This document shows positions 1 to 36,007 of a stretch of 36,007 nucleotides of DNA, one piece after another. Both the position numbers and the translations under genes were made by a program. Location: the NCBI GenBank assembly GCA_011176555.1, contig DUEF01000006.1, positions 1 to 36,007 on the forward strand, read 5' to 3'. The DNA comes from Caldilineae bacterium (GTDB lineage: Bacteria; Chloroflexota; Anaerolineae; J102). Positions within the stretch are counted from its first letter, which is position 1; every line of letters starts with the position of its first letter. Under the pieces are notes generated by a model that saw only the letters and a program-made list of their open reading frames with translations, was not told the origin of the DNA and made no database searches.

Positions 1-1725
1 GAAAACTATGTGCCGCTGGGCGATGAGGAGCTGCCTTCGATTGAGATCGGCCGTGTGGCGGGACATCCCGGCGTGGTGATCGTGGCGATGAACAGCGCCT
101 GGGCCAACTACCTGGAAGTCCCCTTGATGCTGGAGGCGACAAGAACGCCGCGAGCCCAGGTCGTGGCCGATCAGATGGCCGGCATTGGCATCGACGCGCC
201 GGAAGCGCTGGCGGTGTTGGTGGTCACGCTGGGCGAGGAGTCAAAACCAGCGGCGGGGCCAGCGCCTGTCGCGGCTGCTGGCGCCGCAACGGTGGCGGCC
301 AAACCCAGCGCTGCCATTCCTGCGGCCAAGCCGGGCAGATGGGAGGAGGAACAGGCCTATTGGGACAGCGCCAAACAAGAACCGAAACAGCCCCAGCGCC
401 AGGCGCCGGATAAAAAGGAGAAGGCGGCGGGCGTGATGGCGGGGTTGGGCGCGCGTCTGCGCCGGTCCCGGAAGGAGCGTCCCCAAAAGGAAGCAAAACC
501 AGCCAAGAAAAAGCGAAAGACGGTGCGCCGTATTCCCTTTGTATTGGCAATTGTAATTATTCTGGCTGTTGCTGTTGCCGCCATTGCGGCCGGAACCTGG
601 TACTACCAGGGACAACAGCGCATCCAATTCTTCAACAAATTCATGGGGGGCGCGCGCGTGAATTTGGAAGCGGCCCGTTCGACAACGGATGAAAACCAGG
701 CGCGGCGCTATCTGGAAGCGGCGGGAGAGCAACTCGACCAGGCGGAGCAATTTTTCCCGGAGCACCCGGATGTCACTGCCTTGCGAGCCGAGATTTTGGA
801 GGTGACGGCGGAGATTAATCACGTTCAGCCCTTGCTCGCTGGTTTTGATCAACCTTTGATCACCTTTACCGAACCAGACCGAGAGCCGCATGACGTGTTG
901 GTTCACGGTCTGAATATCTATGTGTTGGACAGCGGGCGAGATGTATTTGAGCGTTATCAATTGGATGAGGCGACCGGCGACCGGTTGGCAGGCGATGGCG
1001 CCCCCGAATTGCTGCTCCAGTCTGGCGTGACGGTCGGAGGGCGTCGTACGGGTGAGCTAGCGGAAGCGGTCTGGGCCCCGGCCATGAGCAACCGCACATC
1101 CAGCGGGCCGTTGGTGCTCGACCGCAGCAACCAGCTTTTCGAAATCAGCGACGCTCTGGGGCCGGTCAATGTTACACTGGCAGAGAATAGTGACCTGGGA
1201 TTCGTGGAAGACATGAATTTTTACGCGGGCAACCTCTATCTGATGGATACAACCGCTTCCCAGTTGTGGCGCTATCGGCCCAGCGGCGAAAGCTATACCG
1301 TTGAGCCTGAACCCTATTTCGCCGAGGATGCCAGCATCAACCTCAACAATGTCATTGATTTGACCATCGATGGCTCTGTGTGGTTGCTGCATCCGAACGG
1401 CACAGTCCTGAAATATTTTGCGGGCATCCAGGAATCGTTTGCCCTGGATGATGTGAATCCATCACTCAGCGATGCTGTGGCCATCTGGGCAAATGATGTT
1501 GAAGCGCCTGGTGGGCGTCTTTATATCGCCGATGCAGGTAGTGATCGTATCCTGGTTTTTGACAAGCAGGGTAAATTGCTACAGCAGTTGACCCCGGTCG
1601 ACCATCCCGGCGTTCTTAGGGATCTGCAGGACATTTACGTCGATGAAGTGTCCAATTACCTTTACGCCCTGACGGAATCAAGTCTCTTCCAGGTGTCTTT
1701 GCCGCCCATCGAGACAAACGATTGA
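1..1725 (+). CDS. Membrane-anchored protein with Ala/Pro/Lys-rich linker, one TM helix and C-terminal NHL/beta-propeller-like repeats (probably 5' partial at window edge)
   Basis: Frame 1 is open from base 1 (gaa aac tat gtg...), so the ORF-track GTG at 10 is probably internal. It has a basic stretch KPAKKKRKTVRR followed by the hydrophobic span IPFVLAIVIILAVAVAAIAAGTWYY. C-terminal blades such as LYIADAGSDRILVFDKQGKLL resemble NHL repeats. Confidence 0.6.
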   Translation, partial: ENYVPLGDEELPSIEIGRVAGHPGVVIVAMNSAWANYLEVPLMLEATRTPRAQVVADQMAGIGIDAPEALAVLVVTLGEESKPAAGPAPVAAAGAATVAAKPSAAIPAAKPGRWEEEQAYWDSAKQEPKQPQRQAPDKKEKAAGVMAGLGARLRRSRKERPQKEAKPAKKKRKTVRRIPFVLAIVIILAVAVAAIAAGTWYYQGQQRIQFFNKFMGGARVNLEAARSTTDENQARRYLEAAGEQLDQAEQFFPEHPDVTALRAEILEVTAEINHVQPLLAGFDQPLITFTEPDREPHDVLVHGLNIYVLDSGRDVFERYQLDEATGDRLAGDGAPELLLQSGVTVGGRRTGELAEAVWAPAMSNRTSSGPLVLDRSNQLFEISDALGPVNVTLAENSDLGFVEDMNFYAGNLYLMDTTASQLWRYRPSGESYTVEPEPYFAEDASINLNNVIDLTIDGSVWLLHPNGTVLKYFAGIQESFALDDVNPSLSDAVAIWANDVEAPGGRLYIADAGSDRILVFDKQGKLLQQLTPVDHPGVLRDLQDIYVDEVSNYLYALTESSLFQVSLPPIETND

Positions 1726-1960
1726 GTATTGTGTGTTTTGTTTGGTGGCCATCACGCAACACGAAGTTACTCCGCAAAATGTGTGTTGTGTATTTTATTC
1801 TCTTGGTGATGACATGACGGAACGCGCAATACGCAAAACGCTGGCATTTGGGTGTGGCTTCGCCACCTCATGCATCACGTGGCGCTGCTGAGCTTCACTG
1901 ACATTCTGCCGAGATCTACAGAGTTTGCGTGTTGTTGTCACGCGCGCTAGACTATTGGGT

Positions 1961-3424
1961 ATGACTCAGCTACAACAACCCGAATATCATGATCCGAAAC
2001 CCCGCCGTCCGATGCTGTTCTCGGGCGTTTTCTTGGGGGCTCTGTTACTGGTTTTTCTCGCAGCCTTTGGTTATGCCAGCTATCTGTTCTTCCAGACGGC
2101 GCGCACCATTGTGCTCAATGCTCCGCAGATGCGAAGTAATCCCGCGCCCGTCACCGCAGATGCTATCGTGCCAGGCGGCGATGCCGGTGCAGACGCTTCG
2201 GTGCAGACGCAAGTCGATACAACGGATTCGCAATCGTCGCTATCGGCGTTACTCGCCCCGATCTGGAACGAGCAGGAACCGATTAACATTTTGCTCTTGG
2301 GGATCGATCAGCGCCCGGGCGAGAAGGGATCCTATCGCACGGACACGATGATCCTGCTCAACATCGATCCCAAAACAGGCAATGTTGGCATGTTGTCTTT
2401 GCCCAGAGATCTCTGGGTGACTGTCCCTACCGTCATTCCGCGGGAAACGCGCATCAATGCCGCCCATTTCATCGGCGACTCTGATCCAAATTATAGCGGT
2501 GATGGCCCCACGCTGGCGAAAGAGACCGTTTCGTTGTTTTTGGGCCAGCCCGTTCATTATTACGTGCGCATCAACTTCGAGGGATTCCGCACATTGCTGG
2601 AAGAAATCGGGTGTCTTGAAATTGACGTGCCCTACACGATCGATGATCCCGAGTTCCCCGACGACAATTACGGTTACGATCCTTTCTATATCGAGGCCGG
2701 GCATTACTGCATGGATGCCGACACTGTGTTGAAATACGCCCGCACTCGACATCAGGACACCGATTTTGGGCGTATGAGACGACAGCAACAAGTGTTGGTC
2801 GCCGCCAAGGACAAGGTGCTCAGTGCTGATGAATTGCCGCATTTGATCTCCCGCATGCCGGCGCTGCTCAACGCACTGTCCGATTCACTCAAGACCGACA
2901 TGCCCATGAGCCAACAGATTACATTGGCGAATTTGGCGCGCAAATTGAACACGGACAACATGCGACGACTGGTGATCGATGGCAGCATGGTCGAAGCCAC
3001 TATCTTACCTTCGGGCGCTTACGTTTTGATGCCGAAGATGGATGTCATCCAGCCCGCGGTGGAAGCTTTCTTCAACCCCGAAGCGGTGTCGCCACCCAGT
3101 CCGACCGATGATCTCCGCATAGAACTAGAACGGGAAAATGCCCGTATTGCTGTGCTTAATGGCACGCCGAAGCCAGATTTGGCCCTACAGATCGGCGAAT
3201 GGCTGACCGCACAGGGGTTCTTCGTGGTCGGTTATGGCGAAGCGGATCGCACGGATTACGCTCAAACCCAGCTAATCGATTACGGTGGCAAGCCATTTAC
3301 GGTGCAGCAGCTTGTCGAGTTATTTGCCATTGTGGACGAAAATATCAGGCCTGGTGCAGGAGCGAACGATCAAGCAGATATTCAACTCATCATCGGGGCG
3401 GATTTCGATTTCCCCACCCAATAA
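1961..3424 (+). CDS. LytR-CpsA-Psr (LCP) family cell-envelope glycopolymer transferase with LytR_C-like tail
   Basis: LLLGIDQRPGEKGSYRTDTMILLNIDPKTGNVGMLSLPRDLWV is the LCP core. There is an N-terminal TM (FSGVFLGALLLVFLAAFGYASYLFF) and a C-terminal IAVLNGTPKPDLA...GYGEAD LytR_C-like domain. The ORF opens with TTG at 1925; ATG at 1961 is preferred but not proven. Confidence 0.85.
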   Translation: MTQLQQPEYHDPKPRRPMLFSGVFLGALLLVFLAAFGYASYLFFQTARTIVLNAPQMRSNPAPVTADAIVPGGDAGADASVQTQVDTTDSQSSLSALLAPIWNEQEPINILLLGIDQRPGEKGSYRTDTMILLNIDPKTGNVGMLSLPRDLWVTVPTVIPRETRINAAHFIGDSDPNYSGDGPTLAKETVSLFLGQPVHYYVRINFEGFRTLLEEIGCLEIDVPYTIDDPEFPDDNYGYDPFYIEAGHYCMDADTVLKYARTRHQDTDFGRMRRQQQVLVAAKDKVLSADELPHLISRMPALLNALSDSLKTDMPMSQQITLANLARKLNTDNMRRLVIDGSMVEATILPSGAYVLMPKMDVIQPAVEAFFNPEAVSPPSPTDDLRIELERENARIAVLNGTPKPDLALQIGEWLTAQGFFVVGYGEADRTDYAQTQLIDYGGKPFTVQQLVELFAIVDENIRPGAGANDQADIQLIIGADFDFPTQ

Positions 3425-3661
3425 CACCTGATGCTAGCGTCTTGAAAAGTCCGTCCAGAGATAGATGACGTGTTATGGGGGGAATTTTGTATTTTTCGTG
3501 ATTTCACCCCCAGACATGATTTGTATCATGGTCAACATCGCAAAAACATGACAAAATGCCTTAAGGACTCACGATAGGATAATCTGCGAAACGGAGTCGT
3601 GTGGAGCGGATGAACTATTGTAAGCTATTGAGTTCCTGGTCCTAAGGAGGCATGATTCACC

Positions 3662-4102
3662 ATGATCGCTCGCGATGTCATGACACCAGACCCATTCACG
3701 ATTGGCCCCAACCACGCCATCGGCGCCGCCCTGGCGAAAATGCGACGGGGGGGATTTCGCCGGTTGCCCGTTGTCGAAAATGGAAAACTGATTGGGATTA
3801 TCACAGATCGTGACTTACGTTTGGCTATGAACTCCCCTTATGTTTTGCGTGAAGGGTGGTATGATAGCTATTTAATGGAGCATATCGAGGTTCGGAGCTG
3901 TATGACGCCGAATCCGGTGACCGCATCCGCCACGGATGATCTCATTGATATCGTCGAACTCATGGAGAGGCGTAAAATCGGCGGTTTGCCAATCGTCGAA
4001 GGTGGCAAGCTGGTAGGCATTATCACCGAAACCGATCTACTGCATTGTTTGATCGCCTTGCTTCGGAAAGAAACCGACACGAAGGCATTACAACCGGCAT
4101 GA
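3662..4102 (+). CDS. Stand-alone CBS-pair domain protein
   Basis: 146 aa with two CBS repeats (ARDVMTPDPFTI...LPVVENGKLIGIITDRDL; VRSCMTPNPVTA...LPIVEGGKLVGIITETDL). AAGGAGG Shine-Dalgarno lies at 3645-3651. Confidence 0.85.
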   Translation: MIARDVMTPDPFTIGPNHAIGAALAKMRRGGFRRLPVVENGKLIGIITDRDLRLAMNSPYVLREGWYDSYLMEHIEVRSCMTPNPVTASATDDLIDIVELMERRKIGGLPIVEGGKLVGIITETDLLHCLIALLRKETDTKALQPA

Positions 4103-4117
4103 GTTGATTCGAGGATC

Positions 4118-4140
4118 TGGCAGTCTATTTTTCACTGCCA
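4118..4140 (+). terminator. Hairpin after first CBS gene (TGGCAGT-9nt-ACTGCCA), no clean U-tail
   Basis: 7-bp perfect stem seen directly. The loop is T-rich but the 3' flank is acgaaaag, so it may be a weak terminator or a processing site. Confidence 0.3.
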
Positions 4141-4220
4141 ACGAAAAGCTTAATACCCAATCCCCCAAACGCTGATTTGTTCTCGCCACTCACTCACTTG
4201 GTTCACCAACGGGGAACGCC

Positions 4221-4679
4221 ATGCATTACTATCTTGTTCGCGAAGTCATGTCTCAGCCTGCAATTGTCATCGAATGGAACGCGTCGATTCTTGACGCCTC
4301 CGCCCTGATGGAAGAGCGGAATGTGCGGCGCCTGCCAGTTGTGAACGATGAGAACACCGTTATCGGCATTGTAAGTTCCGGCGATGTGCGTGAAGCTACA
4401 TCGGTTTATCACACCGCCAGCCCTTATGCGCCCGACCAGGATGAAATCCTCCTGGCCGTCGATGAAGTGATGACAACGCCCGCCCTGACCGTGACGCCTG
4501 ACGCCACGCTTCTGGACACTGTGCGGCTTTTGGTTGAGCGCAAAATCGGCGGCGTCCCGGTTGTAGACGCCCTCGGACAACCGTTGGGGATGATCACCGA
4601 ATCAGATATCTTTCGCCTGTTGCTGCAAGAATGGAGCGAGCGAGAGGGAGACGAGGAAGGAGACGCAGAAGCAGCGTGA
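4221..4679 (+). CDS. Stand-alone CBS-pair domain protein with acidic C-terminus
   Basis: 152 aa with two CBS repeats (VREVMSQPAIVI...LPVVNDENTVIGIVSSGDV; VDEVMTTPALTV...VPVVDALGQPLGMITESDI) and a tail EREGDEEGDAEAA. Confidence 0.85.
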   Translation: MHYYLVREVMSQPAIVIEWNASILDASALMEERNVRRLPVVNDENTVIGIVSSGDVREATSVYHTASPYAPDQDEILLAVDEVMTTPALTVTPDATLLDTVRLLVERKIGGVPVVDALGQPLGMITESDIFRLLLQEWSEREGDEEGDAEAA

Positions 4680-4771
4680 ACCGCCGTTCGTAGCTATATC
4701 GAGGAAAGCGCCCTTCTATATACGATACTGCGGCCGCCACTCAGGATACTAATTCCGAACTCAGGGTGTTT

Positions 4772-6310
4772 TTAAGGAGTTTCGCGCCGCCATAACGGCA
4801 GGTAGATTGTCTGTGCGGGGATAACGTCCAGTTGCACGGGGTCAGACAGGCTTTGCCAGTGAGCGGCGTCGAAGGCGCGGGCTGTGAGCTCATAAGTTCC
4901 GCTCGTCAGGGTGAGCGCGGCCGAGAAATCGTCGCCATTGCGCACAGCGATGGGTTTGTCGTCAATGAGGTATTCCACGGTGGTCACGTCGACATTATCC
5001 GTGATGATCACGGTGACGTGAATGGGGACATCCGCAAAGATCTGTTCGCCCTGATCCGGCGTGAGGATCTGGATCGCCGGGGGGGTCATGTCTGCGCCCT
5101 CGCCGACGCTTTTGGCAGGATCATCGGCCAGGGAGACGCCGTAGCGCAGAGCTGCGCGATTTCGTTCCGTCTGGGCGGGGATGATATCGTCAGGCGGGTA
5201 GAAGCCAGGATTGGAGCTGGATGGGTAAAGTTCCCAAGTCACGGCGTAGATGCGCCGTTCTCCGTAAAACCAATCGGTGTGTTCGCCATCCACGACGTAC
5301 AGATCGCTAGCTTGCTGGGCGGTGTAGCCGTTCAGCGAGGCGATTTTTGAAGACATGGCCCTGAATATCTGAAGATCGTCCGCTTCCATATCGGGAGGGA
5401 GATCCAGGTAGGTGTAGCCATAAGGGTAGAGGATTAGTTCTCCGTAGGTGTGTAGAGAGAAGCTCATTGTCAAGCGCGGATGAGCGATGACAAAGTCTCG
5501 CAAGGCCTGAGATTCGGGCTCGGAAAAAGGGGCGGGGCCGCGATAGGTGTTCGAGCCCGTATACGAACTACTGCCGCCGCAACAGCCCCACCGGTAGCCG
5601 AAATTGCGGTTGAGATCAACGCCCCATGTCCCATCCTGATTGTCTCTCCGGTTTTTGCGCCAGTACGGCGGTTGAGAATGCCATTGGTCGATATCGTATT
5701 CGCTGCCGTCTGGGTTCAGGTTGGGTAGGATCCAGATATCGCGGTTGTCGATCAGGTTGGTGGCTTCCCCCTCCACGCCGTAGTTTTGCACTAGATCGTT
5801 GGCCAGGAAAAGCGCTTGCTCGATGCTCAAATGCTCGCGGGCGTGCGTGCCGCCGTAAATAAGGATGCCTTTCTCGTCCGCCTCGATTTCATGCGGTCGA
5901 TCGGTGATGCGCAACATCCACAATTCTCGACCTTGATGTGATTGCCCGATGCTCTGCAGGTGAGTGATGTCTGGGTAGGTGGCCGCCAATCCATGCAACT
6001 CGGACACCATTTCAGCGTAATCGTGATAGTCGTCGAAATCCGGCGGGAAAGCGAGCGGCGTCACCGCGGTGATCTGCTCCCCTCTTTTTTGCAAAGCCCG
6101 CAGCGTTTCTCTGTCTCCCGCCACCGTGATTGAATCCGTCGTCGCTCCCCATACCTCGAAACCTTCTTGCAGCAGGGCAGTGCGTTCTCGTTTATCGGGC
6201 ATGGCGAGGGTGATCAGGAATTGGTCTGGGGCCTGGGCGCGCGCCAGCAAGGTCGGGAGCAGCATCAGGGCGAGCAACAGGAGGATGGCGGGGATGATCT
6301 GTTTGGTCAT
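4772..6310 (-). CDS. Secreted M14-family zinc carboxypeptidase with C-terminal Ig-like domain
   Basis: Signal peptide MTKQIIPAILLLLALMLLPTLLARAQA. M14 motifs are GGTHAREHLSIE, NLNPDG, DLNRNF and SLHTYGELILYPYGY. Its ATG overlaps the upstream VOC stop (ATGA at 6307-6310). Confidence 0.85.
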   Translation of the reverse strand: MTKQIIPAILLLLALMLLPTLLARAQAPDQFLITLAMPDKRERTALLQEGFEVWGATTDSITVAGDRETLRALQKRGEQITAVTPLAFPPDFDDYHDYAEMVSELHGLAATYPDITHLQSIGQSHQGRELWMLRITDRPHEIEADEKGILIYGGTHAREHLSIEQALFLANDLVQNYGVEGEATNLIDNRDIWILPNLNPDGSEYDIDQWHSQPPYWRKNRRDNQDGTWGVDLNRNFGYRWGCCGGSSSYTGSNTYRGPAPFSEPESQALRDFVIAHPRLTMSFSLHTYGELILYPYGYTYLDLPPDMEADDLQIFRAMSSKIASLNGYTAQQASDLYVVDGEHTDWFYGERRIYAVTWELYPSSSNPGFYPPDDIIPAQTERNRAALRYGVSLADDPAKSVGEGADMTPPAIQILTPDQGEQIFADVPIHVTVIITDNVDVTTVEYLIDDKPIAVRNGDDFSAALTLTSGTYELTARAFDAAHWQSLSDPVQLDVIPAQTIYLPLWRRETP

Positions 6311-6675
6311 GCGTCAGGCTCCTCTTCATGCGCCGGTTCTAGCAAGAGCAGGCGATAGCCGTCCGGATCGATCAAGTTGATGTACCGGGCCCAGCCCTCA
6401 TCGATGGGAGGCCCTACGTCGATGTTGTGATCGAGTAAACGTTGGTGCATGGCATCGATGTCGGGGACGGCGATGGCGATGTACATATTCATTCCCAAAG
6501 GCGCGCCAGGCGCTAAATAGAGCTTGGTGTTGGCCAGATGGACGGTGGCGAAACTTTCATGATCTCCTTGAACGGGCAAACCAAGGGTTTCGCGATAGAA
6601 GTCGATGGCGCGTTGGCTGTTACTGACTTCTAGCCAGAGAAAATGCAGGGAGGGGTTCTTGTTAATCGTGGGCAT
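6307..6675 (-). CDS. VOC / glyoxalase-bleomycin resistance family protein
   Basis: 122 aa. The pattern LHFLWLEVSNSQRAIDFYRETLGL ... INLIDPDGYRLLLLE is typical of a paired beta-alpha-beta-beta-beta VOC fold. Confidence 0.75.
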   Translation of the reverse strand: MPTINKNPSLHFLWLEVSNSQRAIDFYRETLGLPVQGDHESFATVHLANTKLYLAPGAPLGMNMYIAIAVPDIDAMHQRLLDHNIDVGPPIDEGWARYINLIDPDGYRLLLLEPAHEEEPDA

Positions 6676-6710
6676 GTTGAGTTTGCAAGTTTGAGCAATA
6701 GATGAGAAAA

Positions 6711-6739
6711 TTGCATTTTGGTTCGACTTGGCGTATTAT
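6711..6739 (+). promoter_or_regulatory. Candidate sigma70-type promoter (TTGCAT-17-TATTAT) upstream of the glutaredoxin-like gene
   Basis: Hexamers and 17-nt spacer read directly from the sequence. It would give a ~175-nt leader. Confidence 0.3.
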
Positions 6740-6917
6740 ATTGCTGGGTCGGACGTGACCGCGCTGGTTCAAACACATTATACCAGCCACCATAAGCTAA
6801 TGTAACTTTCACTTCGCCTGTTTGCATCTAAGGTACTGGCTGGCGACGACTGTGTGGCCAGTTTTTGACGCCCAGGGAGTCTTTCCCCGGTAAATCTTTA
6901 GCATTAGGTTATCAAAC

Positions 6918-7187
6918 ATGGCAAGGAACAACGGAAAAACCAAGCAACCCAAAGTTATCATCTTTACAACACCGACCTGTGGCTGGTGCAAACGAGCCAT
7001 GAAGTATTTTCGCGCCAATGGCGTCAAGTTTAAGTCGGTTGACGTTTCCAAAGATCCTGTGGCAGCGCGGGATATGCAGCGTATGAGCGGCCAAATGGGT
7101 GTCCCTGTGATCAAGATCGGTAGAGAAGTTATCGTCGGCTTTGATCAGGGGCGCATCAATAAGCTGCTCGATATTCGTAAAAACTGA
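6918..7187 (+). CDS. Glutaredoxin-like / NrdH-like small redox protein (CxxC)
   Basis: 89 aa. VIIFTTPTCGWCKRAMKYFRANGVKFKSVDV...GVPVIKIG matches the glutaredoxin fold with a CGWC active site. Confidence 0.75.
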   Translation: MARNNGKTKQPKVIIFTTPTCGWCKRAMKYFRANGVKFKSVDVSKDPVAARDMQRMSGQMGVPVIKIGREVIVGFDQGRINKLLDIRKN

Positions 7188-7265
7188 TTGTCGTCTGACA
7201 GGTTTCCCCTGTCGTTATTCAATTTTCCAATTAAACCATTCTATCTCATAGCGGAGTAACCAACC

Positions 7266-7544
7266 ATGAAGATCGAACCTATGGGTGAACGCATCCTCAT
7301 CAAAATCATCGAGCAGGCCGATCAAACAAGTAGCGGCATTTTTCTGCCCGAGACAGCAAAAGAAAAACCCCAAGAGGGAGAAGTTGTAGCACTTGGCCCG
7401 GAAGTCGATGAAGACGACGTGCCGCTGCAGCCAGGTGACGTTGTCATGTACCCCAAGTACACTGGCACTGAGGTCAAGATTGATGGCGTCACTCACTTGA
7501 TTATGGATGCCAGCGATGTTCTGGCTCGCATCCATCGCGACTGA
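7266..7544 (+). CDS. groES: Co-chaperonin GroES (10 kDa chaperonin)
   Basis: MKIEPMGERILIKIIEQADQTSSGIFLPETAKEKPQEGEVVALGP...YTGTEVKIDG is a near-canonical GroES sequence. Confidence 0.9.
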   Translation: MKIEPMGERILIKIIEQADQTSSGIFLPETAKEKPQEGEVVALGPEVDEDDVPLQPGDVVMYPKYTGTEVKIDGVTHLIMDASDVLARIHRD

Positions 7545-7568
7545 TCCCGACCTTTTTCTTCACACCTG

Positions 7569-7604
7569 ACGCCCGCACGACTGACCCAGTGCGGGCGTTT
7601 TTTT
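7569..7604 (+). terminator. Rho-independent terminator after groES
   Basis: ACGCCCGCAC (7569-7578) pairs perfectly with GTGCGGGCGT (7589-7598), with a 10-nt loop and a TTTTTTT run to 7604. Confidence 0.75.
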
Positions 7605-7614
7605 GGCTGGCTCG

Positions 7615-7998
7615 ATGTTTTCTCCATCACAAATAACGCTCGACGATTTTCAGGAACTCGTCGAGGAAGCCTTGTTGACATTACCTGACGAGATCAGCAG
7701 CGTCATGGATAATGTGGCTGTGACCGTGGCCGAGCACCCTTCCGCCGCGCAGCGACGGGCGGTGCGCCTGAAGCCCGGGCAGGCGCTGTACGGTCTGTAT
7801 CAGGGCGTGCCTCTCACCCGGCGCGCAACGAATTATGGCATGGTTCCACCTGACCGCATCACGATTTTTATGTATCCGATGGTGTACAATCACCACACGC
7901 CGGAAGCGATTCGACGTCAGGTGCGTCGTACGGTTTTACACGAAATCGGCCATCATTTCGGCATGGATGAGGATCACCTGCGGCGGTTGGGTTACTGA
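7615..7998 (+). CDS. Small zincin-like metallopeptidase family protein (DUF1025-like, HExxH)
   Basis: LHEIGHHFGMDEDHL contains HExxH. The ORF-track TTG at 7603 sits inside the groES terminator U-tract, so ATG at 7615 (MFSPSQ...) is preferred. Confidence 0.7.
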   Translation: MFSPSQITLDDFQELVEEALLTLPDEISSVMDNVAVTVAEHPSAAQRRAVRLKPGQALYGLYQGVPLTRRATNYGMVPPDRITIFMYPMVYNHHTPEAIRRQVRRTVLHEIGHHFGMDEDHLRRLGY

Positions 7999-9815
7999 TT
8001 CGCCCACTTGACCTCGGCGTTCGCGGGGGGTTGGAAGCCGGGGCCGAAGCGGAACTTCGCTTGCCAGGGGCGATACTTGCTTTTTAGCGTTTCGTTGATC
8101 AAGACAGTGCCATCAGCCGCGACCACCTGGCGTTTCGCTTGGGCGCTCAAACCCTCGACGGCCCAATCGAACTGCACGACTTTGCCTGCCGGGAGCTTCG
8201 GGTCTTCGATATAGAGCGGTGGCGGCGGGCTAACCCGATCGGAAACTTTGGGTTTGGGCGCTGTCACTTGCCAACCGGGATTGGTCCCATAGAATTGAAA
8301 CTTAAGAATGCCCTGCTCGGTGTTCACCACCGGTTTGATGAGTAGGTAGTTGTCGGTGGTATTCCGGAATTTGAAGTCCACCGTCGGCGTGTAGATGGTG
8401 GCGTCCAGCCCCGGTTCGCCATACCAGCTAACCACGTAGCCATGATTCCACCGCTCTTCAATGGGGAAACCTCCGAACCAGGCCGCGCGGAAAACCGTCG
8501 TGCTCACTTGACACACGCCTCCGCCAACCCCAACCGCGGTTCTGTCTCCGGCGATAATCAGGGAATCCTCAAAACCATTGGCGGCGGTGACGTCACCCAC
8601 GTGTTCGTTGAAGGAGAATAAGCCTCCGGGTGGGATGACCACGCCAACGAATTTGGATGCGGCCACTTCGATGTTTTTGACTCGATCAGCGCTGGAGCCT
8701 TTGAAGCGCGTCGCGCCTTCCGCCACCAATTCCTTGATGCCCAGGCTGGCGGCGTCATCTGAGGCGACCTCCGGTCGCACCACCTCCACCGGCAGTTCGA
8801 TTTGTGTTTTTCCCGTTTCGATGGCATCGAGAATGGTGGCGACTGCGGCGTCCGTATTCAACTTGTAGCCATCGACGCTGGAGGAGAGCTCGACCAGGGT
8901 GTTCGTCGTGGTGCTGAAATCGAAACGTGCGTCAAGGGGCGGGCGATCCACTTGCAACGCCCATGTCTCGATCAAATCTCTAAGTTTGTCCTCTTGCACC
9001 ACGCCGCGCAAGCCGCCGGGCGTGTTTTCATCGTGAACCCATTCTAACATGCCGGAAAGGGTGGCGGGGTCCAGGGCAAACTGGAATTCGCCCAAAGGGT
9101 CAGCCAAAACGATCGAATGCTCCAGCAGTTGTTGAATCGATTCTTGTCCGGCGCTGACATCGACTTCGGAAGCAGATAATTCGTGAACGACGACATCCAC
9201 CACGCCTCCCCGTCCCGACTCGATGCGGGAAATGACTTCGGCGCGCGTGGTTTCCACATCCACCACCTGCCCTGGGCGAGAGGCGGTAACGACCACCTGC
9301 AAATCGTTCAGCATCAATTTGGGCTCTGTAACCGCTTGATTGAGATGCGCCGTGCGTTTGCCGATGGCAGTGGTGATGGCTCCTGGCTGGACTTTAACCT
9401 GCGGGCGTTGCTGATAACCCTGCCAGTACGCCTGCCATTGCGTCGCAAAATTGTCCGTGGCCGTGCCGTTGCGGCCAACGGCGAACGCACGGTTGACCAA
9501 CTCGTCCGCGTCAACGGATAAGCCCAATTCTTCAGCTTTGAGAGGCCACACCTGGTCGCCATGGCGTAAGGCCATGGGTGGAAGATCGTAATTGTTTGCT
9601 GCTTCGGCAAGCAATTGCATGGCATCGTCTCTGGTTTTACCGCTGAGATCAACGCCCAGCGCCTGGACGCCGGGATAGATGCGGTCAGAATAAGTCAGTT
9701 CAAAACGAGCGAGCAACGCCGTCAGCACCAAAACGGGTAGAAGTAACCAGATGGCGGCCAGTTGCCAAAAGGGTGTGCGAGAAGGTGGGCGATGAGGGGA
9801 AAAGGTGGAGGTCAT
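7992..9815 (-). CDS. VanW family protein (N-terminal TM anchor, peptidoglycan-binding-like and G5-like regions, VanW core)
   Basis: GGGVCQVSTTVFRAAWFGGFPIEERWNHGYVVSWY is the VanW signature. N-terminal TM is FWQLAAIWLLLPVLVLTALLA. The 3' end overlaps the convergent zincin gene by 7 nt. Confidence 0.8.
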   Translation of the reverse strand: MTSTFSPHRPPSRTPFWQLAAIWLLLPVLVLTALLARFELTYSDRIYPGVQALGVDLSGKTRDDAMQLLAEAANNYDLPPMALRHGDQVWPLKAEELGLSVDADELVNRAFAVGRNGTATDNFATQWQAYWQGYQQRPQVKVQPGAITTAIGKRTAHLNQAVTEPKLMLNDLQVVVTASRPGQVVDVETTRAEVISRIESGRGGVVDVVVHELSASEVDVSAGQESIQQLLEHSIVLADPLGEFQFALDPATLSGMLEWVHDENTPGGLRGVVQEDKLRDLIETWALQVDRPPLDARFDFSTTTNTLVELSSSVDGYKLNTDAAVATILDAIETGKTQIELPVEVVRPEVASDDAASLGIKELVAEGATRFKGSSADRVKNIEVAASKFVGVVIPPGGLFSFNEHVGDVTAANGFEDSLIIAGDRTAVGVGGGVCQVSTTVFRAAWFGGFPIEERWNHGYVVSWYGEPGLDATIYTPTVDFKFRNTTDNYLLIKPVVNTEQGILKFQFYGTNPGWQVTAPKPKVSDRVSPPPPLYIEDPKLPAGKVVQFDWAVEGLSAQAKRQVVAADGTVLINETLKSKYRPWQAKFRFGPGFQPPANAEVKWANQ

Positions 9816-10049
9816 GAAGTCGTAGGGGAAAAGGTGTTAAGTGTTTGACGGCTTGAATCTTTAGAAAACATCGATATCCAAACAGCTAAACCTCGAGGGT
9901 TCGCCTAAGAAACTATATTTTCTAACTTAAGTTTCGTATGGCGAAGCATTTAAGCAGGTGACATAATCAATGGTTAGTGTAGCACACGAAAATTTTGAGA
10001 CAAGGAATCTGGCTTACGATGTAAGATTAAGTGATGATGAGTTGCAGTG

Positions 10050-10787
10050 TTAAGTTTTTTCCGCCACAAGGAAATGTGAAATGCCAAATGCCCGCAACGG
10101 AGTGCGTTCAAGGGCGTAGGTGGCGCCGCGAATGATGCGCCCCAGCCGCGGAAAACGATGGATGATGTTGTCGTAACCGGGATAGAGTTGGCTGTGGTGG
10201 CGCACGCGCAAGGGCAAGGGACCAAGAAGCTGATCGAGATCAGTGTTGGTGTAGGCGCGCACATGGGGCGCCAGTTGGTTTCGCCATCGATCTGGCAGCC
10301 AATTGATCAGGGGTGTGTTGCCAAAGTGATATTCGCCGCGCCAGTAATGGCCATGGGTCTCGAAGGGATAGAGCCGGTTGGGCAAGAAGAGGACGAGGCG
10401 GCCCCCCGGACGCAGGACGCGGGCGATTTCCGCCAACGACCGCGCGTCATCCACCACATGCTCCAGCACTTCATGCGAGAGCACGGTGTCGAAACTGGCG
10501 CTGGGGAAGGGCAGCGCTTCGCAAGCGCCCACCAGGCAGTTTTCGAGGTGCTGGCTGGCAGCCACCATGCCGGCATGATCGATGTCGAGCGAGGTCACGC
10601 GGGCGCCTGCGGCGGCCAGATGGCGGCTGTACATGCCGATGCCGGCGCCATCGACCAGCACATCGGCGTTTTCGACGCTCGACCAGTGGGTGATGAGCCC
10701 GAACCGGCGTTTTTGTCCCGCCCGCCACACGTAAGAAGGATGGCCGAGGTCGGCGGCTTTGTCGTCGCTGCGGCGAATTGGTTTCAT
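10050..10787 (-). CDS. Class I SAM-dependent methyltransferase (Methyltransf_11-like)
   Basis: VLVDGAGIGMYSRHLAAAGARVTSLDID (motif I) and LRPGGRLVLFLPN. Its start lies 4 nt after the upstream PNPOx-like stop. Confidence 0.8.
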   Translation of the reverse strand: MKPIRRSDDKAADLGHPSYVWRAGQKRRFGLITHWSSVENADVLVDGAGIGMYSRHLAAAGARVTSLDIDHAGMVAASQHLENCLVGACEALPFPSASFDTVLSHEVLEHVVDDARSLAEIARVLRPGGRLVLFLPNRLYPFETHGHYWRGEYHFGNTPLINWLPDRWRNQLAPHVRAYTNTDLDQLLGPLPLRVRHHSQLYPGYDNIIHRFPRLGRIIRGATYALERTPLRAFGISHFLVAEKT

Positions 10788-10791
10788 GTCA

Positions 10792-11286
10792 TTATGCTCC
10801 CTGCCATTCTTCTTTGTGCCCGAAACCCAGCGTGTTGTCGGTCAGTCGCATCCAGGAGGGCGCGATCTGGTAGTAGCGGGCGCGGGCCAGGGCCTCGGCC
10901 AAACGGCTCGCAGTGGCCACAAAGGGAAATCTGGCGGCGTAGATTTGGTGCGCGGTCGCTTTTTCGTTGGCGGTGAGACAGGGCGCGGCAAAACCGTGCA
11001 GTTGCAGGCCGCGGATTTCTCGCCAATCTTGCCCGTCTTGCTGGATGGCTGCGGCGATTTGGCTGCCAGCGCCGATGTGCTGGGCGTGCGTAGTAGCAGG
11101 GTCGGAGAGAAAATAAAGGGTCGGGCCAGGTCCAACCGCGTAAAATAAGGCGCAGGCGTGGGGCCGGCCCTTCGGGCCAATTGTGGCCAGCGTAAGTGTG
11201 TTGTGCGCCGTCAGGAAGGAAAGAATGCGGGAGGACATGGGGGAAAGGGGCGAGGGATCGGCGGTTATCTGGCGGGGAAGGCTCAT
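10792..11286 (-). CDS. Pyridoxamine 5'-phosphate oxidase-like FMN-binding family protein
   Basis: 164 aa. LTLATIGPKGRPHACALFYAV...LYFLSDPATTHAQH and a C-terminal YYQIAPSWMRLTDN resemble YhbP/PNPOx-like split-barrel proteins. Confidence 0.6.
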   Translation of the reverse strand: MSLPRQITADPSPLSPMSSRILSFLTAHNTLTLATIGPKGRPHACALFYAVGPGPTLYFLSDPATTHAQHIGAGSQIAAAIQQDGQDWREIRGLQLHGFAAPCLTANEKATAHQIYAARFPFVATASRLAEALARARYYQIAPSWMRLTDNTLGFGHKEEWQGA

Positions 11287-11299
11287 GAGGATCGCCCGG

Positions 11300-11375
11300 C
11301 AACCCGTTTGAACGGGTTTCGCGTATCAGCCCGGCGTTTCAACGCTGGGCGGGGTCGGGGAACGGTGGTTTTTGC
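11300..11375. repeat. Copy 1 of a duplicated twin-hairpin intergenic element (62 nt identical core plus ~14 nt degenerate tail)
   Basis: caacccgtttgaacgggtttcgcgtatcagcccggcgtttcaacgctgggcggggtcgggga is identical to 11489-11550. It contains hairpins AACCCGT-TTGA-ACGGGTT and CCCGGCGT-TTCA-ACGCTGGG. Confidence 0.85.
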
Positions 11376-11488
11376 TGATCATCCAGGGGATTTCTCCTCC
11401 CGTTGGTCGTCGAAATGACGTGCTTTTCCGGGCAGCGCCGGGTGAACCCGGCAGGCGCAAATCCCGGCAGGTCACCAACGCCGCGGTT

Positions 11489-11564
11489 CAACCCGTTTGA
11501 ACGGGTTTCGCGTATCAGCCCGGCGTTTCAACGCTGGGCGGGGTCGGGGATCCGTGGTCTTTGC
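11489..11564. repeat. Copy 2 of the duplicated twin-hairpin intergenic element
   Basis: 62/62 identity to 11300-11361 by direct reading. The next 14 nt match 11/14. The copy start-to-start offset is 189 nt. Confidence 0.85.
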
Positions 11565-11581
11565 GCGGCATGAAACGGCGG

Positions 11582-12178
11582 TTATCTGGCAGGGAACTCT
11601 GGCCTCCGTTCTCTGACCCCCAACCATTCCTCGAAATACTGATTGGGGATGCCAACGCGGGCGAGGATGCGACCGCAGGTCGCGTTCACCATGTCGTCGA
11701 GGGTTTGCGGGCGGTTGTAGAAGGCGGGCGCGGGCGGGAAAATGGTGCAGCCCTGCTCTGTCGCCTGGGTCATCAAACGCAAATGCCCCAGATGCAGCGG
11801 CGTCTCCCGCACCACCAGAAGCAGCGGGCGGCCTTCTTTCAGTTGCACATCCGCGGCGCGGGTGAGTAAATCCGCATCGTAGCTGTGGGTGATGGCGCTC
11901 AGCGATTTGATCGAACAGGGCGCGACGATCATGCCGATGGTCTGGAAAGAGCCGGAAGCGATGGCCGCGCCGATGTCGGTGGGGCGGTAAAGCACATCGG
12001 CCAGGGCTTCGATCTGTTTGAGCGTGTAGTCGGTTTCCTGGGTGATGGTGATCCGGGCCGAGGGCGAGATCACGACATGGGTTTCGATTTCGGGCGCTTG
12101 CTGCAACATTTCCAGCAGACGAATGCCGTAGATCTGGCCGGAAGCGCCGGAAAGGGCGAGGATTAGGCGATTGGACAT
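11582..12178 (-). CDS. ubiX: Flavin prenyltransferase UbiX family
   Basis: MSNRLILALSGASGQIYGIRLLEML...MIVAPCSIKSLSAI...LLLVVRETPLH is canonical UbiX/Pad1. Confidence 0.85.
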   Translation of the reverse strand: MSNRLILALSGASGQIYGIRLLEMLQQAPEIETHVVISPSARITITQETDYTLKQIEALADVLYRPTDIGAAIASGSFQTIGMIVAPCSIKSLSAITHSYDADLLTRAADVQLKEGRPLLLVVRETPLHLGHLRLMTQATEQGCTIFPPAPAFYNRPQTLDDMVNATCGRILARVGIPNQYFEEWLGVRERRPEFPAR

Positions 12179-12211
12179 GGTAATTGAGTCAAGAGTTAGG
12201 GAGATGGTTAG

Positions 12212-12928
12212 TTACGCCTCCCCCACATGGATGGCGATGGTCCCCAGCATCAACGTGCGATAGCGGATGTTGCTGATCCCGACCGCTTTCATGATCGCCT
12301 TGAGTTCGGGCGGACGCGGGAAAGCCAGGGTCGAGGCGGGCAGGTAATCGTAAGCGCTTTTGTTGCTGCTGAACCAGGCCGTGACCCGCGGCACGAATTT
12401 GTGGAAGTAGAGATGGAAGAGATCGCGCCAGACCGGCGTGGCGGGCCGCGTGATCTCCAGGCAGACGACCCGTCCTCCCGCCTTGACCACGCGCTTTTGC
12501 TCGGCGAAGGTGGCGGCGATGTCGGTGACATTGCGCATCAGGAAACCGGAGCAGGCCGCGTCGAAGGAATCAGCGGGAAAAGGGAGCTGCATGGCGTCCG
12601 CCTCGATGAAGGGAATCCGCTCGTCTGTATCCTTCATCTGGCCGACCAACATCATCTCGCGGGTGAAATCGCTGCCGAAAACCGTGATGTCGGGGTGCTG
12701 TTTGATGGCTTCGAGGGCGATGTCGGCCGTACCGGTGGCCACATCGAGCAGGCGGCCGTTGGGCGGCAAGTTGCAGGCTTCGATCACCATCCGCCGCCAG
12801 CGCTGATCTTGCCCCACGGTCATCAGCCGATTCATCAAGTCATAGCGACGAGCGGTGTCTGAAAACATCTCCCGCACGTAGGTCGGCTTTTCATCCACGG
12901 ATGGGAGCGGTGATGTAGACGTGTTCAT
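12212..12928 (-). CDS. ubiE: Demethylmenaquinone / ubiquinone C-methyltransferase (UbiE/MenG)
   Basis: VREMFSDTARRYDLMNRLMTVGQDQRWRR and LLDVATGTADIA are UbiE/MenG signatures. ATG at 12928 (MNTSTS...) is preferred over the ORF-track TTG at 12946. Neither has a clear SD. Confidence 0.85.
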   Translation of the reverse strand: MNTSTSPLPSVDEKPTYVREMFSDTARRYDLMNRLMTVGQDQRWRRMVIEACNLPPNGRLLDVATGTADIALEAIKQHPDITVFGSDFTREMMLVGQMKDTDERIPFIEADAMQLPFPADSFDAACSGFLMRNVTDIAATFAEQKRVVKAGGRVVCLEITRPATPVWRDLFHLYFHKFVPRVTAWFSSNKSAYDYLPASTLAFPRPPELKAIMKAVGISNIRYRTLMLGTIAIHVGEA

Positions 12929-13030
12929 ACGTGTATTGTACAGCAAAATTGTAAAAGTGCGGCATTTTGGTTAGAGTAGTGCAACAATTCAAGCGGCGTT
13001 TATGCTTGCCTTTCGGTTTTCTAGCACAAA

Positions 13031-13212
13031 CAGGCCTAAATAGACGTACGGTTAGCTCCGCTAAAGCGTCCAGGCGAATCTGGAGCGACAGCCATTCGCC
13101 GGGTTTTCGCTACCCAAGCCGCCGAATCACGGATTCGGCCGGACACAGATCCGGGAAGCCAACTATCAATTTATTTACGCCTCGCTGAACTGGTAGATCG
13201 AAGGCCTGCATC
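13031..13212 (+). promoter_or_regulatory. Candidate cobalamin (B12) riboswitch in the arsM leader
   Basis: Motifs appear in consensus order:
- P1-like pairing CAGGCC (13031-36) with GGCCUG (13203-08)
- CCAGGCGAAUCUGG AGCGAC (13070-89), close to the btuB CCAGUGCGAAUCUGGAGCUGAC as I recall it
- GGACACAG..GGGAAGCC (13141-60), like GCCACUG..GGGAAGGC
- B12-box-like AGAUCGAAGGCCUGCA (13195-210)
Matched from memory, not by a covariance model. Confidence 0.5.
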
Positions 13213-13237
13213 GCCCCCCAAAGCATGAGGAGTTTCT

Positions 13238-14020
13238 ATGACAAGTGTAAAAGCGCCAGAAATTAAACAGAAGGTTCGCGAACGGTATGGCGCTGTCGCA
13301 CAGCAGAACGCGAGTTGTTGCGGCGGCGATGAAACTGAGATTCAATTGGTCGATTACAGCGCCCTGAATGTCGAGGTCGTCGCCGACGCCGATCTCGGCC
13401 TGGGTTGCGGCGTTCCCACCCTCACGGCTGACATCCGACCGGGCGAGACGGTGCTCGATCTGGGCAGCGGCGCCGGCATCGATGTGTTTCTTGCTGCCAG
13501 AGCGGTCGGGCCACGGGGGAAAGTCATTGGCGTAGACATGACGCCCGAGATGATCCAGCGCGCTCGGGAGAACGCAAAAAGGGGCGGGTACGAGAATGTG
13601 GAATTCCGTCAGGGCGAACTGGAGGATATGCCGGTCGATGATGATTCCATCGATGTTATCCTCTCCAATTGCGTCATCAACCTGGTTCCCGATAAAGGCA
13701 AAGTGTTCGATGAAATCTATCGCGTGCTCAAGCCCGGCGGTCGATTTTCTATTTCCGACATTGTCACCTTCGGTGACGTACCCGCAGTGATTCGAGAAGA
13801 CATCGCTTTATGGACGGGGTGCATCGCCGGGGCTTTGGACCAGAACGATTACCGGGAGTTAATCCGCTCAGCAGGGTTTGAGAACGTGCGATACGAGAAG
13901 GAGCAGCGCTATGATTCATCGTGGATTCCCGACAAGTATCGCCAGGCCTTGGGTCACCATGTGGATGAGATGAATGGCGCTTTCGGTATCACCAGCGTGA
14001 CGGTGGTGGGGGAGAAGTAG
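13238..14020 (+). CDS. arsM: Arsenite S-adenosylmethionine methyltransferase (ArsM-like)
   Basis: All four ArsM-type cysteine contexts are present: [29 protein letters not shown] and WTGCIAGAL. The SAM motif is [21 protein letters not shown] lies 6 nt upstream. Confidence 0.8.
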
Positions 14021-14041
14021 TCGGTATGCTATAATCCAAAT

Positions 14042-16636
14042 ATGGATGTCATCCTTACGCACGAGCACACGGATTTCGATGCGCTGGCCAGTTTGCTAGC
14101 CGCCAGCAAGCTCTTTCCAGAGGCGATTCCGGTGCTCCCGCGCAATCTCAATCGCAATCTGCGCGATTTTTTGGTGCTCTACCGGGGCAGTTTGCCATTT
14201 CGGAGCGCCGACGAATTGCCGCGCCGCGCGGTGGAGCAAGCGATTTTCGTCGATACGCAAAGCGCGCAGGCCGTGCGGGGCATGAGCCACGGGACCCCGG
14301 TGCGCATCATCGATCATCATCCCCGCGAGCGTGATTTGCCTGAAAACTATCATTATTGGGGTGAAGCGGTCGGGGCCACCACCACACTGCTCTTGGAACA
14401 GATCATCAGTCGGGGCGTCACCATCACCCCGATCGAGGCGACGCTGCTGCTGTTGGGCATTTACGAAGACACGGGCAGCCTTTCTTACACCAGCACCACC
14501 GCCCGCGATATGCGTTGCGCAGCCTGGCTGCTGGAGCGAGGCGCCAACCTCGAAGTCGTCAACAGTTTTCTCCACCATCCTCTTTCACCCGCCCAGCAGC
14601 GCTTGCTCAAGCAGTTGAGCGACAATGCCGAGATGTTCGACATCGCCGGACATACGATCGTCATCGCCCAGGCGTTGGTGGAGGAGCGCGTAGACGAGAT
14701 CAGCACGCTGGCCCACAAATTGCGAGACCTTTTCGATCCCGATGGGCTTTTCCTGATCGTCGATCTGCAAGACCGCATCCAGGTCGTAGCCCGATCCACC
14801 ACCAGCCATATTCATGTCGGCGAAATCGCAGAACACCTCGGCGGGGGTGGCCATGCTCGCGCTGCCGCAGCGCTGATCCGGGATAAGGATCTGGCGGAAG
14901 TGCGCGCCGATCTTCTCTACTTGCTCAAGGAATACGTGCATCCCCCGATCACTGTCGGCCAGATCATGTCGTGGGGGTTGAACACGCTCTCGGCTGAGCT
15001 AACGGTGTCCGAAGCCGCACAACGCATGCGTCGCCTCGGCCATGAAGGCTTTCCCGTCGTCGATGAAAAGGGCGATCTGCAAGGGCTTGTCACTCGTCGC
15101 TTCATCGATCGAGCCCAGCATCATCACATGGATAAAGCGCCGATCCGGCGGATTATGCGCGTGGGCAGCGTGACAGTCAACGTCAATGATTCCGTACAGA
15201 CGTTACAGCAAGTGATGATGGAAAGCGGCTGGGGACAGATCCCGGTGGTGGACGAGCAAGGCGAAATGGTGGGGATTGTCACCCGCACGGACTTGCTCAA
15301 GCTCTGGGCCACGCCCGAAGATGAACTGTCGCCGCCCTCCCTGGCGTTGCGGATGGAAGCGGCGTTGCCCGGCGGGATGTTGCGTTTATTGCATCGCGTG
15401 GGCCAGGTGGCCTCGGAACTCGACTATCCATTGTACGCGGTCGGCGGTTTTGTGCGTGATTTACTGTTGGGTCGCCCGAATTTCGATGTAGATCTGGTGG
15501 TCGAGGGCGATGCCGCCGAACTGGCTACGAAGTTGGCCGAGGAATTCGGCGGCCGCGTGCGCCGGCACAAACGTTTTGGCACAGCCAAATGGATTCGCGA
15601 TGATGAGGCGTTCGCCGTAGGCGAGGCCCTATCGGATGACACGCCTTCCAGTCTGGATTTCGCCGGCGCGCGCACCGAGTTTTACGAGCAAGCCACCGCC
15701 CTGCCTGTGGTCGAACGGTCGAGCATCAAGCTGGATCTCCACCGCCGCGATTTCACCATCAACACGCTGGCGATTCGGCTGGACGGCTCGCATTGGGGGC
15801 GACTGCTCGACTTTTACGGCGGCCAGCGAGACCTGGAAGCGGGAATTATCCGCGTCTTGCATTCGCTCAGTTTTATCGAAGACCCCACGCGCATTCTGCG
15901 AGCGGTGCGTTTCGAACAGCGTTTCCAGTTTCAGATCGAACCCAGGACCGCCGAACTCATCCACGACGCCACCGATCTGCTGACGCGCGTGAGCGGCGCT
16001 CGCATTCGCCATGAACTGAATCTGATTTTGCAGGAAAGAAAACCGGAAGACGCTCTCAACCGCTTGCAAGAGCTTGCCGTATTGGCGCATATCGACGAGG
16101 CGCTTTCCTGGGATCATGACGCCTCGTCGAAGTTCAAAGCCCTGCGCGCCGCTTTACGCGAAGTGGACCATCGCCCGGAGCCCATCGAACGCCTGTACCT
16201 TGCTTTGTGGCTGTACCGTCTGAGCCCCGCCGCTCACAACCGTCTGATCGCCAATCTGCGGCTCAGTACGCGCACGCGTTCGCTGATCAAAGAAGGAGAG
16301 CAGTTGCGCGCGCTCACGACCGAACTCACTGCGCCCGACCTGCCGAACTCGCGTCTGGATCAATTGCTCCACACATTTAGCGATGGCGCTTTGCTGGTGG
16401 CCCGCATCGATTCGGACGACTGGGTGCTACGCAACCGCATCTTGGCCTACCAGACGCATCTGCGACCGCAGAAAATCTCGCTGACAGGCGAGCAGCTCAA
16501 AGCGTGGGGGGTTCGCCCGGGCCCCATTTATCGCGAGATCTTCCAGGCTGTGCGGGCCGCGCGTCTGGACGGTCGCATTAGCACTGACGAGGAAGAAATC
16601 AAACTGGCGCGTGCCCTGATCGACGACGGCATCTAA
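14042..16636 (+). CDS. Multidomain DHH-DHHA1 / CBS pair / poly(A) polymerase-CCA-adding nucleotidyltransferase fusion
   Basis: N-terminus LTHEHTDFDALAS with IIDHHP and GGGGHARAAAA (DHH/DHHA1). Two CBS repeats lie around aa 305-420. YAVGGFVRDLLLGRPNFDVDLVVEG and RRDFTINTLA mark the nucleotidyltransferase head. It starts 21 nt after arsM. Confidence 0.8.
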   Translation: MDVILTHEHTDFDALASLLAASKLFPEAIPVLPRNLNRNLRDFLVLYRGSLPFRSADELPRRAVEQAIFVDTQSAQAVRGMSHGTPVRIIDHHPRERDLPENYHYWGEAVGATTTLLLEQIISRGVTITPIEATLLLLGIYEDTGSLSYTSTTARDMRCAAWLLERGANLEVVNSFLHHPLSPAQQRLLKQLSDNAEMFDIAGHTIVIAQALVEERVDEISTLAHKLRDLFDPDGLFLIVDLQDRIQVVARSTTSHIHVGEIAEHLGGGGHARAAAALIRDKDLAEVRADLLYLLKEYVHPPITVGQIMSWGLNTLSAELTVSEAAQRMRRLGHEGFPVVDEKGDLQGLVTRRFIDRAQHHHMDKAPIRRIMRVGSVTVNVNDSVQTLQQVMMESGWGQIPVVDEQGEMVGIVTRTDLLKLWATPEDELSPPSLALRMEAALPGGMLRLLHRVGQVASELDYPLYAVGGFVRDLLLGRPNFDVDLVVEGDAAELATKLAEEFGGRVRRHKRFGTAKWIRDDEAFAVGEALSDDTPSSLDFAGARTEFYEQATALPVVERSSIKLDLHRRDFTINTLAIRLDGSHWGRLLDFYGGQRDLEAGIIRVLHSLSFIEDPTRILRAVRFEQRFQFQIEPRTAELIHDATDLLTRVSGARIRHELNLILQERKPEDALNRLQELAVLAHIDEALSWDHDASSKFKALRAALREVDHRPEPIERLYLALWLYRLSPAAHNRLIANLRLSTRTRSLIKEGEQLRALTTELTAPDLPNSRLDQLLHTFSDGALLVARIDSDDWVLRNRILAYQTHLRPQKISLTGEQLKAWGVRPGPIYREIFQAVRAARLDGRISTDEEEIKLARALIDDGI

Positions 16637-16687
16637 TTTTTTTGACTCTTCCACTCTCCCCTTTTCTTCTCATCGGAGCGTGACATC

Positions 16688-17410
16688 ATGAATCTGAACC
16701 TACAGGAGACGCTTCGCCTCATTGGTCGCGGGCTGTTTTTGGAGCCTGACGCCTATGACGAAGCCGCCGAAAGTGACAATCCTTTTGTCGACGGCCTGTT
16801 TCTGGTCATCCTAATCGGAGTCGTTATCGCTATCGCCGGCGTCATTGGTCAGGCCATCGGTTGGGCCATGACGCCAGATCTGAGCGAAATCAAGCAGATC
16901 ATCTACGATGGTCTGTTGCAATCGCCCATGTTTGGCATGTTGCAGGAAAACGCAGACGCCATAGCGCAGTTCAAAGAGAGTTACGAGCAAGGCTGGCGGA
17001 TTGCCGAGTTTTTCAGTCCCAACATCACCAACATCTTTATCGGCCTGTTTTTGCGACCCCTGGGACTTCTCATCGCCTGGCTGTGGTTCGCCCTGATCGC
17101 ACACGGGGCGGCGAAGGCGTTGGGGGGCAATGGCAGTTTGCAGGAAACCCTGGGCGCTACGGCTTTGGCGCTGAGCCCGGCCTTGCTCCATGTCTTTGGC
17201 GTTTTGCCCACGATAACCGTCGCGGCCGTGGGCGTTTGGATTTTGTTGGCCCGCTATGTGGCGGTGCGTCGCGTGCATGAAAACCTGACCTGGGGACGCT
17301 CCCTGGCCGCTGTTGTGTCACCCATGATTTTGTCCTGGCTCTTGCTCATCGTATTGGGCGTGTTCGCCGCCTTCCTGATGAGCCTCTTTATCGGAGGTTT
17401 CGCATCATGA
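16688..17410 (+). CDS. Polytopic membrane protein, Yip1-domain-like
   Basis: 240 aa with about 5 hydrophobic spans after a short soluble N-terminus (LFLEPDAYDEAAESDNPFVDG), a layout typical of YIP1 family. The family call is tentative. Confidence 0.55.
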   Translation: MNLNLQETLRLIGRGLFLEPDAYDEAAESDNPFVDGLFLVILIGVVIAIAGVIGQAIGWAMTPDLSEIKQIIYDGLLQSPMFGMLQENADAIAQFKESYEQGWRIAEFFSPNITNIFIGLFLRPLGLLIAWLWFALIAHGAAKALGGNGSLQETLGATALALSPALLHVFGVLPTITVAAVGVWILLARYVAVRRVHENLTWGRSLAAVVSPMILSWLLLIVLGVFAAFLMSLFIGGFAS

Positions 17411-18171
17411 CGACTGCATCCCTTTCCTCTTGGATCAGCCTTGCCAAAGATGCCCTGACGCTCAAACCTGAACCCTTCCAGCGTCTTGCTTCCCCGCCCG
17501 CGTCTCTGCGCTCCGCCATCGCCATCGTGGTTGTCGTCGGTTTGCTGATCGGAGGCGTTCATGCCTTGGTGGGCATTCCGGGATTGGTGAGCGCACCGCA
17601 ATTCAACGCCGATGAATTCGTCGGGCAAATCGAAGAAAGCCTCTCGATGAGCCAGATGTTCGGAGGAGCACAGACGCCCGAGGAACAAGAAGCGATGGCC
17701 TTGATCCTCGAAAGCATCAGGCGTTTTGCGCCCACCATCGAAAAGCTGTCGCAAGTGCAAACGCCGCTACCAGGTTTCTTCGTGCGCTTGTTGCAATGGC
17801 TGGGCGATTGGCTGTCGAGACCTTTTGCCCGGCTAGCGAGTTGGCTTTTTATCTCGGTCTGGATCATGTTGTTCGCGCGTCTGCTCGGCGGCCAGGGCAA
17901 TCTCCTGCCCTACCTGTCCGCCTCTGCGCTCTCCACCATCCCGCATTTGCTCCACGCCTTCGATTTCATCCCCTGCCTGGGTGCGATTATCTGGCTGGTG
18001 GCGGGCGTGTGGGGACTGGTCATCCAGGTGAAGGCGGTCGAGATCACGCATGGGCTGAGTCAGGGAAAGTCGATCTTGGCGGTGGCGCTCCCTTATCTGC
18101 TCGTTTTCCTTTTAGCCGGTGTTCTGTTTCTGCTTTCCATCCTGCTCATCGCTTTTGGCGCCAACGCCTGA
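17407..18171 (+). CDS. Polytopic membrane protein, paralogous Yip1-like
   Basis: 254 aa with the same architecture as the preceding gene. Its start overlaps the previous stop (ATGA at 17407-17410). Confidence 0.5.
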   Translation: MTTASLSSWISLAKDALTLKPEPFQRLASPPASLRSAIAIVVVVGLLIGGVHALVGIPGLVSAPQFNADEFVGQIEESLSMSQMFGGAQTPEEQEAMALILESIRRFAPTIEKLSQVQTPLPGFFVRLLQWLGDWLSRPFARLASWLFISVWIMLFARLLGGQGNLLPYLSASALSTIPHLLHAFDFIPCLGAIIWLVAGVWGLVIQVKAVEITHGLSQGKSILAVALPYLLVFLLAGVLFLLSILLIAFGANA

Positions 18172-18190
18172 CAGACAGAAGAGCTAAATT

Positions 18191-19750
18191 TTGACCGCTT
18201 ACCCCAGTATTTTCAACGATGTCATCGGCCCGGTGATGCGTGGCCCCTCCAGTTCGCACTGCGCGGCGTCGCTGCGGATTGGCCGGCTGTGCCGCGACCT
18301 CATGGCGGGCGATATCCAGGTCCTTCATATCGAGTTCGATCCCAATGGTTCTCTGGCGGCGACGCACAAAAGCCAGGGAGCCGATATGGGACTGTTTGGC
18401 GGCATCCTGGGTTGGGAGGCGGATGATGAACGACTGCCGGACTACGAAGCGCATATCCGCAGGGCCGGCGTCACCGTCACGTTGGACATCGTTGACATTG
18501 GCGCCACGCATCCCAACACCTACAAGCTGACGCTGGAGAACGACCGGGAAAGGAGATCGTTGATCGCGCTCTCGGTGGGGGGCGGCATGATCGAGATCAT
18601 CGAACTCGAGGGCGCTGAAGTCTCGATCAAAGGCGATTGTTACGAAACGCTCGTCTTCACGGATGCGCCGGACGCGGCGATGGCGCTTCTGCAGCAAACG
18701 GCGGCTTTTGACGAAGTCAAGTGGCGGCAGGGGGAATCTTGTTTTGTCGAAGTGCGTTCGCAGCAACTTTTGCCCGACCAGGTCATTGCGCAACTGCGGG
18801 GCCTGCCGGCGGTTGCTGCGGTCAGACAACTGGCGCCCGTTCTGCCGATCTTGACGAGACGCGACCTCGAAGCGCCCTTCATCACGTGCGCCGAGATGTT
18901 GGCCTACAATGAAAATAGAGGGCTGGCGCTGTGGGAGCTTGCAGTCGAGTACGAGAGCGTCCGGGGCGACATTCCCCCCGCGGAAGTCTACGACCGCATG
19001 GCGGCAATCGTTGCCATCATGCGCGCCTCACTCGAGCAGGGCTTGCAGGGAACCGAGTACGCGGATCGGATTTTGGGTTGTCAATCGTTGCAGTACAAAG
19101 CGCAAATGGAAAATGGAAGACTCCTATCTGGTGACGTCCTCAACACGATTATCCTGTATGTGACGGCGATGATGGAAGTGAAGAGTGCGATGGGTGTGAT
19201 TGTGGCCGCGCCCACGGCGGGAGCTTGCGCCGCGCTGCCCGGAGCCGTTTTAGGCGCGGCGACCGCCTTGAATCTGCCTGAAGAGGAAGCTGTCCGGGCC
19301 ATGTTGGCGGCGGGGATGATCGGCGTCTTCATCGCGGCCCACGCCACATTCGCGGCCGAGGTGGGCGGCTGTCAGGCTGAAACCGGCTCTGGTGCGGGCA
19401 TGGCCGCCGCGGCCATCGTCAGTTTGGCGCATGGAACCCTGGCGCAGGCGCTTTCCGCGGCTTCGGTGGCGCTGCAAAACTCCTTTGGCCTGGTCTGCGA
19501 TCCGATTGCGAACCGTGTAGAAGCGCCCTGCCTGGGCAAAAACGTGATGGCGGCGACGAACGCCCTTTCCTGCGCCAATATGGCCCTGGCCGATTACGAC
19601 CACCTTATTCCGCTGGATGAAGTGATCGGAGCCATGTATGAGGTCGGGAAAAGCATCCCGGTCGAGCTCCGTTGCACCGGGCTCGGAGGTCTTTCGACCA
19701 CGAAAACGGCGAAACGGATAGAGGAAAATCTGCGGAGCATTACACCGTAG
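18191..19750 (+). CDS. sdaA: Iron-sulfur-dependent L-serine ammonia-lyase (L-serine dehydratase), fused beta+alpha form
   Basis: SIFNDVIGPVMRGPSSSHCAASLRIG at the N-terminus, then AAPTAGACAALPG and EVGGCQAETGSGAGMAA cysteine motifs of the alpha domain. TTG start. Confidence 0.85.
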   Translation: MTAYPSIFNDVIGPVMRGPSSSHCAASLRIGRLCRDLMAGDIQVLHIEFDPNGSLAATHKSQGADMGLFGGILGWEADDERLPDYEAHIRRAGVTVTLDIVDIGATHPNTYKLTLENDRERRSLIALSVGGGMIEIIELEGAEVSIKGDCYETLVFTDAPDAAMALLQQTAAFDEVKWRQGESCFVEVRSQQLLPDQVIAQLRGLPAVAAVRQLAPVLPILTRRDLEAPFITCAEMLAYNENRGLALWELAVEYESVRGDIPPAEVYDRMAAIVAIMRASLEQGLQGTEYADRILGCQSLQYKAQMENGRLLSGDVLNTIILYVTAMMEVKSAMGVIVAAPTAGACAALPGAVLGAATALNLPEEEAVRAMLAAGMIGVFIAAHATFAAEVGGCQAETGSGAGMAAAAIVSLAHGTLAQALSAASVALQNSFGLVCDPIANRVEAPCLGKNVMAATNALSCANMALADYDHLIPLDEVIGAMYEVGKSIPVELRCTGLGGLSTTKTAKRIEENLRSITP

Positions 19751-19760
19751 ACGACGCGAC

Positions 19761-19789
19761 TTGAAGTTTTTTTTCTTTTCGGTCATAAT
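19761..19789 (+). promoter_or_regulatory. Candidate sigma70-type promoter (TTGAAG-17-CATAAT) for the SNF2 operon
   Basis: Hexamers and 17-nt T-rich spacer read directly, located just after the sdaA stop. Confidence 0.35.
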
Positions 19790-19979
19790 AGGGCTGAGCA
19801 TTCTTGGTGATTGCGCCATCTTGTGATGATGGCGTTATCGGTGGAACTAGTCACTTACACAATCTGGTGTCCGTGGAAAGCGTGGTGTAGCCTGTGTCCA
19901 CGGTTTCCTCGTTTCCCCCGAAGCGCGGTGCGTTTGCTCAGTCGCACTCATTAAAACGCCATGCGCCGCGCCCTCGAGA

Positions 19980-22900
19980 ATGAGTTTGAACGTGATGCAA
20001 TCCACGACGTGGATAAACCACACCTCGCCGTTTGAAGATGCTGCATTTATGGTGATTCACCTACAGTGGCATCTGCCTGCGCGCACTGAGGATGAACCCT
20101 ATTTCCTCTTGTGGGGGGAGACTGCCGACGCGGAGCCGCCTAAACGACAACGGGGACGACTCGCGGCGAAGCCGCGTCCCAAACCGCATCCTTATGCTAT
20201 CCAGTCCCCAAGCCTTTTGCGTAGATTGCTTCAGCAATTCGATCCGACCCTCATTTCACAGGGGACAGAGACTCTGACTCTCCTTTTGCCTTCCACCCGA
20301 ACTGGGCCTTTGCCCAGCCCCGCGCTCATTCATCCCTGGGACATCGATCAGCAAGCGCCGAGGTTAGCGCCCTGGCAGATCACATCTCTGCGTCTGCCCT
20401 TATCCACTGCTACAGAATTGCTCAACAAAATCGACGCCTGCGAATGCCCGGAGCGCGTTGTGCTGGGGGTCGACATGCGCTACTGGCGGCAGGCATTCAA
20501 TTTGGTGCTGGAAGCCTTAACCCAGCAACTCTATGTGCCCGCCATTACGACTCAGGAATCTCAAGCGGACGTCTACGCGGCCACCTGGCAATTCGTATTC
20601 GACGCCTCACCCTTTCGAGAATCCCTGATCGCCATGGCTCAGGCGATGCCTCCACTCTGCCGGAGTGAAGTGACCGAAGAGGGAACAGAACGATCTGCTC
20701 TGACGTTGCTGAAAGCGTTCATTCAGTATACCGGCGATTACTTGATCCGCTCCTGGGGAGATAACGCCCCCCACCGCATAAGCTACCTCCATAATCACAA
20801 CAACACCACAACCTGGTTGAAATCCCTTTTAGCCGAGCCGACTATCCTGGACGCAAGCAGCCAAATGCGCAGTTTCGCCAGCGCTGTGCAGACCTGGCAA
20901 CAGAACCTGGCCCCGGCAGGCAGCGCGAACTACACCATCGCCTTACGCCTGGTTCCGCCCGCGCACAGTGACGACAACGGCCACCTGCACGTGCCAGAAG
21001 GGGGGTGGCGTCTGGAGTACATGCTGCAGGCGCGTGACGATCCGAATTTGCTCATACCGGCCAGCCTGGTGTGGCAAGCGCAGGATGAGAACCCGGTCTA
21101 TCAGCAGCGCCGATTCAAACGTCCGCAAGAGAAACTACTCAAGGCGTTGGGGCGAGCGGTTTACGTCTTTCCACCCATCGAACGCAGCCTGCAAGAGCCC
21201 ACCCCCACTGGCGTGGAACTGGCGACGACCGAAGTCTACCACTTTTTGCGCGAAGCGGCTCCGCTCCTGGAACAAAGCGGCTTTTCGCTGATTCTGCCCT
21301 CCTGGTGGGAAGAAGCGGGCGCCCGATTGGCCTTGCGACTCTTCCTCACGCCGCTCACGCCGAAACCGCCCGATCTCGTTAGCGATCCCGAAAGTGGAGA
21401 AAAGCCCATCGCCTATCGTTGGGAGTTGGTGCTGGGAGAAACAACACTCACGCAAGAAGCATTCGCCGATCTCGTTGCGCTGCGTTCACCGCTGGTGCAA
21501 AAGGGAAACCGTTGGCTGCGCCTGGATCCGGAACAAATCGAAGCAGCCAGACGTTTCTGGAAGCGCCACAGTTTTGAAGGGCGACTGGATCTTCAGCAAG
21601 CCTTGCGCGCTGCCCTGGGTTTAGATAAACACGTCGACATTGCTGGTCTGCCCATTTACAAAGTCATCGCCGAAGGCTGGCTGCCTGAGTTGATCAAGCG
21701 CCTGAGCGAGGGCGATGACCAGTTGCGAAATGCAGACCAACCCGCAGAATTGGCTGGAGAACTGCGCCCGTACCAACGTTTTGGCTACGCCTGGCTGCGT
21801 GCACATCGTCAACTGGGTCTGGGAGCCTGTTTGGCGGACGACATGGGCCTCGGCAAAACAATTCAAACGATCGCCCTGCTATTGCAAGAGCATGTGACGT
21901 TAAAGCGGAGCGCAGCGCCATCGCTGTTGGTTTGCCCGACCTCCCTACTGGGCAACTGGCGCCGTGAATTCGAGCGTTTTGCGCCCGATTTGCGGGTTTT
22001 CAGCCATTACGGAGCAGATCGGGCTGGTAAGGACGCCTTTGCCGCCAGCGTCTCTTCGTTCGATGTCATCCTCACCAGTTACACTTTAGCGCGGCGAGAC
22101 GCCGAGCTTTTCCATGATTTCCAATGGCATGGCCTTATACTCGACGAAGCGCAGAAGATCAAAAACCCAGACGCCCTCACGACGAAGGCCATCTACGTCA
22201 TCCCCTCCCAGTTTCGCATCGCCCTGACTGGCACCCCCGTTGAAAACCGCTTATCCGAACTTTGGTCGATTTTCCACTTCCTGAATCGGGGCTACCTGGG
22301 CAGTCTGTCCAGTTTTCGTAAGAATTTCGCCTTGCCCATCGAACGCTATCACGACCCGGTGGCTATGTCCCGCCTTCAGCGCATGGCTCGACCTTTCATC
22401 CTGCGCCGCCTCAAGAGCGATCCCGCCGTCATCCAGGACCTGCCGGAACGGTTGGATATGAAGGTGTACTGTACGTTGGCGCACGAACAGGCGGCGCTCT
22501 ATCAGGCTGTGGTGGAAGAAGGACTGCCGCGCATCGTCGATAGCCGGGGACGCGCCCGGCGCATACACGTCTTCAATTTACTCACCCGCCTGAAACAGAT
22601 CCTCAACCATCCCGATTTGTACCAACACCCACCTGAATCCGACTACCGGGCGTCCGTGCAAACATTGGCCGAACCTTTTGCCCAACGCAGCGGCAAACTC
22701 GATCGTCTCAGCGCCATGCTGGAAGAAGTCCTCGACATCGGAGACCGCTCGCTCATTTTCACGCAGTTCGCCGAAACCGGAAACCTGTTGACCACCTACC
22801 TACAAAAACGTTTCGATCACCCTGTGTTTTACATGCACGGCGGCGTCCCCACTAAAAAGCGACAAGAGATGGTGATGCGCTTCCAGGAAGATCCCAACGC

Positions 22901-23225
22901 CCCACACATCTTCGTTTTGACGTTGGGCACAGGGGGATTGGGCTTGAATCTGACCGCGGCCAACCATGTTTTCCACTTTGATCGTTGGTGGAACCCTGCG
23001 GTCGAGGATCAAGCCAGCGACCGCACCTATCGCATCGGCCAAACCCGCAACGTACAAATCCACAAATTCATCACGGCCGGCACGGTTGAAGAAGCCATCG
23101 ACGAAATGATAGAGCGCAAGCGTGGCCTGGCCGAGGCTATCGTTGGCGCTGGCGAGGGTTGGGTGGCGAATCTTTCCGACGACGAGTTGGCCGATCTCGT
23201 GCAATTGCGTAAGGATAGGATGTAA
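19980..23225 (+). CDS. SNF2/Rad54-family ATPase with ~560-aa N-terminal SNF2-associated region
   Basis: Helicase motifs: LADDMGLGKT (I), LILDEAQKIKN (II), LTGTPVENR (III), SLIFTQF, GGLGLNLTAANHVFHFDRWWNPAVEDQASDRTYRIGQ (V/VI). An alternative start ATG at 20049 (MVIHLQWH...) is plausible. Confidence 0.85.
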   Translation: MSLNVMQSTTWINHTSPFEDAAFMVIHLQWHLPARTEDEPYFLLWGETADAEPPKRQRGRLAAKPRPKPHPYAIQSPSLLRRLLQQFDPTLISQGTETLTLLLPSTRTGPLPSPALIHPWDIDQQAPRLAPWQITSLRLPLSTATELLNKIDACECPERVVLGVDMRYWRQAFNLVLEALTQQLYVPAITTQESQADVYAATWQFVFDASPFRESLIAMAQAMPPLCRSEVTEEGTERSALTLLKAFIQYTGDYLIRSWGDNAPHRISYLHNHNNTTTWLKSLLAEPTILDASSQMRSFASAVQTWQQNLAPAGSANYTIALRLVPPAHSDDNGHLHVPEGGWRLEYMLQARDDPNLLIPASLVWQAQDENPVYQQRRFKRPQEKLLKALGRAVYVFPPIERSLQEPTPTGVELATTEVYHFLREAAPLLEQSGFSLILPSWWEEAGARLALRLFLTPLTPKPPDLVSDPESGEKPIAYRWELVLGETTLTQEAFADLVALRSPLVQKGNRWLRLDPEQIEAARRFWKRHSFEGRLDLQQALRAALGLDKHVDIAGLPIYKVIAEGWLPELIKRLSEGDDQLRNADQPAELAGELRPYQRFGYAWLRAHRQLGLGACLADDMGLGKTIQTIALLLQEHVTLKRSAAPSLLVCPTSLLGNWRREFERFAPDLRVFSHYGADRAGKDAFAASVSSFDVILTSYTLARRDAELFHDFQWHGLILDEAQKIKNPDALTTKAIYVIPSQFRIALTGTPVENRLSELWSIFHFLNRGYLGSLSSFRKNFALPIERYHDPVAMSRLQRMARPFILRRLKSDPAVIQDLPERLDMKVYCTLAHEQAALYQAVVEEGLPRIVDSRGRARRIHVFNLLTRLKQILNHPDLYQHPPESDYRASVQTLAEPFAQRSGKLDRLSAMLEEVLDIGDRSLIFTQFAETGNLLTTYLQKRFDHPVFYMHGGVPTKKRQEMVMRFQEDPNAPHIFVLTLGTGGLGLNLTAANHVFHFDRWWNPAVEDQASDRTYRIGQTRNVQIHKFITAGTVEEAIDEMIERKRGLAEAIVGAGEGWVANLSDDELADLVQLRKDRM

Positions 23226-23228
23226 TCT

Positions 23229-24014
23229 GTGACACGCGAAAATGCCGTCAATTGGGCTGACGCCTGGATTGAAGCGCTGGAAGCCTTCTCTCAACCAGGG
23301 CGTATGCGTCGCGGGCGCCGGTTCGCAGCGCGCAACAAAATCCGTCGTCTGGAAATCAACCCCGGCGAAGTGCGCGCTAAAGTCAAGGATAGCGGAGAAA
23401 CCTACCAGGTGCACATTCGTGTCGAATTACTGGACGACGCCTCGTGGGAAAAGATCATCGACAAACTCGCTAGCCAGGCGCTCTACAGCGCCAAACTCCT
23501 TTCGGGAGAAATCCCTCCCGAGGTCATCGCCGTTTTCGACGAGGTCGGCGCTTCGCTTTTCCCTACAGACGAAGCTTTACATGCCAGTTGCACCTGTCCC
23601 GATTGGGAAGTTCCCTGCAAGCATGTTGCCGGCGTTTATTACCAACTGGCCGAAGAATTCGAGAAGAATCCTTTCTTGCTCTTTTATCTGCGCGGGCGGG
23701 GCAAAGAGGATTTTCTCTCCGCTCTGCGTCAGCAGCGCCAGGCCACCGACCGCGATATTCTCGATGATGAAGAAATTTTCCCATCACCGCCGCTCGCCGA
23801 AGTGCTCGACATCTTTTGGGACATCGGCCCTGGCATGGACGACATCCGTTTTCATATTGCCCCACCCGGCACTGCGCTCCCCCACCTCAAACGCCTTGGT
23901 CCTCCCCCCTTTACAAAACTCGACCTTGTCGACGTCCTTTCGCCCATCTACGACACCGTCACAGACACCGCACTAGACTGGGCATACCCCAAATCCCAAA
24001 AAGCACATGACTGA
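23229..24014 (+). CDS. SWIM zinc-finger family protein
   Basis: CTCPDWEVPCKHVAGV fits the CxCxnCxH SWIM signature. GTG start lies 3 nt after the SNF2 stop. Confidence 0.8.
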   Translation: MTRENAVNWADAWIEALEAFSQPGRMRRGRRFAARNKIRRLEINPGEVRAKVKDSGETYQVHIRVELLDDASWEKIIDKLASQALYSAKLLSGEIPPEVIAVFDEVGASLFPTDEALHASCTCPDWEVPCKHVAGVYYQLAEEFEKNPFLLFYLRGRGKEDFLSALRQQRQATDRDILDDEEIFPSPPLAEVLDIFWDIGPGMDDIRFHIAPPGTALPHLKRLGPPPFTKLDLVDVLSPIYDTVTDTALDWAYPKSQKAHD

Positions 24015-25818
24015 AACCGCCATCAAAGCCATCCAAGAGCAACTCTTCCGCCATTTCACCCGTTTCGATATCGCGGCGCTACGCGCCCTGCTGGAGATCG
24101 TGGGCCATCCCAATCCCAGCGCGCCCAGACGGGATGAAGCGATTTTTTATTTGATCGATCACCTCGGCAGTAAAGCGGCGTTACGCAAACTGTGGCCCAG
24201 GCTGGACCCGCTCACCCAACAATCGTTGAGCCTGACCGTTCACGCTACGGGAGGCGTCTACCAACCCGAAACCATACGCTTGCGTTATGGCAAAACACCC
24301 CCTGAACCGCAACGCTATTGGAGCGGCTACATTCCCACAGCGCTCGATCTTTTCCTAGACGAAGACAAAGTCATTCTCACGGAATTATTGCCCTTGCTGC
24401 GGGTGGTTGCGCCCAAACCAGAACCCTGGAAGATCCCCACCCAACCAGAACCCCCGCCCCGTTACGAATCCATTGGCTTTGAGCGCAGTCCGGATCCGGG
24501 CGTAGGCTTGCAAGATCTTTCCACCGTCCTGGCCTTGATCGGGCAGGAACGCATTCTGGTGAACGATCGCATGATCCCCACCTTCGACAGCATCCAACTG
24601 GTGCTCGACCGTCTGGTTGATGGCGATTTCAACGCCTTGGGGTCAGGCCAGGATCTGAGTGAAACCATCCGGCCTGTGGGGTTGGTGCGCTTCGCCCTGG
24701 GCAGCGGCATGGTTACACTGGGCGGACGCAGCGGTTACAACACCACGTTGCAGCTCAAACCCCTGGGCTGGGAATGGCTGGCGCATCCCAGCGCCGACCT
24801 CCTGCTCGATGCCCTGGAAACTTGGATGCACAGTGATTTCTACGATGAACTGGATCGGCTGACGCATTTGCGAGACGCCCAAAAACAGAGCGACGCCCGC
24901 ACGCCGCCCAGCAAGCGCCGGGACCGCATTCTCGAAGCTCTATCGTGGTGTCCGCAGGGCGCTTGGCTCAGCGTGGATGACTTCTTCCAGGCCATCAAAT
25001 TATGGCAATTCAATTTTGAGGTGGCGACCGACGGGACGCTGAACGCCATCGATGACAGCACCGGGCGCAAACTCAGCATCAGCGAACTCAAAGATCCCTG
25101 GCGAGCCGTGCAAGGTGCGTACATCCAGGTGATTTTGATGGAGATTCTGGGCAGCATCGGCGCGCTCGAATTGGCTTACACCGCGCCTCAGCACGCCCCG
25201 CCCTTCCTCGAAACCCCCACCGAAAGCTGGCAACGCCCAGTCCAACCTTACAGCCGCTACGACGGGCTCACGTACTTTCGTATCAACGATCTTGGCGCTT
25301 ATCTTTTTGGGCACACCAATCGCTATTCCATTCCCGCCGTCTGTACCGAGTCTATTTATTACATTGACGAAGATCTCGGATTTCATGCCGTTCGTAAAAC
25401 CCTGCGACCCTATCAAAAAGAAATTATCCCCTTGTTGGGTACACAGGGCAAGAGAAAAAGATATTACCTCGATAAGGCTTTCTGGCTGCGGGCGCAACAA
25501 ACCGAGGGAACATTGAAGGCTCGGCGCGAATTGTTGCAAGCGCGACATGATGGCCCTCTCTCTCCGGTCGTGGAAGATTGGCTTGACCAATGCCAGGCCG
25601 ATAGCACCGCGCTGCGCCGCGGACGCACTATGATCACCATTCAGGCGCGCAGGCCCGAAGTGCGCAACGCCATTCTCGAAGATCCCGAACTGCGTCGCTA
25701 CGCCCGCCTGCTCGATGACCGCACCCTGATCATTCCCAGTTCTCGCGAACACGCCTTTATGCGCAAGGTGTTGGAGTTGGGCTACGGTATGGTCGGGGGC
25801 AGTGTGGACAGCAAGTAG
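24007..25818 (+). CDS. Hypothetical 603-aa protein, possibly helicase-associated domain protein
   Basis: The ATG overlaps the SWIM stop by 8 nt (translational coupling). I recognise no catalytic motif. The C-terminal ARLLDDRTLIIPSSREHAFMRKVLELGYG is reminiscent of XPB-partner helicase-associated domains (weak recollection). Confidence 0.6.
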   Translation: MTETAIKAIQEQLFRHFTRFDIAALRALLEIVGHPNPSAPRRDEAIFYLIDHLGSKAALRKLWPRLDPLTQQSLSLTVHATGGVYQPETIRLRYGKTPPEPQRYWSGYIPTALDLFLDEDKVILTELLPLLRVVAPKPEPWKIPTQPEPPPRYESIGFERSPDPGVGLQDLSTVLALIGQERILVNDRMIPTFDSIQLVLDRLVDGDFNALGSGQDLSETIRPVGLVRFALGSGMVTLGGRSGYNTTLQLKPLGWEWLAHPSADLLLDALETWMHSDFYDELDRLTHLRDAQKQSDARTPPSKRRDRILEALSWCPQGAWLSVDDFFQAIKLWQFNFEVATDGTLNAIDDSTGRKLSISELKDPWRAVQGAYIQVILMEILGSIGALELAYTAPQHAPPFLETPTESWQRPVQPYSRYDGLTYFRINDLGAYLFGHTNRYSIPAVCTESIYYIDEDLGFHAVRKTLRPYQKEIIPLLGTQGKRKRYYLDKAFWLRAQQTEGTLKARRELLQARHDGPLSPVVEDWLDQCQADSTALRRGRTMITIQARRPEVRNAILEDPELRRYARLLDDRTLIIPSSREHAFMRKVLELGYGMVGGSVDSK

Positions 25819-25854
25819 CGCGTCCATCTCAAATCAATCATAGGAGTTTGTTTG

Positions 25855-26055
25855 ATGATGATAAAGGCCTCTTGCCCCTACTGCCACAACCGTTGGCTTC
25901 TTACCGACGAAACCATCGCCCTGGCAATCGAGAATAGCCCCAAGAAGGGGCGTAGCATCGGTGTGGAATGTCCGCGTTGCCGCAAACTTGTCAAGGTGGC
26001 GCGCCCCAAGCGTCCGCCGGCCCCGCCTCCGCAAGAAGAAGCGGAAGCAGGATAA
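25855..26055 (+). CDS. Small zinc-ribbon protein with Pro-rich acidic tail
   Basis: CPYC...18 residues...then CPRC form two CxxC pairs. AGGAG at 25842-25846 lies 8 nt before ATG 25855 (the ORF track begins at TTG 25852). Confidence 0.5.
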   Translation: MMIKASCPYCHNRWLLTDETIALAIENSPKKGRSIGVECPRCRKLVKVARPKRPPAPPPQEEAEAG

Positions 26056-26098
26056 AACGCAACCGCCTTCGGTCAACAGATGGTCGGGGGCGGTTTTA
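26054..26098. terminator. Possible bidirectional terminator in the convergent gap
   Basis: AACCGCC (26061-67) pairs with GGCGGTT (26089-95), flanked by AAAA upstream and TTTT downstream. The loop is long (21 nt), so confidence is modest. Confidence 0.35.
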
Positions 26099-26141
26099 TG
26101 TTGGGCTGACAGCCGATCGTCCGCACTGTTGGTCGTCGCAT

Positions 26142-26158
26142 GCGCGCATTATGCGCGC
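26142..26158. repeat. GC-rich perfect palindrome GCGCGCAT-T-ATGCGCGC just downstream of the enoyl-CoA hydratase stop
   Basis: Read directly. It could form a hairpin on either strand, and no U-tract follows. Confidence 0.5.
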
Positions 26159-26171
26159 GAGCGCGAGCTCT

Positions 26172-26954
26172 CTACTTTCCCTGGAACGCCGGTTTCCGCT
26201 TTTGGAGGAATGCAGCTACGCTCTCCTTGTGGTCGGCGGTCTGCGCAGCGATGTCCTGCACCTGCGCCTCGTATTCGAGAGCGTCGGCCAGTGAGAGCGA
26301 GGCGGCTTTGTTCAGCACGCGCTTGGTCAGGCCGATGCCTTTGGTCGGGCCCAAGGCAAACTGGCGGGCGAGAGCGTGCACGGTCGGGTTCAGATCTGCG
26401 GCCGGGACCACCTGGTTCACCAAGCCCAGGCGCAGCGCTTCTTCAGCGCCCACCTTCTGACCGGTGGCCATGAGCTCGAACGCTTTCGCTGGCCCCACCA
26501 ACTGCTGCAAAAACCAACTCACGCCACTATCTGGGGCCAGGCCGATACCGATAAAGGCGGTGGTCAATGACGCTCGCTCGGAGGCAACTCGCAGGTCGGT
26601 GGCCAGAGCGATGCCCAATCCCGCGCCAGCGGCCACGCCGTTGATCTTGCCAATGACCGGTTTTTCCAGCGCTCGCAACGCCAAAATAACGCGATTATAA
26701 CCCTGTCGCACATGATCCCCGACCGTCAAAGACGCTTCCGCTGTCAGAAATTCCGTCAGATCCTGCCCGGCGCTAAATCCTCGGCCCGCGCCGGTGAGCA
26801 CCACACAGCGCACGGCATCGTCGCTGGCGCATTGTTTGAGCGCCGCCAACAGTTCCCTGGTCATCGTCACCGTAAAGGCGTTGAGCCTGTCCGGACGATG
26901 AAGGGTGATGGTGGCGATGTTGTCGGTGATTTCTGTGAGGATGGTTTTGGGCAT
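26172..26954 (-). CDS. Enoyl-CoA hydratase/isomerase (crotonase) family protein
   Basis: ITLHRPDRLNAF...VVLTGAGRGFSAGQDL...INGVAAGAGLGIALATDLRVA is the crotonase fold. ATG at 26954 (MPKTILTEI) is preferred to the ORF-track start at 27035, which lies in a repeat. Confidence 0.85.
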   Translation of the reverse strand: MPKTILTEITDNIATITLHRPDRLNAFTVTMTRELLAALKQCASDDAVRCVVLTGAGRGFSAGQDLTEFLTAEASLTVGDHVRQGYNRVILALRALEKPVIGKINGVAAGAGLGIALATDLRVASERASLTTAFIGIGLAPDSGVSWFLQQLVGPAKAFELMATGQKVGAEEALRLGLVNQVVPAADLNPTVHALARQFALGPTKGIGLTKRVLNKAASLSLADALEYEAQVQDIAAQTADHKESVAAFLQKRKPAFQGK

Positions 26955-26965
26955 GATGTTCGGGG

Positions 26966-27035
26966 GGATATTGGATATTGGGTATTGGCGGTGACGTGAA
27001 TACCCAGTATCAATATCTAATACCCAGATATCCAA
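26966..27035. repeat. Heptanucleotide repeat block arranged as an imperfect inverted repeat
   Basis: GGATATT GGATATT GGGTATT (26966-86) faces AATACCC..AATATC..AATACCC AGATATCC (26999-27033). GGGTATT/AATACCC pair across a 12-nt loop. Confidence 0.65.
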
Positions 27036-27680
27036 TCACTTCCTGCCATTCAGTTGAAAAAACTGCTCGGCCACCTCAATCATCTGCTCCTGTGTGGCCA
27101 GCATACGCCAATCTTTGACTGTGCTGATGGAGGTGTCGGCGACGCCTTTGACCGGTCGCACCCAGCTCATGATGTAACCGGTGATGGCGGCTTCGTCGTC
27201 GGAAAGTAGCAACATGCTAAGATCGGCGTCGTAGCTGTGATAGGTGCGCAATAGCCATACGGGTTTGACATGAGGATGTTCGGGCAGAGACCAGATGGCG
27301 TCGAACGCCGCGCGGTCATAGCCGGGCGTCAACACGATGCGAACCGTGGCGGCGAACAGGCCGCGATTCCCGGCGGCGGCAATGGGGATGTCCATCAGAT
27401 GTGCGATGTGCGCCATGCCGCCAAAGGAGAGGGCGGCGCGGGTGCCGATCACGCCGAGAGCGTCGCGCACAACATCAATCAAAAAATCATCCAGCCGGTG
27501 CAACTCCGAAACCAGGCAGACAATTCGCAAATCGGCGCGAGCGCGCAGCCAATTGACCCACAAGGGCGTCACACAGGGGCCATCGTAGTTTTGCAGGCGT
27601 TCCAACACTTCCTCGCGCGCGATTTCGTCTTGGCCGCTGCGTATGTTGGCATCGATAATGGCGATGGTGCCATTGCTCAT
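27036..27680 (-). CDS. Hypothetical protein with two Lrp/AsnC-ligand-binding (RAM)-like half-domains, no HTH
   Basis: Two segments, RIVCLVSELHRLDDFLIDVVRDALGVIGTRAALSF and YDADLSMLLLSDDEAAITGYIMSWVRPVKGVADTSISTV, resemble RAM/AsnC_trans_reg repeats. GAGAGGA SD lies upstream. Confidence 0.45.
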   Translation of the reverse strand: MSNGTIAIIDANIRSGQDEIAREEVLERLQNYDGPCVTPLWVNWLRARADLRIVCLVSELHRLDDFLIDVVRDALGVIGTRAALSFGGMAHIAHLMDIPIAAAGNRGLFAATVRIVLTPGYDRAAFDAIWSLPEHPHVKPVWLLRTYHSYDADLSMLLLSDDEAAITGYIMSWVRPVKGVADTSISTVKDWRMLATQEQMIEVAEQFFQLNGRK

Positions 27681-27753
27681 TGGTCAATTCCTCTCAGTTG
27701 GTGTGTGTGCGGAAAGTTGTGAGAAGGTTGCGATCTGAAACGATGTCCAGCAA

Positions 27754-28011
27754 TCAGTCGGCGCCTGAGTCGTACGGGATGTCGACTGGCAACGCATCGA
27801 TCACCTGATAAGATTCGATCTCGTCAAGGCCGTCGTCGTCCAACGGCGCTTGCAAGGTGTATTCCGCCTCGATTACGTCTGCATCCGCCCGGCGGCGGTG
27901 GGTGGTGATCTTGATGCTGTTACGCAACAGCAAAACCAGCGCCGCCAGACCAAAGATGACGATGAGGAAGGAAAGGCAGATGAAGAAAAGGATGGCGGTA
28001 ATCGGATTCAT
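27754..28011 (-). CDS. Small single-pass membrane protein with acidic C-terminal tail
   Basis: 85 aa with TM ITAILFFICLSFLIVIFGLAALVLLL, then RRRADAD and an Asp/Glu-rich tail. Its GGGAG SD lies inside the last codons of the upstream ATPase gene, and the start is 6 nt after that stop. Confidence 0.5.
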   Translation of the reverse strand: MNPITAILFFICLSFLIVIFGLAALVLLLRNSIKITTHRRRADADVIEAEYTLQAPLDDDGLDEIESYQVIDALPVDIPYDSGAD

Positions 28012-28017
28012 CGGGGG

Positions 28018-30564
28018 CTACTCCCAGGCCGGAACGCGATCATGCGTGAGGCGACCGCGTGCTGATTCATAGCCGATCTCCCAGTAGGGCAGCCAGGCCA
28101 ACGCCACCAAATCTACATCGATGTCAGCGCGGCGGGGTTTGACGAAGTAAGGCTCGATATGATCCAGGGTGTCGGCCCACTCCTCGGTGATTTGCTCCGC
28201 CTCCTGGGCGATGGTCTGCTGCACCTCTTCCATTTCTTCCTGAAGACGGGCGATTTCCTGCTTGGATTCTTCGATGTCGGCTTTGGCCCTTGCGGTCATG
28301 CGGCGTTTGGTGGCGGCGGTGGATAAGGATCGTTTCCGTCCGAAGATGCCAAACAAACCGGCCACGGTCTCTGCACCCGACACGATCTCCTCCATCTTGC
28401 GCGCGTCGTAATCGGCTTCATCCTCAGCTAACTCGCGCTCTTCTCGTTCCAACCTCGTTTCCAATTTATCCAATTGCCTGCGATATTTCTTGCGCATTTT
28501 GTCCACTTCATCGTCTCGCTTTTCCCGCGCAGCTTGCTGCATCCGCACTTTGAAATCTCGCTCCGACTCCCCCGGCCTGCTGTACATTTTGAGCACAGGA
28601 TTGTAGAGCAATTGCAAGCGCTGTTCGTGGTAGAGCCAATCGGAGAAATCTTTGGCGTACGATTTGAGCTCGCGCGTGCTGTTCAAGTCTTCCGGCACGA
28701 CGCCGAAAATAGCGTCCTCTTGCGGTCGCCTGTCCAGATCACCGGCATCGAGATCGATGGACGTTGCGTCTTCCCAGCGAATGACCGAACCGAGATCGTT
28801 GGCTTGCACCAATTTGCCGACGGGGAGCGTCTCATTGACCTTGCGGGTGCGGTCCACAAAGCTGGCGCTTCCCAGTGCGATCAGGGCGGGTTCATACACC
28901 AGATTCGTCTCTTTCACGTCCAGACGCTGATCCAATTCGTCTTCCAAGATGGCCAAGGCCCGGTTGGGACTCAAGCGCAGGGGCAGGAAGGTCTGGGGCA
29001 ATTCCGGAGGCAGGGCGGGCGGCGTGTCGCTGTAACCAGGCGGCAGGTCGGGTTCAGGTTCGGCGGCCGGAGGGACGACTGTGGCCGGTTTCACGTCTCG
29101 GGCTACGGCGGGGCGCGGCGTAGCCGCGGGGGCGGCTTCCAGCTCCAATTCGTCTTTGCGCTCCACCATCAGCTTGCGCACCTGGCTGCGGGTGAGCGGT
29201 CCGCGCAGGTAACTCATCGCCCAACGGGTGTTGTAGATGACAGGTTCGTCTTCGTGGACGTTGTGCAACAGAAAAACGCGGGAATCCAGACCCGAGATGA
29301 GGTTATCCAACTCGCGACGGTTCAAAGCGCCGCCTGCCGCAGACGCCGATTCCAGGCCATCCAACACTCGCGCTTTGTCCCGCTCCGTCTGCAATTTGCC
29401 GATGAACCAGGTGCCGGCGTTGCTCAGGCCCTTGTAATCGAGGTCCACCGGATTCTGGGTGGTGAGCATCATGCCCACGCCGAATGCACGCGCCTGTTTC
29501 ATCAGGGTGAGCATCGGTCTTTTCGAGGGGGGATTGGCCGTGGGCGGGAAGAAGCCGAACACTTCATCCATGTAGATGAGCGCTCGCAGGCTGGTGGTGC
29601 CGGATTGCTGGCGCATCCAGATGACGACTTGCTCCAGCAGCAGGGTGACGAAAAACATGCGTTCGGCGTCGCCGAGATGGGCGATGTAGAAAATGCTGTG
29701 GCGGGGCTTGCCCGAGGGCGTATGCAACAAACTGGCGATGTCCAGGGGCTGCCCTTCCAGCCATGAGGCGAAACTGGGCGATGCCATGATGTTATTCAGG
29801 AGCATCGCCAATTTGAAGCGCTCTTTTTCGGGATAGAATGTGTCTACATCGAACACGCCCAACTGACGCACGGGGGGATTCTGGATGGCGGTAATCAGTT
29901 TGGCCAGATCGAGATCCTCGCCCCGTCGCCATGCGTATTCGAAGATATTGGAAAGCAGGATGTGTTCCTGGCTTTGCAAGGGATCGGCGTCGATATCCAC
30001 CAAACCCAACAGAGCGCTAACTGTGCCCTGAATTTGTTCTCGCAAGACCTCTTCGTGATCATCCCAATTCAACGCTGGGGCTTTGAGCGAGGACAGGATG
30101 GATACTGGTATGCCTGCATCGGAGCCAGGCGTGTAGATGACGAATTCGGCGCTGTTTTTGAGCATGCGAATGCGTTCTGGCCCCTCACCCCAACCGGCCA
30201 GACCGTTGCGCCAGGTGTCGGCGATCTTGCGGGCATAGTCGGCTACTGACATGCTTTTGCGCCGGGCGTCGTCTACATTCACCCAGGGCTCGAAATCCTC
30301 TGGGCGCAGTTCGGGAAAGGTGAGCAACAGGTTGGTGATGTCACCCTTGGGGTCGATGATGAGGGCCGGCACATTATCGATGGCAGCTTCTTCCAATAGA
30401 TCGATGCACAGGCCGGTTTTCCCTGATCCGGTCATGCCGACGCAGACAGCGTGCGTGGTGAGGTCGCGAGCATCATACATCACCAGATCATCGGTGATCT
30501 CGCCCGCTTTGAGATCGTATTCTTTGCCCAGATAAAAGGCGCCGAGTTTTTCAATGGGTTGCAT
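28018..30564 (-). CDS. HerA/FtsK-like P-loop ATPase (DUF87-like) with Pro-rich linker and long C-terminal coiled coil
   Basis: LTTHAVCVGMTGSGKTGLCIDLLEE (Walker A after a HerA-like barrel lead-in), LRALIYMDEVFGFFP (Walker B), Pro-rich PPAAEPEPDLPPGYSDTPPALPPELP, and heptad-like KRDDEVDKMRKKYRRQLDKLETRLEREERELAEDEADYDARK. Confidence 0.75.
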   Translation of the reverse strand: MQPIEKLGAFYLGKEYDLKAGEITDDLVMYDARDLTTHAVCVGMTGSGKTGLCIDLLEEAAIDNVPALIIDPKGDITNLLLTFPELRPEDFEPWVNVDDARRKSMSVADYARKIADTWRNGLAGWGEGPERIRMLKNSAEFVIYTPGSDAGIPVSILSSLKAPALNWDDHEEVLREQIQGTVSALLGLVDIDADPLQSQEHILLSNIFEYAWRRGEDLDLAKLITAIQNPPVRQLGVFDVDTFYPEKERFKLAMLLNNIMASPSFASWLEGQPLDIASLLHTPSGKPRHSIFYIAHLGDAERMFFVTLLLEQVVIWMRQQSGTTSLRALIYMDEVFGFFPPTANPPSKRPMLTLMKQARAFGVGMMLTTQNPVDLDYKGLSNAGTWFIGKLQTERDKARVLDGLESASAAGGALNRRELDNLISGLDSRVFLLHNVHEDEPVIYNTRWAMSYLRGPLTRSQVRKLMVERKDELELEAAPAATPRPAVARDVKPATVVPPAAEPEPDLPPGYSDTPPALPPELPQTFLPLRLSPNRALAILEDELDQRLDVKETNLVYEPALIALGSASFVDRTRKVNETLPVGKLVQANDLGSVIRWEDATSIDLDAGDLDRRPQEDAIFGVVPEDLNSTRELKSYAKDFSDWLYHEQRLQLLYNPVLKMYSRPGESERDFKVRMQQAAREKRDDEVDKMRKKYRRQLDKLETRLEREERELAEDEADYDARKMEEIVSGAETVAGLFGIFGRKRSLSTAATKRRMTARAKADIEESKQEIARLQEEMEEVQQTIAQEAEQITEEWADTLDHIEPYFVKPRRADIDVDLVALAWLPYWEIGYESARGRLTHDRVPAWE

Positions 30565-30610
30565 TTTTACATTGCTCCTGCAAATAATTCGAGGTGGCAG
30601 TATCTTCCCT

Positions 30611-30639
30611 TTTATACCAGCAATGGCCCCAGATGAAAA
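30611..30639 (-). promoter_or_regulatory. Candidate promoter for the ATPase operon (TTTTCA-17-TGG TATAAA, extended -10)
   Basis: Read on the minus strand. The -35 is weak and the -10 carries a TGn extension. Confidence 0.25.
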
Positions 30640-30665
30640 ATCCCGCCCTGCACGATCCCGGGATT
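30636..30665 (-). terminator. Second, weaker terminator-like hairpin downstream of ppk2
   Basis: On the minus strand, AATCCCG-13nt-CGGGATT is followed by TTT. Confidence 0.3.
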
Positions 30666-30707
30666 GTTGCGGCTGGGCGACTTTTATTCGGTGCGGATGA
30701 AACCAAC

Positions 30708-30738
30708 AAAAAGAAGCGCGGGAGCATGCCCGCGCTTC
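30708..30738 (-). terminator. Rho-independent terminator of ppk2
   Basis: GAAGCGCGGG (30713-22) pairs perfectly with CCCGCGCTTC (30729-38) across a 6-nt loop. The A-run at 30708-12 gives a U-tail on the minus strand. Confidence 0.75.
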
Positions 30739-30758
30739 AAATGGTTGAGAAAAAAGAA

Positions 30759-31628
30759 TCAGTAAACTTCAGGCACGAAGGTTTGGTAATCCATTGGTGG
30801 GCGAATGTAGTGGATTCTGTCTTCGCGCGGCGGCAGCACGATAGGTTCGGGCGTCAGATCTTCGTACGGAATCAGGCTCAATAGGTGGTTGATTGTGTTC
30901 AACCGGGCCCGTTTCTTATTGTCCGAGTTCACTACGTACCAGGGGGCTTGTTTGATGTCGGTGTAGGCGAACATATCATCTTTTGCCTTGGAATACTCCA
31001 CCCAACGCGCTCGCGATTCCAAATCCATCGGACTGAGCTTCCAGCGCCGCACCGGATCCTTGATGCGGGCCTGGAATCGCCGTTCCTGCTCTTCGTCACT
31101 GACCGAGAACCAGTATTTGATCAGAATAATGCCTGAGCGGACGATCATGCGCTCGAAATAGGGACAGGAACGCAAAAATTCCCAATACTCCTCGTCAGTA
31201 CAAAAACCCATCACGCGTTCGACGCCAGCGCGGTTGTACCAACTACGATCGAAGAGAACCATCTCGCCGGCAGCCGGCAAATGCGCTACATAGCGCTGAA
31301 AATACCACTGTGTTCGTTCGCGTTCGGTGGGCGCAGGCAACGCCACCACGCGTACGATGCGTGGATTCAGGCGTTCGGTGATGCGCTTGATCACGCCCCC
31401 TTTGCCGGCGGCGTCCCGGCCCTCGAAAATCACCACCACCTTGAGTCCCTCATGCTTGATCCATTCCTGCAGCTTGACCAACTCTTCTTGCAACCGCGCC
31501 AATTCCTTTTCGTAAAACTTCTTGCTGATCTTTTTTGGTTTTGCGATCGCGTCATCTGGGGCGACTCCCGTAGTGTTAGGGGTAGCCGGCTTGGGTGCTT
31601 GCGCCTTGGTTTCTTGTTCTTTGGACAT
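30759..31628 (-). CDS. ppk2: Polyphosphate kinase 2 (PPK2) family
   Basis: VVVIFEGRDAAGKGGVIKRITERLNPRIVRVVALPAPTERERTQWYFQRY...LFDRSWYNRAGVERVMGF is canonical PPK2. ATG at 31628 has a perfect AGGAGG 6 nt upstream, so the ORF-track start at 31718 is rejected. Confidence 0.85.
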   Translation of the reverse strand: MSKEQETKAQAPKPATPNTTGVAPDDAIAKPKKISKKFYEKELARLQEELVKLQEWIKHEGLKVVVIFEGRDAAGKGGVIKRITERLNPRIVRVVALPAPTERERTQWYFQRYVAHLPAAGEMVLFDRSWYNRAGVERVMGFCTDEEYWEFLRSCPYFERMIVRSGIILIKYWFSVSDEEQERRFQARIKDPVRRWKLSPMDLESRARWVEYSKAKDDMFAYTDIKQAPWYVVNSDNKKRARLNTINHLLSLIPYEDLTPEPIVLPPREDRIHYIRPPMDYQTFVPEVY

Positions 31629-31714
31629 GGTTACCTCCTGAGAGTGGGGAGCAAATGGAGAAAGCGAACTTATTCCCTGATTTTCCTTGATTGTAAGGGG
31701 CGAAACACGAGTTG

Positions 31715-32365
31715 TCAAGGGTGATTTTGCCCAAATTCCATCCTTTTTTGCGCCAACCTTTCACCTCTTGCCCAGACAGATAGCGCCCGCAGATAATTGA
31801 GTGGACGCAACGCCTCACTCGGCAGTTCCAAGATCGCCAATACGCGCCGAACAACCGCGATCTCAGCGTGTTCCACCGCCACCGTGGTGATGCGCTCGGG
31901 GCGGATGATCTCGGTTAGTTCGATGATGGCCGGATCGTCCTCATCAAGAAGCAGAGAGAAAAGCCTGCGATGCTTCTCCACGAGAAAAATCTGTGCAGGC
32001 GGATGGGCGTTTTGCAGTAATGCCGCCAGTTCGCTGCGTCCGACCGTTGTTTTTTGGTCCCCGGGCAGCTTGACTGCCAACGCTCGCCCTAACCTTTCCA
32101 CGACATCCGAGGCGAGCGGAAATGGATAAATCTCGTCCGCATCTTCCAACCAGCACTCCAAGTCGCCATCAGATTCAATCAAGCGCTTGAATTTAAGATC
32201 GCCCAGGCGTAGTTTGATGTTGACGGAACTGTGCGGAGTCCAGAGATAGGTGTCGATCAGGGAACGGTCAGAGGCGAACAGTGGGTCGAGCGCTTCGATC
32301 CTGGCCCGCAGTTCGGCGCTAATGCGTCCGAATCCTCGCCATTCCCAATGTTGTCCGAATGCCAT
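31715..32365 (-). CDS. Hypothetical protein, possibly CYTH / triphosphate-tunnel-like fold
   Basis: ATG at 32365 lies 3 nt after the GT2 stop. The alternating beta-strand pattern (WEWRGFG, NIKLRLGDLKFKRL, VEKHRRLFSL, IIELTEI, TVAVEH) recalls CYTH, but the EXEXK motif is not canonical. The Arg-rich upstream extension in the ORF track is rejected. Confidence 0.45.
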   Translation of the reverse strand: MAFGQHWEWRGFGRISAELRARIEALDPLFASDRSLIDTYLWTPHSSVNIKLRLGDLKFKRLIESDGDLECWLEDADEIYPFPLASDVVERLGRALAVKLPGDQKTTVGRSELAALLQNAHPPAQIFLVEKHRRLFSLLLDEDDPAIIELTEIIRPERITTVAVEHAEIAVVRRVLAILELPSEALRPLNYLRALSVWARGERLAQKRMEFGQNHP

Positions 32366-32367
32366 GA

Positions 32368-33231
32368 CTAATGCCGTTTGCCTTCTAGCCCAAGTACGCC
32401 GTGCCACACCCCGCGTAACCTGGCCCGCGCTGCTTCGCCGCGCCACGCGCGTAGCGCGTCCACCACGATTTTGGCGTGAGCGGGCAGGGCTTTGAGCCAT
32501 TGGCCGGGGGTCAGATAACGACGGTGGAGCAAAAGGGTGTTGCGGCCCACGTAGTAGCTGGCGATGACGCCGCCGCCCGTGGCGCTGAGATGATGGTAGA
32601 CGCGGGCCTCCGGTGCGAAAACGCTCTTCCAACCGGTTTGCTGCAAACGCCAGGCCAGGTCTACGTCCTCCAGATACATGAACAGGCGTTCATCGAAACC
32701 GCCGACTTGCTTCCAGGCCTCACGCCGATACGCGGCCGCCCCTCCGCACGGCCCGAAGATCTCAATCCGATCATCGTACTGACCCCGGTCGATCTCCCAC
32801 ACCCCGCGGTTCTGCGGCATGAAATCGGGGCCCAGCATGTCTCCGGCCGAGTGGATCGTGTCCCGGCGGTCGAAAAGCAGCATTTTGCTGGCGGCGGAAC
32901 CCGCTTCCGGGTGCTCCTCCAGCGCCTGGCACAGCGCCTCCAGCCATTGCGGTTCGGCCTCGGTGTCGTTGTTCAGCATCACCAACACCTCGGCGTCCGC
33001 CAGTGCCGCGCCGCGATTGCTGGCGATGACAAAGCCGGTGTTCTCGTCCAGGGCCAGCACCCGCACTTCGGGATATTCCTCGGCCAGCATCTCTAGCGAG
33101 CCGTCTGTCGAGCCGTTGTCCACGACGATGACCTCGAAATCGGAATGCGTTTGCAAGCGCAGGCTGTCCAGGCAGACCCGCAGGTGGTCTTTGCCGTTCC
33201 AGTTGGCGATGATGATGGCGGCGGAGAGCAT
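32368..33231 (-). CDS. Family 2 glycosyltransferase (rhamnosyltransferase-like)
   Basis: AIIIANWNGKDHLRVCLDSLRLQTHSDFEVIVVDNGSTDGS...NTGFVIASNRG...LNNDTE...YLEDVDLAWR are GT2 motifs. ATG at 33231 (MLSAAIII) is preferred to the Pro/Arg-rich extension. Confidence 0.8.
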   Translation of the reverse strand: MLSAAIIIANWNGKDHLRVCLDSLRLQTHSDFEVIVVDNGSTDGSLEMLAEEYPEVRVLALDENTGFVIASNRGAALADAEVLVMLNNDTEAEPQWLEALCQALEEHPEAGSAASKMLLFDRRDTIHSAGDMLGPDFMPQNRGVWEIDRGQYDDRIEIFGPCGGAAAYRREAWKQVGGFDERLFMYLEDVDLAWRLQQTGWKSVFAPEARVYHHLSATGGGVIASYYVGRNTLLLHRRYLTPGQWLKALPAHAKIVVDALRAWRGEAARARLRGVWHGVLGLEGKRH

Positions 33232-33245
33232 GAATGAGGGGTGGA

Positions 33246-34088
33246 TCAGGTGGTTTCGCGCTGCGCCCATTCCGCCACGGCCTCCTGCCAGGGGCGGAGT
33301 TGGATGCCGAGGGCCGCAGCGGCGCGGTTGGCGAGCAGGGCGCGCAGGGGCGGTTGGCTGGGGCGGGGCCATTCGGTATGGGGGATGGGGGTGACGGGGA
33401 TGTGTCCGCGGCCGGCCTGGCGCAACACTTCGAGGGCGAATTCGTAGCGGCTGCATGAACCGGCGTTGATGATGTGATAGATGCCGGGAGGAGCTTGTTG
33501 GTCGAGTAAAGCCAGCAGGGCCGGGACCAGATCGGGGGCGTAGGTGGGGTTGCCGAATTCATCATCGACCACGCGTAGCGTCCCGTGTTTGTCCGCGGCC
33601 GCGCAGATTTTGCCGGGAAAGTTGGCGCCGCCGGGTGCGAACAGCCAGGCGATGCGCACGATCAGGACGTTGTCGTGGTAGAAACGCACAGCGTTCTCGC
33701 CCGCCAGTTTGGAGCGGGCGTACACGCTTTCGGCTTTGCGCTGATCCCATTCGTCATAAGGCGTTTCCGCCGTGCCCTCGAAGACCTCGTTGGTGGAGAT
33801 CTGGATCAGGGGGACGCCGAGTTGGTGGCAGGCGCGGGCGATGTTGCCGGCGCCGTGGGCGTTGACGCGGTAAGCCAGGTCGGGATCGGCTTCGGCCGCG
33901 TCCACGTTGGTGAAGGCGGCGGGGTTGATCACGGCGTCGGGGGCCAGGGCCAAAATGGTCGGAATCACGTCGGCGGCGTCGGTGATGTCGTGTTCGGGCA
34001 GGTCGATGCCGACGAGTTCGTGTGCGGTGGGCGTGTGCATAATCGTCCGCCCAAGCTGGCCTTTGTGGCCGATGATCAAAATTTTCAT
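33246..34088 (-). CDS. rfbD: dTDP-4-dehydrorhamnose reductase
   Basis: MKILIIGHKGQLGRTI (Rossmann), YARSKLAGE (YxxxK), FGNPTYAPDL. ATG at 34088 overlaps the pcm stop (ATGA). Confidence 0.85.
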   Translation of the reverse strand: MKILIIGHKGQLGRTIMHTPTAHELVGIDLPEHDITDAADVIPTILALAPDAVINPAAFTNVDAAEADPDLAYRVNAHGAGNIARACHQLGVPLIQISTNEVFEGTAETPYDEWDQRKAESVYARSKLAGENAVRFYHDNVLIVRIAWLFAPGGANFPGKICAAADKHGTLRVVDDEFGNPTYAPDLVPALLALLDQQAPPGIYHIINAGSCSRYEFALEVLRQAGRGHIPVTPIPHTEWPRPSQPPLRALLANRAAAALGIQLRPWQEAVAEWAQRETT

Positions 34089-34705
34089 GCAGATTCCTCT
34101 TCGTCGAATTGCGACACCAACGGCACAAACCGCACCGGAGCCACGCGGCGTTTGCTGATCCCGCCCTCCAGTTTTGTCGCCACCCAGAGCACCTGGTCCC
34201 AACCGCTTGGCCCCACCGGGATCACCAGATTTCCGCCCGCTGCCAGTTGCTCGACCAGAGGCGGGGGCCAGGCCGGCGCCGCGGCGGTGACGATGATGCC
34301 GTCGTAGGGCGCGTGTTCCGGCCATCCCTCCCAGCCGTCGCCCACCCGCAAATGCACGTTATCGTAGCCCAATTTGGCCAACGTTTTCGCCGCCCGCTCC
34401 GATAATTCCGGGATCACCTCGACCGAGTACACCTCTTTCGCTATTTCGGCCAGGATGGCGGTCTGGTAGCCGCAGCCGGTGCCGATCTCCAACACTTTCG
34501 AGTCCGGCGTTAGTTCCAACAATTGCGTCATCAGCGCCACGATGAAGGGCTGGGAGATGGTCTGGCCGTGGCCGATGGGCAGGGGACGGTCATCGTAGGC
34601 GTACTCCTGATAATCGCGCGGGACAAAGCGATGGCGGGGCACGCGCTCAATGGCCGAGAGTACATCCCGGTCGGTGATTTCAGACCAGTGGGGAGGCCAG
34701 GGCAT
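34085..34705 (-). CDS. pcm: Protein-L-isoaspartate O-methyltransferase
   Basis: VPRHRFVP...PLPIGHGQTISQPFIVALMTQLLEL...VLEIGTGCGYQTAILAEI...DGIIVTAAAP are canonical PCMT motifs. Confidence 0.9.
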   Translation of the reverse strand: MPWPPHWSEITDRDVLSAIERVPRHRFVPRDYQEYAYDDRPLPIGHGQTISQPFIVALMTQLLELTPDSKVLEIGTGCGYQTAILAEIAKEVYSVEVIPELSERAAKTLAKLGYDNVHLRVGDGWEGWPEHAPYDGIIVTAAAPAWPPPLVEQLAAGGNLVIPVGPSGWDQVLWVATKLEGGISKRRVAPVRFVPLVSQFDEEESA

Positions 34706-34754
34706 GGTTAATGATCAATGATCAATGGTTAATGGTCAATTGCCAATGGCTAAT
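34706..34754. repeat. Seven tandem heptanucleotide units (GGTTAAT GATCAAT GATCAAT GGTTAAT GGTCAAT TGCCAAT GGCTAAT)
   Basis: Exact 7-nt periodicity read directly. The block fills the whole 30-nt gap between the SGNH hydrolase stop (34736) and the pcm start (34705) and extends into the last 6 codons of the hydrolase. Confidence 0.75.
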
Positions 34755-35647
34755 TGGGGTTGGAGGCCAGCCCACACGCGGTTGGCGATTTCGGTTTCGC
34801 CGAGGGCGGAGAGATGGACGCCGTCAGCGGCCCAGTAGCTGGCGTCAGGGAAGGGTTGGCTAACTGCGATAAGGGGGACTTGCAGCCTGCGGGCGATTTC
34901 TTCGACCAGGGCGTTGTACCCCGACCAATGGGCGAACTCCGAGCTTCGGGCGGGATCGAGTTCCTCACTGATCGGAGTGAGGGAAAGCAGAATGGGTTGT
35001 GCATGCAGGCGTTTGCTGGCATTCACAAGCCATTTGAGTAGGGCGGCGAAGGTTTCCGGCGGCACGCGCGGGCCATTCGCTTCCTGTTCGATTGTGTAGT
35101 CGGCCGTGGGTAGGGGGGCCAGGTGATTGAGCAGGGCTCGAAATAGATAGAATCTGCCCAAACCGTAGGTTTTGGCGAAACTTTCGTTGCGTGTAAAGGA
35201 GGTGATGCGGCGCTGATCGATGGCTCGGTACACCTGCCGACAGTCGTTCAAACCCAGGGCGATGAGCACGGTGTGGGGATGGTAGGCTCGCACGTGCTGG
35301 GCGAAACGGGCGTAGGCGTCGGCAGCGGTGTTGCCGGATACGCCGGCATTGATCACCTGCCAGCGCTGGTCGGGGCGTTCTTGCTCCAGTCGCCTCTCCA
35401 GCAAGGCGGGCCAGGCCTCTTCCGCCGCCAAGTCTGGGGCGAAGGCAATGGAATCCCCCAAGACGACGATGCGGTTGGCCTGTAAGTCTGGCGAGGGGAA
35501 GGGGCGGGTTTCCCACGCACCGAGGTCGGCCGCCGCGCGCTGGCGAATGACGAATTCCAGACCCAACAGGAACAGAAAGAGGCCGGACAAAAAGATGGCA
35601 GGCTTTTTCACGGCTCCATTGTACTGGAGGAGAGCTAAGGAGGCCAA
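34736..35647 (-). CDS. SGNH/GDSL-family hydrolase with N-terminal membrane anchor or signal
   Basis: SGNH blocks IVVLGDSIAF (I), NAGVSGNT (II), IALGLNDC (III), DGVHLS (V). The start is uncertain (TTG 35647 or GTG 35611). Confidence 0.75.
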   Translation of the reverse strand: MASLALLQYNGAVKKPAIFLSGLFLFLLGLEFVIRQRAAADLGAWETRPFPSPDLQANRIVVLGDSIAFAPDLAAEEAWPALLERRLEQERPDQRWQVINAGVSGNTAADAYARFAQHVRAYHPHTVLIALGLNDCRQVYRAIDQRRITSFTRNESFAKTYGLGRFYLFRALLNHLAPLPTADYTIEQEANGPRVPPETFAALLKWLVNASKRLHAQPILLSLTPISEELDPARSSEFAHWSGYNALVEEIARRLQVPLIAVSQPFPDASYWAADGVHLSALGETEIANRVWAGLQPQLAIGN

Positions 35648-35706
35648 TAACGCTGCGACGGCGGGGAAGACTTCAAATTAGGGCGCACCTGCCATTGCCC
35701 GAGAAC

Positions 35707-35735
35707 TTGCATAGACGACGCCATTTGAGTATACT
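35707..35735 (+). promoter_or_regulatory. Candidate sigma70-type promoter (TTGCAT-17-TATACT) for tRNA-Pro
   Basis: Hexamers and spacer read directly, about 60 nt upstream of the mature tRNA 5' end. Confidence 0.45.
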
Positions 35736-35795
35736 TGCTCCTGCAGTTGAGCAAAACCCTGTTTCTGGTAAGACCAGAGGCCCAACTGTCGCCGT

Positions 35796-35872
35796 CGGGG
35801 CGTAGCGCAGCTCGGTAGCGCGCTTGAATGGGGTTCAAGAGGTCGGGCGTTCGAATCGCCCCGCCCCGACCA
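35796..35872 (+). tRNA. tRNA-Pro (anticodon GGG), CCA encoded
   Basis: Manual cloverleaf:
- acceptor CGGGGCG/CGCCCCG
- D arm GCGC-AGCUCGGUA-GCGC
- anticodon stem CUUGA/UCAAG with loop AU-GGG-GU
- variable AGGUC
- T arm GGGCG-UUCGAAU-CGCCC
- discriminator A, then CCA. Confidence 0.9.
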
Positions 35873-35873
35873 C

Positions 35874-35910
35874 GGGGGCTGATGGACCACCACCCATCGG
35901 CCCCCTTTTT
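35874..35910 (+). terminator. Rho-independent terminator after tRNA-Pro
   Basis: GGGGGCTGATGG (35874-85) pairs with CCATCGGCCCCC (35894-905), with one G-U, followed by TTTTT (35906-10). Confidence 0.7.
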
Positions 35911-36007
35911 GTCTCAATCGTTTCCCCGTTAGTTCCGAAGATCGACGAAGATCGGCAGTGAGCTCTAAACATCTCCACACCGAAAACGGTTTGTGGGAAT
36001 ACACATT

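Follow-up and report, generated by a model that had tools for sequence, protein, structure and literature searches.

Bacterial genes that pair an SNF2 ATPase with a SWIM zinc-finger protein (the HelZ/YwqA type) have been known ever since the first description of the SWIM domain, and the pair still lacks a mechanism. In a Caldilineae bacterium such a pair is followed by two further co-directional genes, which raises the question of which of the four genes form a unit and what that unit might do. The initial annotation took all four as one operon, representing a nucleic-acid surveillance or remodelling module or a repair system. Throughout, the window is the whole 36,007-nucleotide stretch of DNA analysed (GCA_011176555.1, DUEF01000006.1:1-36007), and positions are counted from its first letter.

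Results

Layout of the operon

ORF calling gives four packed genes on the forward strand: an SNF2 ATPase gene (19980-23225, 1,081 aa), a SWIM zinc-finger gene (23229-24014, 261 aa, GTG start), the gene for a 603-aa protein with a p52/Tfb2-like fold (24007-25818) and a Zn-ribbon ORF with two CxxC pairs (25855-26055, 66 aa counted from the ATG; a TTG is present ahead of it at 25852). Direct reading of the sequence bore out the junctions claimed at the outset. The SNF2 stop TAA (23223-23225) is separated by TCT, a gap of 3 nt, from the SWIM GTG at 23229, with GGATAGGA a short way 5' of that GTG; the SWIM stop and the 603-aa start overlap by 8 nt (common sequence ATGACTGA); and the 36-nt gap between the 603-aa stop and the Zn-ribbon ATG carries AGGAG, 8 nt before the ATG. 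All sequence-level statements of the initial annotation on the locus were correct. Judging from homologues, most of which begin at the equivalent of M24, the real SNF2 start may be ATG 20049 instead of 19980.

The unit had also been described as bracketed by a promoter and a hairpin, and both elements are present. The promoter-like TTGAAG-17-CATAAT (19761-19789, forward strand) agrees with the consensus at 9 of 12 positions and lies 10 nt past the stop codon of the gene upstream, which encodes serine dehydratase, and a terminator-like hairpin of 15 pairs followed by TTATGTT (26061-26095, forward strand) lies in the convergent gap. Their statistics are weak: the region contains six promoter-like sites where 2.2 would be expected, which is weak evidence for the candidate, and hairpin-type sites are no more numerous than shuffling predicts (nine against 8.2), the hairpin being suggestive by its position alone.

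Three of the four genes form a conserved unit

Synteny of the 603-aa gene with the SNF2-SWIM pair, chosen beforehand as the test of the module, was assessed at 68 evaluable genome loci from Chloroflexota and Rubrobacter-type Actinomycetota. The order SNF2, SWIM, 603-aa was collinear at 64 of them; SWIM stands directly upstream of the 603-aa homologue at these 64, and SNF2 is also present at every such locus with sufficient upstream DNA. Independent metagenome contigs show the identical order. Over 45 loci, the distance matrices of the three proteins are correlated, with r = 0.75-0.94 across the whole set and 0.78-0.98 inside the clades, and each protein shows the same division into clades A and B. 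Some MAGs hold the module in two to three paralogous copies; in one of these, the paralogous modules (L015 and L073) are 47, 44 and 35% identical in the SNF2, SWIM and 603-aa proteins, respectively. In Chloroflexota and Rubrobacter-type Actinomycetota, the translationally coupled SNF2-SWIM-603-aa unit is thus conserved and co-diverging, and it has been duplicated in its entirety.

The 603-aa gene might nevertheless be a functionally independent, chance neighbour of the pair, since the HelZ-type family gets by with two genes at two sampled loci (Mycobacterium L087 and the metagenome contig L088), where SNF2 and SWIM occur with no third gene, and since orphan 603-aa homologues were found at four loci. 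Such independence is extremely improbable given the overlapping start and stop codons, synteny that extends over two phyla, the matching clade split, the correlated divergence and the duplication of the entire module.

The Zn-ribbon gene behaves differently from the other three, and the claim of a conserved four-gene unit fails on it, being true of the window genome and its closest relatives. A homologue follows the operon in five close relatives only (L007, L008, L009, L011 and L027), all of which retain the four cysteines; at every other locus where the 603-aa homologue is complete and 400 nt or more of sequence follow it, the gene is absent, and Pfam gives Zn-ribbon matches below threshold only. 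A functional unit comprising the full four-gene set would accord with the co-directional placement of this ORF 36 nt downstream, with the AGGAG before it and the hairpin after it, as well as with the retained cysteines. However, the gene is missing after the 603-aa gene even in relatives at 66-75% identity and in two clade-B metagenome contexts; at loci that lack it, unrelated genes come next, often in convergent orientation (an amidohydrolase and a NuoM-like protein are examples). A four-gene unit is therefore very unlikely. The conserved unit is three genes, not four; the Zn-ribbon ORF is a recent, lineage-specific add-on outside it, probably co-transcribed with the module in the window lineage.

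A HelZ-type SNF2 ATPase and its SWIM partner

In the SNF2 protein, Pfam identifies DUF3670 (PF12419, aa 408-546, E 1.2e-31), SNF2-rel_dom (PF00176, aa 598-880, E 1.8e-66) and Helicase_C (PF00271, aa 912-1020, E 1.2e-18), so that about 590 aa lie N-terminal to the ATPase core. These 590 aa are 29% identical to a protein named 'helicase HelZ [Mycobacterium sp.]' (P0100; 90% coverage, E 5e-43), and the SWIM-like neighbour of the Mycobacterium HelZ gene (L087) is 40% identical to the window SWIM protein over aa 9-166. The likeness to the mycobacterial helZ neighbourhood, pointed to in the initial annotation, is borne out by both matches. By its DUF3670 and SNF2 core, the protein is HelZ-type. HelZ (M. 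tuberculosis Rv2101) and YwqA-type proteins have the same N-terminal region, DUF3670, SNF2 core and Helicase_C, with a SWIM gene immediately downstream; whereas L087 and L088 stop there, the window operon adds the p52-like gene by an overlapping start. We take B. subtilis YwqA to belong to the same family as the window SNF2 protein. The window protein stays under the NCBIfam equivalog cut-offs for SCO1167/SCO6262 (690 bits, cut-off 1200) and sll1366 (353 bits, cut-off 550), which makes it a distinct subfamily.

The AF2 model of SNF2 aa 1-600 (pLDDT 82.7) had no fold match in the PDB by Foldseek, RapA included, and neither Foldseek nor hhalign found an XPB-NTD-like domain in the N-terminal region. 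RapA/HepA is likewise an SNF2 ATPase of bacteria that has no effector domain and plausibly acts on DNA-bound protein complexes. Identity with RapA/HepA was rejected on the NCBIfam RapA score (38 bits, cut-off 576) and the lack of a fold match to aa 1-600; RapA is not known to have a SWIM or p52-like partner.

The SWIM protein matches PF04434 in Pfam (E 8.5e-6) and carries its motif, CTCPDWEVPCKH, at nt 23589-23624; the C-x-C...C-x-H residues of the motif are at least 95% conserved among 63 homologues. It has no sequence relative in the PDB, and hhalign detected no XPB-NTD-like domain in it.

The third protein resembles p52/Tfb2 of TFIIH

The 603-aa protein had been left as a product of unknown kind. 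That description holds insofar as the window protein itself reached no Pfam, NCBIfam or PADLOC model, but it is not featureless. In a Foldseek search of the PDB with its AF2 model (pLDDT 89, pTM 0.81), the top 19 matches, among them the p52-p8 crystal structure 6trs, were all p52/Tfb2 chains (E 1.5e-6 to 1.5e-2, 14 of the 19 at E <= 1e-3; about 410-630 aligned columns, probability 0.98-1.00), and XPB chains came next (about 155-180 aligned columns, probability up to 1.0); the identities of the matched chains were verified. Differences in domain arrangement keep the TM-scores against p52 low (0.2-0.4). The best match in the viral structure library BFVD had an E-value of 0.29, so scores at the p52 level do not arise from generic winged-helix similarity.

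The protein has a SAP-like region at the N-terminus (aa 10-77, nt 24034-24237), a central part rich in winged-helix domains and a C-terminal domain like the XPB-NTD or 'clutch' (aa ~453-564, nt 25363-25698). The family profile matches the SAP domain 2rno (E 6e-4) and, at aa 453-564, the human XPB N-terminal domain (E 0.09), and PF13625 is matched by 21 of 27 family members (best E 1e-9). Inside the SNF2-linked clade, conservation is lowest in the clutch-like region. At fold and family level, the protein is built like TFIIH p52/Tfb2, with winged-helix domains and, after them, a clutch of the XPB-NTD type (PF13625). The family gave no match to the Tfb2 Pfam model, no sequence match to p52 chains and no significant hhalign alignment with yeast Tfb2; the predicted likeness to p52 is structural only. 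There is a local fold match to Tfb5 (5oqj_5; 57 columns, probability 0.98, E-value 1.6), and the locus has no p8-like gene, the adjoining small ORF being the Zn ribbon.

Full-length but distant homologues (25-27% identity) are encoded directly beside bacterial XPB genes. The protein upstream of bacterial XPB, annotated as 'helicase-associated domain-containing' or hypothetical, is such a homologue and carries PF13625; three examples (L001-L003) cover about 90% of the query. These relatives occur in Competibacteraceae and other Gammaproteobacteria, a proteobacterial MAG, a spirochaete and cyanobacteria, some of them on plasmids, and unlike the window their loci pair the gene with a helicase of ResIII and ERCC3_RAD25_C domains and have no SWIM gene. 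The 603-aa protein is a paralogue of the protein encoded beside bacterial XPB; XPB is the partner only in a sister clade of the family. At 50% identity, the family comprises at least 853 clusters, annotated 'hypothetical' or 'helicase-associated domain-containing', and stands beside bacterial XPB in some lineages and beside SNF2 in others.

Genomic setting and the defence question

The genes flanking the operon in the window encode serine dehydratase, a CCA/poly(A)-polymerase-type enzyme, Yip1-domain proteins and enoyl-CoA hydratase; the chromosomal flanks are housekeeping genes. The upstream block of CCA-enzyme, Yip1, Yip1 and SNF2 is kept in eight relatives, with SNF2 identity down to 60%. 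No relatives were found in phage genomes, IMG/VR contigs or BFVD, and Pfam, PADLOC and NCBIfam identified no nuclease, toxin or other effector domain in the SNF2, SWIM or 603-aa proteins.

A hitherto unnamed system of defence against phages or plasmids, organised around an SNF2 translocase in the manner of Zorya II, DISARM or Dpd and with the SWIM and p52-like proteins as sensors or adaptors, would account for several observations. The SNF2 core scores high against the PADLOC models of ZorD and DpdE; two to three paralogous copies per genome fit conflict systems; one orphan 603-aa homologue (L038) lies directly downstream of an HTH-NB-ARC-TPR STAND NTPase, a distant one adjoins Hachiman on a conjugative plasmid, and XPB-linked relatives are found on plasmids near transposases. 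However, the ZorD, DpdE and DrmD matches are confined to the generic ATPase core (PADLOC, aa ~570-1076), and the NCBIfam scores are far below the cut-offs (ZorD 273/1500, DrmD 96/950 and DpdE 48/500 bits). The module lacks an effector domain, no defence genes adjoin it in the window, its upstream neighbourhood is constant over the eight relatives, unlike a variable defence island, and the collections searched held no viral homologues. We consider a defence role unlikely. A known SNF2 defence system (Zorya II, DISARM, Dpd or BREX-BrxH) was rejected on the core-only match: ZorD, DpdE and DrmD have the SNF2 ATPase core in common with the window protein, and their nuclease or other domains and their partner genes are absent from the window, in agreement with the earlier statement that partners of DISARM, Zorya and BREX are missing; partners of Dpd are missing as well. 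Of the roles first proposed, surveillance is thus disfavoured, and remodelling or repair appears from the sequences to be the better reading.

Discussion

We lean, with modest confidence, towards a reading of the locus as a three-subunit dsDNA-translocase module in which a p52-like subunit serves docking or regulation, and which acts in genome maintenance linked to transcription. In TFIIH, p52 docks XPB through its clutch, which pairs with the XPB N-terminal domain, and stimulates the XPB ATPase (p52 architecture and role: Greber et al., 10.1101/507723); by analogy, the 603-aa protein would be the subunit that docks or regulates the SNF2 motor, and its SAP-like and winged-helix parts probably make contact with DNA as well. 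The SWIM protein would be the universal small partner of the HelZ-type SNF2 family. As the three proteins lack nuclease and other effector domains, the complex would most likely translocate on DNA, or remodel DNA-bound proteins, in chromosomal maintenance linked to transcription. Such a role would resemble the one proposed for B. subtilis YwqA, an SNF2 translocase associated with RNA polymerase (PMC3797733, PMC7385302, PMC12448304).

The comparison with TFIIH XPB-p52(-p8) has clear bounds. Both systems combine an SF2 dsDNA translocase with a partner of p52 architecture whose clutch is predicted to have the XPB-NTD fold. The TFIIH motor is XPB, whereas that of the window is an SNF2 ATPase in which no XPB-NTD-like domain was found; in contrast to TFIIH, the window has no p8/Tfb5-like gene and a 603-aa protein lacking a sequence-level match to Tfb2/p52, and it has an additional SAP-like N-terminus and an additional SWIM subunit.

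In the literature that we searched, neither bacterial p52-like proteins nor a three-gene SNF2-SWIM-603-aa version are described. Tentatively, and as a possibility that we place somewhat short of even, the 603-aa family may represent p52/Tfb2-like proteins by which bacteria regulate SF2 dsDNA translocases, paired with XPB in some lineages and re-deployed to a HelZ-type SNF2-SWIM motor in Chloroflexota and Rubrobacteria, where translocase and p52-like protein together would form a bacterial counterpart of the XPB-p52 lobe of TFIIH. The function of bacterial XPB is itself still termed elusive (2026 review). If this proposal is true, the p52-type principle of docking and regulation would be older and more modular than TFIIH, with a p52-type partner able to switch between XPB and SNF2 motors, and the family would bear on the origin of the XPB-p52 module. 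It would also open a first way into the mechanism of the uncharacterised SNF2-SWIM pair, as a conserved third subunit of recognisable fold suggests a concrete hypothesis, namely that this subunit docks to the SNF2 ATPase and modulates its activity in the way that p52 acts on XPB.

Results

Layout of the operon

The initial annotation had described four co-directional ORFs, and ORF calling found them as described, all on the forward strand: an SNF2 ATPase gene (19980-23225, 1081 aa), a SWIM zinc-finger gene with a GTG start (23229-24014, 261 aa), the gene for a 603-aa protein (24007-25818) and a zinc-ribbon ORF (25855-26055, 66 aa counted from the ATG). Its account of their tight packing was likewise borne out when the junctions were read: the SNF2 gene ends in TAA, and a 3-nt gap (TCT) separates this stop from the SWIM GTG, with GGATAGGA directly upstream; the SWIM stop and the start of the 603-aa gene share the 8 nt ATGACTGA; and a 36-nt gap precedes the zinc-ribbon ATG, with AGGAG 8 nt upstream of that ATG. 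A consensus scan recovered both proposed bracketing signals on the forward strand, namely the promoter-like TTGAAG-17-CATAAT (19761-19789) and a hairpin of 15 pairs followed by T's (26061-26095); such matches are weak evidence, as the region holds 6 promoter-like sites where 2.2 are expected and 9 terminator-like sites where 8.2 are expected. An Rfam search turned up no RNA element within the operon or near it; across the whole window, a tRNA-Pro(GGG) gene (35796-35872) was the one RNA gene detected. The real SNF2 start may be the ATG at 20049 instead of 19980, because most homologues begin at the equivalent of M24 (16 of 23 aligned homologues at this residue or within 3 residues of it, and a few others still further downstream); the 23-aa N-terminal extension is kept in the closest relative only, where its identity is below that of the remaining protein.

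The SNF2-SWIM pair

According to Pfam, the SNF2 protein comprises DUF3670 (aa 408-546), an SNF2 domain (598-880) and Helicase_C (912-1020). Its top PDB sequence match, the Sulfolobus SNF2/Rad54 core, covers aa 587-1076 only, and the PADLOC models of the defence-system SNF2 proteins ZorD (Zorya), DpdE (Dpd) and DrmD (DISARM) align only within the SNF2 core. The NCBIfam models for ZorD, DrmD, DpdE and RapA score far under their cut-offs; the best one to align over the full length, that of the SCO1167/SCO6262 helicase family, likewise stays below its own (690 versus 1200 bits). A search with the N-terminal 590 aa retrieved DUF3670-SNF2 proteins, among them a Mycobacterium protein named 'helicase HelZ' in its source (29% identity, 90% coverage, E 5e-43). 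A PDB fold search with the AF2 model of aa 1-600 (pLDDT 82.7) returned nothing significant (best E 0.013, probability 0.08).

The gene following HelZ in Mycobacterium encodes a 270-aa protein that is 40% identical to the window SWIM protein over aa 9-166, and nothing related comes after it; in a second, metagenomic HelZ-type locus the order is SNF2, SWIM and then an ECF sigma factor. The window locus therefore belongs to a known kind of SNF2-SWIM pair. In the SWIM protein itself, the CxC...CxH residues of the motif CTCPDWEVPCKH (23589-23624, forward strand, read from the sequence) are at least 95% conserved among 63 homologues, and the protein has no sequence relative in the PDB. Apparent SWIM-603 or SNF2-SWIM fusions were rejected, the long 'SWIM' ORFs being over-extensions of the upstream ORF in a different reading frame.

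A conserved three-gene module

A homologue search with the 603-aa protein retrieved 74 relatives, each unnamed or 'hypothetical'. Scanning one genome per GTDB species yielded 80 loci, which were compared with the window proteins by tblastn; 72 of these form a closer group with 28-87% identity to the 603-aa protein, and 68 of the 72 have space upstream for a SWIM gene and are thus evaluable. The SWIM gene lies directly upstream of the 603-aa homologue in 64 of the 68, and among those 64 every locus with enough further upstream DNA carries the SNF2 gene, in invariant order. The proposed synteny of the 603-aa gene with SNF2-SWIM is upheld by these counts, and the notion that it is a chance neighbour of the pair is poorly supported and, in our estimation, highly improbable. 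The remaining four loci are orphan 603-aa homologues. One of them (L038, 899-5064) lies 30 nt downstream of a gene for a STAND-type protein (HTH-NB-ARC/AAA-TPR) and is accompanied by neither an SNF2 nor a SWIM gene. Carriers belong to Chloroflexota (Caldilineales, Anaerolineae and Ardenticatenaceae) and Actinomycetota (Rubrobacter-type MAGs and one unclassified), and there is one further MAG that is probably mis-binned.

The distance matrices of the three proteins (45 loci) are correlated with r = 0.75-0.94 overall and 0.78-0.98 within clades, and all three proteins display the same deep split into clades of 17 and 28 loci. Some MAGs hold one full module of each clade, such as loci L015 and L073 (47/44/35% identity for SNF2/SWIM/603-aa). 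Congruent clades, together with the presence of a module of each in single MAGs, indicate that the three genes were duplicated and diverged as a whole. Two or three copies of the 603-aa gene per MAG were observed at L015/L073, L028/L039 and L052/L063/L065, where MAG contamination is possible; each copy accompanies SNF2-SWIM where the contig extends upstream (the L028 contig breaks off at the 603-aa gene, and L065 is without the SNF2 region), and L052 and L063 are 85/85/76% identical. At L067, a second, shorter SNF2-family helicase with an N-terminal zinc ribbon (11668-14016, 782 aa) begins 24 nt beyond the point where the tblastn match to the 603-aa homologue ends. Overall, SNF2, SWIM and the 603-aa gene form a conserved, translationally coupled and co-diverging module, in which the SNF2 ATPase is the sole recognisable enzyme.

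The initial annotation had counted the zinc-ribbon gene as a fourth member, but its homologues occur only after the operon of five close relatives (L007, L008, L009, L011 and L027) and at no other locus having downstream DNA; where it is missing, unrelated genes follow, often in convergent orientation. The ORF is probably a real small gene, because all four of its cysteines are conserved, but it is a lineage-specific addition. A functional unit of four genes thus finds little support and is very unlikely.

The 603-aa protein has a predicted p52-like fold

By itself, the 603-aa protein matches no Pfam, NCBIfam or PADLOC model; of 27 family members, however, 21 match PF13625, which represents the XPB/Ssl2 N-terminal domain (best E 1e-9). 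In a PDB search that admitted E values up to 10, the family profile yields only the human XPB N-terminal domain (aa 453-564, E 0.09) and a SAP domain (aa 10-77, E 6e-4), with no sequence match to p52, the TFIIH subunit that docks and tunes the XPB motor. The AF2 model is confident (pLDDT 89, pTM 0.81), and its best 19 Foldseek matches in the PDB are all TFIIH p52/Tfb2 chains (E 1.5e-6 to 1.5e-2, probability 0.98-1.00, about 410-630 aligned columns), including the p52-p8 crystal structure 6trs; XPB chains come next, over about 155-180 columns. Searching with the yeast Tfb2 sequence verified the identity of the p52/Tfb2 chains. The low TM-scores (0.2-0.4) are in keeping with a flexible protein of several domains. 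With the same model, the viral structure library BFVD gives no match better than E 0.29, and the p52 matches therefore cannot be put down to generic winged-helix similarity. A single, non-significant hhalign alignment of the family with yeast Tfb2 is located in the clutch, the p52 domain with the XPB N-terminal-domain fold, in the same register as the XPB motif. Because Bax1, the archaeal XPB partner nuclease, is not among the best 50 fold matches, we rejected a Bax1-like nuclease role.

Distant relatives of the 603-aa protein (25-27% identity, with about 90% query coverage in L001-L003) immediately adjoin bacterial XPB genes in Competibacteraceae and other Gammaproteobacteria, a proteobacterial MAG, a spirochaete and cyanobacteria; on an Acaryochloris plasmid such a pair is annotated as 'hypothetical protein' and 'DNA repair helicase XPB'. 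The modelled fold is p52-like, and the 603-aa protein is a paralogue of the partner of bacterial XPB. Two tandem p52-like paralogues adjoin an XPB gene fragment on a cyanobacterial contig (L085, 2489-6156). The family is large: a profile search of 1.84 billion representative proteins returned 853 clusters at E <= 1e-30, a number that rises to 2688 when the threshold is relaxed to E <= 1e-10.

Genomic context

The operon is flanked by housekeeping and metabolic genes (methyltransferase, DHH-CBS-poly(A)-polymerase/CCA-type enzyme, two Yip1-domain proteins, serine dehydratase, enoyl-CoA hydratase and PPK2). The upstream block of CCA-type enzyme, Yip1, Yip1 and SNF2 is conserved in eight relatives, with SNF2 identity down to 60%, and the operon occupies a stable chromosomal position rather than a variable island. 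The CCA-type enzyme conserved upstream of the module is an 864-aa fusion of a DHH/DHHA1 phosphoesterase, a CBS pair and a poly(A)-polymerase/CCA-type nucleotidyltransferase (14042-16636). The sole difference in the window is the serine dehydratase gene (18191-19750), an apparent insertion; in the eight relatives SNF2 directly follows Yip1-Yip1. Convergent on the operon is a co-directional run of four genes (26172-30564, minus strand), which may be a separate, uncharacterised ATPase module: it opens with an 848-aa protein with weak HerA/FtsK/CedB-like ATPase matches (PADLOC HerA 1e-9; NCBIfam CedD 5e-8, far below cut-off) and continues with an 85-aa ORF, a 214-aa protein without matches and an enoyl-CoA hydratase.

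Association of the module with mobile elements was rejected: no relatives were found in phage genomes or IMG/VR contigs, BFVD offered nothing better than the match already cited, and plasmid matches are all distant (19-26% identity), the two inspected being one XPB-linked copy and one orphan. The conjugative Polaromonas naphthalenivorans plasmid pPNAP01 carries an orphan p52-like gene (L089, 5962-7737, 25% identity), flanked by an AAA ATPase with a double-strand-break-repair GO term on one side and Hachiman HamA with a DEAD/DEAH helicase on the other.

Discussion

The initial annotation had described SNF2-SWIM pairs as widespread, which holds for HelZ with its SWIM-like neighbour in Mycobacterium, and B. 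subtilis YwqA may be a member of the same SNF2 family. YwqA has been described as an RNA-polymerase-associated, poorly characterised SNF2 translocase (PMC3797733, PMC7385302, PMC12448304). Our literature search, which covered sources outside most subscription journals, found nothing relevant on SNF2 with SWIM and no description of bacterial p52-like proteins, DUF3670 proteins or the three-gene arrangement; a 2012 paper reported that p52 homologues had not been found in bacteria (PMC3353954). The SNF2-SWIM pair is already known but uncharacterised, and the conserved third, p52-like subunit appears to be new.

In TFIIH, p52 begins with winged-helix domains, which are followed by a clutch (residues 306-399) sharing the XPB N-terminal-domain fold and by a C-terminal domain that binds p8; pairing with the XPB domain in a pseudo-symmetric dimer, the clutch recruits XPB and helps to stimulate its ATPase (Greber et al., 10.1101/507723). 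The 603-aa protein has winged-helix domains and a clutch in the same order. By analogy, it would dock on the SNF2 motor, directly or via the SWIM protein, and tune the motor's ATPase activity and translocation in the way that p52 acts on XPB; the SAP-like and winged-helix parts of the 603-aa protein probably contact DNA. The output would most likely be DNA translocation or the displacement of DNA-bound proteins in transcription-linked genome maintenance, because the module is without a nuclease or toxin. We infer this function from the predicted fold and gene order.

An XPB-NTD-like domain to pair with the clutch was not found in the SNF2 N-terminal region (PDB fold search, and hhalign with the 603-aa family) or in the SWIM protein (hhalign with the same family); the best hhalign match, SNF2 aa 244-363 with aa 466-580 of the 603-aa protein, was not significant (E 0.014, probability 3%) and was discarded as evidence of a partner domain. 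The clutch-like region is the least conserved part of the 603-aa protein in the SNF2-linked clade, whereas conservation across both clades is highest in the centre (aa ~270-435). Therefore, the p52-like protein may contact its motor differently from p52, or via its central domains.

A new defence system could account for the several module copies per genome and for orphan homologues adjoining the STAND protein (L038) and Hachiman (L089); however, the module lacks an effector, known partner genes and an island context, and it has no viral relatives; we regard this explanation as rather unlikely compared with a role in genome maintenance. A p52-like partner and its switch between motors would surprise specialists in TFIIH, XPB or bacterial SNF2 proteins, and this partner opens the question of what SNF2-SWIM pairs do to experiment.

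Follow-up and report, generated by a model that had tools for sequence, protein, structure and literature searches.

Three minus-strand ORFs lie in tandem between positions 27036 and 30564 of the window, that is, the whole stretch of 36,007 nucleotides analysed here, encoding an ATPase of 848 aa, an 85-aa membrane protein and a 214-aa protein, after which an enoyl-CoA hydratase gene follows (Table 1). The original prediction had described at this place a HerA/FtsK-like ATPase with a coiled-coil tail, composed of Walker A, Walker B (IYMDEV), a Pro-rich linker and a C-terminal coiled-coil region of ~300 aa, together with an 85-aa single-TM protein having an acidic tail, the Shine-Dalgarno (SD) box of which lies inside the ATPase stop region at a 6-nt gap, and a 214-aa protein made of two RAM-like halves devoid of HTH. 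This description stood up in all its parts: the three ORFs are real with exact coordinates, and the features ascribed to each product are borne out by the alignments, predicted structures and profile matches presented below. The genes run in one direction with gaps of 6 nt and 73 nt, and the window sequence shows nothing terminator-like between them. At the ATPase/85-aa junction the letters run ...TGG GAG TAG CCCCCG ATG, with the GGGAG box overlapping the last ATPase codons. On the other side, the terminator-like hairpin located after PPK2 would set the ATPase apart as the leading gene of a separate transcription unit. The actual start codon of the enoyl-CoA hydratase gene is probably that of Met29 (26951).

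Table 1. Features of the ATPase locus in the window (positions in the window, ascending)
Feature	Position	Strand	Basis
Enoyl-CoA hydratase/isomerase (PaaG-like)	26172..27035	-	PF00378 at 1.4e-60
214-aa tandem RAM-like protein without HTH, dimeric alpha/beta-barrel clan	27036..27680	-	AlphaFold, PF01037, synteny
85-aa single-pass membrane protein with acidic cytoplasmic tail, clade-restricted ATPase companion	27754..28011	-	Clusters, TM core, synteny
Coupling junction	28012..28028	-	GGGAG SD box, TAG stop, 6-nt gap, ATG of 85-aa gene; direct reading of sequence
ATPase, 848 aa, HerA/FtsK superfamily, large uncharacterised stand-alone family	28018..30564	-	ORF, cluster counts, AlphaFold, Foldseek
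Conserved C-terminal module, residues 528-848: beta-rich domain with inserted coiled-coil hairpin	28021..28983	-	AlphaFold secondary structure
Antiparallel coiled-coil hairpin, helices 668-738 and 747-800	28165..28563	-	AlphaFold
Pro-rich flexible linker, residues ~478-527	28984..29133	-	pLDDT <50 at residues 480-504
Walker B LIYMDEV, residues 329-335	29560..29580	-	Y331, D333, E334 invariant
Walker A (P-loop) GMTGSGKTG, residues 43-51	30412..30438	-	Every residue invariant in 62 sequences from many phyla
Intrinsic-terminator-like hairpin and T-run after PPK2	30713..30738	-	10-bp stem, 8 GC pairs, then TTTTTGTTGG

HerA-like core and C-terminal module of the ATPase

In the alignment of 62 ATPase sequences encompassing many phyla, residues 40-51 (VCVGMTGSGKTG), which include Walker A, occupy invariant columns, and the same is true for the marked residues of Walker B and, downstream of it, for R359, a candidate arginine finger, and for the Q370-N371-P372 sensor block. 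The AlphaFold model (pLDDT 89.7, pTM 0.80) finds its best Foldseek matches among HerA hexameric translocases (9x1m, 4d2i, 8wiv, and 7wrw; E ~1e-12, TM to target 0.43-0.55), the highest TM to target being that for the DndH motor domain 7es4 (0.71), while in the viral structure library the best match is a DUF853/HerA_C-type protein (TMt 0.60). By sequence, the best PDB match is the HerA central domain 8wiv, with E of 9e-6 alone and 1e-7 with a profile. Judged by motifs and predicted fold, the protein is a catalytically intact P-loop NTPase from the HerA clade of the FtsK-HerA superfamily.

With the HerA DNA translocases (archaeal and Deinococcus HerA-NurA; 4d2i, 9x1m, and 7wrw), its best structural match, the ATPase shares the RecA-like core, Walker A/B and the QNP block, but it has a single beta hairpin where HerA has the HAS barrel, and possesses a 320-aa coiled-coil module absent from HerA. 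Only two strands (residues 9-17 and 22-31) precede the core in the model, which contains no N-terminal HAS barrel, Walker A starting as early as residue 43, and the distance from the N-terminus to the P-loop stays within 34-44 residues in 62 of 62 family members. Profile searches place the ATPase in no characterised housekeeping family; membership of such a family would have spoken against the original prediction. PF01935 (DUF87; COG0433) reaches 24.0 bits at a cut-off of 23.2, with a match confined to the P-loop surroundings (residues 31-88, 53 of 220 profile positions), and since it also passes on the true FtsK of the same genome, this match is to be regarded as generic; NCBIfam HerA equivalogs give 16-21 bits against cut-offs of 800-970. 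The YjgR/DUF853 group (PF05872, HerA_C) resembles the ATPase by the P-loop near the N-terminus, the lack of HAS barrel and the stand-alone gene, but YjgR is of ~500 aa and carries neither the linker nor the coiled-coil module. PF05872 yields 16.4 bits on the window ATPase (12.6 bits in the genome scan) versus the cut-off of 22, and a few relatives pass this threshold narrowly; the family profile matches PDB entry 11kk ("HerA like helicase YjgR") over the P-loop only (E 0.005). Literature search found no established function for YjgR and nothing on the ATPase family itself, nor any characterised close relative.

Two other assignments were rejected. For FtsK/SpoIIIE, there is no PF01580 match and no TM segment is predicted from the ATPase sequence; separate true FtsK genes are present in 41 of 41 related genomes. 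For type IV coupling and VirB4-type ATPases, TrwB_AAD_bind gives 18.5 bits versus 20.5 and the TraD, VirB4 and CD1115 models fall far below their cut-offs, with no conjugation genes near the ATPase loci and no close plasmid homologue.

The linker joining the core and the C-terminal module is the sole long low-confidence stretch of the model, where it appears disordered; its length ranges among family members between 50 and 100 residues, and no other region is conserved less. The module behind it, comprising the C-terminal 320 aa with the long helical hairpin, is matched by no Pfam family and is full-length in family members of all phyla. Helices of the hairpin are near constant in length (75 ± 1.5 and 73 ± 2.6 residues in 62 sequences), from which its extent can be estimated as roughly 10 nm. 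The tip (residues 739-760) is hydrophobic, glycine-rich and basic, with a net charge of +7, and its motif is common to the family in the same 62 sequences.

Distribution and genomic context of the ATPase family

The family comprises more than 8000 clusters at 90% identity and 2088 clusters at 50% identity (E<=1e-30), with full-length identity of 46-57% across more than 10 bacterial phyla and several archaeal lineages. Members at this level of identity occur, among bacteria, in Nitrospirota, Planctomycetota, Acidobacteriota, Gemmatimonadota, Bacteroidota/Chlorobi, Myxococcota, Actinomycetota, and Verrucomicrobiota and, among archaea, in Bathyarchaeia, Methanofastidiosum, and Methanomassiliicoccaceae. 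The gene is chromosomal, and a genome carrying it has essentially a single full-length copy. Of 24 genomes from the window's own taxonomic family 23 encode it, as do 37 of the 268 high-quality genomes in the phylum and, with 61 genomes sampled in each case, 28 from the family of a Nitrospira genome and 29 from that of a Pelodictyon (Chlorobiaceae) genome. No phage match was found for the ATPase, and the plasmid search returned remote matches only (26-28% identity). Patchy occurrence within families, combined with an identity of more than 50% between bacterial and archaeal copies, points to horizontal transfer and dispensability. A patchy, transferred distribution is a pattern seen in conflict systems too.

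All-versus-all clustering of flanking ORFs revealed no gene cluster common to 80 diverse ATPase loci beyond single clades, and neither NurA, Sir2, DUF4297 nor a TdpB partner is found in the window or as a shared neighbour in these loci. Immediate neighbours belong to mixed Pfam families and include housekeeping and membrane genes, membrane proteins being somewhat commoner among them than among other flanking ORFs (34% versus 21%, Fisher p 0.002, as counted from crude ORF calls in non-independent loci). As a rule, the ATPase gene is stand-alone, without a dedicated partner gene.

The question arises if the family acts as a single-gene anti-phage or anti-plasmid defence factor, for which the membrane protein of the window's clade would be an abortive-infection effector. 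The motor fold is the same as in the defence motors Sir2-HerA/Nezha, DUF4297-HerA, TdpAB and the DndH C-domain (7es4), the patchiness and the bacterial-archaeal sharing described above agree with such a role, and in one Anaerolineales clade a PLD-family gene matching the DrmC and DpdK models is located 43 nt upstream of the ATPase. However, in defence systems a HerA motor always comes with an effector or nuclease, either encoded alongside it or fused to it, and lies in a defence island, whereas the ATPase family has neither attribute: no effector domain is fused even in its longer variants, and, the PLD-bearing clade apart, no defence-island context surrounds the orthologues, with their mixture of housekeeping and membrane neighbours. 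Very strong conservation in single copy, absence from phages and plasmids and the almost complete retention in the window's own family also argue against defence, which we consider highly improbable as the function of this gene. Assignment to a known PADLOC system was rejected as well, the ATPase giving only weak partial matches to HerA and mad8 (E 1e-9 to 1e-10); the same search returned no match for the 85-aa and 214-aa proteins.

The 85-aa membrane protein and the 214-aa neighbour

The 85-aa protein starts with one hydrophobic helix, continued by RNSIK..HRRR and then by a strongly acidic tail, the distal part of which has a charge of about -14. Its family numbers 18 clusters, all within the window's own taxonomic family, and keeps the TM core ICLSF-IV invariant; changes in this core amount to 6 synonymous and 0 non-synonymous relative to loci L007 and L114, and to 4 and 0, respectively, relative to L115. 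By these sequence criteria the ORF is a real gene under purifying selection. In all the loci examined it immediately follows the ATPase, at a distance of 4-48 nt from the ATPase stop in most of them and of ~200 nt in L115, and is found nowhere else. Four genera of the window's family keep it at this position and four others are devoid of it; its occurrences on the ATPase tree all fall in family f1, where they are patchy. Downstream of the ATPase in diverse orthologue loci from other lineages, a small TM ORF is observed in 0 of 71 cases. Thus the conservation of the TM gene next to the ATPase, on which the original prediction relied, fails for nearly the whole family and persists in four genera.

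At least three sublineages have lost the 85-aa gene but retained an intact ATPase, which implies that the 85-aa product is dispensable. These losses, as well as the unrelated lineage-specific genes (DUF4199, VanW-like, DUF364, and PLD-like) occupying the same position in other lineages, would be expected if the 85-aa gene were an unrelated hitchhiker having no functional tie with the motor, so that the ATPase would be entirely stand-alone in the window's clade too. Yet the gene stays at the ATPase stop in two subclades with different third genes, namely the 214-aa gene in one and a 300-aa gene overlapping the 85-aa gene by 4 nt in the other; moreover, its exclusive occurrence after the ATPase and the SD box placed inside the last ATPase codons are hardly in line with hitchhiking, which we therefore hold possible but doubtful. 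The 85-aa gene is an addition, made within the window's family immediately behind the ATPase gene, to which it is translationally coupled.

The 214-aa protein is modelled (pLDDT 88.6) as two beta-alpha-beta-beta-alpha-beta halves with no HTH. PF01037 (Lrp/AsnC RAM domain) is matched by 27 of 34 members of its family (best E 1.4e-8), the window's own copy giving no match even at E<=1. Fold and HTH absence are shared with stand-alone RAM/Lrp-AsnC domains, from which the protein differs by the fusion of two halves in one chain, and its overall shape is like that of chlorite dismutase, coproheme decarboxylase and tandem ABM proteins (TM ~0.5). The family includes 75 clusters, whose distant members adjoin aldehyde:ferredoxin oxidoreductase (AFOR) or other genes, not the ATPase, and outside the window's taxonomic family the gene accompanies 0 of 80 ATPase loci. 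In 12 of the 18 f1 loci on the ATPase tree it does follow the ATPase, and a clade-specific functional link is thus possible; the 214-aa gene is probably a neighbour rather than an ATPase partner. The enoyl-CoA hydratase is syntenic with it in the clade, and the two products most likely have metabolic or ligand-binding roles and have stayed beside the ATPase through local synteny, without being motor parts.

The ATPase, TM and tandem-RAM proteins might also be taken as one three-part conflict or translocation system consisting of motor, membrane effector and ligand sensor, and the original prediction, although it did not recognise the trio, had likened it to recurring systems of this kind. The tight co-directional packing without internal terminator-like sites, the gene order, which the sister genus and two further genera of the window's family preserve (L007, L010, and L011), the habit of HerA-type motors to pair with effectors in defence and the weak PADLOC matches to HerA and mad8 are what one would expect of it. 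Recurrence of the trio is not supported, however, because no gene of the 85-aa type occurs in the 71 outside loci, the 214-aa gene is missing from the 80 outside loci, and the complete trio, limited to one taxonomic family, dissociates freely within it: the TM gene is present without the 214-aa gene in clade g5, the reverse is true for clade g8, and the ATPase loci L009 and L027 lack both. Distant 214-aa homologues next to AFOR and other genes, the missing phage or plasmid link of the ATPase and its identity across phyla, far too high for a typical fast-evolving defence gene, make a three-part system the most improbable of the readings considered. Since the TM gene is confined to a small Chloroflexota clade and the 214-aa gene is probably a neighbour, this is not a conserved three-gene system; the trio is a gene order peculiar to this lineage, and any pairing in it involves at most two genes, those of the ATPase and the membrane anchor.

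Proposed organization of the motor and its significance

The explanation that we favour, and regard as probable, is a stand-alone ring NTPase of the HerA clade supplemented with an optional clade-specific membrane protein, the 214-aa protein being a neighbour. As the fold suggests, the ATPase would assemble into a HerA-like hexamer, each subunit of which would run from the two-stranded N-terminal hairpin through the core and the Pro-rich tether to the C-terminal arm module. ATP would then power the ring, which would draw a polymer (most likely DNA) through its central pore, while six tethered coiled-coil arms, considering their fold and sequence chemistry, may keep the motor attached to a surface or to its substrate; by its chemistry, the hairpin tip would suit either membrane or nucleic acid. 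The 85-aa protein may serve as an optional membrane anchor or regulator, docking on a basic ATPase surface via its acidic tail. A bolder version, unlikely in our estimation, implies an unrecognised class of membrane-associated ring translocases, in which six arm tips would enter the membrane or grip DNA and, in the window's Chloroflexota clade, the acidic tail of the 85-aa protein, acting as a dedicated membrane receptor, would capture the arms.

Among conserved protein blocks of unknown function the ATPase family ranks with the larger ones; it has a confident predicted structure and no Pfam model of its own. Coupling of its gene to a conserved membrane protein in a small clade is a hint, open to testing, of motor activity at the membrane, and the membrane-associated translocase, if true, would be a new polymer-pumping machine spread over more than 10 bacterial phyla and several archaeal lineages. 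Pumps of the FtsK/HerA type so far serve chromosome segregation, DNA end resection, conjugation, virus packaging and defence, and knowing what role a HerA-type motor with six tethered arms and no partner plays would extend this list.

Gene layout at the ATPase locus

Three co-directional open reading frames, coding for an 848-aa ATPase of the HerA/FtsK superfamily, an 85-aa protein with a single transmembrane helix and an acidic tail, and a 214-aa protein, are present on the minus strand of the window, exactly where the original prediction had placed them. The Shine-Dalgarno sequence proposed to lie within the stop region of the ATPase gene is read directly at the junction with the small gene, TGG GAG TAG CCCCCG ATG, where a GGGAG box falls within the final ATPase codons and the intergenic gap amounts to 6 nt. 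The 214-aa gene follows the small gene after 73 nt and is preceded by a GAGAGGAA box, and no terminator-like sites were found between the three genes. Upstream, profile searches identified a gene for PPK2 polyphosphate kinase, the end of which carries a strong intrinsic-terminator-like hairpin (30738-30713; 10-bp stem with 8 GC pairs, then TTTTTGTTGG), suggesting that the ATPase gene is probably the first one of a separate transcription unit. The enoyl-CoA hydratase/isomerase frame on the 3′ side, as listed, uses a TTG start and abuts the stop of the 214-aa gene; since its Pfam and NCBIfam matches and its orthologues begin near residue 29 (MPKTILTEI...), translation more probably begins at the ATG at 26951, which would leave a gap of 84 nt.

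Coordinates of the genes (window or locus positions) and of the structural elements of the ATPase (residue numbers)
Feature	Position	Strand	Basis
ATPase, 848 aa	28018-30564	minus	ORF
Small membrane protein, 85 aa	27754-28011	minus	ORF
214-aa protein	27036-27680	minus	ORF
Enoyl-CoA hydratase/isomerase, 3′ of the trio	26172-27035		PF00378, 1.4e-60
PLD-family protein, ~365 aa, ~43 nt upstream of the ATPase gene	L057:1367-2464; same position in L059, L062, L063, L072, L079, L087	ATPase strand	
ATPase, beta hairpin	residues 9-31		AlphaFold model
ATPase, core	residues 39-470		AlphaFold model
ATPase, stretch of the disordered Pro-rich linker with pLDDT <50	residues 480-504		AlphaFold model
ATPase, long beta hairpin	residues 550-587		AlphaFold model
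ATPase, helix	residues 630-647		AlphaFold model
ATPase, antiparallel helical hairpin (arm)	residues 668-738 and 747-800		AlphaFold model
ATPase, hairpin tip, low confidence	residues 739-746		AlphaFold model
ATPase, terminal strands	residues 804-845		AlphaFold model

A 67-aa double-CxxC zinc-ribbon gene (25852-26055) is part of the adjoining SNF2-SWIM operon. Its homologues of 72-75 aa lie just past the hydratase gene in two further genera (loci L026 and L027, ~1.0-1.5 kb downstream of the ATPase gene), which shows that synteny in the taxonomic family of the source genome extends over this entire neighbourhood. In this family the 214-aa gene is usually found between those of the ATPase and the hydratase, any of the three being able to drop out. 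Such a pattern is expected of local gene order kept among close relatives and does not testify to shared function.

The 214-aa family is confined to Chloroflexota of Caldilineales-like or Anaerolineae-type affiliation, in which it forms 75 clusters. Its model (pLDDT 88.6) consists of two beta-alpha-beta-beta-alpha-beta halves; 27 of 34 family members match PF01037 (Lrp/AsnC ligand-binding, RAM; best E 1.4e-8), and the window's own copy gave no match to it at E ≤ 1. The whole chain resembles chlorite dismutase, coproheme decarboxylase and tandem ABM monooxygenases (TM about 0.5), which all are tandem dimeric alpha/beta-barrel proteins, and the proposed tandem of RAM halves devoid of an HTH is thus borne out at the level of fold and clan. 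Members of about 50% identity adjoin aldehyde:ferredoxin oxidoreductase (AFOR) in two loci and other genes elsewhere, never the ATPase. The distant homologues just upstream of AFOR_N/AFOR_C genes in L030:6001-8270 and L033:6001-9090 hint at a function in the metabolism of aldehydes or aromatic acids, or in its control, in keeping with the hydratase gene that adjoins the 214-aa gene in the window.

A HerA-clade motor with its own C-terminal module

The expected Walker A and Walker B motifs, Pro-rich linker and coiled-coil C-terminal region are all present in the ATPase. The alignment used for modelling encompassed 62 sequences from many phyla with 47-67% identity to the window protein, and Walker A (G43-G51), Walker B (D333 E334), R359 and Q370-N371-P372 are invariant in it; judged by sequence, the protein looks active as an enzyme. 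Family assignment by profile, one of the ways proposed for checking the prediction, was loose: the DUF87 model PF01935 scored 24.0 bits at a cut-off of 23.2, with the match limited to the P-loop region, and DUF853 and the HerA equivalog, TrwB and TraD models remained under cut-off. In Pfam, PF05872, TrwB and AAA_10 were all under threshold, NCBIfam CedD, CedB, HerA and TraD gave partial matches far under their cut-offs, and PADLOC HerA and mad8 (E 1e-9 to 1e-10) covered parts of the protein only, so that nothing but generic P-loop or partial HerA matches emerged from Pfam, NCBIfam, PADLOC and PHROGs. PDB sequence searches, made with the single protein or with the family profile, revealed no close solved relative, the nearest being the HerA central domain 8wiv, matched over the Walker B/QNP region (E 9e-6 alone, 1e-7 with the profile).

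The AlphaFold model (pLDDT 89.7, pTM 0.80) retrieved from the PDB by Foldseek, in first place, hexameric HerA translocases (9x1m, 4d2i, 8wiv and 7wrw; E ~1e-12, TM to target 0.43-0.55) along with the motor domain of DndH (7es4, TMt 0.71), and the best match in a viral structure library was a HerA_C/DUF853-type protein. At the motor level the ATPase is alike to HerA and YjgR, but it possesses neither the HAS barrel nor the nuclease partner of HerA proper and scores far under threshold with the equivalog models, on which grounds this identity was rejected. It also falls outside DUF853, FtsK, T4SS coupling proteins and the PADLOC systems, and its consideration as an FtsK substitute was abandoned since true FtsK is encoded in 41 of 41 related genomes. 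The most fitting description is that of a separate HerA-clade branch, so far uncatalogued, which has a C-terminal module of its own; no study of this family emerged from the literature searched on YjgR, on HerA-like proteins with coiled coils and on uncharacterised FtsK-HerA proteins.

No Pfam family covers the C-terminal module (residues 528-848), and NCBIfam, PADLOC and PHROGs yielded no match to it either. The module is dominated by the arm, an antiparallel coiled-coil hairpin. The two long helices of the arm are near-constant in length in all 62 aligned proteins (75 ± 1.5 and 73 ± 2.6 residues) even though their sequences drift, and the tip at the turn is conserved as a hydrophobic Gly-rich stretch followed by a basic Ser/Thr-rich one (in the window ...AGLFGIFGRKRSLSTAATKRRMTARAK..., net charge +7). 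The ATPase is an intact HerA-clade motor free of the HAS barrel and equipped with a flexible tether and a fixed-length arm ending in a hydrophobic cationic tip.

Distribution of the ATPase and its genomic neighbours

A word-indexed search assigned at least 8000 clusters to the ATPase family, and an exhaustive search of 50%-identity representatives returned 7489 at E ≤ 1e-3, with 2088 remaining at E ≤ 1e-30; full-length proteins of about 780-860 aa predominate among the 150 best matches. In species-representative genomes more than 580 loci carry a homologue; the best 80 of them are full length with 46-65% identity, except for one partial match of 81%. Bacterial carriers belong to Chloroflexota, Nitrospirota, Planctomycetota, Acidobacteriota, Gemmatimonadota, Bacteroidota/Chlorobi/Ignavibacteria, Myxococcota, Actinomycetota, Verrucomicrobiota, WOR-3, KSB1 and Fermentibacteria, and archaeal ones to Bathyarchaeia, Methanofastidiosum and Methanomassiliicoccaceae, with essentially one full-length copy per genome; named carriers include Chlorobiaceae, Nitrospira and Melioribacter relatives. 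The gene is found in 23 of 24 genomes of the window's own family, in 37 of 268 high-quality genomes of the phylum (mostly of one class), and in 28/61 and 29/61 genomes of the families of a Nitrospira and a Pelodictyon (Chlorobiaceae) genome, respectively. It is thus a common and dispensable gene of strong conservation, and transfers between phyla and domains have evidently taken place. A mobile-element origin was rejected, because no phage homologues were found and plasmid records yielded only remote DUF87 matches (26-28% identity).

Clustering of the ORFs flanking 80 loci revealed nothing common beyond single clades; no partner gene accompanies the ATPase across its family, the coupled membrane protein being a feature of one clade. 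The anticipated conservation of the small transmembrane ORF beside ATPase orthologues did not hold: it is absent from all 71 diverse loci with available downstream sequence and occurs within the window's own family in three sublineages only. Ten longer ATPase variants contained no informative extra Pfam domains or fusions. The sole recurrent immediate neighbour, found in 7-8 loci, encodes a PLD-family protein with an N-terminal membrane anchor, which matches PF13091 and the PADLOC models DrmC and DpdK; confined to one Anaerolineales clade, it was set aside as a general partner and ascribed to lineage-specific synteny. It makes a second, distinct clade-specific companion of the ATPase, and membrane proteins show a weak trend towards enrichment among the immediate neighbours. 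In one locus each of Bathyarchaeia and Methanofastidiosum (L042 and L070), a similar protein of 59-63 aa (..KFE.YKD.AG.YRFRL.A.N...), possibly YegP/DUF1508-like, is encoded 61-69 nt downstream of the ATPase gene, and the two genes may have been transferred jointly as a block.

The membrane companion and a possible mode of action

The small-protein family numbers only 18 clusters among 5.8 billion proteins, and the small protein matches no profile in Pfam, NCBIfam, PADLOC or PHROGs. Its transmembrane core (I-L-F-F-I-C-L-S-F-L-I-V-I-F-G) is near-invariant and the acidic tail variable. In the core, comparison with the homologous loci L007 and L114 gave 6 synonymous and 0 non-synonymous substitutions, the corresponding counts for L115 being 4 and 0; the small gene is therefore translated and under purifying selection. 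The basic RNSIK..HRRR following the helix would, by the positive-inside rule, place the acidic tail in the cytoplasm, and opposite charges suggest that it may dock onto the ATPase.

In all copies inspected, the gene immediately before the small one encodes an ATPase orthologue (the window, L001/L007, L010, L011, L013, L015, L028, L114 and L115). In one subclade the third gene is not that of the 214-aa protein but an unrelated 300-aa one, and in L114 and L115 it shares 4 nt with the end of the small gene; this gene (MKRA.S.SLGSSKRNKK...; L114:3466-4368, also L013, L015, L028 and L115) is conserved and belongs to no Pfam family. Since the small gene and the 214-aa gene can each occur near the ATPase gene without the other, the suggested three-gene system is unsupported. 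When mapped onto the ATPase tree, the small gene is spread over three sublineages within the window's family that do not group together, and is absent from the others and from all outgroups, the simplest history being a single gain at the base of this family with several subsequent losses. A short tandem-repeat stretch occupies its usual place between the ATPase and 214-aa genes in L004 (8563-8741), L005 and L017, the opposite strand reading GQWSVVGG repeats. In our reading the small protein is a companion specific to one clade, which the motor can do without, and a two-gene pairing of motor and anchor in one clade is plausible.

Like its structural relatives, the ATPase would assemble into a hexameric ring and translocate a polymer, most likely DNA, through it; six arms would attach the ring to membrane or nucleic acid, and in the window's clade the acidic tail of the small protein might recruit or regulate the ring at the membrane. 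We consider it fairly probable that the ATPase family stands alone, that the small protein is its partner in a single clade and that the third and fourth genes are unrelated to it, while the specific substrate and the arm function are proposed tentatively and with considerable doubt. The ATPases themselves constitute an interesting protein family, to which the window contributes a small membrane companion conserved in one clade, the constancy of arm length and a common tip motif.
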